Source of the DNA: a virus
Lineage: Duplodnaviria > Caudoviricetes
IMG/VR virus record: IMGVR_UViG_3300018067_000002
Span: 1 to 50,490 of that record
DNA length: 50,490 nt
Direction: 5' to 3' (one strand)
A program made the position numbers and the translations under genes. Positions 1-50,490 of this stretch are shown here, piece after piece; positions within the stretch are counted from its first letter, which is position 1, and the number at the start of each line of letters is the position of its first letter. The notes beneath the pieces are model-generated. The model did not search any database. It saw only the letters and a program-made list of their open reading frames with translations, and was not told the origin of the DNA.

Positions 1-123
1 ATCTTCAAGCCAACGAAGCATCCTGAGTTCGTTTTGCATAACGAGAAGGCTGCAAACGACATCGCTGGACTCGCAGGTCTGCACGACCCAAAGATGACGG
101 TCGAGACGGTTGATGGCAAAAAA
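1..123. repeat. Terminal direct repeat copy 1 (circular assembly overlap)
   Basis: Bases 1-123 (atcttcaagcc...gatggcaaaaaa) are identical to 50368-50490 and fall mid-ORF. Confidence 0.97.
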
Positions 124-627
124 GGCACGATGCAGGAAGTCTTGGGCAACAAGCTCGATTGGAAGACGTTGCGTAACCACGATTTGACGAAGCTAGCAAC
201 TGGCGATCTGATGGAAATCATCATGCATCATCCAGTAGATTGGCTTACGTCGAATCACGACGCGCACACTGGCCAATGGCTCCAGACTCCGCACGGTCTG
301 GTAGAGATTGATCGAGGTCAAGCGTTCAAGCATTTTGGAACGGACAAACTCGACCCAGAGTATCATCCGAATGCAGCGTTCGGTGAGGAGCCTCCGATTT
401 ATAACCAAATCCATAAGTTGTATAAAGAGGGCAAACTCGATTTAAACCAGACCGATATCATGAAAGCGCTCGAGGCGTCAATCGGAAAGCTCGATAAAAA
501 TACTCTGCAAGTCTATGATGCGCTGAACCAAGCGCTCGACAAAGCAGGCAAAGGTAATCTCAAGTCGTCGGCTCATCTGCGTTTCAATAATCTGAAAGCC
601 GACATGGCTAAGTTCTGGACGAAGTAA
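1..627 (+). CDS. C-terminal part of the 1433-aa protein starting at 46693; HipA/PI3-PI4-kinase-like domain
   Basis: Frame continues across the junction. Motifs YIFKP...NEKAA...GTMQ...DWLTSNHDAHTGQWL...VEIDRGQAF resemble the Dx4NxDRHxxN and IDHG motifs of HipA/PI-kinase folds. Confidence 0.75.
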   Translation: MFKPTKHPEFVLHNEKAANDIAGLAGLHDPKMTVETVDGKKGTMQEVLGNKLDWKTLRNHDLTKLATGDLMEIIMHHPVDWLTSNHDAHTGQWLQTPHGLVEIDRGQAFKHFGTDKLDPEYHPNAAFGEEPPIYNQIHKLYKEGKLDLNQTDIMKALEASIGKLDKNTLQVYDALNQALDKAGKGNLKSSAHLRFNNLKADMAKFWTK

Positions 628-3135
628 ATGCCTGAATCGATTAGTTTCGACCAAGTCCTGGACGAGATCCTTCCTGCCGAATTACGGCAAGGTCTCGATT
701 CCATCATCCTTGATATCGACAACAAGGACCAGTTCGCTCGAGACCGCTTGATGAAAGTCTGCAAGCGCAACGAGTATTTCTGGGAAGGACTTCAGAACAT
801 CTACTTCAGCGAAGTCGCGCACGATTGGAGATACATCTCTCAGCATGGCGACGGCGAAGACGTCAACTACATGGAAGAAGCTGACGTCGAGAGCAAAATC
901 GTAAATATCTACAAGGCGCACGGTGAGATCATCATCGCCGCCGTTTCTCAGTCTATCCCTGCGACTCGTTTCTTTCCAAACGATGCTGACCAGTCGGCCG
1001 ACATCTACACAGCACAGTCATTCTCGCGACTCGCAGAGCTTATCAGAAAGCACAACAAAGCTCCTTTCCTCTTCATGAAAGCGCTCGGTCTTCTCTACAA
1101 CTCGGGCATGATCGCAGCCTACACCTATAACGACCAGCACGAGAAGTATGGTGTTGATCGGATCGACCACTTCAAACCGGGAGTGGCACAGACACAGGTT
1201 GACTACTGCCCCGACTGTGGAGAACAGTTAGCCGTTCAGCCGATGAACGGCCAAGAAGTTCCGGCGCCGCCACTTCCTCCGGAGACCGACTTGCCATCGC
1301 CACCTCCGGTGCCGGAAGGAGAACCATTGCTGGAGCCTCCCCCGGAAGCGGTGTCGGAACCATTACCCGTCGCTCCGCCTCCTCAAGGTCCGCCTCCGAT
1401 GCCGCCTCCTGGAGCGCCACAGGGCATGATGCCGCCAGAGATGGCAGGTATGGCTCCGCCTCAAGGTCAGACAGTCTGCCCCAATTGTGGAACGCCTGTT
1501 CAGCCCATGTCGGAAGTCGAAGAGGAGGAGACGCAGGAGTTCGATTATCAAGAAATCATTCCGAAGATGCGTCAGATCATCGAGTTGTATGGCCCGATGA
1601 GCGTGCAGATTTTTCCTCGCGCGCGCACGCTAGAACAGTCAGGATACCTCATTCTCAACAGTGAACACGATGTTGCTGAAATGCAAGAGAAGTTTCCGCA
1701 CATCGCGGACCAGATTACTCCTACAGCAGACTCCGAGAGATACGATCGATGGGTGCGCGCGCCGTCGTTGGTCCAATCGGATGACGACGCCGACGTATGC
1801 ACGTGTAGGCAAGTCTGGCTACGTCCCTGGATGTTCAACAAGCTCGGCAAGTCAGACGACGAAAGAATACTGGCGCTTAAGGAACAATTCCCTCGTGGTA
1901 TTCGAGCCGTCTACATCAACGACGTCCTCGCTGAGGTCAACGATGAAGATATGGACGAATACTGGACAGTTTCTGTTGATCCTATTCTAGATCGAGTCCA
2001 CGGTCAGCCCGTGGCAAACTCGGTTGTTCCTGTTCAGGAGATGACTAATGAACTATTCCAACTTACTGTTGAAACAATCCGATACGGAATCCCTGAGACA
2101 TTTGTTGATTCCAGTGTTATTGACTTTCAAAAATACCGGGAGATGGAAATCAGTCCTGGTTCGTTATATCCAGTTAAGGCTCCTGCTGGAGGTAATATCG
2201 GAGCAGCGTTCTACACAAACAAAGCCGCAATGTTATCTCGAGAACATAAGGAATTCGCTGACGATTTACAAGCTGCTGGTCAATTTGTACTCGGAACGGT
2301 TCCATCGGTTTATGGTGGTACCGCCTCCGGAGGATCTGACACAGCTGCTGAATATAGTATGTCGAGAGCTCAAGCTCTGCAACGACTACAAATCGTCTAT
2401 AAGATGATCTCGTTCTTCTGGTCTGATCTTGAGACGAAGGCAGTCAAGTGCTACGCCAAGAACATGAAGAACGACGAGAAGATCGTCAAGTCACAAGGTC
2501 GCAATTCATACATTAACGTGTGGATTCGCAAGGCCGAGATGACAGGCGAAGTCGGTCAGGTCGAGCCGGAGTTGAGCGAACAGTTTCCTCTGGCATGGTC
2601 GCAAAAACGTGACATCATTATGCGCCTCCTCGAGTTGAACAACGATGCCATCAACGAAGCAATGTTCCACCCAGAGAATCGACACACTGTCGCTGAACTC
2701 GTAGGCATCCCAGAACTCACAGTTCCCGGAGACGCAGACAGGACCAAGCAACTCTTCGAGATCTACGAACTACTCAAGGGTCAGCCACAGCCTGTCGGAT
2801 TGAATCCGATGGATGGAACTCCGATCCTTGAAGCGTCTGTTCCGATCGAGAAAGAGGTTGACGAGCACGGTGTCCACATCGCCATCATCAAAGAATGGTG
2901 CGTAGGCGAGATTGGGATGGATCAGAAGATGACGAATCCCGGTGGCTACATGAACGTCATCGCTCATCTACAGGCGCACACGGAGGCCGAGCAAGCTGAG
3001 ATGATGGAACAAATGATGATGCAAGGTGGAGCGCCTCCTGGAGGACCTCCGCCGTCAGGAGGAAAAGGATCGCCTCCGAAAGGTAAAGATACAGAGTCAA
3101 TTCCGGCTCCAAGAGGTGTAGCAAATGTTCCATAA
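628..3135 (+). CDS. Portal protein (podovirus/P22-like) with Pro-rich insert
   Basis: 835 aa; lies between the TerL region and scaffold/capsid; portal-like segments (VPVQEMTNEL, SDTAAEYSMSRAQA, AIIKEW...HLQAH) and a Gln/Pro/Met-rich tail. Confidence 0.75.
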   Translation: MPESISFDQVLDEILPAELRQGLDSIILDIDNKDQFARDRLMKVCKRNEYFWEGLQNIYFSEVAHDWRYISQHGDGEDVNYMEEADVESKIVNIYKAHGEIIIAAVSQSIPATRFFPNDADQSADIYTAQSFSRLAELIRKHNKAPFLFMKALGLLYNSGMIAAYTYNDQHEKYGVDRIDHFKPGVAQTQVDYCPDCGEQLAVQPMNGQEVPAPPLPPETDLPSPPPVPEGEPLLEPPPEAVSEPLPVAPPPQGPPPMPPPGAPQGMMPPEMAGMAPPQGQTVCPNCGTPVQPMSEVEEEETQEFDYQEIIPKMRQIIELYGPMSVQIFPRARTLEQSGYLILNSEHDVAEMQEKFPHIADQITPTADSERYDRWVRAPSLVQSDDDADVCTCRQVWLRPWMFNKLGKSDDERILALKEQFPRGIRAVYINDVLAEVNDEDMDEYWTVSVDPILDRVHGQPVANSVVPVQEMTNELFQLTVETIRYGIPETFVDSSVIDFQKYREMEISPGSLYPVKAPAGGNIGAAFYTNKAAMLSREHKEFADDLQAAGQFVLGTVPSVYGGTASGGSDTAAEYSMSRAQALQRLQIVYKMISFFWSDLETKAVKCYAKNMKNDEKIVKSQGRNSYINVWIRKAEMTGEVGQVEPELSEQFPLAWSQKRDIIMRLLELNNDAINEAMFHPENRHTVAELVGIPELTVPGDADRTKQLFEIYELLKGQPQPVGLNPMDGTPILEASVPIEKEVDEHGVHIAIIKEWCVGEIGMDQKMTNPGGYMNVIAHLQAHTEAEQAEMMEQMMMQGGAPPGGPPPSGGKGSPPKGKDTESIPAPRGVANVP

Positions 3136-4417
3136 GTTTCTATTTCCGTTATACGACGATTCCGAGTCGTTCGGTGGACCCGGCGGTTCCACACAGTCTG
3201 ACTTAGACATTTTGAACGCTCCTGACGAACCCGAGGCTGAAACCGAGACGGTCGACGAAGAAGCTGTCGAGCCGGTCGATAAGGCTGACGAACCAGGAGA
3301 GGTGACTTTTGAAACTCCCGAGGAAGCTGAAGGAACGGAGACGACAAAGGAGGAAAAGCCTCCTGTTGCTGAGGAGCCTGATGACGCAGAGGTTCCAACA
3401 GGTCAGCTACGTTTCAAGGACGTCAAGGGAAAATTCCCGACCGTCTTCAAGGAGTTCCCTCAGCTCGCTACAGCTATCCGCAATGACCGAGCGTATGGTG
3501 AGATATTTGCGTCACCGGAAGACGCTCGAGACGCTGCACAGCGCGCCTCTTATTTCAACACGCTCGAAGGACATCTGACTGGTGGCTCAGTAAAGGAGTT
3601 GCTTGGCGACATCGAGAAAGCAAATCCCGAGACGTTCAAGAAAGTTGTGCGCGATTTTCTACCGACTGTCAAGTCAAAGTCGATGGAACTGTTCGCTGAG
3701 ATCACGCTACCGGCTGTCAACGACGTCCTCAGGAGTGCGATTCGCGACGCAGAGGGCTCCGAAAATGTTAATCTACGCAATGCCGCTCTCCACATTGCTA
3801 AATATTTATACGGCAAGCCTGAGATACCGGATCTCGACGCTAAAAAGCCAGCGGCATCGAACGAGGAAGAAGAGCGTATCAAAGCCGAACGTCAAGCTTT
3901 CTGGCAAGAGAAGCAACAAGACTTCACAAACGAGTGCTTCACGACAGGGCGAGACGAAACCTTCACGGAAATCGCGAAAGGTATCGACAACGACAAGTCA
4001 ATCTCGCCGTTCCTCAAGTCCACGTTGAAGGAGAAAATCTTCAACGAGGTCGATCAACTTCTTGCTAAAGATACACGTCATCTTCGTCAAATGAATGCTC
4101 TGTGGCGCAAAGCCGAGTCAACTGGGTTTCAAAAAGAGTCACGCAGGGAAATCATAGACGCCTACCTGCGAGGCGCTAAGGCTCTGATACCATCCGTTCG
4201 ACAGAAGCTCCGTGCCGAGGCAGGACTTGTTCCTGCTGGTAAACAACCCATTAAACAGCCTGAGACATCTAAACAGCGAACTAACATTCCGCAGTCTGGA
4301 CGGCAAGCCTCAGGTCAGGCCGCTAAAATCCCGTCGGCCCGGGACGTGAACTGGGGAAAGACTTCCGATCTGGACTTCTTGAATGGAAAGTATACGCCGA
4401 AAAGAAGGTCTCAGTAG
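3125..4417 (+). CDS. Putative capsid scaffolding protein
   Basis: Acidic low-complexity N-terminus, helical core, basic C-terminus; position between portal and capsid. Confidence 0.6.
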   Translation: MFHKFLFPLYDDSESFGGPGGSTQSDLDILNAPDEPEAETETVDEEAVEPVDKADEPGEVTFETPEEAEGTETTKEEKPPVAEEPDDAEVPTGQLRFKDVKGKFPTVFKEFPQLATAIRNDRAYGEIFASPEDARDAAQRASYFNTLEGHLTGGSVKELLGDIEKANPETFKKVVRDFLPTVKSKSMELFAEITLPAVNDVLRSAIRDAEGSENVNLRNAALHIAKYLYGKPEIPDLDAKKPAASNEEEERIKAERQAFWQEKQQDFTNECFTTGRDETFTEIAKGIDNDKSISPFLKSTLKEKIFNEVDQLLAKDTRHLRQMNALWRKAESTGFQKESRREIIDAYLRGAKALIPSVRQKLRAEAGLVPAGKQPIKQPETSKQRTNIPQSGRQASGQAAKIPSARDVNWGKTSDLDFLNGKYTPKRRSQ

Positions 4418-4429
4418 GAGTTACCTGTC

Positions 4430-5713
4430 ATGGCAATGGACGAAACTCAGGTAGCTGCTACCGAATTGGAGAACGTCCGAAAGAAGATTCCGATCCTTTT
4501 TGACAAAGAGGACACCTTTTACTCGCAGATCGAGAAGGGTGAGGTCGAACAGATTTCCAGCCGGGATATGAGAATCCCGCTCGAAATTCGGCCCGGTGGA
4601 CGCTTCGGACACTTTGATCCGGCAGGCGGCGACCTCGGACGCGGCGAAGGGCCGACTTACGAGAAGGCGGTCATCAACACCGTTCACTTGCGCCACGCAA
4701 TCGAATGGCACAAGAAGACGGAATGGTCGACGGATTCGCAGCGCAAGGCTGTGGTCCAGTCGGTCAAGAAGCTCCTTGCCTCCGGAATGGTGGAGTTTCG
4801 CCGAGCGGTAGATGCGCTCGCTGTGTCTTCCGACGGCACAGGGACGCTGGGAACCGTCTCTGCTTACTCCACGTCCGGCGGCAAGGACACGCTGACCTGT
4901 GCATCAGACGGCTACGGCGTGCGCCTGATGCGACACGGTCAGCTGTTGTCCCTCTACGACGCAACGCTGGCGGTTCGCAAGCCCTTCGTCGGGGCAGCGA
5001 CGCTCAACGGTGAAGCGCCTATCGATCTTCTGGACTTGCAGAACAAGACAGTCCGGATGAACGGTGCGGCAACGACGCCGGTCGCTGGCGACAAGCTCGT
5101 AGTCAGCGGTCTGACGTCGACTCCTCCGATCTCGCTTTACGGTGTTCCGTATCACGTATCGAATGCGAGCACTGGCTCGTGGCTCGGTCTTGATCGTGCG
5201 CTGTTCCCCGAGATTCGGGCGAATCGTGTCAACGCCAACGGAACGTCGCTGGCGCTTTCCTACGCGCGCGTTGCGCTCAACAAGGTCGGTGACCGTCTTG
5301 GTCAGGACCACGGCAACCGCGCAACAGCGTGGATGCATCCCGCACAGATCCAGGCTTACGAAGAGCTTGGTCAGTTGGTCATGAACATCGAAAAGACCGC
5401 TGGCAAGCAGAGCCTCGATCTCTACTTTGGTGACGGCGACAACTTCAAGATCGCCGGAACCTCCATCCGGAAGCACTATTCGTGGGACAAGCGTCGGATC
5501 GACTTCCTCGTGATGGACACGTGGGGGCGCGCCGAGATGCATCCTGCCGGATTCTACGAAGTTGACGGACGGAAGATTTTCGAAATTCGTGGCGCTTCGG
5601 GTGGCGTTGCGACGTCGCAAATCTTCTACACCGTGGCTTCGTTCAACATCTACAACTCGAACCCCGCGGCTTCGAGCTACATCGACAACCTCGCAGTTCC
5701 TGCGGGCTACTAA
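4430..5713 (+). CDS. Major capsid protein
   Basis: 427 aa, strong RBS (taggag), biased high-expression codons, follows the scaffold and is followed by a GC hairpin. Confidence 0.8.
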   Translation: MAMDETQVAATELENVRKKIPILFDKEDTFYSQIEKGEVEQISSRDMRIPLEIRPGGRFGHFDPAGGDLGRGEGPTYEKAVINTVHLRHAIEWHKKTEWSTDSQRKAVVQSVKKLLASGMVEFRRAVDALAVSSDGTGTLGTVSAYSTSGGKDTLTCASDGYGVRLMRHGQLLSLYDATLAVRKPFVGAATLNGEAPIDLLDLQNKTVRMNGAATTPVAGDKLVVSGLTSTPPISLYGVPYHVSNASTGSWLGLDRALFPEIRANRVNANGTSLALSYARVALNKVGDRLGQDHGNRATAWMHPAQIQAYEELGQLVMNIEKTAGKQSLDLYFGDGDNFKIAGTSIRKHYSWDKRRIDFLVMDTWGRAEMHPAGFYEVDGRKIFEIRGASGGVATSQIFYTVASFNIYNSNPAASSYIDNLAVPAGY

Positions 5714-5719
5714 GGAGAA

Positions 5720-5741
5720 GGGGGAGTCGAAAGGCTCCCCC
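5720..5741 (+). terminator. Hairpin after the capsid gene (weak terminator or mRNA stabiliser)
   Basis: gggggagtc-gaaa-ggctccccc; poor U tail. Confidence 0.6.
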
Positions 5742-5747
5742 AGTTCT

Positions 5748-6197
5748 ATGGATTCATTAGAGATGATCTTCATTAACAGGCAACTTGAGAATCGCTGGGG
5801 CAACAAGTATCGTATCGTAGAGGCTGACAAAGAGTTCGAAACGCGCTATCGGAAATTTTCTAAATTTGATAACTCCGGTAACTACCTCGGAGAAACTGAG
5901 GAAACCGGCAGATTTAGAAAGTATCCGAACTGTCGAAACTGTATAGTTCTCGAGAAGAACGTTAGAGATCAGCCGGTTCCAATTGAGATAAAGGACTGGA
6001 ACGGTTGGGAGATCATCTGGCCTTTCAAGAAACCGGGAACAGATGATCCGATTGATCCAAACTTAGAAGTGTGCATGTATATTACGGACAAGTTAGAGAA
6101 CGGAGTCCGTATGACTGCACAGGATTGGAAGGATCTAGAGCAACGACAACACGAAGCCGAAGTTGAGAGAGTTTACGGACTATTAGGGGGCGATTGA
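5748..6197 (+). CDS. Hypothetical protein
   Basis: ATG 5748 after the hairpin; TGATG coupling to the next gene. Confidence 0.6.
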   Translation: MDSLEMIFINRQLENRWGNKYRIVEADKEFETRYRKFSKFDNSGNYLGETEETGRFRKYPNCRNCIVLEKNVRDQPVPIEIKDWNGWEIIWPFKKPGTDDPIDPNLEVCMYITDKLENGVRMTAQDWKDLEQRQHEAEVERVYGLLGGD

Positions 6198-6847
6198 TGC
6201 CGAAAGATTTTGCTACTGCTTCAACGATTATCAGTTTGTTTCCTCTACCAATCTTCGAGAGGAAGCCTCTGATTCCAAGTCTCTATCAAGTTCCAGCTTC
6301 AAAGCGAGAACTCGATCCACAGATTCTTGTCGTCAAGGAAGGCATCTTCCATGTCTATCTTGACGAATTTCGCGGCATGATGACCATTCGGACGCCAGCT
6401 ATTACAGTGGCAGACTCGGTCGTCAGAGATTTCATGGACAGCCAGTATATGGCATCAGACGACGCCAGACCTGCGCTGTGGCACATTCCAGGTGAGTGGT
6501 CACCTATCGATATCGCGACCGATCGTGAGCAACAGAATCGCATACAAGCTGAGAACTCTCTGCAACTCGAGTGGTTCAAACGCTTGATCGTCATCGCCGA
6601 CGACGAGTGGCAGAAGTTCCATCAGCATCGGATGATCACAGAAGTGCAGAAGGTTGCAGCTGGTCGTCTGCGACTGGTGCGCGAATGGGCCATCGAGCAC
6701 AAGCCGGAGAACATCACGGACTGCCCCGGATGCGGCTCAGTGATCAACAAGAAGGTTGCAGTCTGCCGAGACTGTGGCTGCATCATCAACATGGATCTCT
6801 ACAAGACACTTCAGTTTACTGGAGCTGTGGAACATGCTAGCAAGTGA
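6197..6847 (+). CDS. Hypothetical protein with C-terminal zinc ribbon
   Basis: CPGCG...CRDCG near the C-terminus. Confidence 0.65.
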   Translation: MPKDFATASTIISLFPLPIFERKPLIPSLYQVPASKRELDPQILVVKEGIFHVYLDEFRGMMTIRTPAITVADSVVRDFMDSQYMASDDARPALWHIPGEWSPIDIATDREQQNRIQAENSLQLEWFKRLIVIADDEWQKFHQHRMITEVQKVAAGRLRLVREWAIEHKPENITDCPGCGSVINKKVAVCRDCGCIINMDLYKTLQFTGAVEHASK

Positions 6848-7478
6848 AGTCATGGACGAAGCGGCGGCGCTGATGAACGACTCAGGTAAGCTGACGTGGG
6901 GCTACCCACAGCTTCTCCCATATCTGCAACGTGCATACAGAACGCTAGAGTTAAACCTCTTTCTTAACGGTGTGAGGTCGTTAAAGGAGGTCTCGCTCGT
7001 TATCCCCGTGGATGCCTACGCCAAGGAGATAACACTGCCGCAGGACTTCGTTCAACCTATCGCTGTCGGAGAACGGTCTAGAAATTCGACAGATGAATAC
7101 GTAAACGTCACAGAGTCCGACTGGGATCAGGGATTCAAGTCGGACTACGTTCAGTTCTGGACGTTTCGAGAAGACCTGCTTAAGATTAATGCTCCGAATA
7201 CAGATCGAGAAGTTCTCCTGCGGTATCGCAAAGGACTGGCTTCTCTTACGAGCGAGAACTCTAACATTACTATTCTTCTGTCGAAGCCTTATCTATCAGC
7301 AAAGACAGCCGCTAATGCCTCTGCATTCGGAGCGTCCAACCCAGAACGAGCGGGCATCCTGAACGGAGAGGCAGGTGACTGTCTTTCAATGCTGATCAAT
7401 TCTGAAATACGGAACCAACAAGGGCAACGGTTCCGACGTCGAGCATACGGATCAAGCAGGCGCGCACGGCGCTTCTAG
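6834..7478 (+). CDS. Putative head-tail adaptor (tail tubular A-like)
   Basis: ~214 aa from ATG 6834; LPQDF motif and position before the nozzle-size gene. Confidence 0.55.
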   Translation: MLASEVMDEAAALMNDSGKLTWGYPQLLPYLQRAYRTLELNLFLNGVRSLKEVSLVIPVDAYAKEITLPQDFVQPIAVGERSRNSTDEYVNVTESDWDQGFKSDYVQFWTFREDLLKINAPNTDREVLLRYRKGLASLTSENSNITILLSKPYLSAKTAANASAFGASNPERAGILNGEAGDCLSMLINSEIRNQQGQRFRRRAYGSSRRARRF

Positions 7479-7488
7479 GAGAGACCTC

Positions 7489-7944
7489 ATGCCACTCCGA
7501 AGAAAGAACATGAATGCAGAAGTAAAGAAGCTCGTTGACCACGAGATGCTCTTTACAATGCGAACAAGGTTCACCGCAGCAGATCTCGTCGTAGCTCCTG
7601 GCACGACACTTCTGCCTGCATTTCCAAACGCATCGTATCGACTTGTTGACCTCATGGCTATCGCTAACGGTGGCGCAGCCGGAGGTTTGACAAACATTAT
7701 CGTTAGCGGAACTGTAGGTGCAGTTAAGACAACTCTTGCTACACTGTTACCCGCTAACTTGACGCAGTCAGCACTTCTTCGTCTGGGTGCGACTGGTGCG
7801 GCTCCCGCGGCAAACGGTGTGACGCTTCAACCGATGGACCCGTCAACGTCCATCATGATCGAGCGCACAGGCACAGCATTGACTGGTGCGACAAGCATCG
7901 ACGTTATCGCGACGTATGCCCTCGAGGGGCGCACGGTAATCTAA
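7489..7944 (+). CDS. Putative virion structural protein
   Basis: RBS aggag; Ala/Thr/Gly-rich beta-type sequence. Confidence 0.5.
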   Translation: MPLRRKNMNAEVKKLVDHEMLFTMRTRFTAADLVVAPGTTLLPAFPNASYRLVDLMAIANGGAAGGLTNIIVSGTVGAVKTTLATLLPANLTQSALLRLGATGAAPAANGVTLQPMDPSTSIMIERTGTALTGATSIDVIATYALEGRTVI

Positions 7945-9803
7945 TGATCGAAAACCACGTTCCAATACCCATTAACGATTTCAATGGTCTGTTCGACCGT
8001 GGTCCAGACGAGGCTATACCTCTCGATCATTTCAGAACTGCTCAGAACCTCAAATACAAGCCGACAGGCTTTTACACAAGGGAAGGCTCCATACTGTCAA
8101 CAACGTGTGGAGCCGTCCTTCGTTTTCACGTATACAAGATCACAGGACAAGCGTCAAGACTGCTTATCCTTTTAACTGGCGGACAGCTCTATGATTCCGC
8201 CAATATGTTGAATCCGATTCTTAATATTCCCACGATGACAGACTTCTCGATGGAAGTCTTTTTCGATAGAGCTTACATTACGCCACACAACGGACTCACC
8301 GGACTTCCTGGTCAGTTCGTTTACTACTACACAGGCTCCGGAACGGCTGTTGTCGCAGGTGGACCCGGACCTGCTATTGCGCCACCAATGGGTATTGCTC
8401 AAGGTGGTGCTGGACATATAGATAAAGGTATCCATGCGTTTGCTGTAGCGTTTGAGACCACAACAGGTTTCGTTACACAGATGGGTGGGTTCACGGGTAT
8501 CGTAACAAGTGGCGAGAAAACTGTCGAACTCTCTGGAATTCCTCTCGGTCCTGCTGGGACCGTAGCTCGTATACTGTTCGCAACTAAGGACGTTGCAGAT
8601 CCGGTAACAGGTCTTTACGATTGGGACTATGCTAATGCAGAATGGTTCTTCGTCCCAGAGGGACGGATCGCAAATAACACCACAACAACTAAATCAGTGT
8701 CGTTCTTCGATGCTGATCTCCAGGACCAAGCAGACTATATCCTTGAACAACTACCCACGATCCCTGCCGGAGTTGGGATCACCGCGTATAAAGGAAGCAT
8801 GGTTGTCTGGGGAGAAGATGCAAACCAATCCACCGTTCGGATCTCCAAGGCAGGACAGCCTGAATCTTTTAACGCAGTCGAAGGCTTCCTCCAAGTCGAA
8901 CCATCTAATGGTGGAGGAGTAAGAAACTGTGTGGAGTTCCGCTCGGCTCTTTACATCCTGAAATCCCAACGGTGCTATGCGACAGTTGCAACCGATGAAG
9001 AAGCGGCGTTCTGGGACGCGCCACTGCTCGACGGTTCCGCTGGAACTGAGTGTCACGGGATCGGAAAGATTTTTGAGCGGAACTCCAACACGGTCGACAA
9101 GTATCTGATTGCCTCTCGTCGTGGCTTGTTGCTCTTTACGGGTAACTTTCAAGAAGAAATCTCTTGGAAGGTGAAAGACATCTGGGGTCGTATTACTCCA
9201 CAATACTTTCACAAAATCCAAGTGATGGTCGACGCAGACAATCAGTTCATCTATGTGTCGTTGCCCATAGATGGTTCAACCGTCACGAACTGTGTTCTCT
9301 TTGCAGACTATTCAGTTAACCTGGATTCTGCAAAGGTCAAGTGGGCAGTCTGGACGTTTCCACACAAGCCTGTTTCGATCGCGCTCGACGTCGACGATGT
9401 CACCAAAGAGATTATCTTTCGATTCGCGCGTGAGGATCAGAACATCTACAGAATCCAGCCGAACGTCTGGAACGATTACGGGATCGCTATCAATACGATC
9501 TGGGAGACTGCACAGACACCGTTCGACTCTAAAGGCGAAGTGTTCCATCACGGAGGCGCGCGCCTTAGAGTCTATGGACAAGGCAATTTAGCTCTCACGG
9601 TCACGACGCTAGACAACGCTGTGGTCGCGCAACTTCCTGCAATCCCGTTGTTTCAGAATCCTGGAGTCTATCCCTTCAGATCATACAACATCCAGAGTGA
9701 GAAGGTTACTCTAAAAGGAACTCTGGACGCTTTTGACGAACACTTAGTTATCACTAAACTCTGGGTGTTTGTTAGACAACTCTGGCTTACGAGACCTCAG
9801 TAA
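7944..9803 (+). CDS. Putative tail nozzle/stabilisation protein (P22 gp10 or tubular B-like)
   Basis: 619 aa, beta-rich, FNGL N-terminal motif, TAATG coupling at both ends. Confidence 0.55.
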   Translation: MIENHVPIPINDFNGLFDRGPDEAIPLDHFRTAQNLKYKPTGFYTREGSILSTTCGAVLRFHVYKITGQASRLLILLTGGQLYDSANMLNPILNIPTMTDFSMEVFFDRAYITPHNGLTGLPGQFVYYYTGSGTAVVAGGPGPAIAPPMGIAQGGAGHIDKGIHAFAVAFETTTGFVTQMGGFTGIVTSGEKTVELSGIPLGPAGTVARILFATKDVADPVTGLYDWDYANAEWFFVPEGRIANNTTTTKSVSFFDADLQDQADYILEQLPTIPAGVGITAYKGSMVVWGEDANQSTVRISKAGQPESFNAVEGFLQVEPSNGGGVRNCVEFRSALYILKSQRCYATVATDEEAAFWDAPLLDGSAGTECHGIGKIFERNSNTVDKYLIASRRGLLLFTGNFQEEISWKVKDIWGRITPQYFHKIQVMVDADNQFIYVSLPIDGSTVTNCVLFADYSVNLDSAKVKWAVWTFPHKPVSIALDVDDVTKEIIFRFAREDQNIYRIQPNVWNDYGIAINTIWETAQTPFDSKGEVFHHGGARLRVYGQGNLALTVTTLDNAVVAQLPAIPLFQNPGVYPFRSYNIQSEKVTLKGTLDAFDEHLVITKLWVFVRQLWLTRPQ

Positions 9804-11248
9804 TGGGCATCCAGAGAGACTCACGGATCGAATCCCTAGGGAACGACGAACGTTCAGTTCTCGTTCTCAAGGAGATTCTCCGTGACTATAACAAGGATGT
9901 TCTTAGGATAAACGATCTTCTTCAGATTGTAAATGACCGCATATCCCCGCCTACGGGTGGGGGTGGTGTCGGTGCATCTCCTGAGCCTCCTAATTTCGCT
10001 GGACAAGTTCTTCCTTTTTCTATCTTTTTGTCATGGGGTTCGCCAGAACCCGCTGCACACATGTTCGAGATTCGTCGTAGCCCAGTTGTAGATTGGGTTA
10101 CGGCATCGTTCGTGACGCGCACTCCGTCATTTACTGTTAACCTTGCGCCTCTGCTCGTAGGATCATATTACTTTTTACTCAAGAGTATCGATGCTCTAGG
10201 TAACTACTCAATTAGCTACACGACAGTTCAATTAACAGTTCTTGCTCCAGGAACTCCTGCTGTTACAGCAACAGTTATTGACAACAACGTTCTTCTGTAT
10301 TGGGATGTTCCACAGACAAGTCATCAAATTGATCGATATAATCTTTACAAGAACGACGTATATTTCGGAACACATCGTGGCACGTTCGTTCCGATCTTTG
10401 AGACAATCTCCGGCACTTATACATACGCAATAGAAGCTGTTGATGTTGCTGGTAACGTAGGGCCAAGAGGGTCAGTAACTACAATTGTTAACCAGCCTCC
10501 AGACTTCGAGCTTGAAGATCAACGTATTACAGACTTGTATGGGACACGAGTTAATGTAGCTCGATTACCAGATGCAACGACTCCGTCTACGCCTACAAGG
10601 AAGTCTAGTCTGTTAGCTTGTGTTGATCTGACCGCTACGTGGGAACAGCATTTTACTTCTAAGTCATGGACGACGATCGAACAACAGATCAACGCTGGCT
10701 ATCCGATCTACATCCAACCGACGCTCTCAACAGGTTCATACGAAGAAGTCTTTGATTACTTAACAGAAATTCATAATACGATTGCGACGATCAATTACCA
10801 GTTTCTTGAGCACGTTGCACAAGTCGGACTTGTTATCAAGTTGGCTTGGTCGATAGACAATGTTACGTTTACTCCGTTCATAATAGGTAACTCTCAATTC
10901 ATACCACATTTTCGATACTTAAAGATGCGCCTCGAGTTTACTTGCGACAGTGATAAGGCACTGGGCGAGTTCTCGATGATTCAGATTACTCTCGACGTCA
11001 AAAAAGAAATGGACTCGGGAGAAATTATAGCTCTTGCAACTGACTTGACTGGAACACCAGTTCTGTTCACTAAGACGTTCAAGGATATCGATTCAATCAC
11101 CTGCACGGCAGATTCGATCGAACCGATTGACGTCATCTACGATTTCACAGACGTGCCCAATCCAACAGGATTCCGCGTCTTTGCAATGGATACCACAGGC
11201 AACCGAGTGACCTATCTCGTGTCGTGGAAGGCGAGAGGTATCACGTAA
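9803..11248 (+). CDS. Tail protein with fibronectin-III-like repeats
   Basis: Two LxWxxP...Y...A(I/V)DxxGN FN3 signatures (KSIDALGNYS, EAVDVAGNVG). Confidence 0.65.
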   Translation: MGIQRDSRIESLGNDERSVLVLKEILRDYNKDVLRINDLLQIVNDRISPPTGGGGVGASPEPPNFAGQVLPFSIFLSWGSPEPAAHMFEIRRSPVVDWVTASFVTRTPSFTVNLAPLLVGSYYFLLKSIDALGNYSISYTTVQLTVLAPGTPAVTATVIDNNVLLYWDVPQTSHQIDRYNLYKNDVYFGTHRGTFVPIFETISGTYTYAIEAVDVAGNVGPRGSVTTIVNQPPDFELEDQRITDLYGTRVNVARLPDATTPSTPTRKSSLLACVDLTATWEQHFTSKSWTTIEQQINAGYPIYIQPTLSTGSYEEVFDYLTEIHNTIATINYQFLEHVAQVGLVIKLAWSIDNVTFTPFIIGNSQFIPHFRYLKMRLEFTCDSDKALGEFSMIQITLDVKKEMDSGEIIALATDLTGTPVLFTKTFKDIDSITCTADSIEPIDVIYDFTDVPNPTGFRVFAMDTTGNRVTYLVSWKARGIT

Positions 11249-11976
11249 TGTGGAAGCGTTGGCATCAGACGACTCATATATGGGAACGTAGTGTTGATAA
11301 CGGTGCGAGTTGGAGTCCTTTGCCTCTTAACGCTGCGACGATTACTGAAGGGACTCTATCAGACGCGCGTCTTTCTACAAACATCGTAAGGAAGAACGTT
11401 GCTAATGAGGAGGTTACGTCAGCGCTCACAGTTAGAGGTGGTTTAGGTATAGCTGATCTCCAACTGTTTGATGTCTCCAGAAATAGGTTGTGGAGACTCT
11501 TAAGTTATCTAGACGAGTTCAAAGCCTGGGAAGGAAACAACGATAACTTTTCAGTCAACATCAATGGCCAGACTCGGACTAGGGCAGGCTATTTTGAGTT
11601 TGGTCGAGGTCAAGCTCAGGGTCAACGAGTCACTTGGGCTACGTCAATTTTGACAGCAACAGGGGTAAATTGCGGTGGTTCCATCACGGCATTTTACTCC
11701 CTAGTGGGCTATCAACTTTGGTGGTCTATATATGGTGTAAACATGAGCGTCCCAGTAGTTACTCCATATCTTTTACTTCCAATTCCTGCTGGATACCCCT
11801 CGGTAAGTCCTTACACCGATCAACCAATTATAAGAGCCTTTGTTCCGGGTATTGGAGATGAAGCAGGTTACGCTCAAATAGATCCAAATTACATACAGAT
11901 ATACCGTCCTAAAGCAGTTAACTGGCCTACAGGAATTGGGCACGTTATTGGTCAAGGCTTCTATTGGATAGGATGA
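11248..11976 (+). CDS. Putative tail fibre/receptor-binding protein
   Basis: ITEGTLSDARLS fibre motif; C-terminal LPIPAGYP...GFYWI beta-sandwich tip. Confidence 0.55.
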   Translation: MWKRWHQTTHIWERSVDNGASWSPLPLNAATITEGTLSDARLSTNIVRKNVANEEVTSALTVRGGLGIADLQLFDVSRNRLWRLLSYLDEFKAWEGNNDNFSVNINGQTRTRAGYFEFGRGQAQGQRVTWATSILTATGVNCGGSITAFYSLVGYQLWWSIYGVNMSVPVVTPYLLLPIPAGYPSVSPYTDQPIIRAFVPGIGDEAGYAQIDPNYIQIYRPKAVNWPTGIGHVIGQGFYWIG

Positions 11977-12323
11977 ACATGGCTAACACAGCATACACAC
12001 AACAAGCGTTAGCGTCGAATGCAAATTTCCAAACGCGCGTGAGGAATGCGATTTCGACGGTCGCGTGGCAGGTTCTCAATGAGCCAGCTAACACTCCGAA
12101 CAACAAGGCACGAGTGAACTACGCTCGATCCGTGATTGCCAATCTTCAGATGGCAGCGGTGACGATCTCGCCTTGGCTCGTGGATAGGCCAAATCTCTTT
12201 GGTTTTGAAACGACTTATGATTTTCCATCTGGTAATGTCGTAACAGCCTCAGGTGATGCAGACATTGAATCACAAATTGCAACCGATTGGGACGTATTAG
12301 CAGGTAACTTGGAGCCAGTATGA
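11973..12323 (+). CDS. Hypothetical tail-associated protein
   Basis: ATGA-coupled ORF in the tail module. Confidence 0.55.
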   Translation: MNMANTAYTQQALASNANFQTRVRNAISTVAWQVLNEPANTPNNKARVNYARSVIANLQMAAVTISPWLVDRPNLFGFETTYDFPSGNVVTASGDADIESQIATDWDVLAGNLEPV

Positions 12324-12511
12324 ATCAACCTTCTCAACTTGATCTTTCTCTTGAAGAAATCTACATAATCGTTGGTGAACTCGAAGTCGTCCGACGCAAA
12401 CTCAACATGCAAGTTCAGGGTTATCTGAAACAAATCGACGAGATGAGTGCAGAGATTACCAGATTGCGAGAGGAAAATGGCCGACTGGCTCAAACCGACA
12501 ATAACGAGTAA
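12320..12511 (+). CDS. Small coiled-coil protein
   Basis: Heptad pattern; ATGA-coupled. Confidence 0.55.
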   Translation: MNQPSQLDLSLEEIYIIVGELEVVRRKLNMQVQGYLKQIDEMSAEITRLREENGRLAQTDNNE

Positions 12512-13148
12512 CTACATCACGTTTGTCGACGAGGTCAAAGCTCGTGATGTTGACGCCATTACTCTGCAAGCTGTAGCCCTTGTTAATCCTCCAATATACG
12601 CCGTCAAATTGGTGCGAATGTCACCGTATCCAAATATCAGGTTTCAGGAGTGGAATGGGACAGCGTTTAACGAGTTGACTCTCTCTATACAAGGTGGAGG
12701 CACAGGCGCGAATTCTCTTGCTGGTCTTGCGTCTAATATGGGTCTGGGAACGATGGCGTATCAGAACTCCAATAACATCAGCGTTACTGGAGGATACCTA
12801 AATGGTGTGAGAATCGACAACCCTACCGTTTACGGGACATTTAATCAAAACTCTGGAGCTTACAATCTTCAGGGTAATATGAGCATTTATAACGTCACTA
12901 ACACTGGTGTCTCGTTCAATGTCTTGACAAATATTCCCAACAACTTTGCTGCTGTAATCCAACATGCTGGTATTCCCAGCCTTGGAGTGGTAATTCGTGC
13001 AGGGACGAGCAAGACAGATCAGTGTTTGAATTTAGAAAATGGAGCCGCAACGATCAACTGGTTGTTGGTTCGTGGCGATGGTGCGATGATATACAACTCC
13101 GCAAATCTAGCCATTCCGGTCGGAACAAATAGATTCGTCCCAGTATAG
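12477..13148 (+). CDS. Putative tail fibre protein
   Basis: RBS gaggaaa then ATG 12477; LSIQGGGTGANS...LGTMAYQN is a typical fibre shaft motif. Confidence 0.6.
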   Translation: MADWLKPTITSNYITFVDEVKARDVDAITLQAVALVNPPIYAVKLVRMSPYPNIRFQEWNGTAFNELTLSIQGGGTGANSLAGLASNMGLGTMAYQNSNNISVTGGYLNGVRIDNPTVYGTFNQNSGAYNLQGNMSIYNVTNTGVSFNVLTNIPNNFAAVIQHAGIPSLGVVIRAGTSKTDQCLNLENGAATINWLLVRGDGAMIYNSANLAIPVGTNRFVPV

Positions 13149-13150
13149 TC

Positions 13151-13978
13151 ATGGCTAAGCTACGTGGCTCTATTTGGATTAACGACAACCAGTTCTGCTA
13201 CATCGATGAATATGATCGAGAGTGGCGCTGGATAGGTCAACCAGTCGGTCCAACTGGTCCTTTAGTTCCAGGATCATTTTGGATGGAGTTAGACGATATC
13301 CGCTACGTGAATCAGGCTGGTAATTATGTCTATCAAATTATTGGACCAGTAATTCAGAATCATCCTACTGCACTTCGTGGTTCAATTTGGATCTCTCAAG
13401 GCTTCTTTCGATGGATTGATCGTTCTAGTAATGAGCGAGTAGCACATCAGGATGTGACCCATACCGATGGTGCTGGTGGACATTTAGACGTTCCTCACAC
13501 TGATACTGGACATGGTGACACTCATACCGATGGAACTCATGGAGACGTCCACACTGACGTTCCTCATAGTGACTTTCATGGTGATGGACATACTGATGTT
13601 CCTCATAGTGATCGTCCTCATACTGATACACACAGCGATGGGTCAATTCATAATGACCAACCAAACTATCACTTTGATTTTAATGACACAATACATAATG
13701 ATGGGGCTGGACATAGTGATATAAATGCACACGGTGACGGTGGAATTCAACACAATGATCACTATGATACTCATAACGATATAATTCATCTTGACGCACC
13801 TACAGTTATTGACCACAACGATCAAGCACATCAAGATTCTCCCGCTCAGGTCGGTCATATAGATTCCTCTCATGGGGATACGCATTCAGATGCTCCACCT
13901 ATAAGCGTCCCGCACCAGGATCACACAGATGCCTCATCAGGCGCGCATCAAGACAATCCTCAGTATATTGGACCATGA
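13151..13978 (+). CDS. His-x-Asp repeat protein (candidate radical SAM substrate / virion appendage)
   Basis: Three N-terminal (R/P)GS(I/F)W repeats, then 31 HxD motifs from residue 99 onward. Confidence 0.85.
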   Translation: MAKLRGSIWINDNQFCYIDEYDREWRWIGQPVGPTGPLVPGSFWMELDDIRYVNQAGNYVYQIIGPVIQNHPTALRGSIWISQGFFRWIDRSSNERVAHQDVTHTDGAGGHLDVPHTDTGHGDTHTDGTHGDVHTDVPHSDFHGDGHTDVPHSDRPHTDTHSDGSIHNDQPNYHFDFNDTIHNDGAGHSDINAHGDGGIQHNDHYDTHNDIIHLDAPTVIDHNDQAHQDSPAQVGHIDSSHGDTHSDAPPISVPHQDHTDASSGAHQDNPQYIGP

Positions 13979-15234
13979 CTATAGAATATTTGCCTGTCGG
14001 CATCGCGTGCAATCTCGGTTGCACTTACTGTTACCAAGATCCTATGAGGGATGCTGGCAATATCAATGTGCCTCGTAATTGGGAACGTGTTAAGGAGCAG
14101 TTGCTTGCCTATGGGAGCAGCTTCTCTGTTTTTGGAGGCGAGCCGTTACTTGCATCTATTGAGCACCTAGAAGAGGTTTGGAAATTTGGATACGAACGTT
14201 TTGGTCAGAATGGAATACAGACAAATGGATCTCTTATTACTGATGCGCATATTGAGCTTTTCAAAAAGTATCAGGTCGGTGTTGGTATATCTATTGATGG
14301 CCCTGGAGTTCTCAACAGTGCTCGTAGCTGCGGTATTGATACTCCAGCTGCTACTGACAGAACCCTGTTCGCTATTAGAAGACTGTGCGACGCTGGGATA
14401 CCTCCTTCCTTAATTATCACTATCCATCCGATCAATGCTGGTGGTGACAGACTGTTAGAGCTACTAGCATGGCTCGATAGCATGGAGAAGATCGGAATCC
14501 AATATATCAACTTTCATATCCTCGAGGTCGAGAAAGGCAAAGAGGATATGATGTTTACTGTGGAAGAAAATACAGACGTCTTTACTCGCCTCTATCTGTG
14601 GTCGAAGGCATCGAAGATGCGAGTTGAGCCGTTCTGTGACATCCGGTCTTTACTGACGGAGATACATCCACATGTCTCTTGTGTTTGGAACCATTGTGAT
14701 CCTGCTACGACGGCCGCTGTCCAGGGTATCGGCCCTGATGGGACGCGCAGCAACTGTGGTAGGACTAACAAGGACGGTGTTAATTGGGTTAAAGGGGATA
14801 CACCGGGTTTCGAGCGCTATCTCCTCTTGCGCCAGACGCCCCAAGAAGTTGGAGGTTGTAAAGGTTGCTCCTTCTTCATTTTTTGTAAAGGACAGTGTCC
14901 TGGAACTGCTATCGACGGAGACTGGCGAAACAGAACAAGAGACTGCAAGACGTGGTATGCACTCTTTGAACGAATTGAAATAGACGTCGTTCGAGACGGT
15001 CTTGTTCCAATTTCGTTAAATTGTTCTCTTAAGTCTGAAATAGAAGACGACCTTGTAAGACAGTGGTCAGGCGAAAACGCTCATCATGCAGACGTTCCGC
15101 ATGGTGACGTTCCTCATGGAGACGATCACGGAGACTCTCCTCACGGAGATGGACACTACGATACGAATCCAAAGCCGAGACAAGGTATTCCAGGAGTATG
15201 GCTAGATGAACCGCCTAAACTTTTCTCTTCCTGA
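13975..15234 (+). CDS. Radical SAM/SPASM-domain maturase-like enzyme with HxD tail
   Basis: CNLGCTYC (CxxxCxxC), GGEP, QTNG, ISIDGP; SPASM cysteines SCVWNHC...PDGTRSNC...CKGCSFFIFCKGQC...DC; six HxD motifs at the C-terminus. Confidence 0.92.
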   Translation: MTIEYLPVGIACNLGCTYCYQDPMRDAGNINVPRNWERVKEQLLAYGSSFSVFGGEPLLASIEHLEEVWKFGYERFGQNGIQTNGSLITDAHIELFKKYQVGVGISIDGPGVLNSARSCGIDTPAATDRTLFAIRRLCDAGIPPSLIITIHPINAGGDRLLELLAWLDSMEKIGIQYINFHILEVEKGKEDMMFTVEENTDVFTRLYLWSKASKMRVEPFCDIRSLLTEIHPHVSCVWNHCDPATTAAVQGIGPDGTRSNCGRTNKDGVNWVKGDTPGFERYLLLRQTPQEVGGCKGCSFFIFCKGQCPGTAIDGDWRNRTRDCKTWYALFERIEIDVVRDGLVPISLNCSLKSEIEDDLVRQWSGENAHHADVPHGDVPHGDDHGDSPHGDGHYDTNPKPRQGIPGVWLDEPPKLFSS

Positions 15235-16561
15235 GTTCACTCGTATTATTTGGTCTTCTACAAAAGCACGAGCTACTTGGAAGCCAAGGATCGACGCAAT
15301 CAATAATGTCTGGCCTGAGATAGAGCGCGCCACAGTTTCTACGCAGATGCGACCTGGAGGCTTACAGTCGATTGCTCCTGAGAACTTACTGACGTTCCAA
15401 GCGAATTGCTTCAACGCGCACATGCAATACGCTATCGTCGGTCGAGAGGGCACGAGCCCAGTTTACGGTAACGCTTCACAGCCTGTCCAAGACGACAAGC
15501 CGTGGCACTACCGAGTCTACTTTGGCACAGATCCAAAGACGTTTCTACAAGAGTGGGCAGAGGGAAACCAGCTACGGATCGGAGACTTCCTCGGGTATCC
15601 TCGTTGCTGTTCGGAGTTCTTTCAGTCATGTTGGGTTAATGATGGCTGGAGAGATCTGACGTATCCGATGATGAGAAACAGCCAGAACAATGGACCATAC
15701 ACCTGTAATATCTTACTTAGACATATTGGTGTTCGTCCTGTGTTTCATCTCCCTTGCAGCTTTAATTGCGATTCTACTGGACATATTGGAGAGGAAATAA
15801 TCGAGTGCGCGTGCCAGATGGGTTTCGACATCGAAATGAGTTGGCTGAAGAACATTCTCAGTTGGCCTATTCGATGGTCGTCCATGCATGGAGTTGCTAT
15901 AATAACTACGCCGGTTGTAAAGATCATCACGTCTTCCGATGCACTAGAGGGCCGTGTAGACTTGGACAGACCGGGTAACAGCTACCCGGAGGAAGGAGCT
16001 TCAGGAAACGAGTTCCCTTTCTCCCAGGTTCCCATGTCACTATTAGAAGGAATTCGGGATACGTGGACTGACAACGGCTTCGGGTCCTTTTCAGCTATGC
16101 GAAAGGCGCACGGCTTGGTGCTGAGGACGATTTCGACGATCTACTTGGATAGTGGTAGGATTATCGATCTCGGTTGTGGCAACGGTATCCTACTTGAACG
16201 TATACATAAAGAGCATCCGCATCTGATTCCTTACGGAGTCGAATACGAGTCAGGAGCATATTCGAGAGCAAGAGAACGTATCGGAGAAGAGATTTGGTTT
16301 TACGACCTCTACGATACGGACAAATACTTGCAAGAGAACTTTCAGATTGCTATCATTTCTTTGAACCGTTTCAAGGAGATCGATGAAGAGAAGTCTGAGA
16401 TATTTCTCAAGCATCTTCGTAATCATGTCAATTTCTTAGTGGTATACTCCTATGAAGACTGGAAGCCAGATTTGGACAATCTTCTTTCTCACCACTTTCA
16501 TATGGTGGGTGTTGAAACAAATGAGGATTCTGAAGTAAGAATATTCAGACCGAGAAGCTAG
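15206..16561 (+). CDS. Cys-rich DUF483-like domain fused to a class I SAM-dependent methyltransferase
   Basis: LGYPRCCSEFF and HLPCSFNC in the N-terminal half; IIDLGCGNG motif I and YGVE motif II in the C-terminal half. Confidence 0.7.
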   Translation: MNRLNFSLPEFTRIIWSSTKARATWKPRIDAINNVWPEIERATVSTQMRPGGLQSIAPENLLTFQANCFNAHMQYAIVGREGTSPVYGNASQPVQDDKPWHYRVYFGTDPKTFLQEWAEGNQLRIGDFLGYPRCCSEFFQSCWVNDGWRDLTYPMMRNSQNNGPYTCNILLRHIGVRPVFHLPCSFNCDSTGHIGEEIIECACQMGFDIEMSWLKNILSWPIRWSSMHGVAIITTPVVKIITSSDALEGRVDLDRPGNSYPEEGASGNEFPFSQVPMSLLEGIRDTWTDNGFGSFSAMRKAHGLVLRTISTIYLDSGRIIDLGCGNGILLERIHKEHPHLIPYGVEYESGAYSRARERIGEEIWFYDLYDTDKYLQENFQIAIISLNRFKEIDEEKSEIFLKHLRNHVNFLVVYSYEDWKPDLDNLLSHHFHMVGVETNEDSEVRIFRPRS

Positions 16562-16572
16562 CCGTTCACCCG

Positions 16573-16959
16573 ATGAACACCTTGCGCGCCTATCAGCCGT
16601 CAGATCTTGCTGCTATCAGTAAGATTTGGGAAGACCATCACTCGTCCTTTTACGGTTTGCCAGATCGTAGGGCTGCTGTTATTGACGCCGTCGTCGAAAA
16701 CGATGGCAAGATCATAGGCTACGGACAGGTCAGACTGTTTGCTGAAGCTATGCTCTTTCTTGATATGGACGCGCCTCTGCGGTCAAGGATACAGGCGTTA
16801 CAACAGTTGATGCGTGAGGCTTTTCGTGGGACAGAACGTGCTGGTCTACGAGAGATTTACGCATTTATTCAAGACCCTGACTTCTCCTTATTAATGCAAA
16901 AGCATTTCCATTTTGTGGCAGCCGACAAACCCGGTGAGCTGCTCGTAAAGGAGCTATGA
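16573..16959 (+). CDS. GNAT-fold acetyltransferase-like protein
   Basis: LRAYQPSDLAAI...VVENDGKIIGYG; sits before the ejection proteins, as in P22/T7-like phages. Confidence 0.55.
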   Translation: MNTLRAYQPSDLAAISKIWEDHHSSFYGLPDRRAAVIDAVVENDGKIIGYGQVRLFAEAMLFLDMDAPLRSRIQALQQLMREAFRGTERAGLREIYAFIQDPDFSLLMQKHFHFVAADKPGELLVKEL

Positions 16960-18281
16960 TGGGTGGAAGCAAAACGAATAAGCAGAATCAGGCAAATCAG
17001 ACCCAGAACAACGCCTATCAGACCCAGTTCGAGAACGAGCAGCAGCAACGGTCGAAAGAGGCGTATGACCGCTCTAACACAGCGTGGGGCGGAGCCAACG
17101 ATACGTATCAAAACTTCGCAAAAGGCGGAGGCAAAGAGTTGCTCGACGGCATGGGTAACTACCAAGCCGGTGGCGACGGCGGAGCGGCTGGCGATCCGCG
17201 CTTCGGTGAAGTCGAAGGTTCGTATCGGAACTTCATGAACACTGGTGGCGTGGATACAGGCAGGTTCAATCAGTTCCAAGGGAACCTCCTCGACATTGGA
17301 GCCACAGGTGGATGGGATCAGGCTGCGCGTGACAACGTCAACAGATCGATAGCTGGCTACCAGAATTTCGCGGACACTGGAGGAGTCAGTGCCGAAGATC
17401 AAAACCGAATGCGCGGCATGGGTATTTACGACGAGTGGTCAAAAACCGGCGGCGTATCAGATGCTGATAAAGCTAATATCCGTGCTCGAGGCAACTCGGT
17501 TATCCCCGCATTCTACAATCGAGTACGAGAAGAAAGCAACAGGCTCGGTCGTGTGCAGGGTGGTGGAGGACCTGGACAAGCAGCACTGATGTCCCGACTC
17601 GCCCGCGATCAATCGAGAGGCGCACAGAGCGCTGCGCTCCAGACTGAGGGCGGACTAGCTGATACGATCCGTTTAGGCCAGAAGTGGGGCACTGAGGGGA
17701 TGGAACGGTCTGAGGCTGGGCTGCAAGAATTGCTCTCCAAGAATAAGCTCGCTGGCATGGGCGGCGTAGCAGACGCTACAGGTTTGATGGCAAACTCGAT
17801 TGCTCAGAATCGGACTGCTGCGTCAGCTGCTGGAGGTGGCAATGAAATCGGAATGCAAGGACTCATTTCCGGAAACAAACTCCAGGGAACTCGGGGACTT
17901 GAGGGAATGGCTGAGTCATCAGCTGCACGAGGGGCAGCTTCTAGTAACGCTGCTGCTGCAGACGCGAGATGGAGAGCTTCATTCCTTGCAGATAATATGC
18001 TTGCCGGAGCAGGTGGGCTCCGTGGTCTCAGAACTGATGTCCCCGGAGAAGTTGCTCTCTACGATCAGAACCGCCTCAACAGCCGACAGATTTGGAACCA
18101 AGGGAATCAGATAAATCAGCAACCCCAAGGCGGAGGAACTGATTGGGGCCAAGTCGCTGGAGCCGGAGCTAACGCGGCTGCAACATACTTCGGTGGTCAG
18201 ACAGGCAACACCGGAGTCAACGGTAGACCGAGAAACCCCTACGGCTACGACCAAGCCGAAGGCTATTACGGACCTGGTTAA
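16956..18281 (+). CDS. Putative DNA ejection/internal virion protein
   Basis: MGGSK start; Gly/Gln/Ala/Asn-rich. Confidence 0.55.
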   Translation: MMGGSKTNKQNQANQTQNNAYQTQFENEQQQRSKEAYDRSNTAWGGANDTYQNFAKGGGKELLDGMGNYQAGGDGGAAGDPRFGEVEGSYRNFMNTGGVDTGRFNQFQGNLLDIGATGGWDQAARDNVNRSIAGYQNFADTGGVSAEDQNRMRGMGIYDEWSKTGGVSDADKANIRARGNSVIPAFYNRVREESNRLGRVQGGGGPGQAALMSRLARDQSRGAQSAALQTEGGLADTIRLGQKWGTEGMERSEAGLQELLSKNKLAGMGGVADATGLMANSIAQNRTAASAAGGGNEIGMQGLISGNKLQGTRGLEGMAESSAARGAASSNAAAADARWRASFLADNMLAGAGGLRGLRTDVPGEVALYDQNRLNSRQIWNQGNQINQQPQGGGTDWGQVAGAGANAAATYFGGQTGNTGVNGRPRNPYGYDQAEGYYGPG

Positions 18282-18284
18282 GTC

Positions 18285-18731
18285 ATGGGATTCTGGAAAA
18301 AGTTCGCCAAAATCGCCATACCTATCGGAGCAGGAGCAGCGACACTTTTCACCGGAGGTGCGGCTGCTCCACTCCTAGGCATGGCTCTCGGTGCGGGTTC
18401 CGGAGCGGCAATGGGCGCTCTAAACGGTCAGGGCTGGAAAGGCTCCCTGATCAACGCTGGTATCGGAGGTGCGCTCGGTGGAATCGGCGGTGGCGCACTC
18501 AAAGGCATGGGCGGACTTGGCAAGAATCTGACAAGTGCAGCCAAGTATGCTCCGTCTGCTGTCAAAGCTGCACAAGGACTTGCCGGTGGACCTGCACAAC
18601 AGCAAGTCGCAGGCATGGCAGGTCCGTCACCAGTCCAAGTTGGTGGCGCACAGGGCTATCTCAATCCACTCGGTTTACAGGCACAGCGACGAACAGATTT
18701 AGCAGGAATGGGGACGAGACAATATGCCTAA
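18285..18731 (+). CDS. Putative ejection (pilot) protein with Gly-zipper segments
   Basis: MGFWKKFAK followed by GxxxG-rich hydrophobic stretches. Confidence 0.55.
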   Translation: MGFWKKFAKIAIPIGAGAATLFTGGAAAPLLGMALGAGSGAAMGALNGQGWKGSLINAGIGGALGGIGGGALKGMGGLGKNLTSAAKYAPSAVKAAQGLAGGPAQQQVAGMAGPSPVQVGGAQGYLNPLGLQAQRRTDLAGMGTRQYA

Positions 18732-19830
18732 TGCTTTTGACATGCGTCGTTACGCAGGCATGTTCGGTGGTGGTCCTCAACAGGACCCGCTGATGTCTGC
18801 CTATCGAAAGATCAACTTCAACGCTCCACGGCAACAAGAGCCTGTCGCTCCTGAGCCACCTGCTGCACAGGAAGATCCTTTCATGTCTGCAATCAATCGG
18901 TTGCAGAGTGGGCAAGCAGCAGGTGCTTATCGGAAGCATCTGACAGACATGCCTGATCCAAAGGCTTATGCACCGAGTAAGTGGCGTCGCCTTGGAGCGG
19001 CTCTGACTGCTGGAGCAGCGTCATTCGGAAAGACTCCACAGAACGCTATGGAGCTAGGTTCTGAGGTCAGAGATGCTCCGCTCAAGAGCGCGCTTAACGA
19101 ATGGCAGCTCAAAGGCGCGGGCCTGAAGGAACAGGCTGACATCGAGTCACAAGATGTCAAGGGCCAGATGGAGCAAATCAAGGCCATTCGTGAATACATG
19201 AAACAGCAGAACGACACCGAGATCGCAAAGGCTACTGCGGAATCGCAGATCCGTCTACGTGACGCTCAGATCGCCAACTTTGAATCTCAAGGTTGGACGC
19301 AAAGCGTGCGCCCCGATGGAAATCTCTGGATGGTCAAGCCCGGTCAGGAGCCTCAGAACATGGGGCCATCGATGGAAGGTCGCAAACAGGACTGGACAGA
19401 GAAGTATCAGGGCGGTCAACAGCAAGTTGCTGAGGGCAAACTCAAGGATGATCAGCGACGAACTGGCATCATGGGTCAGAACGCCAACACATATGCTGCG
19501 ACGGCTGGCAGGCAAGGTGGCGTCGTAGACGCGCAAGAGAACTTCCAAGCTGAAGCGTTCGCGACACAGCAAGTTCTCCGTGAGAAGCCAGAATATAAAG
19601 GCTGGGTTAATCCAAACGGAACGATCAAGGGACCAAACGACTACTGGTTTGGCGGTAGTATGCCCAATCCAGCAAACGACAAGGGATACGCTGACTTCCT
19701 CGCAAGGGTAGAATCTGCGAAACAGCGTGTTCTCGGAACACGTCGACCAGGCGCGCCCGGTGCCGTCATGACACCTGGTGGAGCAGTAACACCACAGGGA
19801 CCGATTCCCTTTAACTCGCTTCCTGACTAA
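18724..19830 (+). CDS. Putative internal virion protein
   Basis: Gln/Ala-rich helical 368-aa ORF in the ejection cluster. Confidence 0.5.
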   Translation: MPNAFDMRRYAGMFGGGPQQDPLMSAYRKINFNAPRQQEPVAPEPPAAQEDPFMSAINRLQSGQAAGAYRKHLTDMPDPKAYAPSKWRRLGAALTAGAASFGKTPQNAMELGSEVRDAPLKSALNEWQLKGAGLKEQADIESQDVKGQMEQIKAIREYMKQQNDTEIAKATAESQIRLRDAQIANFESQGWTQSVRPDGNLWMVKPGQEPQNMGPSMEGRKQDWTEKYQGGQQQVAEGKLKDDQRRTGIMGQNANTYAATAGRQGGVVDAQENFQAEAFATQQVLREKPEYKGWVNPNGTIKGPNDYWFGGSMPNPANDKGYADFLARVESAKQRVLGTRRPGAPGAVMTPGGAVTPQGPIPFNSLPD

Positions 19831-19832
19831 CC

Positions 19833-22502
19833 ATGTATCCTCCACGACGCACAGAAACAACTCCCCGTCGCACGATACAGATTGACATGGACGGAGAGAT
19901 CCTCGACATGGATTGGGATAAACCCACTCCTCCTACAAAAACAGATGTCCAGCAATGGATAAAGATGAAGAGGGATTATGTTAGACCTCCTGATCCGACG
20001 CCTACGCCTACACGTCAAGAACCTGCACCAACGTCGCTCTACGACAAGATCTCGTCGTTTGGTAGCGGGCTTGTCGACCCTCTCAGGGGAATGGCGCAGT
20101 CAGTTCTGGAGACAGGGAGGGAAGGCGCCAAAGACGTAATGGCAGGAAACTACCCGGCTGCGTTCGGTCGGGTAACTGCTCCTATCATGGATGCTTTCAC
20201 CAAGACAGGTGGGATGGTCCTTGGTAGGATGTCAGGTCAACAACCGACACCAGAGGAAGCTATCACACAAGGCGCGGAGATGGCTGGTATCCCTGCGCCA
20301 CAGATCAAAGAGGCATATGCCCAAGCAGACTATCCACGACTCGCGGGACAAGCCCTCGGAACACTCGGAACAATCTACGGAGCACACAAACTCGGAAAAG
20401 CTACCGATTTTACCAACACCTTCAAAGGAGCCGCCGAAGGGATGGGTTCCGATTTTTCTCCTGGTGCTCCTCCTGTTCCTAGTCCTGTCCGTCCTCCTGT
20501 GGGTCCTGTTCTTCCGAACATAAAGGAGCCACAACAGCAAGCGTTGCCTCTTGATACGCCTCCAGCACCCACGATGAGGTCACAGGTGATGCCAGAGGCT
20601 GAGCCTCAGCAGATGACGCTTGGTCTTGACTTAGCGAAGCAAGGACCTCCTGAGATCGCTAAGGCAGCTGCACAGACTGAACAAGCTGTGCGCCTGAAGG
20701 AATCGAAATGGAAGCGTGTCGGTCAAGACATAGGGACAGCTGTGTCGACGATCATAGAAAAGTCTGGTAAAACTGGACCTGCTCTATCCCGTATGTTGAC
20801 GAAGACACGTCTTGATGCTGATGCGATGGCAGGCAAGTGGACTGTTGCTGCGAAAGAAGCGACGGCAGGTCTGTCTGCAGACCAGATACAGGACTACGTC
20901 ATCGCGCGCGACACTGGAGTCATTCCGAACGACCCAGCTGTCATCCGTGCGCTTGAGCTACGCAAGGTGCTAGACGACGAAGTCGTCGGAACAATGAAAG
21001 GCTCAGGCGCAGGCTTCAGAACAGGAGAAGGCAAGACTGAGTTCCAGGAGAGAACAAACTACTGGCCTCACATCTATCCTCCAGAGTTCTTCAAGAATGC
21101 ACAGTCTGCTATGGACGCTCTTATAGCAGATGGCATGACTGCGGAGGAGGCGCAAGTTGCTCTCAAGAATGCGTCACGATTCGGAGAACGTATCATTAGC
21201 CCTCTACATGAGAGGCAGTCGAATGCTCCGGGTTACAGAACAGACCTGCAAGCAGACTACCTGCATCTCAACGACATGGCAAAACGTGCCACAGAAGCCA
21301 AAGACTTTGGACCGATGGATATCGCAGACCCGAGCAGTCCGATCTCCCAGCTAGTGTCGGGCACGCACGATCCAGCACGTATCAGTGAGCTAGTCTCTCA
21401 GCATTTGGGACGAGACGTTCCAGCAGCTACGACGAGAGATTGGGGTGGTGTATCACGAGGCATCATGAAGGCTGAGACTATTATGCATCTTTCTCAATTT
21501 GCGATTTCCAACATGAGTCAGTTGGCGACAGTTCCGCTCCGGAGTAACATCGGTGCCTACGCGAAAGCTCTCAAGAGCACAATCGGAAACTTTAAGAAAA
21601 CTGTCGGCGAGGCTGAGGGAACTGGAGCGCTTCAGACGATTCATCAAGACATCCTCAGGGAAGTCGGTGGTGAGTCGAATGTATCGAAAGTTTTTGGGAT
21701 GAAGAAGTCGGAGACGTTCAACAGAACTGTCGCAGCTGCGGCTGGAAAGGGCACGGCAGAAGCGCTCTTCAAACAACTCAAAAAGAATCCCAACGATGCA
21801 AAAGCGCGCGCACGTTTGGACAATCTATTGCTCGAAGACGTCAATGCTGTACTACAGCAAGAAGCTCTGACACCAGAGCAAACAGCTAGAGCCGGTGGTC
21901 GAATGGCTGAGATTACACAAGGGCGCGCTCAGTCTGTGGACTTGCCACCCATGTGGTCGAAGCATCCTGCTATGGATCTCATTATGTTGTATAAAAAGTA
22001 TGCGTTCCGACAGTCGAAGATCATCAAGGACGCTATCATGGAGAATCCTACGAGGAACATTCCTCTAGCGATTGCTCTCTACACCGCGATGGGAGAAGTC
22101 GTTGGTGACGCAAAGGCAGGGATCAAAGGTCTTGTTTCTGGACAGGGTCCTGGAGAAGCTATCGGAGCGCGCGGTGAGAATCTCAATAGAGTGGTAGCCA
22201 ATCTCGGTCAAGCATGGGCGCTTGGTCTTGTAGCTGACGCCATAGGTGCAGCGACAAGTGGCGAGGAGATGTCAGCGTTGCAGTTCCTAGGTGGACCTGT
22301 GATCGGTGACATTACTGAGACACTTGCTGGGGCTGGACAAGCTGTGCGTGGCAATCCGAATCCTTTGCTCAAAAAAGGAGCCAAGTCAGTTCCCATTATA
22401 GGATCTGGCTTGGCTCAGCGATTCGGTCAGAAGACAAATAAACGACGGGCGATGCCTACGTTACCGGCTCCTCCGAGGTTGCCGACAATTCCACGTCCTT
22501 GA
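19833..22502 (+). CDS. Large internal virion/ejection protein
   Basis: 889 aa, helical, last gene of the structural arm. Confidence 0.55.
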   Translation: MYPPRRTETTPRRTIQIDMDGEILDMDWDKPTPPTKTDVQQWIKMKRDYVRPPDPTPTPTRQEPAPTSLYDKISSFGSGLVDPLRGMAQSVLETGREGAKDVMAGNYPAAFGRVTAPIMDAFTKTGGMVLGRMSGQQPTPEEAITQGAEMAGIPAPQIKEAYAQADYPRLAGQALGTLGTIYGAHKLGKATDFTNTFKGAAEGMGSDFSPGAPPVPSPVRPPVGPVLPNIKEPQQQALPLDTPPAPTMRSQVMPEAEPQQMTLGLDLAKQGPPEIAKAAAQTEQAVRLKESKWKRVGQDIGTAVSTIIEKSGKTGPALSRMLTKTRLDADAMAGKWTVAAKEATAGLSADQIQDYVIARDTGVIPNDPAVIRALELRKVLDDEVVGTMKGSGAGFRTGEGKTEFQERTNYWPHIYPPEFFKNAQSAMDALIADGMTAEEAQVALKNASRFGERIISPLHERQSNAPGYRTDLQADYLHLNDMAKRATEAKDFGPMDIADPSSPISQLVSGTHDPARISELVSQHLGRDVPAATTRDWGGVSRGIMKAETIMHLSQFAISNMSQLATVPLRSNIGAYAKALKSTIGNFKKTVGEAEGTGALQTIHQDILREVGGESNVSKVFGMKKSETFNRTVAAAAGKGTAEALFKQLKKNPNDAKARARLDNLLLEDVNAVLQQEALTPEQTARAGGRMAEITQGRAQSVDLPPMWSKHPAMDLIMLYKKYAFRQSKIIKDAIMENPTRNIPLAIALYTAMGEVVGDAKAGIKGLVSGQGPGEAIGARGENLNRVVANLGQAWALGLVADAIGAATSGEEMSALQFLGGPVIGDITETLAGAGQAVRGNPNPLLKKGAKSVPIIGSGLAQRFGQKTNKRRAMPTLPAPPRLPTIPRP

Positions 22503-22656
22503 TCGCGTCCTCGAACCACAGTTGCGCAGTCTCGACGTGCGTGATCGCTATCGAAAGACCACGCCCGTCGACCTCACCATTCGTGTTGCGCGTCTTGTGC
22601 AGCAGGGTGATGAGGGTTTCAAATCTTACGCTGATGCTGTTTATGTCTTCGTTCAT
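22456..22656 (-). CDS. Small helical-hairpin protein resembling Acb2/Tad1 sponge domains
   Basis: ATG 22656 overlaps the helicase stop (ATGA); GRGLSIAITHVETAQLW resembles the R-x-x-S-x-A-x-T-x-x-E-x-A-x-x-W signature. Confidence 0.5.
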   Translation of the reverse strand: MNEDINSISVRFETLITLLHKTRNTNGEVDGRGLSIAITHVETAQLWFEDAIKDVELSATSEEPVT

Positions 22657-23846
22657 GACTTTTTGTCCCTTCGCTTCCACTCTTCTAACTGTTTCAGATA
22701 CCCAGGTGTCAGCTTATAGTATATGTTACCTCCTCTTGTTTGTGCTGTTACTGCATTTGCTTCTGTTAGTGTTTCAATTACTCGATTCAAGACGAACGAA
22801 TCGACGTCTCCGAAAAGTTTCTGAAGCACCTTCTGTCTTGTCAGTTCATGATCGGGTGCCTTGATCAAAACCTGCAAGACCATAGCCTGATGTTCGGCTA
22901 CCTCTGACTTCCCGCCTGCACCTTGTAGAATCTTCTCAACATGCGTGATTAGATTTGTGCAAGCAGCAATAGCAACGTCCATGTCTACTGCCTGTAACTC
23001 GAGCGTTGCATCGCGCGCAAGCGCGCAACACATCGCGACCTTTTCTACGTGGTTGTGAATACGCTGGACAGTTCCGGTCTTATCCTGCGTATCTCGTGCT
23101 CGTAAGTCGTAATACCAATCACTGTAGACAACTTTAGCTCCTTTTGAGTAAGAGAATTGTCCTTTGATTTTGGAGATCTCAACCAAATGCTCAGCAGCAT
23201 TGAGCGGATCAAAAAGTTTCTCTGGCTTCTCAGTAAGCGGATTAACGAATCCACGAGTATCCTCGTAGACCATCAACGTCCTACCTAAGAAGCCTCCTTC
23301 GATATCCTTAGCATGAACGACCTCTCTGAAATGCGCGGGACTTGATGCGCCGAGCATCGTGAGACAGACGTTTTTTAGCGTATCAATTCCCGTGCCTTTC
23401 ATTGTGTTCTTCCATGTTGCATTGTAGTGTGTATCATACAACTCTGTCAACACGGATAGACTGTGTGGATCTTGAATCACAAAATTGACGAACTCGCCAG
23501 ATACTAGAAATCCTCTGGAATCTGGAATTGCTGGATGTCCATTTCTTGTTGTGATCGTTCCCAGTTCTTTTAGAACTGCTTGAATCGAGTTTCTCCCAGA
23601 GATCACTCGTGTAGTATCAACAATGGTGACTAGTTCCTTAGCCAACCACACAGGCCAACCCTTGCCAAGACCAGACTTACCAAGCAACATCACAAACAAG
23701 TTGGGACTGAGCTTGTAGTAGTATTTGTCTAAGTAGGTGTTACTACCTGCGACAGCCGCTATTGCTGATACTGCGCTCCACCAGATCCATTGCTTCGGTG
23801 ACTCCACCTCGGCGGAAGCTGTCATGATATCGTCGAGCCAGCTCAC
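22653..23846 (-). CDS. P-loop ATPase/replicative helicase (DUF3987-like) with C-terminal winged helix
   Basis: PNLFVMLLGKSGLGKG Walker A; GGFLGR arginine-finger-like motif; adjacent to the polymerase. Confidence 0.7.
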   Translation of the reverse strand: MSWLDDIMTASAEVESPKQWIWWSAVSAIAAVAGSNTYLDKYYYKLSPNLFVMLLGKSGLGKGWPVWLAKELVTIVDTTRVISGRNSIQAVLKELGTITTRNGHPAIPDSRGFLVSGEFVNFVIQDPHSLSVLTELYDTHYNATWKNTMKGTGIDTLKNVCLTMLGASSPAHFREVVHAKDIEGGFLGRTLMVYEDTRGFVNPLTEKPEKLFDPLNAAEHLVEISKIKGQFSYSKGAKVVYSDWYYDLRARDTQDKTGTVQRIHNHVEKVAMCCALARDATLELQAVDMDVAIAACTNLITHVEKILQGAGGKSEVAEHQAMVLQVLIKAPDHELTRQKVLQKLFGDVDSFVLNRVIETLTEANAVTAQTRGGNIYYKLTPGYLKQLEEWKRRDKKS

Positions 23847-23859
23847 TGTTACCTCATAG

Positions 23860-26295
23860 TTATGCCGCCCTCTTGATTGTGTAATCTTCTAGGTCCTTGT
23901 AATTGGGTCCGACCTTTGCTTCAGCCGGGATAACAATACTTCCTCGTGGGAGTGTGCAATTTGAGAAGTCAATGGGACGCTCGAAAGCTGGGATAGCGAT
24001 AGACAGATACTCGTCGACCTCTGTCTCCCGCACTAGTGCAACTAGTGCATCGTGCGCCTCTACGCAGATGCCTGTTGTAACTTTGTAATCGTCACCCCAA
24101 ATCCGAACATCACCCGCAGTTGTGTCACGGATTTCCAACAGGGCACGTTTAGTGTTATCTGTAATCGTCGACTGAGGAATCTGAGAGAAAGCCTCCTTTT
24201 CGAGTTCGTGGTCAAGACGTCCAAAGAACTGTCTTCGTCGTCCGAAAGGATTAATGAGAACACGCTCATTGTCTCGTATGGCTTGCAAGACTTCAAGATG
24301 GAAAACCTGACGTATCTTCGGAGAAAATGCGTGGAACGCGTCCAGTATTTGGCCTGCGCGCCACTCGGAAATCTGGATGTCAATGTGAAACTTCTTGGCG
24401 TCCGTATTGACGATCTGCATGAGGCGTTTCTTGCCCATTCCGTAATTTCCTGCATGACGTGTCGTCTTTCCCACAAACCGTAGCTCTTTGGTCACCCTGT
24501 CAACCGAGACATTGAAAATCATTGAAGCTGTCAGCTTGTGAACATCGGTCGTGTTGAACAGTTCCAATAGTTCGTAATCTGTCCCCAACAACGCAACGCA
24601 ACGGGCCTCGGCCTGCGACGAGTCGATCTCAACAAATACGTAGCCATCATCTGCGACGAACTGACTTCTTAAATCTGCACCCGTATCTCCATGCTTTGTC
24701 ATCGTTTGAAAAGCAAGGCCGACCTTACTAGGTCTTATGGGTGCTTTAAGGATCGAAGTTGACGTTCGACCCGTTTCCGCTCCGACAATTCTATACTGGG
24801 TTCGCATCCGACCATCGTAGTCGGGCTTGGCCTCGAGATAAGTTCCGATCGTTTTCCTTATTCTTCTCGTAAGGAGAATATCAGTGAGTATTTGTTTCTG
24901 ATCTTCTGTCTTGCAGTGGTTCCCTTGTAGCGCAACCAGTGTATCCTCAGACGAGTCTTTCCGAACCGGAAGACCCATGTCGTGGTATAGCAGGTGATTG
25001 ACTTGTTTGGGGCTGTTCGTGTTGATCGGATGACCAACGGCATCATTTAGCCTCGTCTGGCATTCTTCGAGTTGCGCGCGATACTTCTTACGGAGCGACT
25101 TGTTAATCGTAGTATCAACACGCATCCCAACAGACTCCATATCTCGATAGGCAATATGGAAGCGATTGACAAAATTGTAGTAGAAATCTCTGAGACCATA
25201 GACGTCAAGTTCTTTGTCCTCTTCTTCCCAGACCTCATAGGTGATAGCAGAGTCCTTCGCGTTGTAAAGGTATAGTCTATCGTAGCTGTCTTTCTTCGGA
25301 TTGAACTCACGGCCTTCTACCTTGTAGTATGGTTCCTCTGTCCAAATAGATGCAAGGAACCCGAGGTTCATGGGAAACTCTGGGTAGAGAGTGTGAGCCA
25401 TCAACATCGTGTCTGCATAGACGTTTGCAGGACGGAAGTTGCATGGCGATCTTAGCTTCTGATCGTCGAACTTGAAGTTCTGGCCGACTAATTTGTATTC
25501 AGGATTGTTGAGAATCTTCCCAACCATTTCCCACATCTGGACTAGCTCATGGTAAGGTATCCAGATTGGACTCGTATGGTCAACGAGGTTAATGAGTGGA
25601 ATCGAGATCGCGTGGAAGCGTGTGAATGCGAACGAGATGCATGAAGGAATGCACTTAGCTGTCTCGATGTCAGAGGCAACAATACGTTTGTCTGCATACA
25701 TCCGAAAGAAGCGAAAGACGTCAAGAGAATTCCTTGCTACATTCAGTGTCCTTGCAGGCACGCGGTATTCAGGGAACTCCGACTGTCGTGCAGCTTTCTT
25801 GAAGTCTAGCACGACGTAAGCGCGCGCTGAGTAATCAGCTACTTCACCACCTTGCTGTCTTAGTAGATGAGCAGGATGATAAGTAACAGCAACTTTGTGC
25901 TTATGGTTCGAGGATCTAAGAACGGAGCCACGGTATTGTTTAACTCCTGTTTTGTCAGTTAACGCCTGCAACGCAGTGTTGCCGAGTGCAAGTATGCAGT
26001 TCGGCTTCAAGACGTCCATCTCGTCCAGCAAGTCAGAAGTTGACTGAGCGAGAGACACGTCTATTTCGTTGAGCCGCTTGAGATCGTTGTCTGGAGGACG
26101 AAACTTAACTACGTTCGTCAAGTAACAGTCGTTCCGGTTGATGCCAGCTTCGCGTAACAGGGAGTCGAGCATCTCTCCAGACGCGCCAACGAAGGGGCGC
26201 CCAGCTATGTCCTCATCATAGCCGGGTGCCTCTCCCACGATAGCGAGCTTCGCTCCGATTGGTCCGATGCCTGGGACTTCTTTAGGTTTGTCCAT
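23860..26295 (-). CDS. polA: Family A DNA polymerase with N-terminal family-4 uracil-DNA glycosylase-like domain and 3'-5' exonuclease
   Basis: UDG: GEAPG, YLTNVVKFRPP, LGNTA, TYHPA. Exo: SDIET, GQNFKFD, YNAKD. Pol: TGRTS, DSSQAEAR (A), KTTRHAGNYG (B), AHDAL (C). Confidence 0.93.
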   Translation of the reverse strand: MDKPKEVPGIGPIGAKLAIVGEAPGYDEDIAGRPFVGASGEMLDSLLREAGINRNDCYLTNVVKFRPPDNDLKRLNEIDVSLAQSTSDLLDEMDVLKPNCILALGNTALQALTDKTGVKQYRGSVLRSSNHKHKVAVTYHPAHLLRQQGGEVADYSARAYVVLDFKKAARQSEFPEYRVPARTLNVARNSLDVFRFFRMYADKRIVASDIETAKCIPSCISFAFTRFHAISIPLINLVDHTSPIWIPYHELVQMWEMVGKILNNPEYKLVGQNFKFDDQKLRSPCNFRPANVYADTMLMAHTLYPEFPMNLGFLASIWTEEPYYKVEGREFNPKKDSYDRLYLYNAKDSAITYEVWEEEDKELDVYGLRDFYYNFVNRFHIAYRDMESVGMRVDTTINKSLRKKYRAQLEECQTRLNDAVGHPINTNSPKQVNHLLYHDMGLPVRKDSSEDTLVALQGNHCKTEDQKQILTDILLTRRIRKTIGTYLEAKPDYDGRMRTQYRIVGAETGRTSTSILKAPIRPSKVGLAFQTMTKHGDTGADLRSQFVADDGYVFVEIDSSQAEARCVALLGTDYELLELFNTTDVHKLTASMIFNVSVDRVTKELRFVGKTTRHAGNYGMGKKRLMQIVNTDAKKFHIDIQISEWRAGQILDAFHAFSPKIRQVFHLEVLQAIRDNERVLINPFGRRRQFFGRLDHELEKEAFSQIPQSTITDNTKRALLEIRDTTAGDVRIWGDDYKVTTGICVEAHDALVALVRETEVDEYLSIAIPAFERPIDFSNCTLPRGSIVIPAEAKVGPNYKDLEDYTIKRAA

Positions 26296-26653
26296 CGTTC
26301 AACGGTGTGTTGAGAATTTCGACTTCTTTTGAGTTCCCTTTGCGCCTGTCGCGACGCATCGAGATCCAGAGAATCATCAGAACGCAGAGATCCTTTTCGG
26401 TATCCTCGACGCTCTCGTTCTTCGCTTGCTTGCCACTGTTCTCGAGGTTCGCCAATCGGTATAGCTTCTCGCCCATCCGACCAACGAAACCTGAGTCGGC
26501 AGAATCGTCGAACAGCTTCGACATCATGCCAGCAAACTTGTAGTTCCCGTAGGGATCGTCGTCCGATGCGTAGTCGAATGACTTGATGTTGTGCAGTTGT
26601 CCTGCTTCCTTCAACAAGTCGTAAAAGGTCTTGGAACCGTATCTATCACCCAT
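26282..26653 (-). CDS. Nucleotide-modification-associated domain 1 (DUF1599-like) protein
   Basis: KSFDYA..D.YGNY...RMGEKLYRLANL...NESVEDT.KDL pattern. Confidence 0.65.
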   Translation of the reverse strand: MGDRYGSKTFYDLLKEAGQLHNIKSFDYASDDDPYGNYKFAGMMSKLFDDSADSGFVGRMGEKLYRLANLENSGKQAKNESVEDTEKDLCVLMILWISMRRDRRKGNSKEVEILNTPLNDGQT

Positions 26654-26891
26654 TAACTTCCTCTTCTTCTTTTTCATCGTTCGACCACATCACCAGATTC
26701 CGAATGTATACGAAACTAAGGACCGCACTAAGTGGAAGTAAGCCCCACAACTGAGAGTGTAACATCAGGCTGAACCAAAAGACCTGATTGATGATGCCGA
26801 CTGTCCAAGCATGTGGTGACTTGTTACCTGCCAGCCACATGCTCGTCACAGTCAGACAGGAGATGAACCACGGTAGAATCTGCCAGAACAT
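26646..26891 (-). CDS. Small 3-TM membrane protein (PnuC/SemiSWEET-half-like)
   Basis: WLAGNKSPHAWTVGIINQVFW...LWGL...YIRNLVMW; TGATG coupling. Confidence 0.5.
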   Translation of the reverse strand: MFWQILPWFISCLTVTSMWLAGNKSPHAWTVGIINQVFWFSLMLHSQLWGLLPLSAVLSFVYIRNLVMWSNDEKEEEEVNG

Positions 26892-27157
26892 CAGATATGA
26901 CCCCAAGACTTTCTTCTGCCCTTATCCCAGCAGTCTCGAATGTTTTGTCGTCTCGTGCCTTCCCACAGATGTTCAGGTTCGACACAATTCTTTGTATCAC
27001 AATGGTGACAACAATCGTGTTTGGGTTTAATAGGCCGTCCAAGTTTTTGTTCTAACACAACTCGTGTCAGGCGCACAGTTTTACCGTTGCGCGTTACTAA
27101 TGGATAGCCATTGTTTAGACTTTTCCAAACAAGTTTACAAGGCTTTGTAAGAATCAT
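26891..27157 (-). CDS. HNH endonuclease
   Basis: NGYP...CHHCDTKNCVEPEHLWEGTRRQNIRD. Confidence 0.85.
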   Translation of the reverse strand: MILTKPCKLVWKSLNNGYPLVTRNGKTVRLTRVVLEQKLGRPIKPKHDCCHHCDTKNCVEPEHLWEGTRRQNIRDCWDKGRRKSWGHI

Positions 27158-28431
27158 TATTCCTCTCTTATGCCGAGTCTTTTGCATCCTTTCGAGTAGC
27201 TATCCTGATCTCGATCAATACCAATGAAGGGACGTTTCATCTCCTTTGCTGCATTGGGGACAACGAATGATCCTGCGAATGGATCAATAATAGCATTACC
27301 CTCGAAAGAACACTCCTCAAGGAGCTTCTTTACAAGAGCAATAGGCTTTTCATTTGGGTGGATTAGTTTGACAGGAGGAACTGCGTCAAAATCGAAGAAC
27401 GAGGTATCCTGCACCGACCCTTTTAGTACAGGATTTCCTTTAACAGCAAGAAGAATAAACTCGAAATCACGCCCGTGTTCCCAAGCAGTAACACCTCGAC
27501 GGGACAGCGATTTGAGTTTTCTCCAGAAGAGTGGAGTTTTTGCAACGCGGAATCCAATCTTTTCCAACTCTCCAGATACTTTTCTGACTTCGCTGGGGTG
27601 ATCAGGGTCCGGCTCCGTGCGCCCAGCGTAATAGTGGTAGTCGTCCATCCCGGCGAACATGTAGAGGAATGAATCGTAACGCATGACCCGATACAGCTCC
27701 CTAAAAACGGGCAGGGTCCTCTCATCGAGTCGCAGACTGTCATCAAAGAATCTAAGCCACGGTGGGTCTGTAATACAAACATGGAAAGTCTCATTAGGGA
27801 AATGCTTGAGAGCAACTGCGCTGTCTGCACAGAACAGTTGATTCATCTTGAGACCGTTGAAATCCGACGCGCCTGCCAGTTCCTCATCGTCCATCCGTTT
27901 TACGGTGATGTTGACGAGGCGTAGTGCTGTGCGCTTGTCTTTGACTTTCGACAGCGACGGGTCCTGTTTAACAGCGCGCGCAAGCTGTAGGTCTTGTGAC
28001 GTCTTTCCAACGGCTTGCTGTAGCAGTGCGGCTGTGTCCTTGACAGACCAGCCAGTCTTGACGCGTCCGCCGCCTTGTTCTGGTGGCTTGCCGTGTAGCT
28101 TCTGTTGGAGGAGGTGCATTCGCTCGGTGAGTTGAACGGACTCGAACCAAGGCAAGTCAAATCTCTTGAGGTTCTCGTGGAGAACGATCTCCTCTTGTTC
28201 GTCGTCTGTCAGTCCTTCGTAGACTAAACACTCGACTTCTGTCCAGCCGAGGAGTAATGCTGCTCGTAGACGTTTACGACCCGTGATCAAGGCATACTGG
28301 CCGTTCACTCGGTGAACTGCTACGGGATGCAGTTGTCCTTGGTCGTTGAACGACTGAGCAATGCTCTGGATCTCGGCATCATCTAGGATCTCTGGTTGCT
28401 TGCGCGTGATATCAGTGATCGGAAGTCGCAT
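27157..28431 (-). CDS. ParB/Srx N-terminal domain fused to an N6-A/N4-C DNA methyltransferase (beta class)
   Basis: GQLHPV...LITGRKRLRA...ENLKR; ITDPPW, HPNEKP, IIDPFAGS. Confidence 0.85.
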   Translation of the reverse strand: MRLPITDITRKQPEILDDAEIQSIAQSFNDQGQLHPVAVHRVNGQYALITGRKRLRAALLLGWTEVECLVYEGLTDDEQEEIVLHENLKRFDLPWFESVQLTERMHLLQQKLHGKPPEQGGGRVKTGWSVKDTAALLQQAVGKTSQDLQLARAVKQDPSLSKVKDKRTALRLVNITVKRMDDEELAGASDFNGLKMNQLFCADSAVALKHFPNETFHVCITDPPWLRFFDDSLRLDERTLPVFRELYRVMRYDSFLYMFAGMDDYHYYAGRTEPDPDHPSEVRKVSGELEKIGFRVAKTPLFWRKLKSLSRRGVTAWEHGRDFEFILLAVKGNPVLKGSVQDTSFFDFDAVPPVKLIHPNEKPIALVKKLLEECSFEGNAIIDPFAGSFVVPNAAKEMKRPFIGIDRDQDSYSKGCKRLGIREE

Positions 28432-28442
28432 TTTGTTCTCCG

Positions 28443-28515
28443 AAAAAGTAGCTCAGGGCGTCGTTCCGGGGGTAGAGGGGTCGAGTCTCTATTGTAAGAA
28501 CTAGCCCTGAGCCAC
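28443..28515 (-). terminator. Long compound hairpin with U5 tail
   Basis: Minus strand gtggctcagggc...gccctgagctac-ttttt, with internal gttc/gaac and tagag/ctcta pairs. Confidence 0.55.
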
Positions 28516-28518
28516 ACC

Positions 28519-28704
28519 CTAGATGCTCGAGTCGTCGTCCTCGTCTACGTCGTCATCGTCATCGTCGTCGTCTGAATCGTCGTCATCGTCATCGTCCTCG
28601 TCTTCGAGATCGGTGTCGTCCTCTTCCTCTTGCAGCTCGGGAACCTGCTCTTCCAGTTCCTTCTGTTCTTCTTCGGTCGTGGGCTTCTTGATGTCGTCAG
28701 TCAT
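28519..28704 (-). CDS. Very acidic 61-aa protein (poly-Asp/Glu)
   Basis: RBS caggag then ATG 28704; ...EEEDDTDLEDEDDDDDDDSDDDDDDDDVDEDDD. Confidence 0.7.
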   Translation of the reverse strand: MTDDIKKPTTEEEQKELEEQVPELQEEEDDTDLEDEDDDDDDDSDDDDDDDDVDEDDDSSI

Positions 28705-28748
28705 TTTGACTCCTGAAAAGTGTCTGCGTAGGAATGCAACGAACGATT

Positions 28749-28777
28749 GGTCAGGGGGATGGTAAGTCCCCCCGACC
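28749..28777 (-). terminator. GC hairpin downstream of the SSB-like gene
   Basis: ggtcaggggga-tggtaag-tcccccgacc. Confidence 0.4.
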
Positions 28778-28783
28778 ATGAAA

Positions 28784-29185
28784 CTACCCGATTGGACGAA
28801 AGTCGGCGACTTCGTTCTGAAGCCGACCCTCGTATTCACGGTTCTTCACGTAGATCATCAGCTTCTTGCCGACGGGATAGTTCGGATCGATCTCCGCGCC
28901 GTCGGGCGTGATCTTCTGGCCGCACGCTTCGACGAACGGAACGGCGAAGCCCATCGCCTTCTCGTTGAACAGCCGGTAGACGATGACCCCCTGGAGTTCC
29001 TTCCCGTCCTTGTTCTTGCCTTGAAGGATCTCGATCTTGTAATTCCAGTTGGTCGAGCCGTCGCCCTTGGAAGGCTTGACTTCAACCGACTTGACGACAG
29101 CCGGATACCAGTTGGGGTCCATGACGACTCCACGCTTGAGGTCGTCCGCAGTGATACGCATCTTCTGGCTTGGATTCACAGGCAT
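28784..29185 (-). CDS. Putative single-stranded DNA-binding protein (DUF669-like)
   Basis: WYPAVVKSVEVKPSK...REYEGRLQNEV OB-fold pattern; directly after the Sak4-like ATPase. Confidence 0.65.
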   Translation of the reverse strand: MPVNPSQKMRITADDLKRGVVMDPNWYPAVVKSVEVKPSKGDGSTNWNYKIEILQGKNKDGKELQGVIVYRLFNEKAMGFAVPFVEACGQKITPDGAEIDPNYPVGKKLMIYVKNREYEGRLQNEVADFRPIG

Positions 29186-29254
29186 TGTTTTTTCTCCGAT
29201 ACACAGTTACAGTTGGTGGTCAGTTAGTCAGGTCAGGAATGTTCCATCGTCCTC

Positions 29255-30109
29255 CTATCCGAAAGAGTTATCGGGAAGGGTCTGCTCGGTGTAAAGACCG
29301 AGGTGCCCCATGATGATCGGATACAGCAGGCCAAAGCGCTCGGCTTCTGTCGTTGCGTCCTTGCGCGCCGTAAAATCGATCTCGCTTGGAATCGGCAACG
29401 CTGTCTTGGCCCAATCTGTTCCGACGTTCCGAGTGATGACTCGATACATAGGCAATCCGGTATCGCCTAGACCGACGTCAAAATGGTATGCCTCGTCGAA
29501 GTATGCAGGGATTTCAGCGACTGTCTTCTTCGCACCTGCATTCACGAGTGTTCTCGAAAAGGAAATGTTACCCTCGCGTGTCTTGTTTGACACTTCGATG
29601 ACGTGAGCTGTCATGATGATGTGACACTTGCTTCCGCCTGAGATCACTCGGAGCGCGTCGAGGACTTGATTGATCCCGTTGGCTTCGCCTGAGTAGTCTT
29701 CGATCTGTGTAAGCGCGACGCCGCCTCTCTTCAGCTTTTGCTTCCCGGCTTCGCCTCTGGCAATAAGCATGAGCGAAATAAGCATACGTGACAGCGCAGT
29801 GAGCGAGTCCATACAGAGCATGGCGTATGGATTGTAGGAGATGAGCGAGTCGAGTTTGTTGCACAGGTCCGCCCATGCGCTCTCTCCTGAATACGTGTCG
29901 AACTTGATGCACTTACGATACCCTGCCATGTCAGGATGACCGAAGTGTAACACCAACGGACGAATACGTTGGTCGAGATCGAAGAAGTAAACGTCGTTCT
30001 TACCTTCTGAGTAAGACGCCGCCGCGATCGTCTTGCCTGTTCCTGGATCGCCCTTGAACAGAGCTACTTGCTTATCGCCCATACTCAGGCTGTCGAGTGT
30101 ATCTGTCAT
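29255..30109 (-). CDS. AAA_24/Sak4-like recombination ATPase
   Basis: GDPGTGKT, FDLD, MDSLT, IIMTAH, YFDE. Confidence 0.8.
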   Translation of the reverse strand: MTDTLDSLSMGDKQVALFKGDPGTGKTIAAASYSEGKNDVYFFDLDQRIRPLVLHFGHPDMAGYRKCIKFDTYSGESAWADLCNKLDSLISYNPYAMLCMDSLTALSRMLISLMLIARGEAGKQKLKRGGVALTQIEDYSGEANGINQVLDALRVISGGSKCHIIMTAHVIEVSNKTREGNISFSRTLVNAGAKKTVAEIPAYFDEAYHFDVGLGDTGLPMYRVITRNVGTDWAKTALPIPSEIDFTARKDATTEAERFGLLYPIIMGHLGLYTEQTLPDNSFG

Positions 30110-30390
30110 GGTAGCACCGTTGGAATCGTTGGCATCGGGAAGTCGAACTCCTTCTTCTTACGTGGCTTCCGAGCGTAACACGTCTTGCAGTGTGGCTTTG
30201 CAAGGAGACCATTCGTATCACGATAGACGATCATGATCTTACCGCAGACCCAGCAGATTGATTGTCTACCAACGACCCTGTCCTCTGGCAAGTAATGAGT
30301 GCAGTCAGGGAACATGCACGCATAGACGACGTACCCATTCCTACCGAGTTTCGTCCTCTTGTATTTATGAACGTGCTTTTGTGAGGCCAT
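30106..30390 (-). CDS. Cys/His-rich hypothetical protein
   Basis: HVH, CMFPDC, CWVC, CKTC. Confidence 0.6.
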   Translation of the reverse strand: MASQKHVHKYKRTKLGRNGYVVYACMFPDCTHYLPEDRVVGRQSICWVCGKIMIVYRDTNGLLAKPHCKTCYARKPRKKKEFDFPMPTIPTVLP

Positions 30391-30392
30391 TG

Positions 30393-31313
30393 TTAGTCTC
30401 CGAGCAATTTGGAATAGTCTCTCGTGTGCGGACTCCACGGCTCCACAACACGATACTTAGTCTGCATCGTAAACTCTCGAGCTTCAGGGATACGTGTACA
30501 AATCTGCTGGAAGATACAGCCAGCATACTTGTCACATGATGTGTAGTTCGGCGGCCAGACATCGTTCTCGGCATAGAAGGCGTAGACCTTCAGCCAATAC
30601 GTCGCCCAGTATTGCCACTCGTCAATGCGTCCTTGCGGATAGCTCATGACGATACGTTGGAAGCGCTCGCTTTCGGAGACAGTTTTCTGGAAACCGATCC
30701 GATTAACAATCATTCGTGGACTATCTAACGACCAACAGTAGCCCATGAACTGATTGCTGAGATCCGAAGGTGTTTCACGTCGGCTCGCTGTTTTGTGATC
30801 GACAACGATCCGTCCCATTGGACCATCTGCTACGAGGTCAACGATTCCCTCATACAGAATGATCAGTTGATCGTCCTCATAGAGCTTACGAGTAAACGAC
30901 TGCTCGACTTCGAGTGTGATCCATCCGTCGCCTGCGAAATGAAAAGCGTATGCACGGAACTGCTTGATACACTCGTTCCGATACTCCGGCTCCAAGTCCA
31001 TGTCAAAGGATGCGAGCCGACCAATCTCAGTGCATGTGTCAACCAAGTCTTTCATTGGAAGACCTATGAACTGAGCATAGGGATGTGGCATCTTGTTGCC
31101 GTCGACGGTCATGAACAGGTGATGCTCCTTTGGATTCGTGATCCGTCCGTAGTAATACGGGTGGAGCATCCGATGCATGAGATCACCTTTCTCAAGCGCC
31201 TCTGCTTTCTTGTGCGGCCTTAGATTGAGCTTGAACTCCAGATTGGTCTTACGACCGCAGGCCATTACGGTGTTGAGTATCTGGGAGTCTGCGACGATTA
31301 CTTTTTTAGACAT
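30393..31313 (-). CDS. PD-(D/E)xK exonuclease (Cas4/RecB-like)
   Basis: G.LMH, EVE, GIVDLV...VVDHKT, Q..GY, C-terminal CDKYAGCIFQQIC. Confidence 0.8.
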   Translation of the reverse strand: MSKKVIVADSQILNTVMACGRKTNLEFKLNLRPHKKAEALEKGDLMHRMLHPYYYGRITNPKEHHLFMTVDGNKMPHPYAQFIGLPMKDLVDTCTEIGRLASFDMDLEPEYRNECIKQFRAYAFHFAGDGWITLEVEQSFTRKLYEDDQLIILYEGIVDLVADGPMGRIVVDHKTASRRETPSDLSNQFMGYCWSLDSPRMIVNRIGFQKTVSESERFQRIVMSYPQGRIDEWQYWATYWLKVYAFYAENDVWPPNYTSCDKYAGCIFQQICTRIPEAREFTMQTKYRVVEPWSPHTRDYSKLLGD

Positions 31314-31611
31314 GTAGGTTTAACAACCTCGTCCAGTGCTCCATAGTAATGATATGAACTCCTACTTTCTGTGCGTAGTCGGAGGACTCCTTGTTGAAGT
31401 GTTCTACCTTAAGCTCGCTTGGAGCGTAGCCCAGAGACGGGACTGAGAGTGCCCACTGTATGAACTTGACGGCTTCGTCTGACGTCTTGAACTCACAGTA
31501 TCCCATCTCTGGGGTGTCAGCTGACGGATGATAGCACACAGCTACGCCTTCAGGAGTTAGCTCAACTCCTTGGAAGACGCCGAGCCGTTTGTGCCTCACC
31601 TGAAAACTCAT
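31306..31611 (-). CDS. Hypothetical protein
   Basis: Coupled ORF in the early operon. Confidence 0.55.
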   Translation of the reverse strand: MSFQVRHKRLGVFQGVELTPEGVAVCYHPSADTPEMGYCEFKTSDEAVKFIQWALSVPSLGYAPSELKVEHFNKESSDYAQKVGVHIITMEHWTRLLNLHV

Positions 31612-31799
31612 CGGTCTAACTCTTTACGATGTCGCTCCATACCATTCATGATGGAACAGCAAACGTGTCTATCGTCTCCACCTATTTCTAGCCACAGATC
31701 ATATCCATGACCTATGGCTTCGTCCTCATGACACGACTCGCAACAAGCTGGAAAGTGTATTTCTGGAAACTCTTTCCTAACTTCGTCACATTCCATCAT
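31608..31799 (-). CDS. Small Cys-rich protein
   Basis: CCESCHED...VCC. Confidence 0.55.
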   Translation of the reverse strand: MMECDEVRKEFPEIHFPACCESCHEDEAIGHGYDLWLEIGGDDRHVCCSIMNGMERHRKELDR

Positions 31800-32041
31800 G
31801 CCTTCTCGACGATGATGTTATGAACTCCGAGCGTCAGCTTCCAACCGTTAAGCACGACACTGACTGTTTCCTGAGGATTGACGACGACTTTCTTGTGTCG
31901 CTTGACAGCCTTCGCGACGATCTTCTCGGCTTTCGTCTTGCGCTTGGCGACCTGTTTGCCTCGATGCATCTTCTTGATCATCTTGAGAACTTTGCCCTTG
32001 TTCTCTGGCTTCTGCATCCAATGAACGCCAGTATGCGCCAT
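31796..32041 (-). CDS. Small basic protein
   Basis: HWMQKPEN; Lys-rich. Confidence 0.6.
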   Translation of the reverse strand: MAHTGVHWMQKPENKGKVLKMIKKMHRGKQVAKRKTKAEKIVAKAVKRHKKVVVNPQETVSVVLNGWKLTLGVHNIIVEKA

Positions 32042-32256
32042 TACTTGACTCTCCTGAGTTCTTTCACCGAGTAAAAGGAAGGCTGCTCCTTGATGTTAAA
32101 GGACTCAGCTAATATCGTGGAGATAACCCACGACTTCGTCACTCCGTAGATCCGTGCGAGCCTCGTCAGCTCAACATCAATGCTGTGAAGAACGCACGGA
32201 CTCAACGGCTGTCTACCGCCCTTTGCTGGCGGCTGTCTTTTGACCTTCTTGGTCAT
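32041..32256 (-). CDS. Putative ribbon-helix-helix DNA-binding protein
   Basis: RQPLSPCV (strand) then ELTRLARIYGVTKSWVISTIL (two helices). Confidence 0.55.
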   Translation of the reverse strand: MTKKVKRQPPAKGGRQPLSPCVLHSIDVELTRLARIYGVTKSWVISTILAESFNIKEQPSFYSVKELRRVK

Positions 32257-32503
32257 GCACGTCACTCTCCAGATACTGTTCTTTTGTGAGGTTGATGCCG
32301 TCTGGAATCAGCATCGTCACTGACACTATGTGATCTGTCGGTGTCACATACGAGTCACTTCCAACTTTACGCCAGTCTCTTGCTTGCGCGTGTGTTGACA
32401 GATAATCGACGGCGTTCTGGTAGAACTGGAACGCCGCTATCTTGGCTACCTGTCTCTGCTTATCTCGAATAATCACTAGCCCAATCGGACTCTGCAATCC
32501 CAT
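32213..32503 (-). CDS. Hypothetical protein
   Basis: ATG 32503, coupled ORF. Confidence 0.5.
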   Translation of the reverse strand: MGLQSPIGLVIIRDKQRQVAKIAAFQFYQNAVDYLSTHAQARDWRKVGSDSYVTPTDHIVSVTMLIPDGINLTKEQYLESDVHDQEGQKTAASKGR

Positions 32504-32610
32504 TTTCTCTACTCCATTGCTCAAGGCGCTTCTTCAGCTCTCTTATTTCGTCACCGTACTCGTAAGAGATGAAGCCTGAGTTGTAGTAGAACTTGAGGAG
32601 TGCTACAACT

Positions 32611-32811
32611 TCAGACTTTTGCAAAGCGCACGTAGGTATCGTCGTTTGCGGGGATACTGTCGTGCTTTCGCTGGTAGTCGGCCATTGCTTTCGTGAGGAT
32701 TTCACGACTTTTCGCGTTTTCTCTGGCATTGGTCCCTATGATGCAGTTGATATCGAACTGGATTGCTTCGATGCGCGCGCGATAACACTCTCGAGCTTGA
32801 TTGTTAGTCAT
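32611..32811 (-). CDS. Hypothetical protein
   Basis: 66-aa ORF tiling the operon. Confidence 0.5.
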   Translation of the reverse strand: MTNNQARECYRARIEAIQFDINCIIGTNARENAKSREILTKAMADYQRKHDSIPANDDTYVRFAKV

Positions 32812-33294
32812 CTAATTATACCCGCAGTTTTGGCAGACTACTTCGTCCCACTGTCTTTCACAGTTGGGACAGATGTGAGCTTTTCGCTTCTGTGCCACGG
32901 CAGGCGTATCAGTACGACTCTTGAGGTGAATCTCTCCCCAGACTCGGTAGAACGTCTCCGGTGTAGCTCCAAGAGCGCGTTGAATATCTCCTTCGTTAAA
33001 ACGCTCGCTTCGTCGTAGGTATTGCTCAAGCCACCACGACCTTAGCTTTACTTTAGCTCGATGTATGTGATTGCAACATACTTCGGCTCGGATACCCATT
33101 CCGTAGTCTGGCCCACGACCATACAACGACACTGGATAGATCGGCGTCCTGTTGCTTGGGTGCGCGATGCATTCCTCACAACAGGACGACGTTACACCGA
33201 GGTCACTGCACTTTAACACGAGGGACACGAGGCTCCACCTTTGGATACAATCCAACACCGACGACAGTATCGCAGGTGTCGCAAGTATACTCAC
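32812..33294 (-). CDS. Cys-rich hypothetical protein (start uncertain)
   Basis: CCEEC, VCC, CPNC, CQNC. Confidence 0.5.
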   Translation of the reverse strand: MSILATPAILSSVLDCIQRWSLVSLVLKCSDLGVTSSCCEECIAHPSNRTPIYPVSLYGRGPDYGMGIRAEVCCNHIHRAKVKLRSWWLEQYLRRSERFNEGDIQRALGATPETFYRVWGEIHLKSRTDTPAVAQKRKAHICPNCERQWDEVVCQNCGYN

Positions 33295-33391
33295 GAGCCT
33301 GCGAGTGATTCTGAGGACTATGAAACATTTCCTCAGAACCTTTCATCGCCTTGTCGCACTTATTGCACCAGACTTCGACTTCGATTTCCAT
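33203..33391 (-). CDS. Zinc-ribbon protein
   Basis: CNKC...CDTC. Confidence 0.55.
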   Translation of the reverse strand: MEIEVEVWCNKCDKAMKGSEEMFHSPQNHSQAREYTCDTCDTVVGVGLYPKVEPRVPRVKVQ

Positions 33392-33560
33392 CTAGTTCCT
33401 CTTCGAGTCTCTTTTTGAGTCGCTCGACGATTCTCGCCTTACGTTGCGTAAGGATTTCCAACAGGATCTCGACGTCAATGAGATCCTGTATGGATTGTTG
33501 TATCAGCGCCTCGTCACTGTTGAACGCTTCGCTGATCGTCTTCTTGTCGTTTTGGTTCAT
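33360..33560 (-). CDS. Hypothetical coiled-coil protein
   Basis: ATGA-coupled to the beta-helix gene. Confidence 0.55.
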   Translation of the reverse strand: MNQNDKKTISEAFNSDEALIQQSIQDLIDVEILLEILTQRKARIVERLKKRLEEELDGNRSRSLVQ

Positions 33561-35026
33561 CTTGTTCTGCCGTAGCCCTCAAATTTTCCTACACCATAGC
33601 CGTCCACGACGAGTGACGCGCCCTCTGCTGTTGAGACGTGCAGATCGTCGGGGAAATTCGTCTTGAACTCCGATTTGTCTCCGCAGTAACCGTTGCCTTC
33701 CATGATCCCGTCAGGCGCGAAGTATTCTCTCCAATACTTTCCACGCTTTTGATCTGTTCCGAGCCAGTTCAGGGACGTTCCGTAGTCTCCGATGTTCTGG
33801 ACGATGTTGCCCTTGAATACAAACCCGGGTGTGTCAGGATTCTTACCCGGTGCGTTCCCTTGGATGTAGACAGGACCGTCAGTTTGAATCGTGTTGTTCT
33901 CCACGACGACGTTCTTTGGCCCGTTGCCGACCATCATGAACCAACCGTTTCCACCGAGAGTCTTTCTCGAGATCTGGAACCAGTTGTTACGAATCGTAAT
34001 CCTCGTTGACGTTCCTGTTGGTCTGTCGTCTTGGTTCTGTCCATGTCCAAGAATGTTGAATCCGTTTGCGATGTTCTTCACGACGTTGTTCTCGAACACG
34101 TAGTCCTCTACGGTGTTCTCTGGATTCGTGCCGTATTGACTGGGCGTGATCACCAGTGAGTAAGGCTGTCCAGCAGGCCACATGTTCTGGATCAGATTGT
34201 CGTGGATGTGAATACGACGACCTGACTTGAACTCGATGTGATTCTTGATCGTGTATGACGATCCTTTCCACGCCATCGGCTTCTCGATGGTGCAACCTGC
34301 GATCTCGATGTCCGACGGAATGCACTTCGGCATAGATGGCGCATCACCACCGAACATGATGTTCTCGCCTGCGGCTGCCAGATAGCAATCGCTGATGAGG
34401 AAAGGTCCCTCACCGTTCCAGCCACCGACACACTGTGTGTCCTGGCCCGCACGGAAGATATCTGCGATATGACACCGCAGTATCTGGATGTTCTTTCCTT
34501 GTGCAGCGATGCCTCGTTTGGCACCATCTGTCGAATGCCCAACGATCACGCACTGATCGAATACGATTCTGTCGGGCTGTTGGCTTGGCTCGTTTTGCGT
34601 GCTGTCGTCCTTGCCAACTTCACAGATGTCATTGAGATTCTTGCCACCGATAACGACCTGAGCAATCTTCACATCAGTCGTCTGTGGCAGAATTTCCAAT
34701 CCGTCTGGCAATTTCGCGCACTGCGCAGACGCGTCGAGAGTCATGCGACCTGAGTGCGTGATGCCTCGTGTTCTCAAATGGACAGACTTTCTGATTGTCA
34801 GTCGGCCTGCGAACGTCGCACCGGGAGCAAGCTCGACTATCGCTCCACTAGCAGCAGCATTCAATGCGTCCTGCACCTTCTGACCAGCCTCGACGTATAC
34901 GACGTCGCCTGTTGGCGGTGGTATAGGTTCACCGTCGACCAGAGTGCGCGCCTCTTTATTCAGCGCAGTCAGGTCTTCAGCAAGTGTTTCGTAGTCCATG
35001 ACGATTTGATCCCAGGTTCGTGGCAT
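33557..35026 (-). CDS. Right-handed parallel beta-helix (pectin-lyase-fold) protein
   Basis: VQDALNAAASGAIVELAPG cap followed by repeated IxxNxI rungs; RBS gagagg before ATG 35026 (in-frame ATG also at 35074). Confidence 0.8.
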   Translation of the reverse strand: MPRTWDQIVMDYETLAEDLTALNKEARTLVDGEPIPPPTGDVVYVEAGQKVQDALNAAASGAIVELAPGATFAGRLTIRKSVHLRTRGITHSGRMTLDASAQCAKLPDGLEILPQTTDVKIAQVVIGGKNLNDICEVGKDDSTQNEPSQQPDRIVFDQCVIVGHSTDGAKRGIAAQGKNIQILRCHIADIFRAGQDTQCVGGWNGEGPFLISDCYLAAAGENIMFGGDAPSMPKCIPSDIEIAGCTIEKPMAWKGSSYTIKNHIEFKSGRRIHIHDNLIQNMWPAGQPYSLVITPSQYGTNPENTVEDYVFENNVVKNIANGFNILGHGQNQDDRPTGTSTRITIRNNWFQISRKTLGGNGWFMMVGNGPKNVVVENNTIQTDGPVYIQGNAPGKNPDTPGFVFKGNIVQNIGDYGTSLNWLGTDQKRGKYWREYFAPDGIMEGNGYCGDKSEFKTNFPDDLHVSTAEGASLVVDGYGVGKFEGYGRTR

Positions 35027-35078
35027 AGTCCGACCTCTCTTTTTGAAATACTTTCCTCTGGCTCGTGAAGACATAGGA

Positions 35079-35315
35079 TTAAAAGTATTTTTCTACTGAG
35101 TGGAAAAGCCACGCCTCGAGACTTGCCTCGAATGCGTCGATTTCCCTGTCGTTCAAACGCTCACGGGATCTCAAAAGACCTGCGTAGCACTTCAGAATCC
35201 TGTCGTGCGTCAGGTCACGAAACTGTTCTCTATCGAGGCGACGGGTTATCATCCGAGCGTCTTGTAAGTGGCGCTCGAATGACTTCCTGTCTTTGGCTCC
35301 TATGACAACCGCCAT
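35079..35315 (-). CDS. Hypothetical protein
   Basis: 78-aa ORF overlapping the helicase stop. Confidence 0.5.
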   Translation of the reverse strand: MAVVIGAKDRKSFERHLQDARMITRRLDREQFRDLTHDRILKCYAGLLRSRERLNDREIDAFEASLEAWLFHSVEKYF

Positions 35316-36928
35316 TGCTGCATCCCTTTCGTGACAAGGATCTCAGCAAGCTCTTTCATGATGCCTTCCTCAGTGTAAGAGCTCTCGTTCTTCTCGCCTG
35401 TCATGGCCTCGGTGATGATGTGCTTCTTGCTGGCCTTGAGGTCAGCGAGATACTCATCGATGGTGCCGAGTGCAATCTGGTATACAGCATTGATGATGCC
35501 TGCTGTTGACCCGATGCGCTTGAATCGTGCTTCAGCTTGCTCCTCGTTAGCAGGATTCCACTGTTGCTCCATGATGATGCAGTCCGAACAGAACTGCAAG
35601 TTGAGTCCCTCGCCTGAGGCGAGAGTGCTGGCGATCATCACGCGCGCGTTTGGATCGTCCTTGAATTGCATGACAACTTCATGCCTTTGCTCGGGAGTCA
35701 AGTCGCTAGTAAGCGCAATGGGCATTGAGAGTCCCATCGCTTGACAGATGTTGCACAACAGAGTCTCAACAGCCGCATGGACGTCGTTGTGATGTCGGAA
35801 GATCACGATCTTACGATCACACTGTGTGAGGAAGTCCGTGACGTAGTCTACAACAGGCTCAACCTTTGCTTTGCCTGTCAGGTGACGCATGTGCGTCATG
35901 TATTCGAGAATACCGCCTGAGCCGAAAACTTTCATCGACCCTTTGCTGTATTCCGCAGCGAACTTTTCCATCAGCTCATTGTAGAGCTTCTCGACTTCGG
36001 GTCCAAGCTCGGCGTATCGATACGTCCTGTTGAGCTTTGGCAAATCAGGCATCACTTCGTCTTGCGTGCGCCTAATGATGAAGTCCTTTGTCTTCTCAGC
36101 GAAGTATTCAGGATCTTTCAGCCCACCAGCCTTGACGCCGTAGCCGTTCGACCACGTATTGACGTAATTGTGCTGGAACGCTTTGTGCGACGGAAACCTC
36201 TCGGGTTTCAGGATGTTGAGGATCGTGAAGTATTCGTCTGCGTTGTTCTTGATTGGCGTGCCTGAGAGACCAATTACATACGGCACGCTTTTCGTCAGCT
36301 TGCGCACCATTGCAGTGCGTAGCGCACCAGGATTCTTGATGTTCTGCGTCTCGTCGATGATAACGCAATCGAAACGATTCTTCATGAATTCTTCGTCGTC
36401 AATCCAAGCACAACGACGAAGCATGTCCATTGAAATGATAACGATGTTGAACCCGAACTCGGTCAGAGGCTTCTGATTCTTGTTCTCGATAACTTGATTC
36501 ATACCAAGCTCGTGTCCAAGGAACCGATACGCCTCGTGTGACCACTGATACTTCAGTGTCGACTTTGTAATGACGAGCGACTTCATTTTCTTGTCGCGCA
36601 TCTTCCAAAGGAATGCCAGAGCTTGCACTGTCTTACCAAGGCCCATCTCGTCGGCGATAAGACACCGACCATTAGCCTCGATTGCGAACGACGCTCCAGT
36701 CTTTTGGAACTCGTAAAGCTGTCTGCCATCGATTGACTTGAACTCCAACCATTCGTCGGCGTTCTCGTCAATGTGAATCAATGCGTCTGTGAGCGTTGTG
36801 TGCCCACAATCGAATTGGATAGACCAATAGTCACCGAATCTGTGTCTCTTAACTTCGGTGACTTTCTTGTTGCAGTAGTTACATTTGTAACCTAGCTGCG
36901 TCTGTCCCTTTTGTGTTACTACAGCCAT
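35300..36928 (-). CDS. SNF2-family (HARP/SMARCAL1-like) helicase
   Basis: ADEMGLGKT, IIDETQ, LSGTP, GEGLNL, WNP...QAEAR..RIG. Confidence 0.92.
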   Translation of the reverse strand: MAVVTQKGQTQLGYKCNYCNKKVTEVKRHRFGDYWSIQFDCGHTTLTDALIHIDENADEWLEFKSIDGRQLYEFQKTGASFAIEANGRCLIADEMGLGKTVQALAFLWKMRDKKMKSLVITKSTLKYQWSHEAYRFLGHELGMNQVIENKNQKPLTEFGFNIVIISMDMLRRCAWIDDEEFMKNRFDCVIIDETQNIKNPGALRTAMVRKLTKSVPYVIGLSGTPIKNNADEYFTILNILKPERFPSHKAFQHNYVNTWSNGYGVKAGGLKDPEYFAEKTKDFIIRRTQDEVMPDLPKLNRTYRYAELGPEVEKLYNELMEKFAAEYSKGSMKVFGSGGILEYMTHMRHLTGKAKVEPVVDYVTDFLTQCDRKIVIFRHHNDVHAAVETLLCNICQAMGLSMPIALTSDLTPEQRHEVVMQFKDDPNARVMIASTLASGEGLNLQFCSDCIIMEQQWNPANEEQAEARFKRIGSTAGIINAVYQIALGTIDEYLADLKASKKHIITEAMTGEKNESSYTEEGIMKELAEILVTKGMQQWRLS

Positions 36929-36994
36929 AAGTCTAATGAATCCTCTCAGGTATCATCTTTATCGTCGGATACCCCGACGTAGTGTTAGGCCACT

Positions 36995-37020
36995 AAGAAA
37001 AGGACCGAAGTCCCTTTCCT
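36995..37020 (-). terminator. Intrinsic terminator with cUUCGg loop
   Basis: Minus strand aggaaagggac-ttcg-gtccttttctt. Confidence 0.65.
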
Positions 37021-37026
37021 CGGAGT

Positions 37027-37224
37027 CTAACCGTCGTTCCGAATCTCCTCGAGCGCGAACATGATCGCGGCTTCCATCGTGTCGAACTTGCGCGCGTTCT
37101 GGCTGTTGATCTTCGTCAGGATTGGATACACGCCGCGCACGTCGATCCTGTATCCTTTTGTCTTGATCTGCTCGTAAAGCTCGTCGAGCGTTTTCTGTCG
37201 GTCGCTGTTTTCCGTCATTTGCAT
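37027..37224 (-). CDS. Hypothetical protein with its own promoter
   Basis: RBS aggggg; flanked by the promoter at 37245-37273 and the terminator. Confidence 0.6.
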   Translation of the reverse strand: MQMTENSDRQKTLDELYEQIKTKGYRIDVRGVYPILTKINSQNARKFDTMEAAIMFALEEIRNDG

Positions 37225-37244
37225 TCGGTGCCCCCTAGAGCTAA

Positions 37245-37273
37245 AGTATACCACAGCCCGGCATCGGTGTCAA
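37245..37273 (-). promoter_or_regulatory. Sigma70-type promoter
   Basis: TTGACA-17 nt-TATACT with extended TG. Confidence 0.8.
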
Positions 37274-37303
37274 TATGTAAGTCTTACACTGGGTGTGTAA
37301 AAA

Positions 37304-37612
37304 TTACACGGTCGTAATGTCTAGCTGTTCACCTAGTGAACGGCTACCGTCGACGTATTCTATGTCGATTGCTCGATCTCTCGGGAAGATGTCAATATGT
37401 AACAGACCGAAAGGAATTGACACAATCGCTACTGAAGAATCGTCGTTACACCGAATTGACTTTACAGCTGTGATTGTAACATCTTCACCAACCGACGTCG
37501 TAATTCGAATGTCAGTTCTCACGTCTTGTCCTCGCTGGAACAGTATAAAGATTGTGTCGTTTTGTGAAACGCGCGCAACGCTCACATATTGGGTATAGAC
37601 GATTCCCGGCAA
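37304..37612 (-). CDS. Hypothetical protein
   Basis: Beta-rich ORF; start uncertain. Confidence 0.45.
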   Translation of the reverse strand: MPGIVYTQYVSVARVSQNDTIFILFQRGQDVRTDIRITTSVGEDVTITAVKSIRCNDDSSVAIVSIPFGLLHIDIFPRDRAIDIEYVDGSRSLGEQLDITTV

Positions 37613-37680
37613 GCGCTGATGGCTCCGGCTTGTCGGGATCGTATGTTAGAAGTTTACCGCAGTGGTAACAGCGTCCGAGC

Positions 37681-37929
37681 TTAGTCGATGACTTCAACAA
37701 TCACCTGCGGACCGTTGACGTCGCCCGCGTTGCACTTCCACGAGTATTTGTAATACGGGTCACGAATGAGCGTCTCGTCTGCGAATTCGTCACCTGAATC
37801 ACAGATAACTTTCGTCGGCTTGATCTCGGCTTGATCTCGGCTCGTCGCAAGCATTACTGACGTTGCACCGAGCGCGAATGATGCCATGAGAAGCGTTCCG
37901 ACAGCGAGGAGATTGAAGTCTGTTTTCAC
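37681..37929 (-). CDS. Membrane-anchored hypothetical protein
   Basis: N-terminal hydrophobic helix; GTGA coupling. Confidence 0.55.
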   Translation of the reverse strand: MKTDFNLLAVGTLLMASFALGATSVMLATSRDQAEIKPTKVICDSGDEFADETLIRDPYYKYSWKCNAGDVNGPQVIVEVID

Positions 37930-38033
37930 AATACCACGACCTTGATCTGAAAGAATGAGAAGAAGATGATTGCTGCAATCCAGATATACCAGAATGACAG
38001 CAGGAACATGAGCGCGTCTTTGTAGTCTTCCAT
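37926..38033 (-). CDS. 35-aa membrane peptide (not in the ORF track)
   Basis: MEDYKDALMFLLSFWYIWIAAIIFFSFFQIKVVVL; start and stop overlap both neighbours. Confidence 0.55.
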   Translation of the reverse strand: MEDYKDALMFLLSFWYIWIAAIIFFSFFQIKVVVL

Positions 38034-38257
38034 TATGCTACCTTGATCTTACCTAGTCGATACGCTTCTCGCATGATGAGCGCCATACGATGTGTGAGAC
38101 CAGACGGTTTCATCTCGAGCGCGCCTGCGGCTTGAGTCAACGATACCTTACCTGTCAGCCAAGCAAGTGTTAACTCAATTTCTTCGTCTGAAAACTTCTG
38201 TTTTTGAGCATTCGGAATAGCGAGAGCTTTCTCTAACAGAGTCTGTGTTTTTGTCAT
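38033..38257 (-). CDS. Small HTH-like protein
   Basis: VSLTQAAGALEMKPSGL. Confidence 0.5.
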   Translation of the reverse strand: MTKTQTLLEKALAIPNAQKQKFSDEEIELTLAWLTGKVSLTQAAGALEMKPSGLTHRMALIMREAYRLGKIKVA

Positions 38258-38463
38258 TTTGTATACTTGGCGCGCTCAATACGCAGTTGATTCAATCTGT
38301 GCGCGTAGTTGATGTAATCGAGCATCTTGACTTCACCGAGCGTCTTGAGCGCTTCTTCGACTGTGTCGAACTCGGTGATGTCCACACGAACTGTCGAGCT
38401 ATGTGGACCCGGTCCTTTTGCCTTGTGATCTCGAAACGTGATATCGTGCTTTAAGTTTCTCAC
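38254..38463 (-). CDS. Hypothetical protein
   Basis: Coupled ORF. Confidence 0.55.
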   Translation of the reverse strand: MRNLKHDITFRDHKAKGPGPHSSTVRVDITEFDTVEEALKTLGEVKMLDYINYAHRLNQLRIERAKYTK

Positions 38464-38654
38464 TTTGACTTGACCTCACTTCGGCTCGTCGCTTGCCTTT
38501 TCCTCTGTGTCCGATGGCAGCCGCACTTGTTACACGTCCAGTGTGCCACTAACGGATCGGTGTCAGCGAATAACATTCGCTTGTAAGGCGCGCTCCAGAC
38601 AGGGACGATATCCGTTCTCACGTATCGTCCTCCACAATTACACTTTGTCGTCAT
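38460..38654 (-). CDS. Zinc-ribbon protein
   Basis: CNCGG...CNKCG. Confidence 0.55.
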   Translation of the reverse strand: MTTKCNCGGRYVRTDIVPVWSAPYKRMLFADTDPLVAHWTCNKCGCHRTQRKRQATSRSEVKSK

Positions 38655-39220
38655 CCTTTCATACCTCGAATCATCTTTTCTGCATTCTCACGTGACATTC
38701 CGGTTCTCGTCAGCTTTTCTACGAGATTCTCGAATGCCTTATCTCCAGCGTCGCCGATTTGCTTTGGCTTTGCGATCCTTGGCGTCTTGACCGTTCCGTC
38801 TGAATTGGTCGAGGGGCGCGCAAGTGCTCTGTATTTCTTGTCCTGCGCTCTCAATTCTTCGCGCTGCTCGTTTGTTAGGGCGCGCGACCATTCTTCATCG
38901 ATGTCCATCGTCGCTTGCAGTTGAGTATTGAGAACCTTGACCATATCTTCAAGGTCTGCAATGTGCTCTTTGATCTGCTGATGCGACATTCCACTTACGA
39001 GGAGAGTGTTGAACTTGTCGATGTATGAACGCTTTAGACGTTCGTTGATCGGCTCTGTGCTCGGCTGAACTTCGACGTTATCTGACTTCGGCTCGTCGTT
39101 CACTTTCGGAGAACTTGTCTCCTTAACATAACAGTCCATACAGAGCCACATGTTATTAATGAGCGCCAATTCTCCGCCGTTCGGACACGCTTCACACACT
39201 GTCGGTTTCTCGTTTGCCAT
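38651..39220 (-). CDS. Hypothetical protein (Zn finger plus coiled coil)
   Basis: CEAC...LCMDC then helical region. Confidence 0.6.
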   Translation of the reverse strand: MANEKPTVCEACPNGGELALINNMWLCMDCYVKETSSPKVNDEPKSDNVEVQPSTEPINERLKRSYIDKFNTLLVSGMSHQQIKEHIADLEDMVKVLNTQLQATMDIDEEWSRALTNEQREELRAQDKKYRALARPSTNSDGTVKTPRIAKPKQIGDAGDKAFENLVEKLTRTGMSRENAEKMIRGMKG

Positions 39221-39221
39221 T

Positions 39222-39698
39222 TTAGCTCTTTTCTGCCGCTACATTCTGAGCGACTTGACTTCGGCTCGTCGTATTCCAAAACTTTTCTGTCTCGTGCAAC
39301 AAATTGTCGAGGATCATTGTAAATCTTGCGTCGTGGCTCGTGCTATAGAATTTCAGCATCTCGAGCGCGTGAGCGTATTCATGAATTACTAGACCGACAC
39401 GCAATCTTCCATTCGGCTCGGAGTGAATCGTCGGATTGTATGGAGTCTCAGGGAGGCTGATATAGCCTCGACCATTCTTGACTCCACCCCATCCTCGTGC
39501 TGTATGTTTTCCGGCTCTCGGGGCGCGCAATCTAACGAGTGGCATTTGTTGACCGGGAAAATATTTCTCGTGCATTACAGCAATCAAGAAATATGCTGTC
39601 TCAGGTTCACAGCTTGTCTGATGTGCCAATCGTAGACGATTGGGATTTATTGACTGGCGTGCTACACAGTCATACTCACCCGGAATAAGATTTGTCAT
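39222..39698 (-). CDS. SprT-like zinc metallopeptidase-domain protein
   Basis: VIHEYAH...SHDARF (HExxH plus third His). Confidence 0.7.
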   Translation of the reverse strand: MTNLIPGEYDCVARQSINPNRLRLAHQTSCEPETAYFLIAVMHEKYFPGQQMPLVRLRAPRAGKHTARGWGGVKNGRGYISLPETPYNPTIHSEPNGRLRVGLVIHEYAHALEMLKFYSTSHDARFTMILDNLLHETEKFWNTTSRSQVAQNVAAEKS

Positions 39699-39699
39699 T

Positions 39700-40170
39700 G
39701 TCGTAAACTTTGTAATAGTCGTAAACTTCTCGCGGGTATTTCACGTATATTTCACGTATATTTCACGGCTTTGTCGCGGGTATTTCACGGATATTATTAG
39801 TGTGTATTTTTTACACTATTCGCCGCTAACTGCTTGCGCTGTAAGGGTTTGCGGTAACACAAGAGCATTATACCATACCCCTATGCCGATGTCAAGCCCA
39901 TAGGTTGGATCGACGATCCAAAAGTTTGGCGTCGAAATCCAATTTTTTGTCTTTTTTTATATTTTGTATGTATTTATAGGGTAGTAGACTCTACAGTATA
40001 CTTTTCACCGATAAGTGCTTTAGAATCAGTAACTTACGGGAAATGCCCGTCGGAAAAAATACCCGTGAAGTATGTGTGAAGTATCCGTGAAGTACCCGTG
40101 AAATACCCGTGAAGTATCCGTGAAGTTCCGTGGTAGGTTTACGACGGAGTGCTGTTTACGTCGTAAACCC
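39700..40170. repeat. Inverted iteron-like arrays around an AT-rich core (candidate origin or packaging region)
   Basis: Four TATTTCACG units at 39731-39789; six 11-bp (CC)GTGAA(G/A)TA(T/C) units at 40063-40127; T-rich tract 39941-39978. Confidence 0.7.
39867..39895 (-). promoter_or_regulatory. Consensus sigma70 early promoter
   Basis: TTGACA-17 nt-TATAAT with extended TG. Confidence 0.88.
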
Positions 40171-40370
40171 TATCGGCCCTAGAAACGGCGATCGGCGTTT
40201 CCGGGCACCTTACTATTGCTTCGGAACGATCGTTGATCGTAGGGCATTCTAGCGCGTTCTAGGGGCATTCTAGGCTGTAGGTTCAGCCTGCATCTCGAGC
40301 GCCCCGCAGCCCAGACCGACAAATAGCCTGCATCGTCTCCAATGCAGGCTATCTGTCGCTTGTGTGTCGT

Positions 40371-40398
40371 AAAAATACGGGGCATTTCTGCCCCGTAT
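40371..40398 (-). terminator. Intrinsic terminator after the 40403-40897 gene
   Basis: atacggggca/tgccccgtat stem, U5 on the minus strand. Confidence 0.7.
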
Positions 40399-40402
40399 CG
40401 GT

Positions 40403-40897
40403 CTAGGCCATTGCCTCGATCTTCTTGAGCGCTTCGGCCTCGCTGATGTTGAACGCTTTTGCGAGTTGCTTCGCTGCGGCCAATTTCGCCTTGTCCGGTC
40501 CCTCGACCAGAACTGCAAGACGCTGAGACTCCTTGGACTTCGCGCCGAGGTCGTTTCCGTAGAAAAAGTCCTTTACCGCGCAAGGACCGTCAAAGTCGGA
40601 AATGTCGTTTCCGTCCTTGTCCTTTTCGGACTTCCACGTCGTCTCGACACCGCCAGCGATCGCGGCCATCCCCTTGTAGTTGGTCGGGACCAGCTGCAAG
40701 TATTCCTTGCGGTAGGGCTTCGACTCGACGTTGCGCTTCACATTGTTGATCCGCGCCACAACGTCACCCGCGGTGATCGCTGCCTTGACCGCGTCGGTCT
40801 GCTTGGCGATCTCGGTATTGAGATCCAGCGTCCCGCCGACCAGCGTGGCCTCTTCCTTTGCCACTTCCTCACCTGCTACGATCTTCACTTTTGCCAT
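40403..40897 (-). CDS. Immediate-early hypothetical protein
   Basis: Strongly biased codons; three promoters upstream and a terminator downstream. Confidence 0.75.
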   Translation of the reverse strand: MAKVKIVAGEEVAKEEATLVGGTLDLNTEIAKQTDAVKAAITAGDVVARINNVKRNVESKPYRKEYLQLVPTNYKGMAAIAGGVETTWKSEKDKDGNDISDFDGPCAVKDFFYGNDLGAKSKESQRLAVLVEGPDKAKLAAAKQLAKAFNISEAEALKKIEAMA

Positions 40898-40958
40898 TTG
40901 GCACACTTCCTGTTAGTGGCGCGTTTTGCGCCGTTTCCGTTTCCGAACTTACTAGAAC

Positions 40959-40987
40959 AGTATAACATGGTTTCGTTTCGGTGTCAA
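40959..40987 (-). promoter_or_regulatory. Sigma70 early promoter
   Basis: TTGACA-17-TATACT. Confidence 0.8.
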
Positions 40988-41043
40988 GCGTTTATTTTGC
41001 TTTTCTTTTCGCGCCGCCCGTTACCGTTTCTAACCATACATAC

Positions 41044-41072
41044 ATTCTAGCATACCTGCGCTACCCTGTCAA
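41044..41072 (-). promoter_or_regulatory. Sigma70 early promoter
   Basis: TTGACA-17-TAGAAT. Confidence 0.8.
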
Positions 41073-41150
41073 TAGGTAACATTTACTTACCTGCTACGTA
41101 TTCAGTTGTCAAGGAGCGCACACCGTCGAACTAACTACCCAACGACATAC

Positions 41151-41179
41151 AGTCTACCATAGGCGCACATGGTTGTCAA
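41151..41179 (-). promoter_or_regulatory. Sigma70 early promoter
   Basis: TTGACA-17-TAGACT. Confidence 0.75.
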
Positions 41180-41465
41180 TAGGAAGATTTTACAATGAAT
41201 ATGTATTTTTTATATAGCGTGCTACGACTGTGAGCTATTGCACCGATCGTGCCATGCCAACCGACTGGGGCATATGCCCGTCGGAACGGGTCCCATGTCG
41301 GCCAGGGGTTTAAGGCTGTCGAAAGCATGCTTGTTTGCAACTTATATGTTCATTCGGCAGTCTGAATATAACGCCTTATTTTCCATGCGACGAAAACGGA
41401 TCTTGCCGTTCACTTGATGAACGGCTACCGATAAGCCCTTTGTTTGCAAGCACTTACGGGCGGGC

Positions 41466-41495
41466 TTGACAAGCAACCGGCATTTATGGTAGAAT
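41466..41495 (+). promoter_or_regulatory. Sigma70 promoter for the rightward (packaging/structural) arm
   Basis: TTGACA-18-TAGAAT with extended TG. Confidence 0.7.
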
Positions 41496-41546
41496 CACGC
41501 AGGAGCGACGATGCTCAGCAGTTCGTCGTATTCTAGGATTACGACT

Positions 41547-42209
41547 ATGTTCATATCCGAAGAAGAAGCTCTCGAACGTCTTCGATCCTCTAACAATTTA
41601 GTGAACCGTCTTGGTGTGACTCAACCTGAAACGGGTCCCATACAGGACGACGAAGAAAAGTCAAGTGAAGTCGACGCTGCCCTACAACATGAACTCGACC
41701 TCGATCCAGACATAGATCCAGTGCGCGCCGCAGTTCTCGCTGGACGGCGCGCAACGGGAAGTAACGGTCGCGGTCGATATCCCGGACAGAAGAACATTCC
41801 GCCTGTCTTCAGATCACTGATCGGAGCAACGAGCCGAATTACATCGGCTGAAAGTGCAGCTAAGATGTTCGGAGTTTCTGTCCCAACTGCGCACAATTAC
41901 GCGCACGGGAAACTCGCATCAAAGGCTACGCCGAATCAGAGTCTGCTCGAGTCCATCGAGAACGATACGCAAAGTATCAGGCAACAAGTTCTCGGTGTTC
42001 TTTCCTTCACGATTGCAGGCATCACTCCAGACAAGATCGAGAACAAGGATGCCAAGGAACTTTCGATCATCGCGCGCAACCTTGGATCAATCATGTCTGC
42101 GACCAAACCTCCGGCCGATTTCGGAGACAAGACAACGAACGCTCAGGTCATAGTCTTTTCTCCCGAGCAGGAACAAGAATCATTCTATCCAACAAAAGAG
42201 ATCGGCTAA
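41547..42209 (+). CDS. HTH-containing protein, candidate terminase small subunit
   Basis: SAESAAKMFGVSVPTAHNY HTH followed by a helical region; first gene of the arm containing TerL. Confidence 0.45.
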   Translation: MFISEEEALERLRSSNNLVNRLGVTQPETGPIQDDEEKSSEVDAALQHELDLDPDIDPVRAAVLAGRRATGSNGRGRYPGQKNIPPVFRSLIGATSRITSAESAAKMFGVSVPTAHNYAHGKLASKATPNQSLLESIENDTQSIRQQVLGVLSFTIAGITPDKIENKDAKELSIIARNLGSIMSATKPPADFGDKTTNAQVIVFSPEQEQESFYPTKEIG

Positions 42210-42262
42210 CACTAAGGTAAAGTATCCCGTAGTCGAAGCCGTCGACGAAGTGAGTTAAAATT

Positions 42263-42520
42263 ATGCAAGGTTTTGTTCGTAAGCTCTTTGCAGACAAGGG
42301 CTACGCTTTCATCGAAGGTTCAGACCAGAGAGACTACTTCCTCCACTGGTCGAAAGTTTCGCGCGCCTCCGTTCCCTTCCGGAATATGCGCGAAGGCGAC
42401 AAGGTCACGTTTGATTATGAAGAAGGAGATCAGGGACCAAAAGCCCTGAACGTGCTAGTCAACCGAACACAGGAGAATACCGATGCCACTGTCCGACCTC
42501 TCGCAAACGAAGCCGGTTGA
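42263..42520 (+). CDS. Cold-shock domain protein
   Basis: KGYAFI (RNP1), YFLHWS (RNP2), EGDKVTF...GPKALNV. Confidence 0.9.
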   Translation: MQGFVRKLFADKGYAFIEGSDQRDYFLHWSKVSRASVPFRNMREGDKVTFDYEEGDQGPKALNVLVNRTQENTDATVRPLANEAG

Positions 42521-43430
42521 CCCACAGTACGGTCAATCAGTCCCGCTCCGCCCAGGTGACCACCCTGGACCCGACGATCCCGGCGTGAATGAGCGCCCCT
42601 CAGTCGACAACAGTCTGCCAGGCAACGACGTGCCCGAGTGGCTCAGCAAGCCAGGTCCGGATCGTCCTCGTGTCGGCGGAGATTCAACGCGCGCGCAATG
42701 GGCATTCGATCCAAAGAGCAAGAAGCTCGTCAAGCTCGACAAGCAGAAGTCGCTTGCGAACATGAAGATCAATCTCGGTTCGCCTCTCAACGTGAAGACA
42801 AAGACTGGAGAGGTGCAGGCAGGTCCGGGAGACATCGTCGGCGACTGGGGCAAACATCAGGTCATGATGAGCAAAGAAATGTTCATTGCTCTGATGGGCC
42901 AAGAGGAGTACGACAATCTGCTCCGCAAGGAAATGCTGAAGGTCGTCATCGCCAAGCGTCTCGACGACGGACTTCCTGCATACACCGAGCAAGAGATCGG
43001 TATCAAGAAAGAGGAGATCGATAAGGTCATCGAAGCCAAGGCGCGCTCCGAAGAGGACTTTGATCCCAACGATCTGAATCAACGCATTCAGATCACCGAT
43101 TCTTCTGAAGGTCCTCCGACAATCGCACCGGATGAGTATGGAACCATCATCCCCGGACCGATGCTCCCGATTCCGGTCAACATGCCGGACGAAGGTGAAC
43201 CTCCTCCGACGTCTCAAGATCCTGCCACAGGTGCATCAGCGGGTAGTCCGGGAACTTGGACTCCAAGTGGCGGACAACCTCCCGCCGACTTTGCTGCACT
43301 CAGCAGCATGACGGCCGACCCCACGACCGCGTGGACCGAAGGCCAGTACGTCACTCTCGGTGACAACTCGGATGCCTATTGGGATGGCACGAATTGGGTC
43401 GTCGGTAGAGCACCGGCAGCCGCTCCTTAG
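42483..43430 (+). CDS. Pro-rich hypothetical protein with a C-terminal Trp-rich module
   Basis: RBS aggag; C-terminus AGSPGTWTP...TAWTEGQYVTLGD..AYWDGTNW. Confidence 0.65.
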   Translation: MPLSDLSQTKPVDPQYGQSVPLRPGDHPGPDDPGVNERPSVDNSLPGNDVPEWLSKPGPDRPRVGGDSTRAQWAFDPKSKKLVKLDKQKSLANMKINLGSPLNVKTKTGEVQAGPGDIVGDWGKHQVMMSKEMFIALMGQEEYDNLLRKEMLKVVIAKRLDDGLPAYTEQEIGIKKEEIDKVIEAKARSEEDFDPNDLNQRIQITDSSEGPPTIAPDEYGTIIPGPMLPIPVNMPDEGEPPPTSQDPATGASAGSPGTWTPSGGQPPADFAALSSMTADPTTAWTEGQYVTLGDNSDAYWDGTNWVVGRAPAAAP

Positions 43431-43436
43431 GACTAT

Positions 43437-43475
43437 AGGGTGCGCCGATAGTGTGCTCGGCGCACCCTTTCTTTC
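43437..43475 (+). terminator. Intrinsic terminator
   Basis: agggtgcgccga-loop-tcggcgcaccct-ttctttc. Confidence 0.75.
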
Positions 43476-43522
43476 GACGAGCCGAAGTATTCCGAAGTCA
43501 AGTGAAGTCTAGGTAAATTCAA

Positions 43523-44059
43523 ATGAAGAAGATTCTAGTCGTTCTCTTAGTCGTGTTCTGTTTCGGATGCGACATCGAACTCACGATGCCGTCAACGAAC
43601 GTAACGAACACGAATACGAACACCGTCTCTATCGACCTACACGACCTCATAAACTTTGCTCCAATGGCGAATCCCACGAGCACGCCAGTTCCTGGTGGGC
43701 CGACCGGATCTGAGACGCCATTACCTTTACCTGCTTCTGCTCAAGGAATCGCCCAGGGTGTAGCAAACAACAATCAGAGCGCCCTTTTGAGATCGTGTCA
43801 GGCGATATATGGCGAGGTTGCTTGGACCTTCATGGACGCTGAAGTGGCTGCGCTCAAGGCTCAGGATCCTCGCTGGGGTTACATGGTCAAGCCTACCGAT
43901 GGAACGATCTCCAAGGACGTTATCGCGTATCGAGCGACTTCGGATAATTCAGGCGCGTGGGGTGTCGATATCATCGTCGATCACTGCGGCAACCCGAGTT
44001 TCGCCTGGAACGTTCTCGGATTCGACCCGAATGCACAATGGTCAGGAACGAGGTTCTGA
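43523..44059 (+). CDS. Lipoprotein
   Basis: MKKILVVLLVVFCFG|C lipobox, Thr/Pro linker, globular C-terminal domain. Confidence 0.7.
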   Translation: MKKILVVLLVVFCFGCDIELTMPSTNVTNTNTNTVSIDLHDLINFAPMANPTSTPVPGGPTGSETPLPLPASAQGIAQGVANNNQSALLRSCQAIYGEVAWTFMDAEVAALKAQDPRWGYMVKPTDGTISKDVIAYRATSDNSGAWGVDIIVDHCGNPSFAWNVLGFDPNAQWSGTRF

Positions 44060-44220
44060 TGATTCTCATTCTTGTTATCCTCATCGTTCTGCTGTTTAGC
44101 ACCGCTCCATATTATCCATATTCCCGTAGCTGGGGATACGGACCTTCAGGAGCTGTCACACTCATTCTTGTCATCCTCATCATCTACATGCTGTTAGGAC
44201 GTGGTCAGGCAAGGTTGTAA
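44059..44220 (+). CDS. DUF3309-like small membrane protein
   Basis: ILIVLL..APYYPYSRSWGYGPSG...LILVILIIYMLLG. Confidence 0.75.
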   Translation: MILILVILIVLLFSTAPYYPYSRSWGYGPSGAVTLILVILIIYMLLGRGQARL

Positions 44221-44260
44221 TAAATTGGACACAGAGGCGATTCAATTAGAAAGGGTCAAG

Positions 44261-44407
44261 ATGCCCGCTAAAAGCGCGAAACAATATCGTTTCATGCAGG
44301 CGGCAGCCCACGGCGGTCTCAAAGGACCCCAACAAATTGATCCCTCTGTGGCCAAAGAGTTTATCGCAAAGATGCCGACGAGCAAGCGTAAGATTTGGAG
44401 CAAGTAA
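44261..44407 (+). CDS. Small basic phage protein
   Basis: MPAKSAKQYRFMQAAAH...VAKEF. Confidence 0.6.
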   Translation: MPAKSAKQYRFMQAAAHGGLKGPQQIDPSVAKEFIAKMPTSKRKIWSK

Positions 44408-44628
44408 TGGCCATCACATATAGCATTCCACTCGGCGTTCCGACACTGACTCTTGCGGGAGTCGCATACGCGTTACCAGTGCGCGCCTGTATGCTCATTT
44501 CTTCCGGAGCATCTGAAGTCTCGCTTGACGGGACTGCTTGGGCCGCGCACACTTCAGGTCAGAATGCTCAAGGAGCGTTCGTCAGGACAACTGGTGCGGC
44601 AACCGTCCTTGCTAAGCCGATAGGTTAA
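44407..44628 (+). CDS. Hypothetical protein
   Basis: TAATG-coupled ORF. Confidence 0.5.
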   Translation: MAITYSIPLGVPTLTLAGVAYALPVRACMLISSGASEVSLDGTAWAAHTSGQNAQGAFVRTTGAATVLAKPIG

Positions 44629-44629
44629 G

Positions 44630-46303
44630 TTGCCTTTTCAGACTATTGAGGGAAGTAAAGTCTGGGAGCCAAACAAAAGGCAAACAGATTTTATCCGTAT
44701 CCCAGACCAAATATTCGAGGCAATGTATGGTGGAGCAGCTGGAGGAGGTAAGTCAGAACTCCTACTGATGCTTCCGATAGCTCGTGGCTGGTATGAAAAC
44801 TCAACTTTTAAGGGTATCATTTTTAGAAGAACATTCCCAGAGCTTGAAGAATCACTTATCCCAAGAAGTCGAGACATATATCCTCTTTTCGGAGCTACGT
44901 ATAACGATACGAAACACCGTTGGACGTTTCCATCAGGTGCCTGGATTCAGTTCTCGTATATGCTTAGGGCTGAGGACGCTCGAAGCCACGACACCGCCGA
45001 ATACAATTACATCGGATTTGACGAATTAACAGCCTTTGAGGAATTTCAATATGTTTTCCTTACTAGTCGCTGTCGTACCTCTGATAGCAGCCTTCCTGCT
45101 ATTATACGAAGTGCGACGAACCCGGGTAACGTCGGACATTCATGGGTTAGAAAAAGGTTCGTCGAACCGGCAAGGAATGGATACACGAAAATCTACGACC
45201 GAGTAGCTCAAAGCTACCGGATATTTATACCGGCGAAGCTGACGGATAACCATTTCCTGATGCGCGCCGACCCGAATTATATAAATCGTCTTCAACTCCT
45301 ACCGCTTGCCGAGAGAAAAGCTAAGCTCGAGGGTGATTGGTGGACGTTTACTGGTCAGGTCTTCAACGAATGGAGACATGAAAGATTTGCAGGGGAGCCT
45401 GTTAACGCGCTACATCTGATAGATCCTTTTCCATTGCCCGCGTTTTGGCCTCGAATTGCTGCAATTGACTGGGGCCACAGTGCAATGACGTGGATCGGAT
45501 GGGCGGCTGTTGCTCCTAACGGACAAGCGTTCCTTTATCGTCAATACGGTCGGAAAAATCAGAAGATTGTTGACTGGTCTAGTGACTTTGTCCGATTGTC
45601 ACAAGGCGAAATCATCGATTCCGTAGTGATCGATCCATCTGCTCGTCGAAAAGAAGGTGATCAACGGTCGATTTTACAGCAGTTTGTAGAGGTATTGAAT
45701 CCTCCAGGTCAAGATGCTCGTTACACCATCTCACTAGCTGATAACGATCGAGTCAGCGGCAAGATGTTGATGCACGAATACCTGAGATGGAACCAAAGAC
45801 CACCACGAATTGTTCCGAAAGAGGGATTCAACATTGAGACAGGCGCGCGAATTTTCAGGATTTACGGAGAGAAAGCCTATAAGGAATACGCGTCGATGTT
45901 TGAGCCGGAAAAACCGGAAACAAACATCCCAAAACTCCAAGTCTTCAAGGACTCGAGACTCTATGTTGATACCGATCTTGATGCGTTCGAAGACGTCATT
46001 CCCCTTTGCGTTTACGACGATGTCAAGACAGAAGATGTCATGGAATTCGATGGGGACGACCCGTATGACGGGGGTCGCTACCTGGTTAAAGAGATACATC
46101 GTTGGGTGGAAAAGTCGCAAGTCGTCAGCGAAGACAGGGAGAAACTCAACCAAGTCCTCCAATATCTAGAGAGTTCGGGTGACATGACCGGTTTCTACCG
46201 AAGAATGGAGAAACTGGACAGAAACAAGAATCAATTCATGAAACCTGTTAAGATGTATCATAAAGCTCCTCGTAGAAGGCGGTTTCCGTATGTGGCTCAT
46301 TGA
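44630..46303 (+). CDS. terL: Terminase large subunit
   Basis: YGGAAGGGKS Walker A, IGFDELT Walker B, ATNPG, IDWG nuclease motif, DDPYD. Confidence 0.93.
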   Translation: MPFQTIEGSKVWEPNKRQTDFIRIPDQIFEAMYGGAAGGGKSELLLMLPIARGWYENSTFKGIIFRRTFPELEESLIPRSRDIYPLFGATYNDTKHRWTFPSGAWIQFSYMLRAEDARSHDTAEYNYIGFDELTAFEEFQYVFLTSRCRTSDSSLPAIIRSATNPGNVGHSWVRKRFVEPARNGYTKIYDRVAQSYRIFIPAKLTDNHFLMRADPNYINRLQLLPLAERKAKLEGDWWTFTGQVFNEWRHERFAGEPVNALHLIDPFPLPAFWPRIAAIDWGHSAMTWIGWAAVAPNGQAFLYRQYGRKNQKIVDWSSDFVRLSQGEIIDSVVIDPSARRKEGDQRSILQQFVEVLNPPGQDARYTISLADNDRVSGKMLMHEYLRWNQRPPRIVPKEGFNIETGARIFRIYGEKAYKEYASMFEPEKPETNIPKLQVFKDSRLYVDTDLDAFEDVIPLCVYDDVKTEDVMEFDGDDPYDGGRYLVKEIHRWVEKSQVVSEDREKLNQVLQYLESSGDMTGFYRRMEKLDRNKNQFMKPVKMYHKAPRRRRFPYVAH

Positions 46304-46700
46304 TCTTTTTCGTCCCTCTTACAAGGTTTCTCTGGAACAAAAGGGTTGTCTTGGCTGTTCTGCGCGGCAGGCGCACATCGAAGATTTACAGAACCTGCTT
46401 CGCTCGGAACGAGAAGGCAATTCGATACTACAAACTGTCTTGTTCCAGAAGGTCGGTTACGTTGCTCCGACGGTTTCGCAAGAAACGTCAGACATGAAGC
46501 CGTTGCGTAGCATCCAGACGATTGGAGACCTACGTAGACAGGCAGAGAACAGAGAAGCTGAGAAGTTTCCCGATGCTCGTAAAGAATACTGGACTAAAGT
46601 TCAGGCTCAATACGATAAAGCTGGAAAACTTCCAAGAATTGAGCCTAAGACCGAGCCAGAGTATCCCGAAGTAACAGCACAAGATACTGGAAATGGCTGA
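46290..46700 (+). CDS. Hypothetical protein
   Basis: CLGC then coiled coil; overlaps both neighbours. Confidence 0.6.
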   Translation: MWLIDLFRPSYKVSLEQKGCLGCSARQAHIEDLQNLLRSEREGNSILQTVLFQKVGYVAPTVSQETSDMKPLRSIQTIGDLRRQAENREAEKFPDARKEYWTKVQAQYDKAGKLPRIEPKTEPEYPEVTAQDTGNG

Positions 46701-49700
46701 CTACGAAGACTGGATACCGTATCTCAAGCGAAAAGCTAGTGAGATTTATAACTGGCGTCCTACACCTCTGCCTCCAGTTACTCAACCGCCTGTTAATACG
46801 CTTCGGACGACACCGAACGCACCTGCAAAACCGTTCAAACCGGCGGCTGTTGACCTATATAATACTGTAAAGTCAAATCTAGAGAAGTCCAACGTATCAA
46901 AACTCTGGACGTCACCTGCTGAGACGGTAGCCAAAAAGGTTGTCAATTCAGGTAGTGAGTTCATGGGGCGCGTCGGAGCTGTCACGAGCCATCCAGCAGG
47001 AAAGTTTGTTGGCGCGCTCGCTGACGCCTACGATCCGAGATCTACAGGTTCCGAAAAGAAAACGGGCTACGAGCCCTGGTGGGAAGCTGGTAAAGCTGTA
47101 GTCGAAGGTCTTTCAGATCCTACTGCGCCACAGACTTCTCCATCACAAGCTATCCGAGAAAGATCTCCTTACACATCGCCGGACCCGTTATCGACGACTC
47201 TCGCCAGTTTCGGTGCAGATGCAGTCCTCGACCCATCAAACGCGCTCGGTGGCGGAGCGACTGCTAAAGGAGCAATGGCTCTAGCCGGGATGGGTGGAGA
47301 CGCCGCTGGTCTAGCATCCATTCCGATGTGGTTGTGGAAAAAACAGAACAATATCGAAGCCTTTTCGCATGGTGCAGGTAGCACGCAAGACATCGAATCG
47401 ATGTATAAGAGCGGCCTACAACAGCGTGTAGGTGACGACGTTCTACAGCGTTGGTTCCATACCATCGGTATCTCTCCAGAAGACATGGCCGCAGACCGTG
47501 CGGCTGGCATGATTCCCAAGCACAAGTATGGTTGGGGCACGTCACACATGCCTGTGCAGGCAAGTCCTAACATAGAGGTCCTCAACCTCTTAGAGCCTGT
47601 GCCAAAGGAAGATATCGAGAAGATCGTAGCAACGCTGCATCCAGACAAGGATCGAAACAGAATTGATGACATCTGGCGCGCGTGGCGAGATCAGTCTCAA
47701 TACGTCGTGCCTCGTGCAGACCAGATTTCTGGTAGGGTTCCATACAAGTCAGTCCGATCTGAGCCTGGATCGGAGGCGCACAAAGCTGTAAAGAAGCTCG
47801 AGAGAGCAATTACAGGATCTGCTAACGTCTACGGCAAGACTGGTATATCTCCCGAAGGATCGCCTGTCAACCATCCTGGAATGGAGACGAAGGCGTGGCA
47901 AGCTATCGCTCATCGTGACACCTCAGGTGGCAACGAAGAGGCGATGGCTTTCAATCCAGACTATGCTCTGGTCTCAACCAAGACGGAAAAACTCGCATCT
48001 GGTGAGCCTGCTCCGTATAAGCCGCTTGGTAGATACGGTAATGAGACATTTCCCAAAGATTTGCATCTAGCGCAGAGGACACCTGTCCCTGCTGTCCAAG
48101 CGCCTGTTACACCTCCGCCCGCTAACGTGCCTGTTCCGTCAGGCGCTGTTTTCAAAGATCCTATGGGAAATGCCTATAACTTTACAGGCACTCCTTACAA
48201 TCAGGGATACAACTATTACAAGCTAGTTGCTCATAAGAACGCGCCTCCAGAGGAAGTCAAAGCAGCTTGGGACGCTTTGTCAACTGCTGGAAAGAATAAG
48301 TTCAAGGACAACTGGCCAGCTACGTTTGAATCTAAGGTCGTTCCTCATATCTCTGGTCCAGCTAAAGCTCCTGTTCAGGCTAAGGCAGCCGTGCAGATGC
48401 CGTCTTCTTTTCTCAAGAATATGAAGAAGGCAGGCTATACAGATCAGGAAGCTAAGACAATCTGGGAAGCTGGTGGGACGCCTACTAAGGGACCTGAGCC
48501 AGAACTCCAGACACATCTTAACGATCTGAAAGGTATTTGGGAATCGTCTGGTGTGCCACTCCCGGCAGACACAGATATTAACGACTTTTTTGATGCAGCT
48601 AACCCAGGTCATGCTGGCCTGACACCTAAGGCCGCGCACGAGCTAGTATCGGATTATCTCAAGTGGAGTAATCCTGAGGCAGCAAAGGAAGTTGATGATC
48701 TCTGGGCCAGCAAACAGGCTGGTATAGACGCGCTCGCTCAGATTCCAAAGCCTCCGAACGCAATTGCTGACGTTATCGAGGATTTTCATGCAAATATATT
48801 CGGAGGTAATTACTCAGACGCTGAAGTAGCTAAAAAGTTTCATGAGTTAGACCCAGCTGAGCAAGCTGCTTATAAGAAAGCTCATCCTCATGGTTTAGAC
48901 TTCTTAAACTTTTCAGAACCTGTTAAGGTTCAGTCAGCTAATCCACCAAGCTCTAAGTGGGACGTCTTTGATCCGTATCAAGGAAACGTCAAGAAGACGT
49001 TTGATACGAAAGCTGAAGCCGACGCTTACAAAGCCGCACGTGGTGGCGAAGGTTGGGAAGTTGGAGAACACGACACAGGATATCCATCTGTCAATCCAAA
49101 TCACATTAACTGGACAGCAGCACATCCAGTAAATGCTGGAGCTGTAGATACAGCCGATGCGATTGACGTCTTTCAGCATCCAGAAGGTAAGACAATCGCA
49201 ACATTCTCAACACAGGCTGAGGCCGACGCGTATATAAAGAATCATCCAAATTCAGATATGCTCGATACATCACCACACGATCCGGCATTCGGAACTGACG
49301 TTAAGTCACTTCCTCCGATGCCGAAAGGTTGGGGTTCAGTCGGCACGTCGACACCTGGAGGTGCGCGTGCTACTAAGTCGGATGCAGACATACTTGCAGC
49401 TGAGTTTGAGAAAGGTCTTTTTGGTAGCTCTGATCTCTCACCTGCAGAGGCGTTGGACGAATACAATAGTTTTTCAGCAGACATCAAAGCGGCGTTCAAA
49501 AAGAATCATCCTGACTCATATAAAGATCTGATGAACTTCCGAACGCACGGAGACATCGATCCAAACTATCACGGTGGCTATGACCCAGGAGATGAAGTTG
49601 ATTGGACCAAACTTGGTACCCACGTTGAGGACGTCCAACCAGATACACATCACAATTACTGGGAGAGCACGAGCGCGCCTAAAACTGGAACGCAGTCGTT

Positions 49701-50490
49701 GCACGGAATCGAGTTCAAGCCAGTCGATAAACCTGACTTCAAAGCGGGTATGAATTTCTCAATCAATGCCCCTGCATTTGAGCCAGTTAAAGGAAAGAAA
49801 CAGGCTGCTGGTGTAGTTATGGTTGAACCAGACGGTCGAGTCTGGATCATACATCCGAAAGGACAATTTGGTGGCTATAAATCGACGTTTCCAAAGGGAA
49901 CTGTCGATGCTGGCGAGCATATGCAAGAAGCTGCCTTGCGCGAAGTGTTCGAGGAATCAGGGCTTACAGCGAAGATCACCGGTCATTTGACCGATGTAGA
50001 ACGGACCACTTCCAAGACTCGGTTCTATATCGGTGAACGGACAGGTGGCGCGCCTTGGGCACACGGGCATGAGACAGAAGGTGTTTCACTCCTCAATCCA
50101 AAAGACCCTGGATTCGCCAAGCAACTTCAAGACATCTACGGTTCTGATACGTCAGATCATAAGGTGCTCGAGGCTCTTAAAAGCCATCTCAGCTTACAAG
50201 AGGATCTGAAATCTGGCAAGACAGTTCAGGCACCTAAAGGTTTTCCTGAGCCGTCAAAAGCCAAGCCATACGAGAACGCACCGACTGGCTATCAACTCAA
50301 AGAAAAGAACGCCAAGCTCGCTGGAGTTCACGAGAAACACATTTATACGAAGAACGGTCAGGACTATATCTTCAAGCCAACGAAGCATCCTGAGTTCGTT
50401 TTGCATAACGAGAAGGCTGCAAACGACATCGCTGGACTCGCAGGTCTGCACGACCCAAAGATGACGGTCGAGACGGTTGATGGCAAAAAA
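46693..50490 (+). CDS. 1433-aa multidomain protein (Nudix hydrolase plus kinase-like domain), continues to base 627
   Basis: Read by hand: open from ATG 46693 with no stop to the window end; Nudix box GTVDAGEHMQEAALREVFEESGL at 49897-49965. Confidence 0.88.
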   Translation, partial: MADYEDWIPYLKRKASEIYNWRPTPLPPVTQPPVNTLRTTPNAPAKPFKPAAVDLYNTVKSNLEKSNVSKLWTSPAETVAKKVVNSGSEFMGRVGAVTSHPAGKFVGALADAYDPRSTGSEKKTGYEPWWEAGKAVVEGLSDPTAPQTSPSQAIRERSPYTSPDPLSTTLASFGADAVLDPSNALGGGATAKGAMALAGMGGDAAGLASIPMWLWKKQNNIEAFSHGAGSTQDIESMYKSGLQQRVGDDVLQRWFHTIGISPEDMAADRAAGMIPKHKYGWGTSHMPVQASPNIEVLNLLEPVPKEDIEKIVATLHPDKDRNRIDDIWRAWRDQSQYVVPRADQISGRVPYKSVRSEPGSEAHKAVKKLERAITGSANVYGKTGISPEGSPVNHPGMETKAWQAIAHRDTSGGNEEAMAFNPDYALVSTKTEKLASGEPAPYKPLGRYGNETFPKDLHLAQRTPVPAVQAPVTPPPANVPVPSGAVFKDPMGNAYNFTGTPYNQGYNYYKLVAHKNAPPEEVKAAWDALSTAGKNKFKDNWPATFESKVVPHISGPAKAPVQAKAAVQMPSSFLKNMKKAGYTDQEAKTIWEAGGTPTKGPEPELQTHLNDLKGIWESSGVPLPADTDINDFFDAANPGHAGLTPKAAHELVSDYLKWSNPEAAKEVDDLWASKQAGIDALAQIPKPPNAIADVIEDFHANIFGGNYSDAEVAKKFHELDPAEQAAYKKAHPHGLDFLNFSEPVKVQSANPPSSKWDVFDPYQGNVKKTFDTKAEADAYKAARGGEGWEVGEHDTGYPSVNPNHINWTAAHPVNAGAVDTADAIDVFQHPEGKTIATFSTQAEADAYIKNHPNSDMLDTSPHDPAFGTDVKSLPPMPKGWGSVGTSTPGGARATKSDADILAAEFEKGLFGSSDLSPAEALDEYNSFSADIKAAFKKNHPDSYKDLMNFRTHGDIDPNYHGGYDPGDEVDWTKLGTHVEDVQPDTHHNYWESTSAPKTGTQSLHGIEFKPVDKPDFKAGMNFSINAPAFEPVKGKKQAAGVVMVEPDGRVWIIHPKGQFGGYKSTFPKGTVDAGEHMQEAALREVFEESGLTAKITGHLTDVERTTSKTRFYIGERTGGAPWAHGHETEGVSLLNPKDPGFAKQLQDIYGSDTSDHKVLEALKSHLSLQEDLKSGKTVQAPKGFPEPSKAKPYENAPTGYQLKEKNAKLAGVHEKHIYTKNGQDYIFKPTKHPEFVLHNEKAANDIAGLAGLHDPKMTVETVDGKK
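50368..50490. repeat. Terminal direct repeat copy 2
   Basis: Identical to 1-123. Confidence 0.97.

Follow-up and report, generated by a model that had tools for sequence, protein, structure and literature searches.

A putative radical SAM maturation cassette with an HxD-repeat protein beside the tail genes of a complete phage genome

Layout of the locus and its neighbours

The window, that is, the whole stretch of DNA analyzed, is a complete phage genome of 50,490 bp, in which three overlapping genes form a cassette at 13151-16561. Their coordinates and features are collected in Table 1. The original prediction had described these genes as tightly coupled, and an ORF check recovered all three reading frames, the ATGA overlap of genes 1 and 2 (13975-13978), and the 29-nt overlap of genes 2 and 3 (15206-15234). 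The cassette contains the only radical SAM (rSAM) gene counted in the complete genome.

Upstream of the cassette, the gene at 9803-11248 matched a PHROG tail/host-specificity family (6e-17). The tail-fibre-like protein encoded next to gene 1 ends in IPVGTNRFVPV, and gene 1 starts three bases later; homologues of this gene lie immediately upstream of the HxD gene in the related loci L005-L011. As a lead only, 10 of 150 relatives have PVGx[DN][KR][FY] ahead of the gene-1-like domain within the same protein. Downstream, the small gene at 16573-16959 matched no Pfam family at E ≤ 1, so that its earlier label as a GNAT gene found no support; for the genes that follow it, previously read as ejection genes, no Pfam or PHROG family was found at E ≤ 0.001. 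The proposed tail-module context was thus confirmed in part, through the upstream PHROG tail matches, of which the fibre match is weak, but not through the GNAT neighbour. Among the scanned window genes, no protease or exporter family (Pfam, PHROGs) was detected next to the cassette.

Table 1. Coordinates of the cassette genes, their domains and motifs, and the two adjoining genes
Feature	Position	Strand	Remark
Tail-fibre-like gene	12447-13148	+	233 aa; PHROG tail fibre phrog_25747, weak, E 8.6e-5
Gene 1, HxD-repeat putative substrate	13151-13978	+	275 aa; homologues adjoin rSAM orthologues
Gene 1 N-terminal domain, residues 1-98	13151-13444	+	three beta-hairpin repeats, type GSxWIEGxxLxYIDxxGxxR
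Gene 1 repeat region, residues 99-268	13445-13954	+	31 H-x-D, spacing 3-10 residues
Gene 1 C-terminal motif NPQYIGP	13955-13975	+	family consensus [DN]xPx[YF][IV]G, conserved in family alignment
Gene 2, radical SAM/SPASM enzyme	13975-15234	+	419 aa; without N-terminal RRE-like extension
CxxxCxxC cluster motif, C12/C16/C19	14008-14031	+	invariant in 31 orthologues
SPASM cysteines C241, C261, C295, C298, C304, C308, C324	14695-14946	+	seven auxiliary-cluster cysteines
Gene 2 own H-x-D tail, residues 371-396	15085-15162	+	six motifs, from the gene 2 sequence
Gene 3, DUF483-like and class I methyltransferase fusion	15206-16561	+	451 aa
Gene 3 DUF483-like domain, residues 1-272	15206-16021	+	pLDDT about 90
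Gene 3 motif GYPxCC ... HLPCSxxC	15605-15769	+	alignment invariants
Gene 3 class I SAM-dependent methyltransferase, residues 290-451	16073-16561	+	fold comparison
Small conserved gene	16573-16959	+	128 aa; follows cassette; homologues in L005-L011 and L029

The HxD protein and the motif rule of its family

A recount of the H-x-D motifs in gene 1 gave 31, the number reported originally; they use 31 of the 32 histidines and are confined to residues 99-268. When the protein was shuffled 5000 times, the mean was 4.5 motifs (sd 1.9) and the maximum was 13. In the motifs, His is encoded by CAT (21) and CAC (10) and Asp by GAT (22) and GAC (9), and only two DNA tandem arrays, both short (39 nt x1.9 and 15 nt x2.6), were found inside the gene. 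The H-x-D motif in gene 1 is kept at the protein level. Moreover, the protein is acidic (39 Asp and 32 His, with 10 Lys+Arg), its sequence contains no signal peptide or membrane segment, and an NCBIfam scan of it returned no match.

The N-terminal domain was predicted by AlphaFold2 to be all-beta, with 11 strands and pLDDT > 90. Its best solved-structure match was a lectin-like bacteriocin, which was weak (Z 4.5), and its profile retrieved 579 cluster representatives from metagenomes at E ≤ 1e-3. In the same prediction, the repeat region was disordered (pLDDT about 45), and a C-terminal strand at residues 271-274 (pLDDT about 90) was added onto the N-terminal domain. A C-terminal motif similar to NPQYIGP was present in 36 of 89 dense-repeat relatives.

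In 26 putative substrate proteins of the family, the residue at His+2 was D in 757, N in 76, and E in 3 of 889 cases, and the residue two positions before Asp was H in 757, Y in 116, W in 40, and F in 21 of 1134 cases. The dominant motif in the 89 further dense-repeat relatives was HxD in 72, HxN in 6, YxD in 4, and FxD in 3, with WxD (2), YxN (1), and FxN (1) being rarer. The histidine is thus replaced by Phe, Tyr, or Trp in relatives, and an aromatic-x-Asp/Asn rule holds family-wide. In the case of loci L013 and L022, both the rSAMs and the N-terminal domains are 70% identical, whereas the repeats of L013 are mainly H-x-D and the L022 protein has 39 F-x-[DN] and only 6 H-x-D. The number of H-x-D reaches 72 in phiLo, and in L033, L039, L040, and L041 the motifs lie at the C-terminal end of proteins of 741-1034 aa.

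These counts bear on whether the HxD protein is simply an unmodified metal-binding or low-complexity spacer, with the rSAM, DUF483-like, and methyltransferase functions directed at another target. Both His and Asp commonly serve as metal ligands, and the predicted disorder of the repeat region would suit a spacer. However, Glu is excluded, Asn is accepted, and any aromatic residue is accepted, including Phe, which binds no metal; therefore, side-chain geometry fits the rule better than charge or metal binding. The tight linkage to the rSAM with translational overlap, and the presence of the motif in the enzyme itself in most of its relatives (see below), also speak against a spacer, which is accordingly regarded as very unlikely.

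The radical SAM enzyme, its partner, and their co-occurrence

The gene 2 protein matched Pfam Radical_SAM PF04055 (E = 2e-13). The CxxxCxxC and SPASM cysteine sets ascribed to it earlier were complete and kept in 31 orthologues. Its SPASM pattern, C241-x14-G-x4-C261, C295-x2-C298-x5-C304-x3-C308, and C324, is (nearly) invariant in these orthologues and conforms to the SPASM spacing rule; CxxCx5Cx3C was found in 119 of the 120 closest relatives. The best NCBIfam matches were AmcB (6.8e-23), DynA (6.9e-22), and sulfatase maturase (7.4e-21). Against the PDB, the rSAM family profile matched the sulfatase maturase 4k36 over its full length (4.2e-25) and the rSAM domain of the triceptide synthase ChlB (1.2e-16). 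All scores were below the curated cut-offs, namely, 81.2 of 425 bits for AmcB, 55.6 of 445 for YhhB, 48.4 of 310 for GrrM/OscB, 37 of 370 for FxsB, 32.9 of 450 for XyeB, and 74.6 of 349.45 for the sulfatase maturase TIGR03942. By its sequence, gene 2 is of the SPASM peptide/protein-maturase type and belongs to no curated family; since it lies far below every curated cut-off, its reaction type rests on distant similarity. In metagenomes, 2523 rSAM cluster representatives were found at E ≤ 1e-20.

Six H-x-D motifs at the end of gene 2 itself had been overlooked previously. This tail contains a 15-nt tandem array (15085-15124), and at least three Hx[DN] occur within the last 70 residues in 103 of the 120 closest relatives.

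In the case of gene 3, both the Cys-rich domain and the SAM-binding motif noted originally were recovered, as C134, C135, C184, and C188, which are invariant in 24 relatives, and as a conserved GCGNG. Conservation of these cysteines does not extend to the haloarchaeal partner. Against Pfam DUF483 (PF04467), the gene 3 protein scored 15.4 bits (E 0.019), below the gathering cut-off of 25, and the cut-off was passed by three homologues (L025, 30.1; L017, 26.8; L030, 25.4 bits) that match gene 3 at blastp E 1e-26 to 1e-70. The DUF483-like label of gene 3 thus depends on its relatives. In Atlas clusters neighbouring gene 3, DUF483 was found in 16-43% of members. The C-terminal half is modeled as a Rossmann-like class I methyltransferase fold: Foldseek matched it to NodS (3.1e-9), and VIA-align gave Z 17.3 and rmsd 3.1 over 161 aligned residues, with Pfam matches below cut-off (23.2 vs 27). 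Among the 40 loci whose partner was detected by blastp, 24 encode it as a methyltransferase fusion.

The co-occurrence of the three genes was determined in 45 orthologous-rSAM loci, which comprise the window itself, three Thermus phages, 31 loci from IMG/VR, and 10 from genomes and include several near-duplicates. A separate neighbouring frame with at least nine [HWYF]x[DN] in 60 residues was present in 33 of the 45 loci, compared with 0 of 23 control loci, which contain distant rSAMs only and reached a maximum of 6 motifs. Most loci without such a frame were cut by contig ends, and L043 is a well-flanked orthologue locus without a repeat protein. The DUF483-like partner was found in 41 of 45 orthologue loci and in none of the 23 controls. 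The gene order was substrate-rSAM-DUF483 in most loci, substrate-DUF483/methyltransferase-gap-rSAM in L013-L022, and rSAM-DUF483-substrate in L036 and L038, and L041 encodes a single 667-aa protein that combines rSAM and DUF483. The three genes travel together over rSAM identities of 32-68%, and this, the motif rule, and the SPASM maturase type strongly support the proposed RiPP-like cassette with a neighbouring HxD substrate. On these sequence comparisons, gene 1 is very probably the substrate of the rSAM.

As had been suggested, the same trio was sought in the tail modules of other phages, and it was found in Thermus myophages and a haloarchaeal provirus. In Cumys and phiMa, it follows baseplate and tail-collar genes, with an rSAM 49-50% identical to that of the window, an HxD protein with 54 motifs, and a DUF483 protein; the set is the same as in the window except that it lacks the methyltransferase fusion. 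Both phages can be grown on a harmless laboratory strain. In the Halorubellus provirus, the trio lies three genes past Baseplate_J, and the L041 cassette adjoins a YadA-head/Peptidase_G2 fibre-like protein. In addition, P0156 is a fusion protein, one part of which matches a PHROG 'virion structural protein' (2.2e-20) while the other shows the complete architecture of gene 1, including 29 HxD.

The earlier remark that no described phage system like this was known needs qualifying, as the paper on Cumys (Viruses 2024, PMC11437467), the only published mention that was found, already notes the 'rSAM module' of Cumys and phiMa and its prophage spread. Its text names two module proteins 'unknown function', does not contain the words 'histidine', 'RiPP', or 'mass spectrometry', and proposes that the module modifies DNA; the paper also reports homologues beside deazapurine DNA-modification genes in cyanobacterial genomes. 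In the window, however, TGT/DpdA and QueC had no match across the complete genome, the single rSAM, a SPASM enzyme, is closest to peptide/protein maturases, and DNA modification would leave the conserved repeat protein and the tail-module position unexplained. It is hardly credible as the function of the cassette.

Proposed maturation and comparison with known systems

The preferred reading is that the three genes would be expressed together with the tail genes as a protein-maturation cassette. Gene 1 would supply the substrate, a folded domain of beta-hairpin repeats followed by a disordered stretch of ~170 residues with 31 aromatic-x-Asp units. The 5'-deoxyadenosyl radical generated by gene 2 would abstract H from the beta-carbon of the Asp/Asn at motif position 3, and this carbon would then be bonded to the aromatic ring at motif position 1 (His, or else Phe/Tyr/Trp). 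Triceptide (three-residue cyclophane) maturases catalyse this type of reaction, which here would take place tens of times on a single protein. In gene 3, the DUF483-like domain would be the obligatory partner of the rSAM and, as the latter lacks a recognition domain, may recruit the substrate or act as a scaffold; the fused methyltransferase would be an optional tailoring step. What results would most likely be a tail fibre or whisker segment that is stapled and stiff, withstands proteases and heat, and possibly chelates metals. As a whole, this explanation is held with moderate confidence.

Similar to the cassette, the triceptide systems (HaaB, YhhB, HtkB, XyeB, GrrM/OscB, FxsB, and AmcB) have a radical SAM/SPASM enzyme and an adjacent substrate gene with an aromatic-X-X3 motif that is often repeated. 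The triceptide text of PMC11499958 gives the His motifs HAA, HNR, and HTK with His-C2-to-C-beta bonds and reports that HtkB takes Phe or Trp instead of His, so that His at position 1 is interchangeable with Phe/Trp there as well; a position-1 His with a position-3 Asp does not appear in that text. Unlike the short leader-core peptides of triceptide systems, the phage substrate has 275 aa (relatives up to 1034) with a predicted folded domain, and it carries 31 motifs, with position 3 in the family almost always Asp/Asn. The partner of the phage rSAM is DUF483-like, whereas triceptide systems use an RRE/PqqD domain. Also unlike them, the phage enzyme has copies of the motif near its C-terminus and is encoded in a tail module, in a cassette with no protease or exporter.

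Cyclophane-forming maturases (AmcB and DynA) and sulfatase maturase both attack the beta-carbon, and anSME does so on a whole folded protein. anSME, a SPASM enzyme, is the best full-length solved-structure relative of the rSAM (4.2e-25), but its substrate motif and its outcome, formylglycine, are unrelated to the cassette, and the Asp beta-carbon bears no heteroatom to oxidise.

Bacterial HXS (His-x-Ser) systems, which the original prediction cited and which have since proved to be a defence against phages, provide a second comparison; in them, an rSAM-matured repeat protein blocks phage DNA entry. They comprise HxsA with five His-x-Ser repeats, the rSAMs HxsB and HxsC, and HxsD. The likeness consists in an rSAM-matured, full-length His-x-small-residue repeat protein, a small accessory protein, and a setting of phage-host conflict. 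The phage cassette differs in having one rSAM and not two, Asp and not Ser, and tens of repeats and not five; in addition, gene 1 is acidic, without signal peptide or peptidoglycan-binding domain, and set among phage tail genes, whereas HxsA is basic. The phage genes were rejected as HXS members, as the HxsA model TIGR03979 (at E ≤ 1) and the HxsC model had no match in the genome, HxsB reached only 22.4 bits against a cut-off of 370, and there is a single rSAM.

The SHRSS motif of HxsA gains +8 Da and does not lose 2 Da, which means that other radical outcomes on similar motifs exist. Accordingly, the same cassette and substrate might undergo another radical chemistry, such as a ring-N-to-C link, a one-carbon bridge resembling the +8 Da change of HxsA, epimerisation, or beta-carbon oxidation or methylation by means of the fused methyltransferase. 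DynA, the second-best match of the rSAM, also makes a His nitrogen-to-carbon link, the rSAM lies outside every curated family, and the frequent fusion of the methyltransferase to the partner would agree with such chemistry. However, the strict three-residue spacing with any aromatic and with D/N only is the signature of an aromatic-to-C-beta cyclophane in the triceptide text of PMC11499958, and epimerisation or oxidation alone would need no aromatic partner. Another chemistry is thus possible but the less favoured answer, and the aromatic-to-C-beta cross-link, as judged from the sequences, is given an even chance.

Whether the matured protein belongs to the particle is a separate matter. Rather than a virion part, it might be an effector in infection or lysogeny, either a superinfection barrier like HXS or a secreted metal binder. 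The defence activity of HXS offers a precedent, phiMa-like phages are temperate according to PMC11437467, and L036 and L038 are cellular loci without phage genes, the L038 substrate having an apparent Tat-like export signal and, as neighbours, an outer-membrane efflux protein, a B12-rSAM, and a PqqD-domain protein. These cellular loci and the export-like signal imply that a virion role cannot be general. In the window, however, gene 1 has neither signal peptide nor membrane segment, its acidity contrasts with the basic repeats through which HxsA is proposed to act, and the HXS models are unmatched; moreover, in three virus types unrelated to one another gene 1 is located among the late structural genes, and fusions to structural proteins exist. 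An effector is therefore considered unlikely, and the gene 1 protein is probably part of the virion.

A further-reaching version is offered tentatively. The tail fibre part may be a ribosomal 'poly-cyclophane', in which dozens of His-to-Asp C-C staples made by a phage-encoded triceptide-type enzyme with a new DUF483 subunit would convert the disordered acidic region to a rigid, metal-chelating, protease- and heat-proof adsorption rod. Its C-terminal strand would dock on the lectin-like three-repeat domain and close the loop, the HxD tail of the enzyme would act as a primer or pseudo-substrate, and the chemistry would be common to bacterial and archaeal viruses and to secreted cell proteins.

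To our knowledge, radical SAM cross-linking concerns small peptide natural products, and whole proteins are modified in very few cases (sulfatase maturation and HxsA). If the cassette reading is true, it would extend RiPP chemistry to repetitive, protein-sized substrates and provide a first functional context for DUF483, which is uncharacterised and, by Atlas clusters, largely viral. A naturally processive, motif-programmable cross-linking enzyme would also become available for protein engineering. For the viruses themselves, it would represent a new route to harden or functionalise particles, with tens of stapled motifs per tail-associated protein.

Cassette genes and their genome setting

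The window, 50,490 bp long and bounded by direct terminal repeats, was found to be a complete viral genome, and the three-gene cassette with HxD repeats described in the original prediction was confirmed. All three open reading frames lie on the same strand, with genes 1 and 2 sharing 4 nt (ATGA) and genes 2 and 3 sharing 29 nt. Gene 1, the putative substrate, carries 31 H-x-D motifs, which use 31 of its 32 histidines and are confined to residues 99–268; in 5000 shuffles of the protein, the mean number of such motifs was 4.5 and the maximum was 13. The radical SAM (rSAM) enzyme encoded by gene 2 contains CxxxCxxC at residues 12–19 and a complete SPASM cysteine set, and a GCGNG motif is present in the C-terminal half of gene 3. 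Moreover, His and Asp are each encoded by both of their codons in the gene 1 motifs, and two DNA tandem arrays, both short, were detected within the gene. Thus, a recent DNA tandem repeat was ruled out as the origin of the motifs, and the H-x-D pattern was considered to be kept at the protein level.

Features of the phage genome in and around the cassette
Feature	Coordinates	Strand	Description
Portal-like gene	628-3135	+	In plus-strand block
Major-head-like gene	4430-5713	+	In plus-strand block
SU10-type adaptor	6756-7478	+	In plus-strand block
Tail/host-specificity gene	9803-11248	+	PHROG match 6e-17
Tail-fibre-like gene	12447-13148	+	Directly upstream of gene 1; weak PHROG match 8.6e-5
Gene 1 (HxD-repeat putative substrate)	13151-13978	+	275 aa; ORF
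Gene 2 (rSAM/SPASM enzyme)	13975-15234	+	419 aa; ORF
Gene 3 (DUF483-like/methyltransferase fusion)	15206-16561	+	451 aa; ORF
Gene accompanying the cassette in its closest relatives	16573-16959		128 aa; without family
Candidate internal proteins	16956-22502		Gly/Gln-rich proteins (one with a weak Gly-zipper match) and an 889-aa protein
DNA polymerase A	23860-26295	-	811 aa; with 3'-5' exonuclease and N-terminal uracil-DNA-glycosylase-superfamily domain
ParB/methyltransferase fusion	27157-28431	-	424 aa; ParB N-terminal domain fused to N6/N4 DNA methyltransferase

Since the plus-strand block (~600 to 22,500) holds portal-, head-, adaptor- and tail-like genes, the cassette was placed in the late structural region, as had been claimed earlier, while the replication genes form a minus-strand block. 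The 128-aa gene had been labelled GNAT, a label left unsupported by a Pfam search that found no family. The proteins encoded after it, possibly internal virion proteins, gave no family match under the thresholds applied (for two of them, E ≤ 0.001). A promoter and terminator scan of 9000–23000 gave counts no higher than those in shuffles.

Co-occurrence of the three genes

A DNA search of 13151–16561 against GenBank phages gave no match, and protein-level searches of 50,697 GenBank phage records found only the Thermus phages Cumys, phiMa and phiLo, whose rSAM proteins are 49–50% identical to that of gene 2. Pattern scans yielded 31 loci from IMG/VR and 33 from genomes. Full-length orthologues occur at ten of the genome loci, and the other 23 were used as controls because their match is limited to the generic rSAM core at the N-terminus. 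The cassette is rare among cultured phages and common in metagenomes. A locus was scored as positive by one fixed criterion, namely, a non-rSAM frame with at least 9 [HWYF]x[DN] per 60 residues. Such a frame was found at 33 of the 45 orthologue loci and at none of the 23 controls (control maximum 6); the 45 loci represent fewer independent lineages because near-duplicates are counted (e.g. L001/L002, L009/L010, L015/L016/L018 and L017/L019). This comparison and the shuffles ruled out chance or a low-complexity artefact as the source of the H-x-D density.

Seven of the 12 misses end at a contig edge where the substrate gene is expected (L012, L014, L023, L028, L031, L034 and L044). A truncated tail of the repeat protein is visible at L021, and 8 HxD lie beside masked sequence at L037. 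At L040 and L041, large proteins ending in a few H-x-D or Y-x-D units immediately precede the rSAM gene, leaving L043 as the only orthologue locus with no sign of a repeat protein. The DUF483-like partner was detected by blastp at 40 of the 45 loci, by profile comparison at the haloarchaeal locus L045 (99%, 4.8e-18), and at 0 of the 23 control loci. The order of the cassette genes varies among lineages, and DUF483 is fused to the methyltransferase at 24 of the 40 blastp-positive loci, the fusion being absent in the Thermus phages. A natural fusion of rSAM and DUF483-like domains (667 aa) occurs in a Leptospirales MAG (L041:3658-5661), preceded by an 870-aa protein with a few HxD/YxD units at its C-terminal end and followed by a YadA-head/Peptidase_G2 fibre-like protein. 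Two rSAM and two DUF483 paralogues occur on a jumbo-size viral contig of 156 kb (L026:1320-6864), where the substrate repeats are H-x-N (16).

Full-text literature searches found no paper on the modification of a phage HxD-repeat protein, and the module is mentioned only in PMC11437467; no relevant paper was found on AmcB either. The available text of that paper describes similar loci in prophages, with DUF483 fused to methyltransferase or rSAM domains, proposes an unknown DNA modification, and contains neither "histidine" nor "RiPP". Modification of phage DNA by the rSAM module is, however, unlikely here, as the complete genome has no TGT/DpdA or QueC matches and a single rSAM, and the proposal leaves the repeat protein unexplained.

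Enzymes, motif rule and implied chemistry

Gene 2 matched Radical_SAM in Pfam (2e-13), and its best NCBIfam matches were AmcB (6.8e-23), DynA (6.9e-22) and anaerobic sulfatase maturase (7.4e-21). Although cyclophane-forming AmcB and the dynobactin maturase DynA are its top relatives there, all scores are far under the families' cut-offs. A profile of 31 orthologues matched sulfatase maturase 4k36 over its full length in the PDB (4.2e-25), followed by the radical SAM domain of the triceptide synthase ChlB (1.2e-16). On the basis of these relatives, gene 2 was typed as a SPASM maturase of the peptide- or protein-modifying kind, outside every described family.

The C-terminal end of the enzyme itself carries six further H-x-D motifs (residues 371–396; window 15085–15162). 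At least three Hx[DN] were found in the last 70 residues of 103 of the 120 closest rSAM relatives (47–92% identity), and the tail is also present in distant orthologues, e.g. those of Cumys, phiLo, L030, L032 and L035, and absent from the L012–L022 group and several genome loci. The tail may act as a pseudo-substrate, serve as a handle that the enzyme modifies on itself, or dock onto the repeat region. In a complex prediction, rSAM residues 1–365 (with SAM and three 4Fe-4S clusters) were paired with residues 95–275 of gene 1; the control-free run scored 0.00 and weighs neither way.

The predicted model of gene 3 has a mean pLDDT of 88, and residues 280–451 correspond to a class I methyltransferase (Foldseek 3.1e-9; VIA-align Z 17.3, rmsd 3.1, 161 aligned), which filled both whole-model structure searches. 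The N-terminal domain is DUF483-like and contains four invariant cysteines (GYPxCC ... HLPCSxxC); the window protein falls under the Pfam cut-off, three homologues lie above it, and DUF483 is carried by the nearest Atlas clusters, which are viral for the most part. The profile of this domain gave nothing below E 0.6 against PDB sequences, and an Atlas search with DUF483 excluded returned only DUF6302 at 0.78, under the useful range.

The repeats of 26 substrate proteins were compared. The residue two positions after His is Asp in 757, Asn in 76 and Glu in 3 of 889 cases, and the residue two positions before Asp is His in 757, Tyr in 116, Trp in 40 and Phe in 21 of 1134 cases. Whole proteins switch class, with H-x-N (16) at L026, W-x-D (18) and H-x-D (21) at L030, and F-x-N/D (39) at L022. 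The L022 and L013 systems share 70% identity in both the enzyme and the N-domain, whereas the L013 repeats are mainly H-x-D. An exhaustive profile search supplied another 89 relatives, in which the prevailing unit was HxD in 72, HxN in 6, YxD in 4, FxD in 3, WxD in 2, and YxN and FxN in 1 each. As read from these sequences, the motif rule is any aromatic ring, any residue, and Asp or Asn but not Glu, and it provides the principal new evidence on the type of chemistry.

Charge or metal binding would hardly explain such a rule, which is what one would expect if a bond linked the beta-carbon of residue 3 with the residue 1 ring, i.e. the definition of a triceptide. According to the accessible part of PMC11499958, His-C2-to-C-beta links were shown in triceptides for HAA, HNR and HTK, and Phe or Trp is accepted instead of His, a tolerance at aromatic position 1 similar to that of the phage-family repeats. 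We infer, with good motivation, that the enzyme would install cross-links of this type. Because it belongs to no characterised family, the serious rival to cross-linking is that these motifs undergo another type of radical chemistry. The broader reading of the trio as a RiPP-like protein-maturation cassette, proposed in the original prediction, is strongly supported by the co-occurrence of the genes and by the motif rule. In a 450-aa substrate with 61–62 HxD (L017:1545-2897 and L019), 14 cysteines occur in a longer repeated unit (HCDMPIHND...), which suggests a second structural or modification layer.

Putative substrate family and proposed virion role

In the AlphaFold2 model of gene 1, residues 1–100 fold with confidence into three hairpin repeats that make up an all-beta domain, disorder is predicted for the HxD region, and residues 271–274 form a high-confidence strand packed on the N-domain. 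In family members with the N-domain, a C-terminal motif, [DN]xPx[YF][IV]G, is also conserved. Foldseek against the PDB returned nothing below E 0.08, its weak rows being beta-hairpin repeat proteins (choline-binding, CROP and glucan-binding repeats, and BamB). The wide VIA-align search ranked a lectin-like bacteriocin first (Z 4.5), followed by mannose lectins (Z 2.5–3.2), values too weak to name the fold. The model gives only a lead towards a lectin-like, three-fold prism that the C-terminal strand would complete. In BFVD, one match was obtained (1.5e-11), a 342-aa viral protein of the same length as the phiMa HxD protein.

A word-index search with residues 1–100 reached only 2 proteins, the limit of that index, and an exhaustive profile search was used instead, which gave 579 cluster representatives at E ≤ 1e-3. 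Among the matches listed, 86 of the 125 representatives of at least 150 aa have dense repeats, the remainder being hairpin repeats in other architectures. The hairpin repeat WIEGxxLHYIDxxGxER recurs many times in relatives without aromatic-x-Asp repeats (P0072, P0056, P0059, P0097 and others), with 15 stretches in P0072 (2001 aa), and is an undescribed repeat module. The HxD-type repeat region was also found on other N-terminal parts, namely, in 741–1034-aa proteins of L033, L039 and L040, at the end of the 870-aa L041 protein, with different N-termini in phiLo and L030, and in exported proteins at cellular loci. Since it occurs behind different N-terminal parts, the enzyme would likely recognise the repeats themselves.

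The evidence for a role in the tail or virion comes entirely from context. The window cassette follows tail genes, those of Cumys and phiMa follow baseplate and tail-collar genes, and that of Halorubellus (L045) lies three genes after Baseplate_J; the L041 cassette adjoins the fibre-like protein. The L045 stretch (2308-8294) encodes Baseplate_J, two small genes, an HxD/HxN protein, rSAM and a divergent DUF483-like protein without three of the four conserved cysteines. In P0156, a relative of the gene 1 N-domain, a part matching the PHROG "virion structural protein" (2.2e-20) is fused to the entire gene 1 architecture with 29 HxD. In 10 of 150 N-domain relatives (e.g. P0018, P0024, P0061 and P0064), the hairpin domain is preceded by an N-terminal extension whose last residues are PVGx[DN][KR][FY], and the gene upstream of gene 1 ends in the same motif (IPVGTNRF; window 13123–13148). 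This hints at gene fission or fusion between a tail-fibre-like gene and a gene-1-like protein; the link is confined to the short motif because none of the 150 relatives gave a blastp match to the upstream 233-aa protein.

The bacterial His-x-Ser (HXS) system was shown in 2026 to act in anti-phage defence, and the available part of that source describes its HxsA effector as processed, with +8 Da on an SHRSS motif. A comparable non-virion effector is possible for the phage, but the HXS models do not match the phage genes, and the genome position, charge and absence of an export signal fit poorly. The cellular loci L036 and L038 count against a general virion role, and the L038 substrate has an apparent twin-arginine signal by sequence reading. 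At L038 (3013-10714; Gemmatimonadota MAG), the HxD protein lies downstream of rSAM and DUF483/methyltransferase, with an outer-membrane efflux protein, a B12-binding rSAM and a PqqD-domain protein as neighbours. From the tail-gene neighbourhoods and the P0156 fusion, we infer, with good reason, that the product of the phage cassette would serve in the virion.

Follow-up and report, generated by a model that had tools for sequence, protein, structure and literature searches.

Arrays of aromatic-x-Asp/Asn triplets beside a radical SAM/SPASM enzyme: a possible cross-linked fibre protein in phages

What might a phage do with a protein in which every histidine past residue 98 stands two residues ahead of an aspartate? 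The question is raised by an open reading frame at positions 13151-13978 (plus strand) of a virus record (IMG/VR IMGVR_UViG_3300018067_000002; Duplodnaviria, Caudoviricetes), all 50,490 nucleotides of which were analyzed and will be called the window. The record is complete, with a terminal repeat of 123 bp (1-123 = 50368-50490). I will refer to the product of the reading frame, 275 amino acids long with 32 histidines in total, as the HxD protein. It falls into three parts, all encoded on the plus strand: an N-terminal domain of three GSxW beta-hairpin repeats (residues 1-98; 13151..13444), an array of 31 H-x-D triplets and one F-N-D (residues 99-268; 13445..13954), and a conserved C-terminal strand (NPQYIGP), which together with the stop codon occupies 13955..13978.

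An initial annotation, made from the letters alone, had claimed that every histidine beyond residue 98 is part of an H-x-D, and the count bears this out (31/31, from H99 to H266). The only histidine before residue 99 is H71, whose context, HPT, is not H-x-D. The limits given to the array, 13445-13954, are exact, the first His codon starting at 13445 and the last Asp codon ending at 13954, and the middle residues of the triplets are the set that had been listed (Q, T, L, G, S, N, F, Y, and I). The grammar lies far beyond chance. When the 177-residue region, which contains 31 H and 33 D, was shuffled 100,000 times, H-x-D arose on average 5.7 times (SD 2.0, maximum 16), as compared to the 31 observed, and the minimum distance between histidines in the array, 3 residues, was matched by none of 20,000 shuffles. 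The spacing of the triplets is irregular, ranging from 3 to 10. Given this irregularity and the lack of any Pfam match to the window protein, a pentapeptide-repeat fold was rejected; among the homologues described below, only that of locus L029 touches the Pentapeptide_2 model, at 22.4 bits against a gathering threshold of 26.4.

Nor is the array the product of DNA slippage, as the annotation had also argued. Within its 510 bp, Tandem Repeats Finder (minimum score 30) reports only two short duplications, at 13537-13611 (39 bp x 1.9) and 13589-13627 (15 bp x 2.6); the codons are mixed, His being written both CAT and CAC and Asp both GAT and GAC; and homologues with only 27-68% identity to the window protein, within an alignment of 37 sequences, keep the grammar. 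A small amount of recent duplication is thus present, yet the full array cannot be called a DNA repeat.

The annotation had looked to homologues for any loss of the H/D spacing. The spacing is kept. A word-indexed search found 24 homologues, all of them unnamed proteins, in which 661 of 696 histidines of the repeat region are H-x-D, and in 54 distinct homologues the 1665 such histidines divide into 1391 H-x-D, 230 H-x-N, and 44 others, so that 1621 (97%) are H-x-[D/N]. The proteins of loci L010-L014 and L020 mix H-x-N and H-x-D. The conservation of the grammar can therefore be regarded as established, with the proviso that position 3 admits Asn as well as Asp (the 230 cases just given). It hardly admits Glu, which takes the place of Asp once for the 696 histidines of the first 24 homologues and in 3 of 1365 cases in a second set of 74 proteins considered below. 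Asp and Asn are alike in presenting a beta-CH2 beside a carbonyl.

What replaces histidine at position 1 was proposed in the annotation as a means to distinguish a substrate for cyclophane formation, where only aromatic residues should appear, from a metal-binding protein, where other ligands should. The replacements are Phe, Tyr, and Trp: two residues before the 754 aspartates of the first 24 homologues, Cys occurs 0 times and Glu 2 times. In the clade of loci L026-L036, Phe replaces His wholesale in strict pentads, F-x-N accounting for 11/11, 12/12, 13/13, and 20/21 of the phenylalanines in its members. Over all 54 homologues, F-x-[D/N] accounts for 143 of 206 Phe (near 100% in the L026-L036 clade), and F/Y-x-[D/N] is found 191 times, against 109 +/- 9 (maximum 139) in 2000 shuffles. 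The single F-N-D of the window protein, within HFDFND at residues 174-179, had been read as keeping an aromatic-x-Asp register, and the presence of Phe, Tyr, and Trp at position 1 in the family agrees with that reading. The clade of L026-L036 has its array split, a second open reading frame consisting wholly of repeats and ending in the conserved C-terminal strand motif, and in it a small open reading frame that opens with HxD triplets sits after the enzyme gene.

A broader sample came from a profile of the N-terminal domain, which found 540 cluster representatives (E <= 0.001) among 1.84 billion. The best 150 of the 540 were examined, 142 of them new. Of these 142, 113 have at least 30 amino acids after the domain, and 74 of the 113 carry a significant aromatic-x-[D/N] array. 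The other 39 tails have no repeats, and the GSxW domain is also joined to other C-terminal parts. Across the 74 repeat-bearing representatives 1290 of 1365 histidines sit in the motif, and in 17 of the 74 at least 40% of the aromatic residues in the motif are not histidine: P0057 is rich in Trp (W-x-D, 6/6 Trp), P0070 is rich in Tyr (Y-x-D, 13/19 Tyr), and P0138 has no histidine at all, 12 of its 13 Phe being F-x-[D/N]. Of about 5350 spacer residues 484 are proline, as compared to 2 of 1764 middle residues. Distances between motif starts are most commonly 5; a distance of 2 never occurs and a distance of 1 in just 7 cases. Read from these alignments, the rule of the family is an aromatic residue, any residue but Pro, and Asp or Asn, in units that (with rare exceptions) do not overlap. 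The triplets are thus discrete units, and position 1 requires an aromatic ring rather than a metal ligand.

The gene that follows encodes a radical SAM/SPASM enzyme of 419 amino acids (13975..15234, plus strand; Pfam Radical_SAM E 2e-13), its ATG overlapping the TGA of the HxD gene (ATGA). In 24 homologues of the enzyme the cysteines of the CxxxCxxC motif at residues 12-19 (C12, C16, C19) are invariant, and so is a full SPASM set (C236, C241, C261, C295, C298, C304, C308, C324). All 24 match rSAM/SPASM families that modify peptides or proteins (TIGR04083, DynA, AmcB, anSME, YhhB, PapB, GrrM/OscB, FxsB, XyeB), which establishes the class of the enzyme, and their scores lie far under all of the cut-offs, those of the cyclophane synthases (AmcB, YhhB, GrrM/OscB, FxsB, and XyeB) included. 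For the window enzyme the best NCBIfam models are AmcB, DynA, anSME, DarW, YhhB, and GrrM/OscB, all far under their cut-offs; expressed as bits against cut-off, AmcB gives 81.2/425, YhhB 55.6/445, GrrM/OscB 48.4/310, FxsB 37/370, and XyeB 32.9/450. Against the anSME model and that of a methanogen peptide-modifying family the enzyme scores roughly as high as against the models of cyclophane synthases, and a sequence search of the PDB places anSME first (E 8.9e-13) and the cyclophane synthase ChlB second.

Enzymes of the anSME type abstract hydrogen from a beta-carbon and have their rSAM motif at the extreme N-terminus. Besides being the closest solved sequence (PDB 4K36-4K39), anSME belongs to the rSAM/SPASM enzymes and takes whole proteins as substrates. 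In contrast, the window enzyme does not reach the cut-off of the anaerobic sulfatase maturase model TIGR03942 (74.6 bits against 349.45), and its putative substrate lacks the sulfatase Cys/Ser motif. The window enzyme has no N-terminal extension before Cys12, and since the rSAM motif begins at residue 12, there is no room for an N-terminal leader-recognition domain. At its other end the enzyme has an HxD tail of its own (15079..15165, plus strand), in which 6 of 7 histidines are H-x-D. The HxD protein matches this tail at E 1.6e-5, and an HxD-HxD pair within it (H385, D387, H394, D396) is at least 90% conserved in the 24 enzymes; the enzyme of L017 is without the tail. A DNA repeat (15 bp x 2.7, at 15085-15124) underlies it. 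A prediction of the complex formed by rSAM residues 1-365, HxD residues 95-170, SAM, and three 4Fe-4S clusters, run without controls (score 0.00), gave no verdict and counts neither for nor against the pairing.

The third gene (15206..16561, plus strand) overlaps the rSAM gene by 29 nt and encodes 451 amino acids, in which a DUF483-like domain (residues 1 to about 300) is fused to a SAM methyltransferase-like domain. Its Pfam matches, to methyltransferase families and to DUF483, are sub-threshold. The DUF483-like domain has invariant residues C134, C135, H181, P183, C184, and C188 (CC...HxPCxxxC), and a DLGCGNG motif is found in homologues. The AF2 model of the protein has a pLDDT of 89.5. Among solved folds none was a convincing match for the DUF483-like domain, the best being 2guk (Z 6.5 over 101 residues) and NleE (Z 4.0); Foldseek returned nothing for the domain at E <= 0.001, and an Atlas search with it returned only viral DUF483 clusters. 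The window and the majority of viral loci have the methyltransferase domain fused to DUF483; it is absent from phiMa_27 and phiLo_141, proteins encoded by two other phages.

In order to assess how far the three genes are inherited together, consider the 34 loci found in a scan of viral contigs. The rSAM gene comes right after the HxD gene in 31 of them, and in the three exceptions (L023, L025, L027) the DNA ends before or less than 190 bp past the HxD gene. In 28 of the 34, a homologue of the DUF483 gene comes after the rSAM gene, the other six loci ending before or within about 520 bp of that point. The trio is kept even where the flanking genes are unlike those of the window (L020, L022, L026-L036), so that its linkage is an established fact. 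It extends to cultured phages of Thermus, phiMa (genes 29, 28, and 27) and Cumys. In phiMa, gene 29 encodes an HxD protein of 342 amino acids, 32% identical to the window protein (tblastn, 97% of length), gene 28 an rSAM enzyme 49% identical to that of the window (tblastn finds 49-50% over 87% of length for the Thermus phage enzymes), and gene 27 a DUF483 protein without the methyltransferase domain. The three-gene order and the sequences of the Thermus phage module were read in L037. Both enzyme and DUF483 protein are encoded by the phage phiLo, in which a profile search found no protein with the N-terminal domain.

The cassette is not confined to phages. When the enzyme alignment was used to search a single genome of each species, it identified 27 close loci, spread over many bacterial phyla and two archaea, and in 26 of the 27 DUF483 is adjacent to the rSAM gene or fused to it. 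By a fixed criterion, 14 of the 27 have an H-x-[D/N]-rich open reading frame. Some encode short HxD peptides of 63-87 amino acids (L048, L050, L051), and the HxD proteins of L041 and L046 have N-termini that resemble signals of the RR type. The remaining 13 have no such reading frame by the criterion; one of them, L061, has a peptide with 3 motifs, noticed by eye, which also has a signal-like N-terminus of the RR type. The genes sampled next to L048, L041, and L047 are cellular (UvrA, Wzz, TPR, and planctomycete cytochromes among them), which indicates that the cassette is not exclusively a phage trait.

The genes of phiMa and Cumys have been remarked on before: PMC11437467, in its passages on the module, names it the 'rSAM module', calls two of its proteins unknown, suggests DNA modification as its role, and does not mention His-x-Asp repeats. 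It belongs to the same three-gene family (repeat protein, rSAM, DUF483) as that of the window, apart from the missing methyltransferase domain. That note aside, I found no description in the literature of a His-x-Asp repeat protein together with an rSAM enzyme. The families matched by the enzyme, along with the co-inherited repeat gene, point to modification of protein rather than of DNA.

Where in the phage might such a protein reside? The structural genes of the window, all on the plus strand, extend from base 1 to about 22,800, and within this block the HxD gene lies downstream of genes for the portal (628-3135, plus strand), the major head protein (4430-5713, plus strand), and a tail/host-specificity protein (9803-11248, plus strand). 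Genes of replication (a PolA-UDG fusion, an SNF2 helicase, and a ParB-DNA methylase) are on the minus strand. No tRNA genes were found in the window, and a DNA-level search of a phage collection with positions 12000-17000 gave no matches. Immediately before the HxD gene is an open reading frame (12447..13148, plus strand) for a tail-fibre-like protein of 233 amino acids counted from a GTG, which has a weak match to a PHROG tail fibre family (phrog_25747, E 8.6e-5); an internal ATG gives MADWLKPT... The last residues of the protein are IPVGTNRF-VPV, and 2 nt separate its reading frame from the HxD gene.

This ending recurs. A C-terminal motif, [VILA]PVGx[DN][KRL][FYW], closes the upstream reading frame in 13 of the 34 viral loci. 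Of 166 homologues collected, 27 are extended at the N-terminus by more than 60 amino acids, and in 17 of these the same kind of motif (PVGxDKY) precedes the GSxW domain by about 17 amino acids. Most of these extensions begin MAWTxPxTW. In L026 there are collagen-like tail-fibre genes upstream. The gene fusions and the position in the late operon are the grounds for placing the HxD protein on a fibre, and together they suggest that it is fibre-associated and part of the virion.

The predicted structure of the HxD protein offers a view of how the array may be held. With an alignment of 37 sequences, AF2 models residues 1-100 with pLDDT above 90 as 11 strands, arranged in three four-stranded repeats. 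The solved structures that this domain resembles are beta-prism II lectins and the bacteriocin LLPA, and the resemblance is weak (Z 4.7-2.4). The array, modeled as an unmodified monomer, is predicted to be disordered, pLDDT falling below 50 over most of residues 108-239. Order returns at the C-terminus, where the last residues form a block with a mean pLDDT of 93 and include a strand at 271-274; across 16 homologues P270 never varies and G274 is at least 90% conserved. This strand probably docks onto the N-terminal domain, and because all the other strands lie in that domain, the array would form a closed loop anchored at both ends.

The explanation that I prefer, to which I would assign a probability of roughly 0.5, is that the HxD protein is associated with the fibre and that the adjoining rSAM/SPASM enzyme cross-links its aromatic-x-Asp/Asn triplets into three-residue cyclophanes. 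Expressed late and associated with the tail fibre, the protein would be the substrate of the enzyme translated along with it. A SAM-bound [4Fe-4S] cluster would generate a 5'-deoxyadenosyl radical, which would remove a beta-carbon hydrogen of the third residue (Asp or Asn), and the resulting carbon radical would attack the ring at position 1, at the imidazole C2 of His or at a ring carbon of Phe, Tyr, or Trp, with the auxiliary SPASM cluster accepting the electron. The product would be one three-residue cyclophane per triplet, at a cost of 2 Da each, and up to about 32 rings per chain. The array would then constitute a loop of about 170 residues, its two ends held by the beta-prism-like domain, and once modified this loop would be rigid, resistant to proteases and heat, rich in imidazole and carboxylate, and displayed at the fibre. 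The DUF483-like/methyltransferase protein would be an obligatory partner, performing either a second tailoring step or the handling of the substrate. Ring closure between positions 1 and 3 predicts what the family shows: an aromatic residue first, Asp or Asn third, and no Pro in the middle.

There is precedent for the chemistry in the triceptides. The enzymes HaaB, YhhB, and HtkB, acting on HAA, HNR, and HTK, respectively, join the C2 of His to the beta-carbon of the third residue, and HtkB accepts Phe and Trp at position 1, as far as is described in the portion of PMC11499958 consulted. In those systems, as here, repeated aromatic-X-X motifs adjoin an rSAM/SPASM gene and position 3 has a beta-CH2, and the window enzyme matches the YhhB, GrrM/OscB, FxsB, XyeB, and AmcB models, albeit below their cut-offs. 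The substrates differ: in place of a short leader-core peptide there are proteins of 215-424 amino acids, each combining a folded beta domain with some 16-60 motifs. The HxD system also restricts position 3 to Asp or Asn, has DUF483 as an obligatory partner, and is encoded in a phage tail-fibre block. On the evidence of cysteine motifs and gene order, then, it resembles triceptide systems in its rSAM/SPASM cysteines and adjacent aromatic-X-X precursor while falling outside the curated families.

Several observations count against cyclophanes. Scores against the curated synthase models are no higher than 81 bits, with cut-offs of 310-450. Almost half of the bacterial rSAM-DUF483 loci (the 13 of 27) lack an H-x-[D/N]-rich reading frame, and phiLo lacks the N-domain protein. 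The enzyme has no leader-recognition extension, and the substrate is large, with a folded domain. HxsA, the nearest repeat analogue (see below), is modified by +8 Da instead, and the authors who named the rSAM module proposed for it, in the passages already cited, the modification of DNA. I found no precedent for some 30-60 rings on one chain.

A first alternative keeps the pairing of substrate and enzyme and supposes that each triplet undergoes some other radical chemistry, possibly with participation of the methyltransferase domain: a C-N link between an imidazole nitrogen and C-beta, a one-carbon bridge of the HXS type, oxidation of the beta-carbon, epimerization, or methylation. I consider this unlikely, though it deserves to be taken seriously. 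It gains from the missed cut-offs of every curated cyclophane family, from the status of anSME, an oxidizer of beta-carbons, as the best solved sequence match, and from the fusion of a methyltransferase-like domain to the partner in the window and most viral loci. Methylation as the core step is nonetheless excluded, since phiMa_27 and phiLo_141 have no methyltransferase domain, and the two-position rule, which fits closure of a ring from 1 to 3, would not be needed by a chemistry that concerned a single residue.

The HXS antiphage system is relevant both to this alternative and to the next. According to the portion of PMC13128918 available, it consists of HxsA, with five His-x-Ser repeats, the rSAM enzymes HxsB and HxsC, and HxsD; SHRSS is modified by +8 Da, not -2 Da, and HxsA is an rSAM-matured effector that blocks the entry of phage DNA. 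The likeness to the window lies in a His-x-small-residue repeat protein, a co-encoded rSAM maturation, and the biology of phage and host. The differences are that the window has one rSAM enzyme rather than two, DUF483 rather than HxsD, and 31 repeats rather than 5, that its repeat protein is without a signal peptide or peptidoglycan-binding domain, and that it is encoded by the phage rather than the host. Membership in the HXS family was rejected, the HxsB model (TIGR03978) giving 22.4 bits against a cut-off of 370 and those for HxsC (TIGR03977) and HxsA (TIGR03979) no match at E <= 10, and chemistry of the HXS type is correspondingly disfavored.

By the second alternative, the HxD protein is an effector like HxsA, exported or intracellular (serving, for example, superinfection exclusion or some other host-directed role), and is merely located in a late operon. 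Besides the precedent of HxsA, the signal-like N-termini of the bacterial HxD peptides in L041, L046, and L061 and the occurrence of neighborhoods outside phages are in accord with it. The unmatched HXS models argue otherwise, as do the start of the window protein (MAKLRGSIW), which contains no hydrophobic signal segment, and the location of the gene directly after that of a tail-fibre-like protein, proteins of this sort being fused to it in homologues. An effector seems to me improbable.

The annotation had itself offered a different fibre, one that binds Fe, Ni, or Zn, by analogy to T4 gp37, the tip of which has HxH iron sites. The likeness consists of a periodic His-rich motif in a phage fibre protein; the relatives of the HxD protein, in contrast to gp37, fill the His position with Phe, Tyr, and Trp, and the array is linked to an rSAM enzyme. 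An unmodified metal-binding fibre of this sort, its rSAM and DUF483 genes being put to some other use, for instance the modification of DNA proposed in PMC11437467, has on its side that His and Asp are classical ligands of these metals and that HxDHxD is also present on the enzyme's own tail, yet it is very improbable given those aromatic replacements for His (one member, P0138, having no His whatever), the exchange of Asp for Asn and not Glu, the absence of Cys at the His position in the first 24 homologues, the co-inheritance of the trio over unrelated phage backbones and non-phage bacterial loci, and the match of all 24 enzymes to families that modify peptides or proteins. The same replacements at positions 1 and 3 are what favor the cyclophane substrate and speak against metal binding as the conserved function.

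The claim in its full extent is that the phage staples a virion fibre protein with about 30 three-residue cyclophanes made by an rSAM enzyme, using a previously undescribed aromatic-x-Asp/Asn system (rSAM plus DUF483) found in phages, bacteria, and archaea. I put it forward tentatively, as somewhat short of an even bet. If it is true, a viral structural protein would for the first time be seen to carry cross-links of the RiPP type, and no other natural polypeptide would come close to it in density of macrocycles. Cross-linked triplets would mean that rSAM cyclophane chemistry reaches beyond small secreted peptides to whole proteins, those of a host-binding apparatus. An enzyme acting at dozens of sites per chain would be of use in making poly-macrocyclic proteins. 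The DUF483 family and the unexplained 'rSAM module' of the Thermus phages would also gain a function, and the question can be tested directly, since phiMa and Cumys grow on Thermus thermophilus HB8. For the phages themselves, the array would represent a new principle of fibre stabilization, one with relatives in the Thermus phages of hot springs.

The radical SAM/SPASM enzyme encoded beside the HxD protein (the 275-aa protein with an array of H-x-D triplets) itself carries substrate-like H-x-D triplets in its C-terminal tail (window 15079-15165). Of the 24 homologues compared, at least 90% keep the HxD-HxD pair found there, and this is so also in the clade whose putative substrates have mostly H/F-x-N triplets. 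The tail could be a pseudo-substrate, a part of the enzyme that is self-modified, or a tether. The Thermus phage phiLo possesses both the radical SAM enzyme, whose long tail contains several HxD triplets, and the third member of the trio, the DUF483 gene. No repeat protein with the N-domain (three GSxW beta-hairpin repeats, residues 1-98 of the HxD protein) was found in its entire 178 kb. The phiLo enzyme gene is immediately preceded by transposase genes of the IS605 type.

In the viral loci of the F-x-N clade (L026-L036), with Phe in place of His, the repeat array is shared by two ORFs that differ in reading frame. The second of these lacks the N-domain and ends in a conserved C-terminal strand motif, and a Cys-rich tail closes some of the first ORFs (L032-L036). 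The clade also has an ORF of 118-132 aa, with HxD triplets at its start, between the radical SAM and DUF483 genes. ORFs of these kinds lie at L026:7095-8000, L029:7297-8283, L033:7179-7949 and L026:9404-9802.

Among the bacterial loci found with the enzyme alignment, L048, L050, L051, L054 and L057 encode the radical SAM enzyme and DUF483 domain fused in a single ORF. Just upstream of the fusion, the first three of these encode HxD peptides of 63-87 aa, and the neighbours of L048, as sampled, are cellular rather than phage genes. In three other loci, the HxD proteins (L041:9784-10206, L046:9219-9500 and L061:9271-9540) begin with RR-containing, signal-like N-termini that precede the H-x-D triplets, which suggests that they are exported after a putative modification. 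A Firmicutes MAG has an H-E-N-V-S pentad array (H-x-N; L064:5273-6953), partly hidden under a run of N, adjoining an enzyme of the same family.

Elsewhere in the window, an ORF of 1266 aa (46693-50490), which includes a NUDIX domain, runs off the 3' end. Since the window has a 123-bp terminal repeat, the ORF at 1-627, open at its 5' end, is probably its continuation. On the minus strand, a family A DNA polymerase (23860-26295) bears an N-terminal domain of the uracil-DNA-glycosylase superfamily, and a separate gene (27157-28431) encodes a DNA methylase fused to a ParB-N domain.

The GSxW three-hairpin domain is also joined to unrelated C-terminal parts, Cys-rich domains among them, and occurs as C-terminal tandem copies (P0027, P0035, P0055, P0062, P0074 and other homologues from the N-domain profile). 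As a phage fibre module, the domain is thus more general than the HxD array.

Follow-up and report, generated by a model that had tools for sequence, protein, structure and literature searches.

Results

Gene content of the cassette

The window, a 50,490-nt stretch of viral DNA (Caudoviricetes; IMG/VR record IMGVR_UViG_3300018067_000002), contains a series of same-strand genes in which a repeat protein precedes a radical SAM (rSAM)/SPASM enzyme and a DUF483-like protein fused to a methyltransferase, with a 128-aa protein behind them (Table 1). The rSAM start overlaps the repeat-protein stop by 4 nt, and the rSAM gene in turn shares 29 nt with the DUF483-like/methyltransferase gene. In the repeat protein, GSxW-type hairpin motifs (three in homologues) occupy residues 1 to ~100, residues ~99–275 carry 31 HxD triplets, and the C-terminus is a conserved ...P-x-Y-I-G-P; homologous repeat proteins adjoin the enzyme in viral loci. 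Homologues of the 128-aa protein, 35–71% identical, occur in eight of these loci (L001–L007 and L025). Neither protein matched a family in Pfam, NCBIfam or PHROGs, a search of the ESM Atlas with the N-terminal domain of the repeat protein returned nothing usable (scores of at most 0.78, TM of at most 0.40), and at the DNA level the cassette matched none of the named phages searched.

Table 1. Positions of the cassette genes and of features within the rSAM enzyme
Feature	Position	Strand	Basis
Repeat protein, 275 aa, presumed main substrate	13151..13978	+	Sequence, neighbouring homologues
Radical SAM/SPASM enzyme, 419 aa	13975..15234	+	Pfam PF04055, E 2e-13
CX3CX2C motif (C12, C16, C19), radical SAM [4Fe-4S] cluster	14008..14031	+	Within the PF04055 match
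SPASM cysteines C236, C241, C261, C295, C298, C304, C308, C324 and invariant D316-W-R-N	14680..14946	+	Alignment
Run of six HxD triplets, Pro-His-x-Asp unit as in the partner	15085..15165	+	Sequence, homologue counts, AlphaFold2 (AF2)
Terminal motif following the HxD run, G-I-P-G-V-W-L-D-E-P-P...	15184..15234	+	Alignment, AF2
AGGAG, likely ribosome-binding site of the next gene (role inferred)	15192..15196	+	Sequence
DUF483-like domain (~1–275) fused to a class I SAM methyltransferase (~282–451)	15206..16561	+	Atlas clusters, folds
128-aa protein travelling with the cassette in close viral loci	16573..16959	+	Homologues

The enzyme matches cyclophane-forming maturases and anSME below cut-off

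The Radical_SAM domain of the enzyme scored 51.3 bits against a Pfam cut-off of 29.5. Of the eight SPASM cysteines, whose invariance was taken from a 121-sequence alignment, all but C236 form the seven-cysteine SPASM motif for two auxiliary clusters. The best NCBIfam matches were the cyclophane-forming maturases AmcB (81.2 bits against a cut-off of 425), YhhB (55.6 against 445) and GrrM/OscB (48.4 against 310), together with DynA, DarW and anSME; FxsB (37 against 370) and XyeB (32.9 against 450) also matched. All of these lie below their cut-offs, and the enzyme thus exceeds the curated cut-off of none of the named cyclophane-forming families (AmcB, YhhB, GrrM/OscB, XyeB, FxsB). A Foldseek search with the AF2 model (pLDDT 87.4) matched anSME (4k39, E 1.2e-15) and the cyclophane synthase ChlB (9gm3, E 8.7e-15, TM 0.63/0.70) equally well.

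A disordered run of HxD triplets follows the SPASM domain

The earlier note had described six HxD motifs behind the SPASM domain, built on the DVPH spacer of the upstream protein, and this description holds: residues 371–396 of the enzyme, in frame, read H-A-D-V-P-H-G-D-V-P-H-G-D-D-H-G-D-S-P-H-G-D-G-H-Y-D-(T), with one HAD, four HGD and one HYD triplet, and DVPH recurs three times in the repeat protein. The run begins 46 residues past the last SPASM cysteine, C324, behind a modelled helix at 350–365. Among 5,000 shuffles of the 419-aa enzyme, no 26-residue window contained more than three HxD triplets against the six observed, which excludes a chance origin. Across 119 close homologues, HxD density rose from 0.21 per 100 aa in the core to 5.80 behind the SPASM domain. 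Residues 372–388 fell below a pLDDT of 50 in the AF2 model, in which the run is disordered and adopts no docked state.

At the DNA level, two neighbouring 15-nt units of the tail mismatch at only 2 of 15 bases, and synonymous codons vary among the HxD units (CAT/CAC, GGT/GGA, GAC/GAT). This synonymous variety indicates that the run is maintained at the protein level and is not merely the product of fresh DNA slippage. Repeats matching between the tail and the partner gene (22–36 nt, 61–86% identity) are too short for copying to be told apart from shared codons. The tail is a real, selected and intrinsically disordered (Pro-His-Gly-Asp)n segment at the C-terminus of the rSAM enzyme.

The terminal motif that follows the run (Table 1) lies in a more confidently modelled part of the protein, with mean pLDDT values of 63 and 75 in the final two blocks, and it persists in two relatives without an HxD run (P0074 and P0078). 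We considered it as an additional aromatic-x-Asp/Asn site and rejected this as its defining feature: no more than 22 of 106 tails have such a unit in their terminal stretch, against 7.9 on average and 18 at most in shuffles, and the aromatic position is frequently Ile or Leu. The AGGAG sequence lies 9 nt ahead of the ATG of the next gene, within the Pro-Gly-Val codons of the motif.

The tail shares the partner's unit and differs in its middle residue

Tail and partner units have a common period of 4–5 residues, Pro at position -1 (31% of tail and 24% of partner units) and Asp at -3 (38% and 29%). They part at the middle residue: Gly fills this place in 400 tail units out of 548 (73%) versus 90 of 485 partner units (18–19%), so the tail is under a constraint not common to the real substrate. 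Such a constraint would agree equally with roles other than that of a substrate, for example as a flexible tether or a metal site. Position 1 of the tail is nearly always His, with 585 HxD units against 69 other aromatic-x-Asp/Asn units, part of which belong to the terminal stretch. In partner arrays of other lineages, His at position 1 gives way to Phe (L018, 37 FxN), Trp (L026, 17 WxD) or Tyr (L021, 13 YxD), and Asp at position 3 to Asn (L022, 16 HxN); the motif property conserved throughout the system is aromatic-x-Asp/Asn.

The earlier note had argued that the tail ties the enzyme functionally to the upstream protein. Its substrate-like make-up, with Pro, Asp and period in common, the 4-nt gene overlap and a repeat protein/rSAM pairing that recurs in viral and cellular loci all speak for such a tie, but, given the difference in Gly content, the array is not simply copied in the tail.

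A DUF483-like protein completes a widespread trio

As judged from homologues, the enzyme belongs to a widespread trio of an aromatic-x-Asp/Asn repeat protein, an rSAM enzyme and a DUF483-like protein, which is also found in cultured Thermus phages. Among 80 genome loci, 43 contained an ORF with at least 12 HxD triplets and 75 a DUF483-like homologue, fused in 11 of them to the rSAM C-terminus. This third conserved partner (DUF483-like/methyltransferase) was absent from the earlier sequence-only reading. Its assignment in the window is a lead only, drawn from Atlas clusters with 16–43% PF04467; a Pfam search gave no match at E 0.01, and structural alignment of the 451-aa model (VIA-align) returned methyltransferase folds only, all on residues ~280–451. 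The DUF483-like domain nonetheless has a set of invariant residues (C134, C135, H181, C184, C188, H228). A homologue of an aKG-HExxH-type peptide hydroxylase, below the curated cut-off, lies in the cassette at one locus (L009), and BLAST found homologues in 23 of the 80.

A predicted complex of the rSAM enzyme with the DUF483-like protein scored 0.81, versus 0.01 for the best of three controls. Among solved complexes 58 of 80 attain this mark, and among mismatched pairs 2 of 110, counts that apply only roughly here because own alignments were used. Contact agreement between runs was at least 34% and partner pLDDT at least 83. On the rSAM side, the predicted interface comprises residues 23, 26–29, 314–319 and 365–366. 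The model thus supports rSAM–DUF483 binding and places the onset of the tail, residue 371, at the predicted interface; that the confident interface names no rSAM residue past 366 is not evidence against tail contact.

The tail is conserved among close relatives and dispensable in evolution

At least two HxD triplets lie beyond the last SPASM cysteine in 110 of the 119 close homologues, and at least three in 103, with 2 to 7 units per tail. A lack of conservation in homologues, which the earlier note named among the things that would speak against its reading, is clearly not borne out, and its retention by most relatives implies that it has a function. On an unrooted FastTree phylogeny of 207 enzyme cores, tail presence requires 15 changes, against a mean of 64.6 and a minimum of 54 for shuffled labels; on such a tree gains are not separable from losses. 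The viral clade of the window carries the tail in 95 of 97 rows, and the cultured Thermus phages Cumys and phiLo have it as well. The tail is nevertheless dispensable in evolution, being absent from one viral group (12 rows of the tree), from 63 of the 80 genome loci and from all 11 fused forms. Tail presence does not track gene order or array density, an association that we rejected because tail-less enzymes adjoin dense HxD arrays (L013, L047, L062, L074).

Discussion

A proposed tethered substrate or pseudo-substrate

The enzyme probably cross-links His-x-Asp triplets in the neighbouring protein of the phage tail region. Triceptides follow an i/i+2 aromatic-to-C-beta pattern, with links that include Tyr-Asp, Trp-Asp/Asn, His-Ala and His-Arg, according to the part of the literature covered (PMC11002830). 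The residue swaps in the partner arrays (His to Phe, Trp or Tyr; Asp to Asn) reproduce this pattern and support this type of substrate; and the 31 HxD triplets of the repeat protein provide the aromatic-x-X3 triplets by which the cognate substrate of a triceptide synthase is defined (PMC11002830). In the proposed reaction, the enzyme and its DUF483-like/methyltransferase partner would most likely join the His ring to the Asp C-beta in three-residue cross-links, with the ~31 aromatic-x-Asp triplets in the upstream protein as the sites.

For the enzyme's own tail, we tentatively favour a role as a tethered substrate or pseudo-substrate of this triceptide-synthase-like rSAM enzyme, a proposal to which we give slightly less than an even chance. 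It is the most likely of the readings because the tail copies the substrate unit and begins at the rSAM–DUF483 interface, beside the residues after the cluster loop. The tail would visit the enzyme's own peptide groove in cis, where it would either be cyclised itself or hold the groove closed until displaced by the multi-motif substrate. Beyond the observed sequence features, gene trio and fusions, the chemistry, a docking of the tail into the groove and an influence on regulation are our inferences. The computed evidence agrees with gating and tethering as well as with metal binding and self-modification and does not separate them, nor does it choose among self-modification, autoregulation and co-assembly, the options put forward in the earlier note.

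His-x-Asp is half of a 2-His-1-carboxylate metal motif, and His-rich tails are known on metallochaperones. The tail might accordingly use its His and Asp residues to coordinate Fe(II), Zn(II) or Ni(II), supplying or protecting the three Fe-S clusters or bridging to a metal-binding partner array, and would then resemble the substrate only because both are metal ligand arrays. The strict retention of His and Asp, the near-constant His at position 1 and the flexible turns that Gly and Pro allow are in keeping with such a role, but we consider it unlikely, since in the partner arrays of sister lineages Phe or Trp takes the place of His and Asn that of Asp, replacements that cannot bind metal, and since the tail retains the exact unit of the partner, with Pro at -1 and a period of 4–5, a match not required of a generic His-rich tail. 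Substrate mimicry could nevertheless coexist with metal binding. It is equally conceivable, if doubtful, that the tail binds the partner array or the DUF483-like protein, for processivity or for cohesion of a split complex, as a functional remnant of the linker in fused rSAM–DUF483 proteins. DUF483 follows directly after the same C-terminus in the 11 fused loci, none of which has a tail, versus 17 of the 69 others, a comparison of small numbers that ignores relatedness; the position of the tail onset at the predicted interface, the gene overlaps across the trio, which suggest coupled synthesis, and the survival of the terminal motif in the two relatives that lost the run point the same way. 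Most unfused cellular enzymes have no tail, however, and HxD triplets are missing from the linkers in the fused proteins.

A related proposal makes the enzyme its own first substrate: cyclisation of the tail His-Gly-Asp units would yield a stapled, rigid handle that binds metal or the array and holds the enzyme, together with DUF483, on the fibre protein. The handle would keep the enzyme on the array while ~30 motifs are stapled, and the enzyme might perhaps be carried into the virion. We regard this proposal as improbable; if true, it would make the enzyme the first self-modifying radical SAM maturase. Finally, the tail could have no motif-specific function and be a low-complexity spacer, which arose by slippage or as a copy of partner-gene sequence and does no harm at a free C-terminus; the end motif would owe its form to the ribosome-binding site and start of the next gene, which overlap it. 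The near-identity of adjacent 15-nt units, 22-nt tail–partner matches of 82–86%, the range of unit numbers, the AGGAG inside the terminal motif and the roughly 15 losses or gains would all suit such a spacer. We nevertheless hold it to be very unlikely: His, Gly and Asp are kept while spacers and synonymous codons vary, down to about 32% identity (L028–L031), the tail is nearly universal in one clade, its Gly preference is unlike that of the partner and so marks it as no recent copy, and the overlap with the next gene covers the last nine codons only, outside the HxD run.

Relation to known maturation systems

Triceptide synthases (XncB, OscB, MscB, YxdB, HaaB, YhhB; ChlB, 9gm3) are likewise full-SPASM rSAM enzymes that have no N-terminal recognition domain and act on aromatic-x-X3 triplets; in the present family, related loci add the aKG-HExxH-type hydroxylase homologue. 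Unlike in those systems, the substrate here would be a whole protein of 275 aa (up to ~1900 aa elsewhere) with tens of motifs, encoded in a phage tail-gene block, and the DUF483-like partner is obligatory. To our knowledge, no described triceptide synthase carries substrate motifs on the enzyme. A His-x-Asp link is not described in the portion of the triceptide literature covered (PMC11002830), and our literature searches retrieved no paper dealing with His-x-Asp repeats, with a tail of this kind or with triceptides in phages, although precursor lists from the triceptide landscape may include the family.

Borosins such as OphMA, in which a methyltransferase is fused to its own core peptide, are modifying enzymes with substrate motifs at the C-terminus. 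The earlier note had likened the tail to this arrangement, and the likeness stands in that substrate motifs are fused to an enzyme; it is a loose one, since a separate and much larger substrate protein with 31 motifs exists here, and the two enzymes are of different classes with different chemistry. Among solved structures, anSME (4k36–4k39) is the best match in both sequence and fold; it acts by oxidising a single Cys or Ser in a sulfatase, whereas the present enzyme sits in a repeat-protein context with no sulfatase. In the HXS antiphage system (HxsA–D), a bacterial defence, a His-x-Ser repeat protein with five repeats is matured by two rSAM enzymes (HxsB and HxsC) together with HxsD, and one repeat is covalently modified, by +8 Da at one site, as given in the part of the report covered (PMC13128918). 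Our cassette, by contrast, has one rSAM enzyme, His-x-Asp triplets and DUF483, which HXS does not have; its composition is not that of HXS, and the top 25 of the rSAM enzyme's 50 NCBIfam matches include no Hxs family.

A further parallel is the 'rSAM module' of the Thermus phages Cumys and phiMa, in which the three genes of the trio follow the baseplate and fibre genes in identical order. Its rSAM enzyme is 49–50% identical to that of the window and has an annotated DUF483 neighbour and an upstream HxD protein; Cumys_13 is an HxD array protein with N-terminal hairpin repeats as in the window protein. In the portion of the preprint available (bioRxiv 10.1101/2024.08.14.607894), two of the proteins are of 'unknown function' and DNA modification is suggested; that portion mentions neither His-x-Asp repeats nor the tail, and 'histidine' has 0 occurrences in it.

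Implications

If the chemistry is as we infer, it would correct this suggestion of DNA modification, the only one in print that we found for the Thermus module in the part of the preprint covered. The cultured Thermus phages Cumys, phiMa and phiLo carry the same module and the tail is one end of a soluble enzyme, making the question directly testable; modification of the tail would appear as -2 Da steps. Such chemistry would mean that entire proteins are stapled at dozens of positions in phages and in many bacteria, by a ring-forming reaction so far known only from small peptide natural products, and the built-in substrate-like tail would then represent a new way to gate, prime or tether a radical SAM enzyme.

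A conserved HxD tail behind the SPASM domain

The six HxD motifs that the earlier note placed behind the SPASM domain of the radical SAM (rSAM) enzyme at 15085-15165 were borne out exactly, and correspond to residues 371-396 of the protein. The DVPH spacer, claimed as common to the tail and the upstream repeat protein, was likewise recovered in both, with the upstream protein containing 31 HxD motifs and DVPH three times. Shuffling the rSAM protein 5000 times never produced more than three HxD motifs in a 26-residue window, against the six observed. Conservation had been named as a check, and we examined the best 120 of 4222 database homologues (47-92% identical), 119 of which have a recognisable SPASM end. 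Behind that domain, 110 of the 119 carry at least two HxD motifs and 103 at least three (none in 9, two in 7, three in 6, four in 29, five in 24, six in 28 and seven in 16), and HxD density rises from 0.21 per 100 aa in the cores to 5.80 behind them. Because this set so widely keeps two or more motifs, and because synonymous codons differ between the tail units of the window, the tail is conserved, contrary to the earlier note's refuting outcome of a tail that is not conserved.

Tail and partner units were then pooled (585 from 125 enzymes and 1669 from 57 partner ORFs, respectively). Both have a period of 4-5; Pro occupies position -1 in 31% of tail and 24% of partner units, and Asp position -3 in 38% and 29%. 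Gly fills the middle position in 73% of tail units (400/548) versus 18-19% of partner units (90/485), a strong difference: the tail is a stereotyped His-Gly-Asp form of the motif and no plain copy of the partner repeats.

Past the run, most viral relatives close with a short hydrophobic motif, G-[IV]-P/E-x-[VT]-[WFIL]-[LI], whose pattern with the last position omitted is matched by 58 of the 106 tails reaching more than 6 residues beyond the last HxD. Two relatives (P0074 and P0078) have lost the HxD run and kept the end motif. In the window, AGGAG lies inside the Pro-Gly-Val codons of this motif, 9 nt 5′ of the next gene's ATG, so part of the motif's conservation may serve translation of the downstream DUF483-like gene through a putative ribosome-binding site.

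Retention and turnover of the tail

On a FastTree phylogeny of 207 enzyme cores, built with the tail columns excluded (125 rows with a tail, 82 without), tail presence required 15 changes, compared with 54-72 (mean 64.6) in 200 label shuffles; in a second set, from treekit, 0 of 500 shuffles needed as few. Counting well-supported branches alone still gives a minimum of 5 changes. Tails occur in 95 of 97 rows of the starred clade containing the window, in 22 of 88 rows of a mainly cellular clade, in 0 of 12 rows of one viral group, and in a deep group of three loci (L028, L029, L031). Among 80 genome loci, drawn at 44-52% identity from many bacterial phyla and one archaeon, with ORFs called mechanically, 17 enzymes have a tail. 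This is a pattern of lengthy conservation within a single large viral clade, with the tail turning over repeatedly in other lineages; gains and losses are indistinguishable because the tree is unrooted and quick.

The cassette and its predicted complex

The 50,490-bp record is complete, with direct terminal repeats, and its three overlapping cassette genes lie behind tail-type genes.

Features of the cassette and its surroundings
Position	Feature	Strand	Remark
9803-11248	tail and host-specificity match, phrog_1727		5′ of cassette
12447-13148	tail-fibre match, weak		5′ of cassette
13151..13978	repeat protein, 275 aa	+	
13975..15234	radical SAM/SPASM protein, 419 aa	+	4-nt overlap with repeat-protein gene
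15206..16561	451-aa protein, DUF483-like N-terminal half and SAM methyltransferase C-terminal half	+	29-nt overlap with rSAM gene
16573-16959	128-aa protein		next after cassette

The 128-aa protein has counterparts in eight related viral loci (35-71% identity), and a search for a family match returned none. Further 3′, at 16956-18731, are a 441-aa Gln/Gly/Asn-rich protein, conserved among related viral loci, and a 148-aa Gly-rich protein with a weak Gly-zipper match (E 0.0044).

A similar arrangement occurs in the Thermus phages Cumys, phiMa and phiLo, whose rSAM enzymes are 49-50% identical to that of the window. In Cumys, baseplate genes, a tail collar fibre and a hypothetical protein precede Cumys_13, the rSAM gene (Cumys_12) and a DUF483 protein. 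Like the window partner, Cumys_13 carries an array of HxD motifs, preceded at its N-terminus by the same G-S-x-W hairpin repeats. The C-terminal residues of the Cumys enzyme are ...HGDYTDHGDAPHGDHWDG; in phiLo the HxD tail of the enzyme is longer. The accessible text of the preprint on these phages (bioRxiv 10.1101/2024.08.14.607894) names an 'rSAM module', lists two of its proteins as of 'unknown function', suggests DNA modification and makes no mention of histidine repeats.

A DUF483-like homologue accompanies the enzyme in 75 of the 80 genome loci and in the viral loci. In 11 of the 80, both share one ORF, with the DUF483-like part directly after the rSAM C-terminus; the same preprint also refers to such fusions, per InterPro. 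In the window, the last 29 nt of the rSAM gene (15206-15234) hold the start of the DUF483-like/methyltransferase gene in the +1 frame, and a frameshift there would recreate this fusion. The complex model of the two window proteins scored 0.81 (best of 3 controls, 0.01), a mark that 58 of 80 solved complexes attained, as did 2 of 110 mismatched pairs; these counts are rough because alignments were custom. With at least 34% of contacts agreeing between runs and a partner pLDDT of at least 83, the model supports, but falls short of demonstrating, binding between the two proteins. Residues predicted at the interface include, in the rSAM, 23 and 26-29 (immediately after the cluster loop), 266-294, 314-319 (with the invariant D-W-R-N) and 365-366 and, in the DUF483-like protein, 4-22 and 227-250, among them the invariant W16, H228, G229 and D245.

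Enzyme class and likely chemistry

A CX3CX2C motif is present in the enzyme, as is the full set of SPASM cysteines, the latter invariant in 121 sequences. NCBIfam ranked cyclophane-forming peptide maturases highest (AmcB, 6.8e-23), then DynA and anSME, followed by DarW, YhhB and GrrM/OscB, with FxsB and XyeB further down; the curated cut-off of none of these was nearly reached. Solved structures matched by sequence were anSME and the ChlB radical SAM domain, and the AF2 model (pLDDT 87.4, pTM 0.83) matched both equally (E 1.2e-15 and 8.7e-15). Because family matches fall below cut-off while sequence and fold point to anSME and ChlB, the enzyme is a new branch of anSME-like SPASM enzymes outside every named family.

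Enzymes forming three-residue cyclophanes cross-link an aromatic residue at i to i+2, with Trp-Asn/Asp, Tyr-Asp, His-Ala and His-Arg pairs described in PMC11002830; as in those substrates, the partner arrays place an aromatic at i and Asp/Asn at i+2. Lineages differ in the make-up of these arrays: the L026 array combines 17 Trp-x-Asp with 21 His-x-Asp units, L021 has 13 Tyr-x-Asp and L022 16 His-x-Asn, and the orthologous L018 partner (L018:1163-2200) has 37 Phe-x-Asn units (T-P-F-D/S-N-x) in place of His-x-Asp. The rSAM-matured His-x-Ser repeat protein of the HXS system (PMC13128918) is an analogue and no relative.

Between the DUF483 and rSAM genes of L009 lies an HExxH-motif ORF (L009:3054-3989; also in L010, partial in L008), which matches the aKG-HExxH-type peptide beta-hydroxylase model TIGR04267 below its cut-off of 40 (31.7 bits, E 1.4e-7) and has BLAST homologues in 23 of the 80 genome loci. 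The title of Morishita et al. 2024 places such hydroxylases alongside cyclophane synthases. Two actinobacterial HxD array proteins (L034:3361-4257, L048:5253-5948) begin, by eye, with RRxLL and a hydrophobic stretch, a putative twin-arginine signal that would fit cytoplasmic modification before export. Elsewhere, arrays with a longer period of about 9 residues (x-I-P-H-G-D-x-x-x) form the C-termini of 900-1900-aa multidomain bacterial proteins (L037:1894-5997, with tachylectin and tectonin domains; L041:595-5991; L042:2549-5521). The N-terminal ~100 residues of the window's repeat protein (13151-13450) contain G-S-x-W-[IV]-type hairpin motifs, present in viral partners including Cumys_13 as three clear repeats, G-S-x-W-[IV]-x-G ... 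[FL]-x-[YF]-[IV]-D; searches for a fold or family of this domain found none.

What the tail may do

In the AF2 model, pLDDT stays under 50 at residues 372-388 and reaches about 75 over the final ten, and the HxD run is predicted to be a flexible segment. The reading of the tail as a tethered substrate or pseudo-substrate visiting the enzyme's own groove, whether for self-cyclisation or gating, has a little under an even chance of being right. Against it stand the Gly bias, which real substrate units do not have, the many lineages with dense arrays and no tail, and a model in which no docked state of the tail appears. A metal-binding role is unlikely; neither Phe nor Asn can bind metal, and the property conserved in the arrays is therefore not metal binding. 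We likewise give a low probability to the tail acting as a tether, either to the array or to DUF483. The tail starts, at residue 371, on the edge of the predicted rSAM-DUF483 interface. That the tail has no motif-specific role at all seems very improbable.

Most safely put, the tail is a substrate-mimicking appendage, conserved and disordered, on a predicted triceptide-like protein-stapling enzyme, for whose chemistry the Phe-x-Asn partner of L018 offers a natural variant useful for testing.
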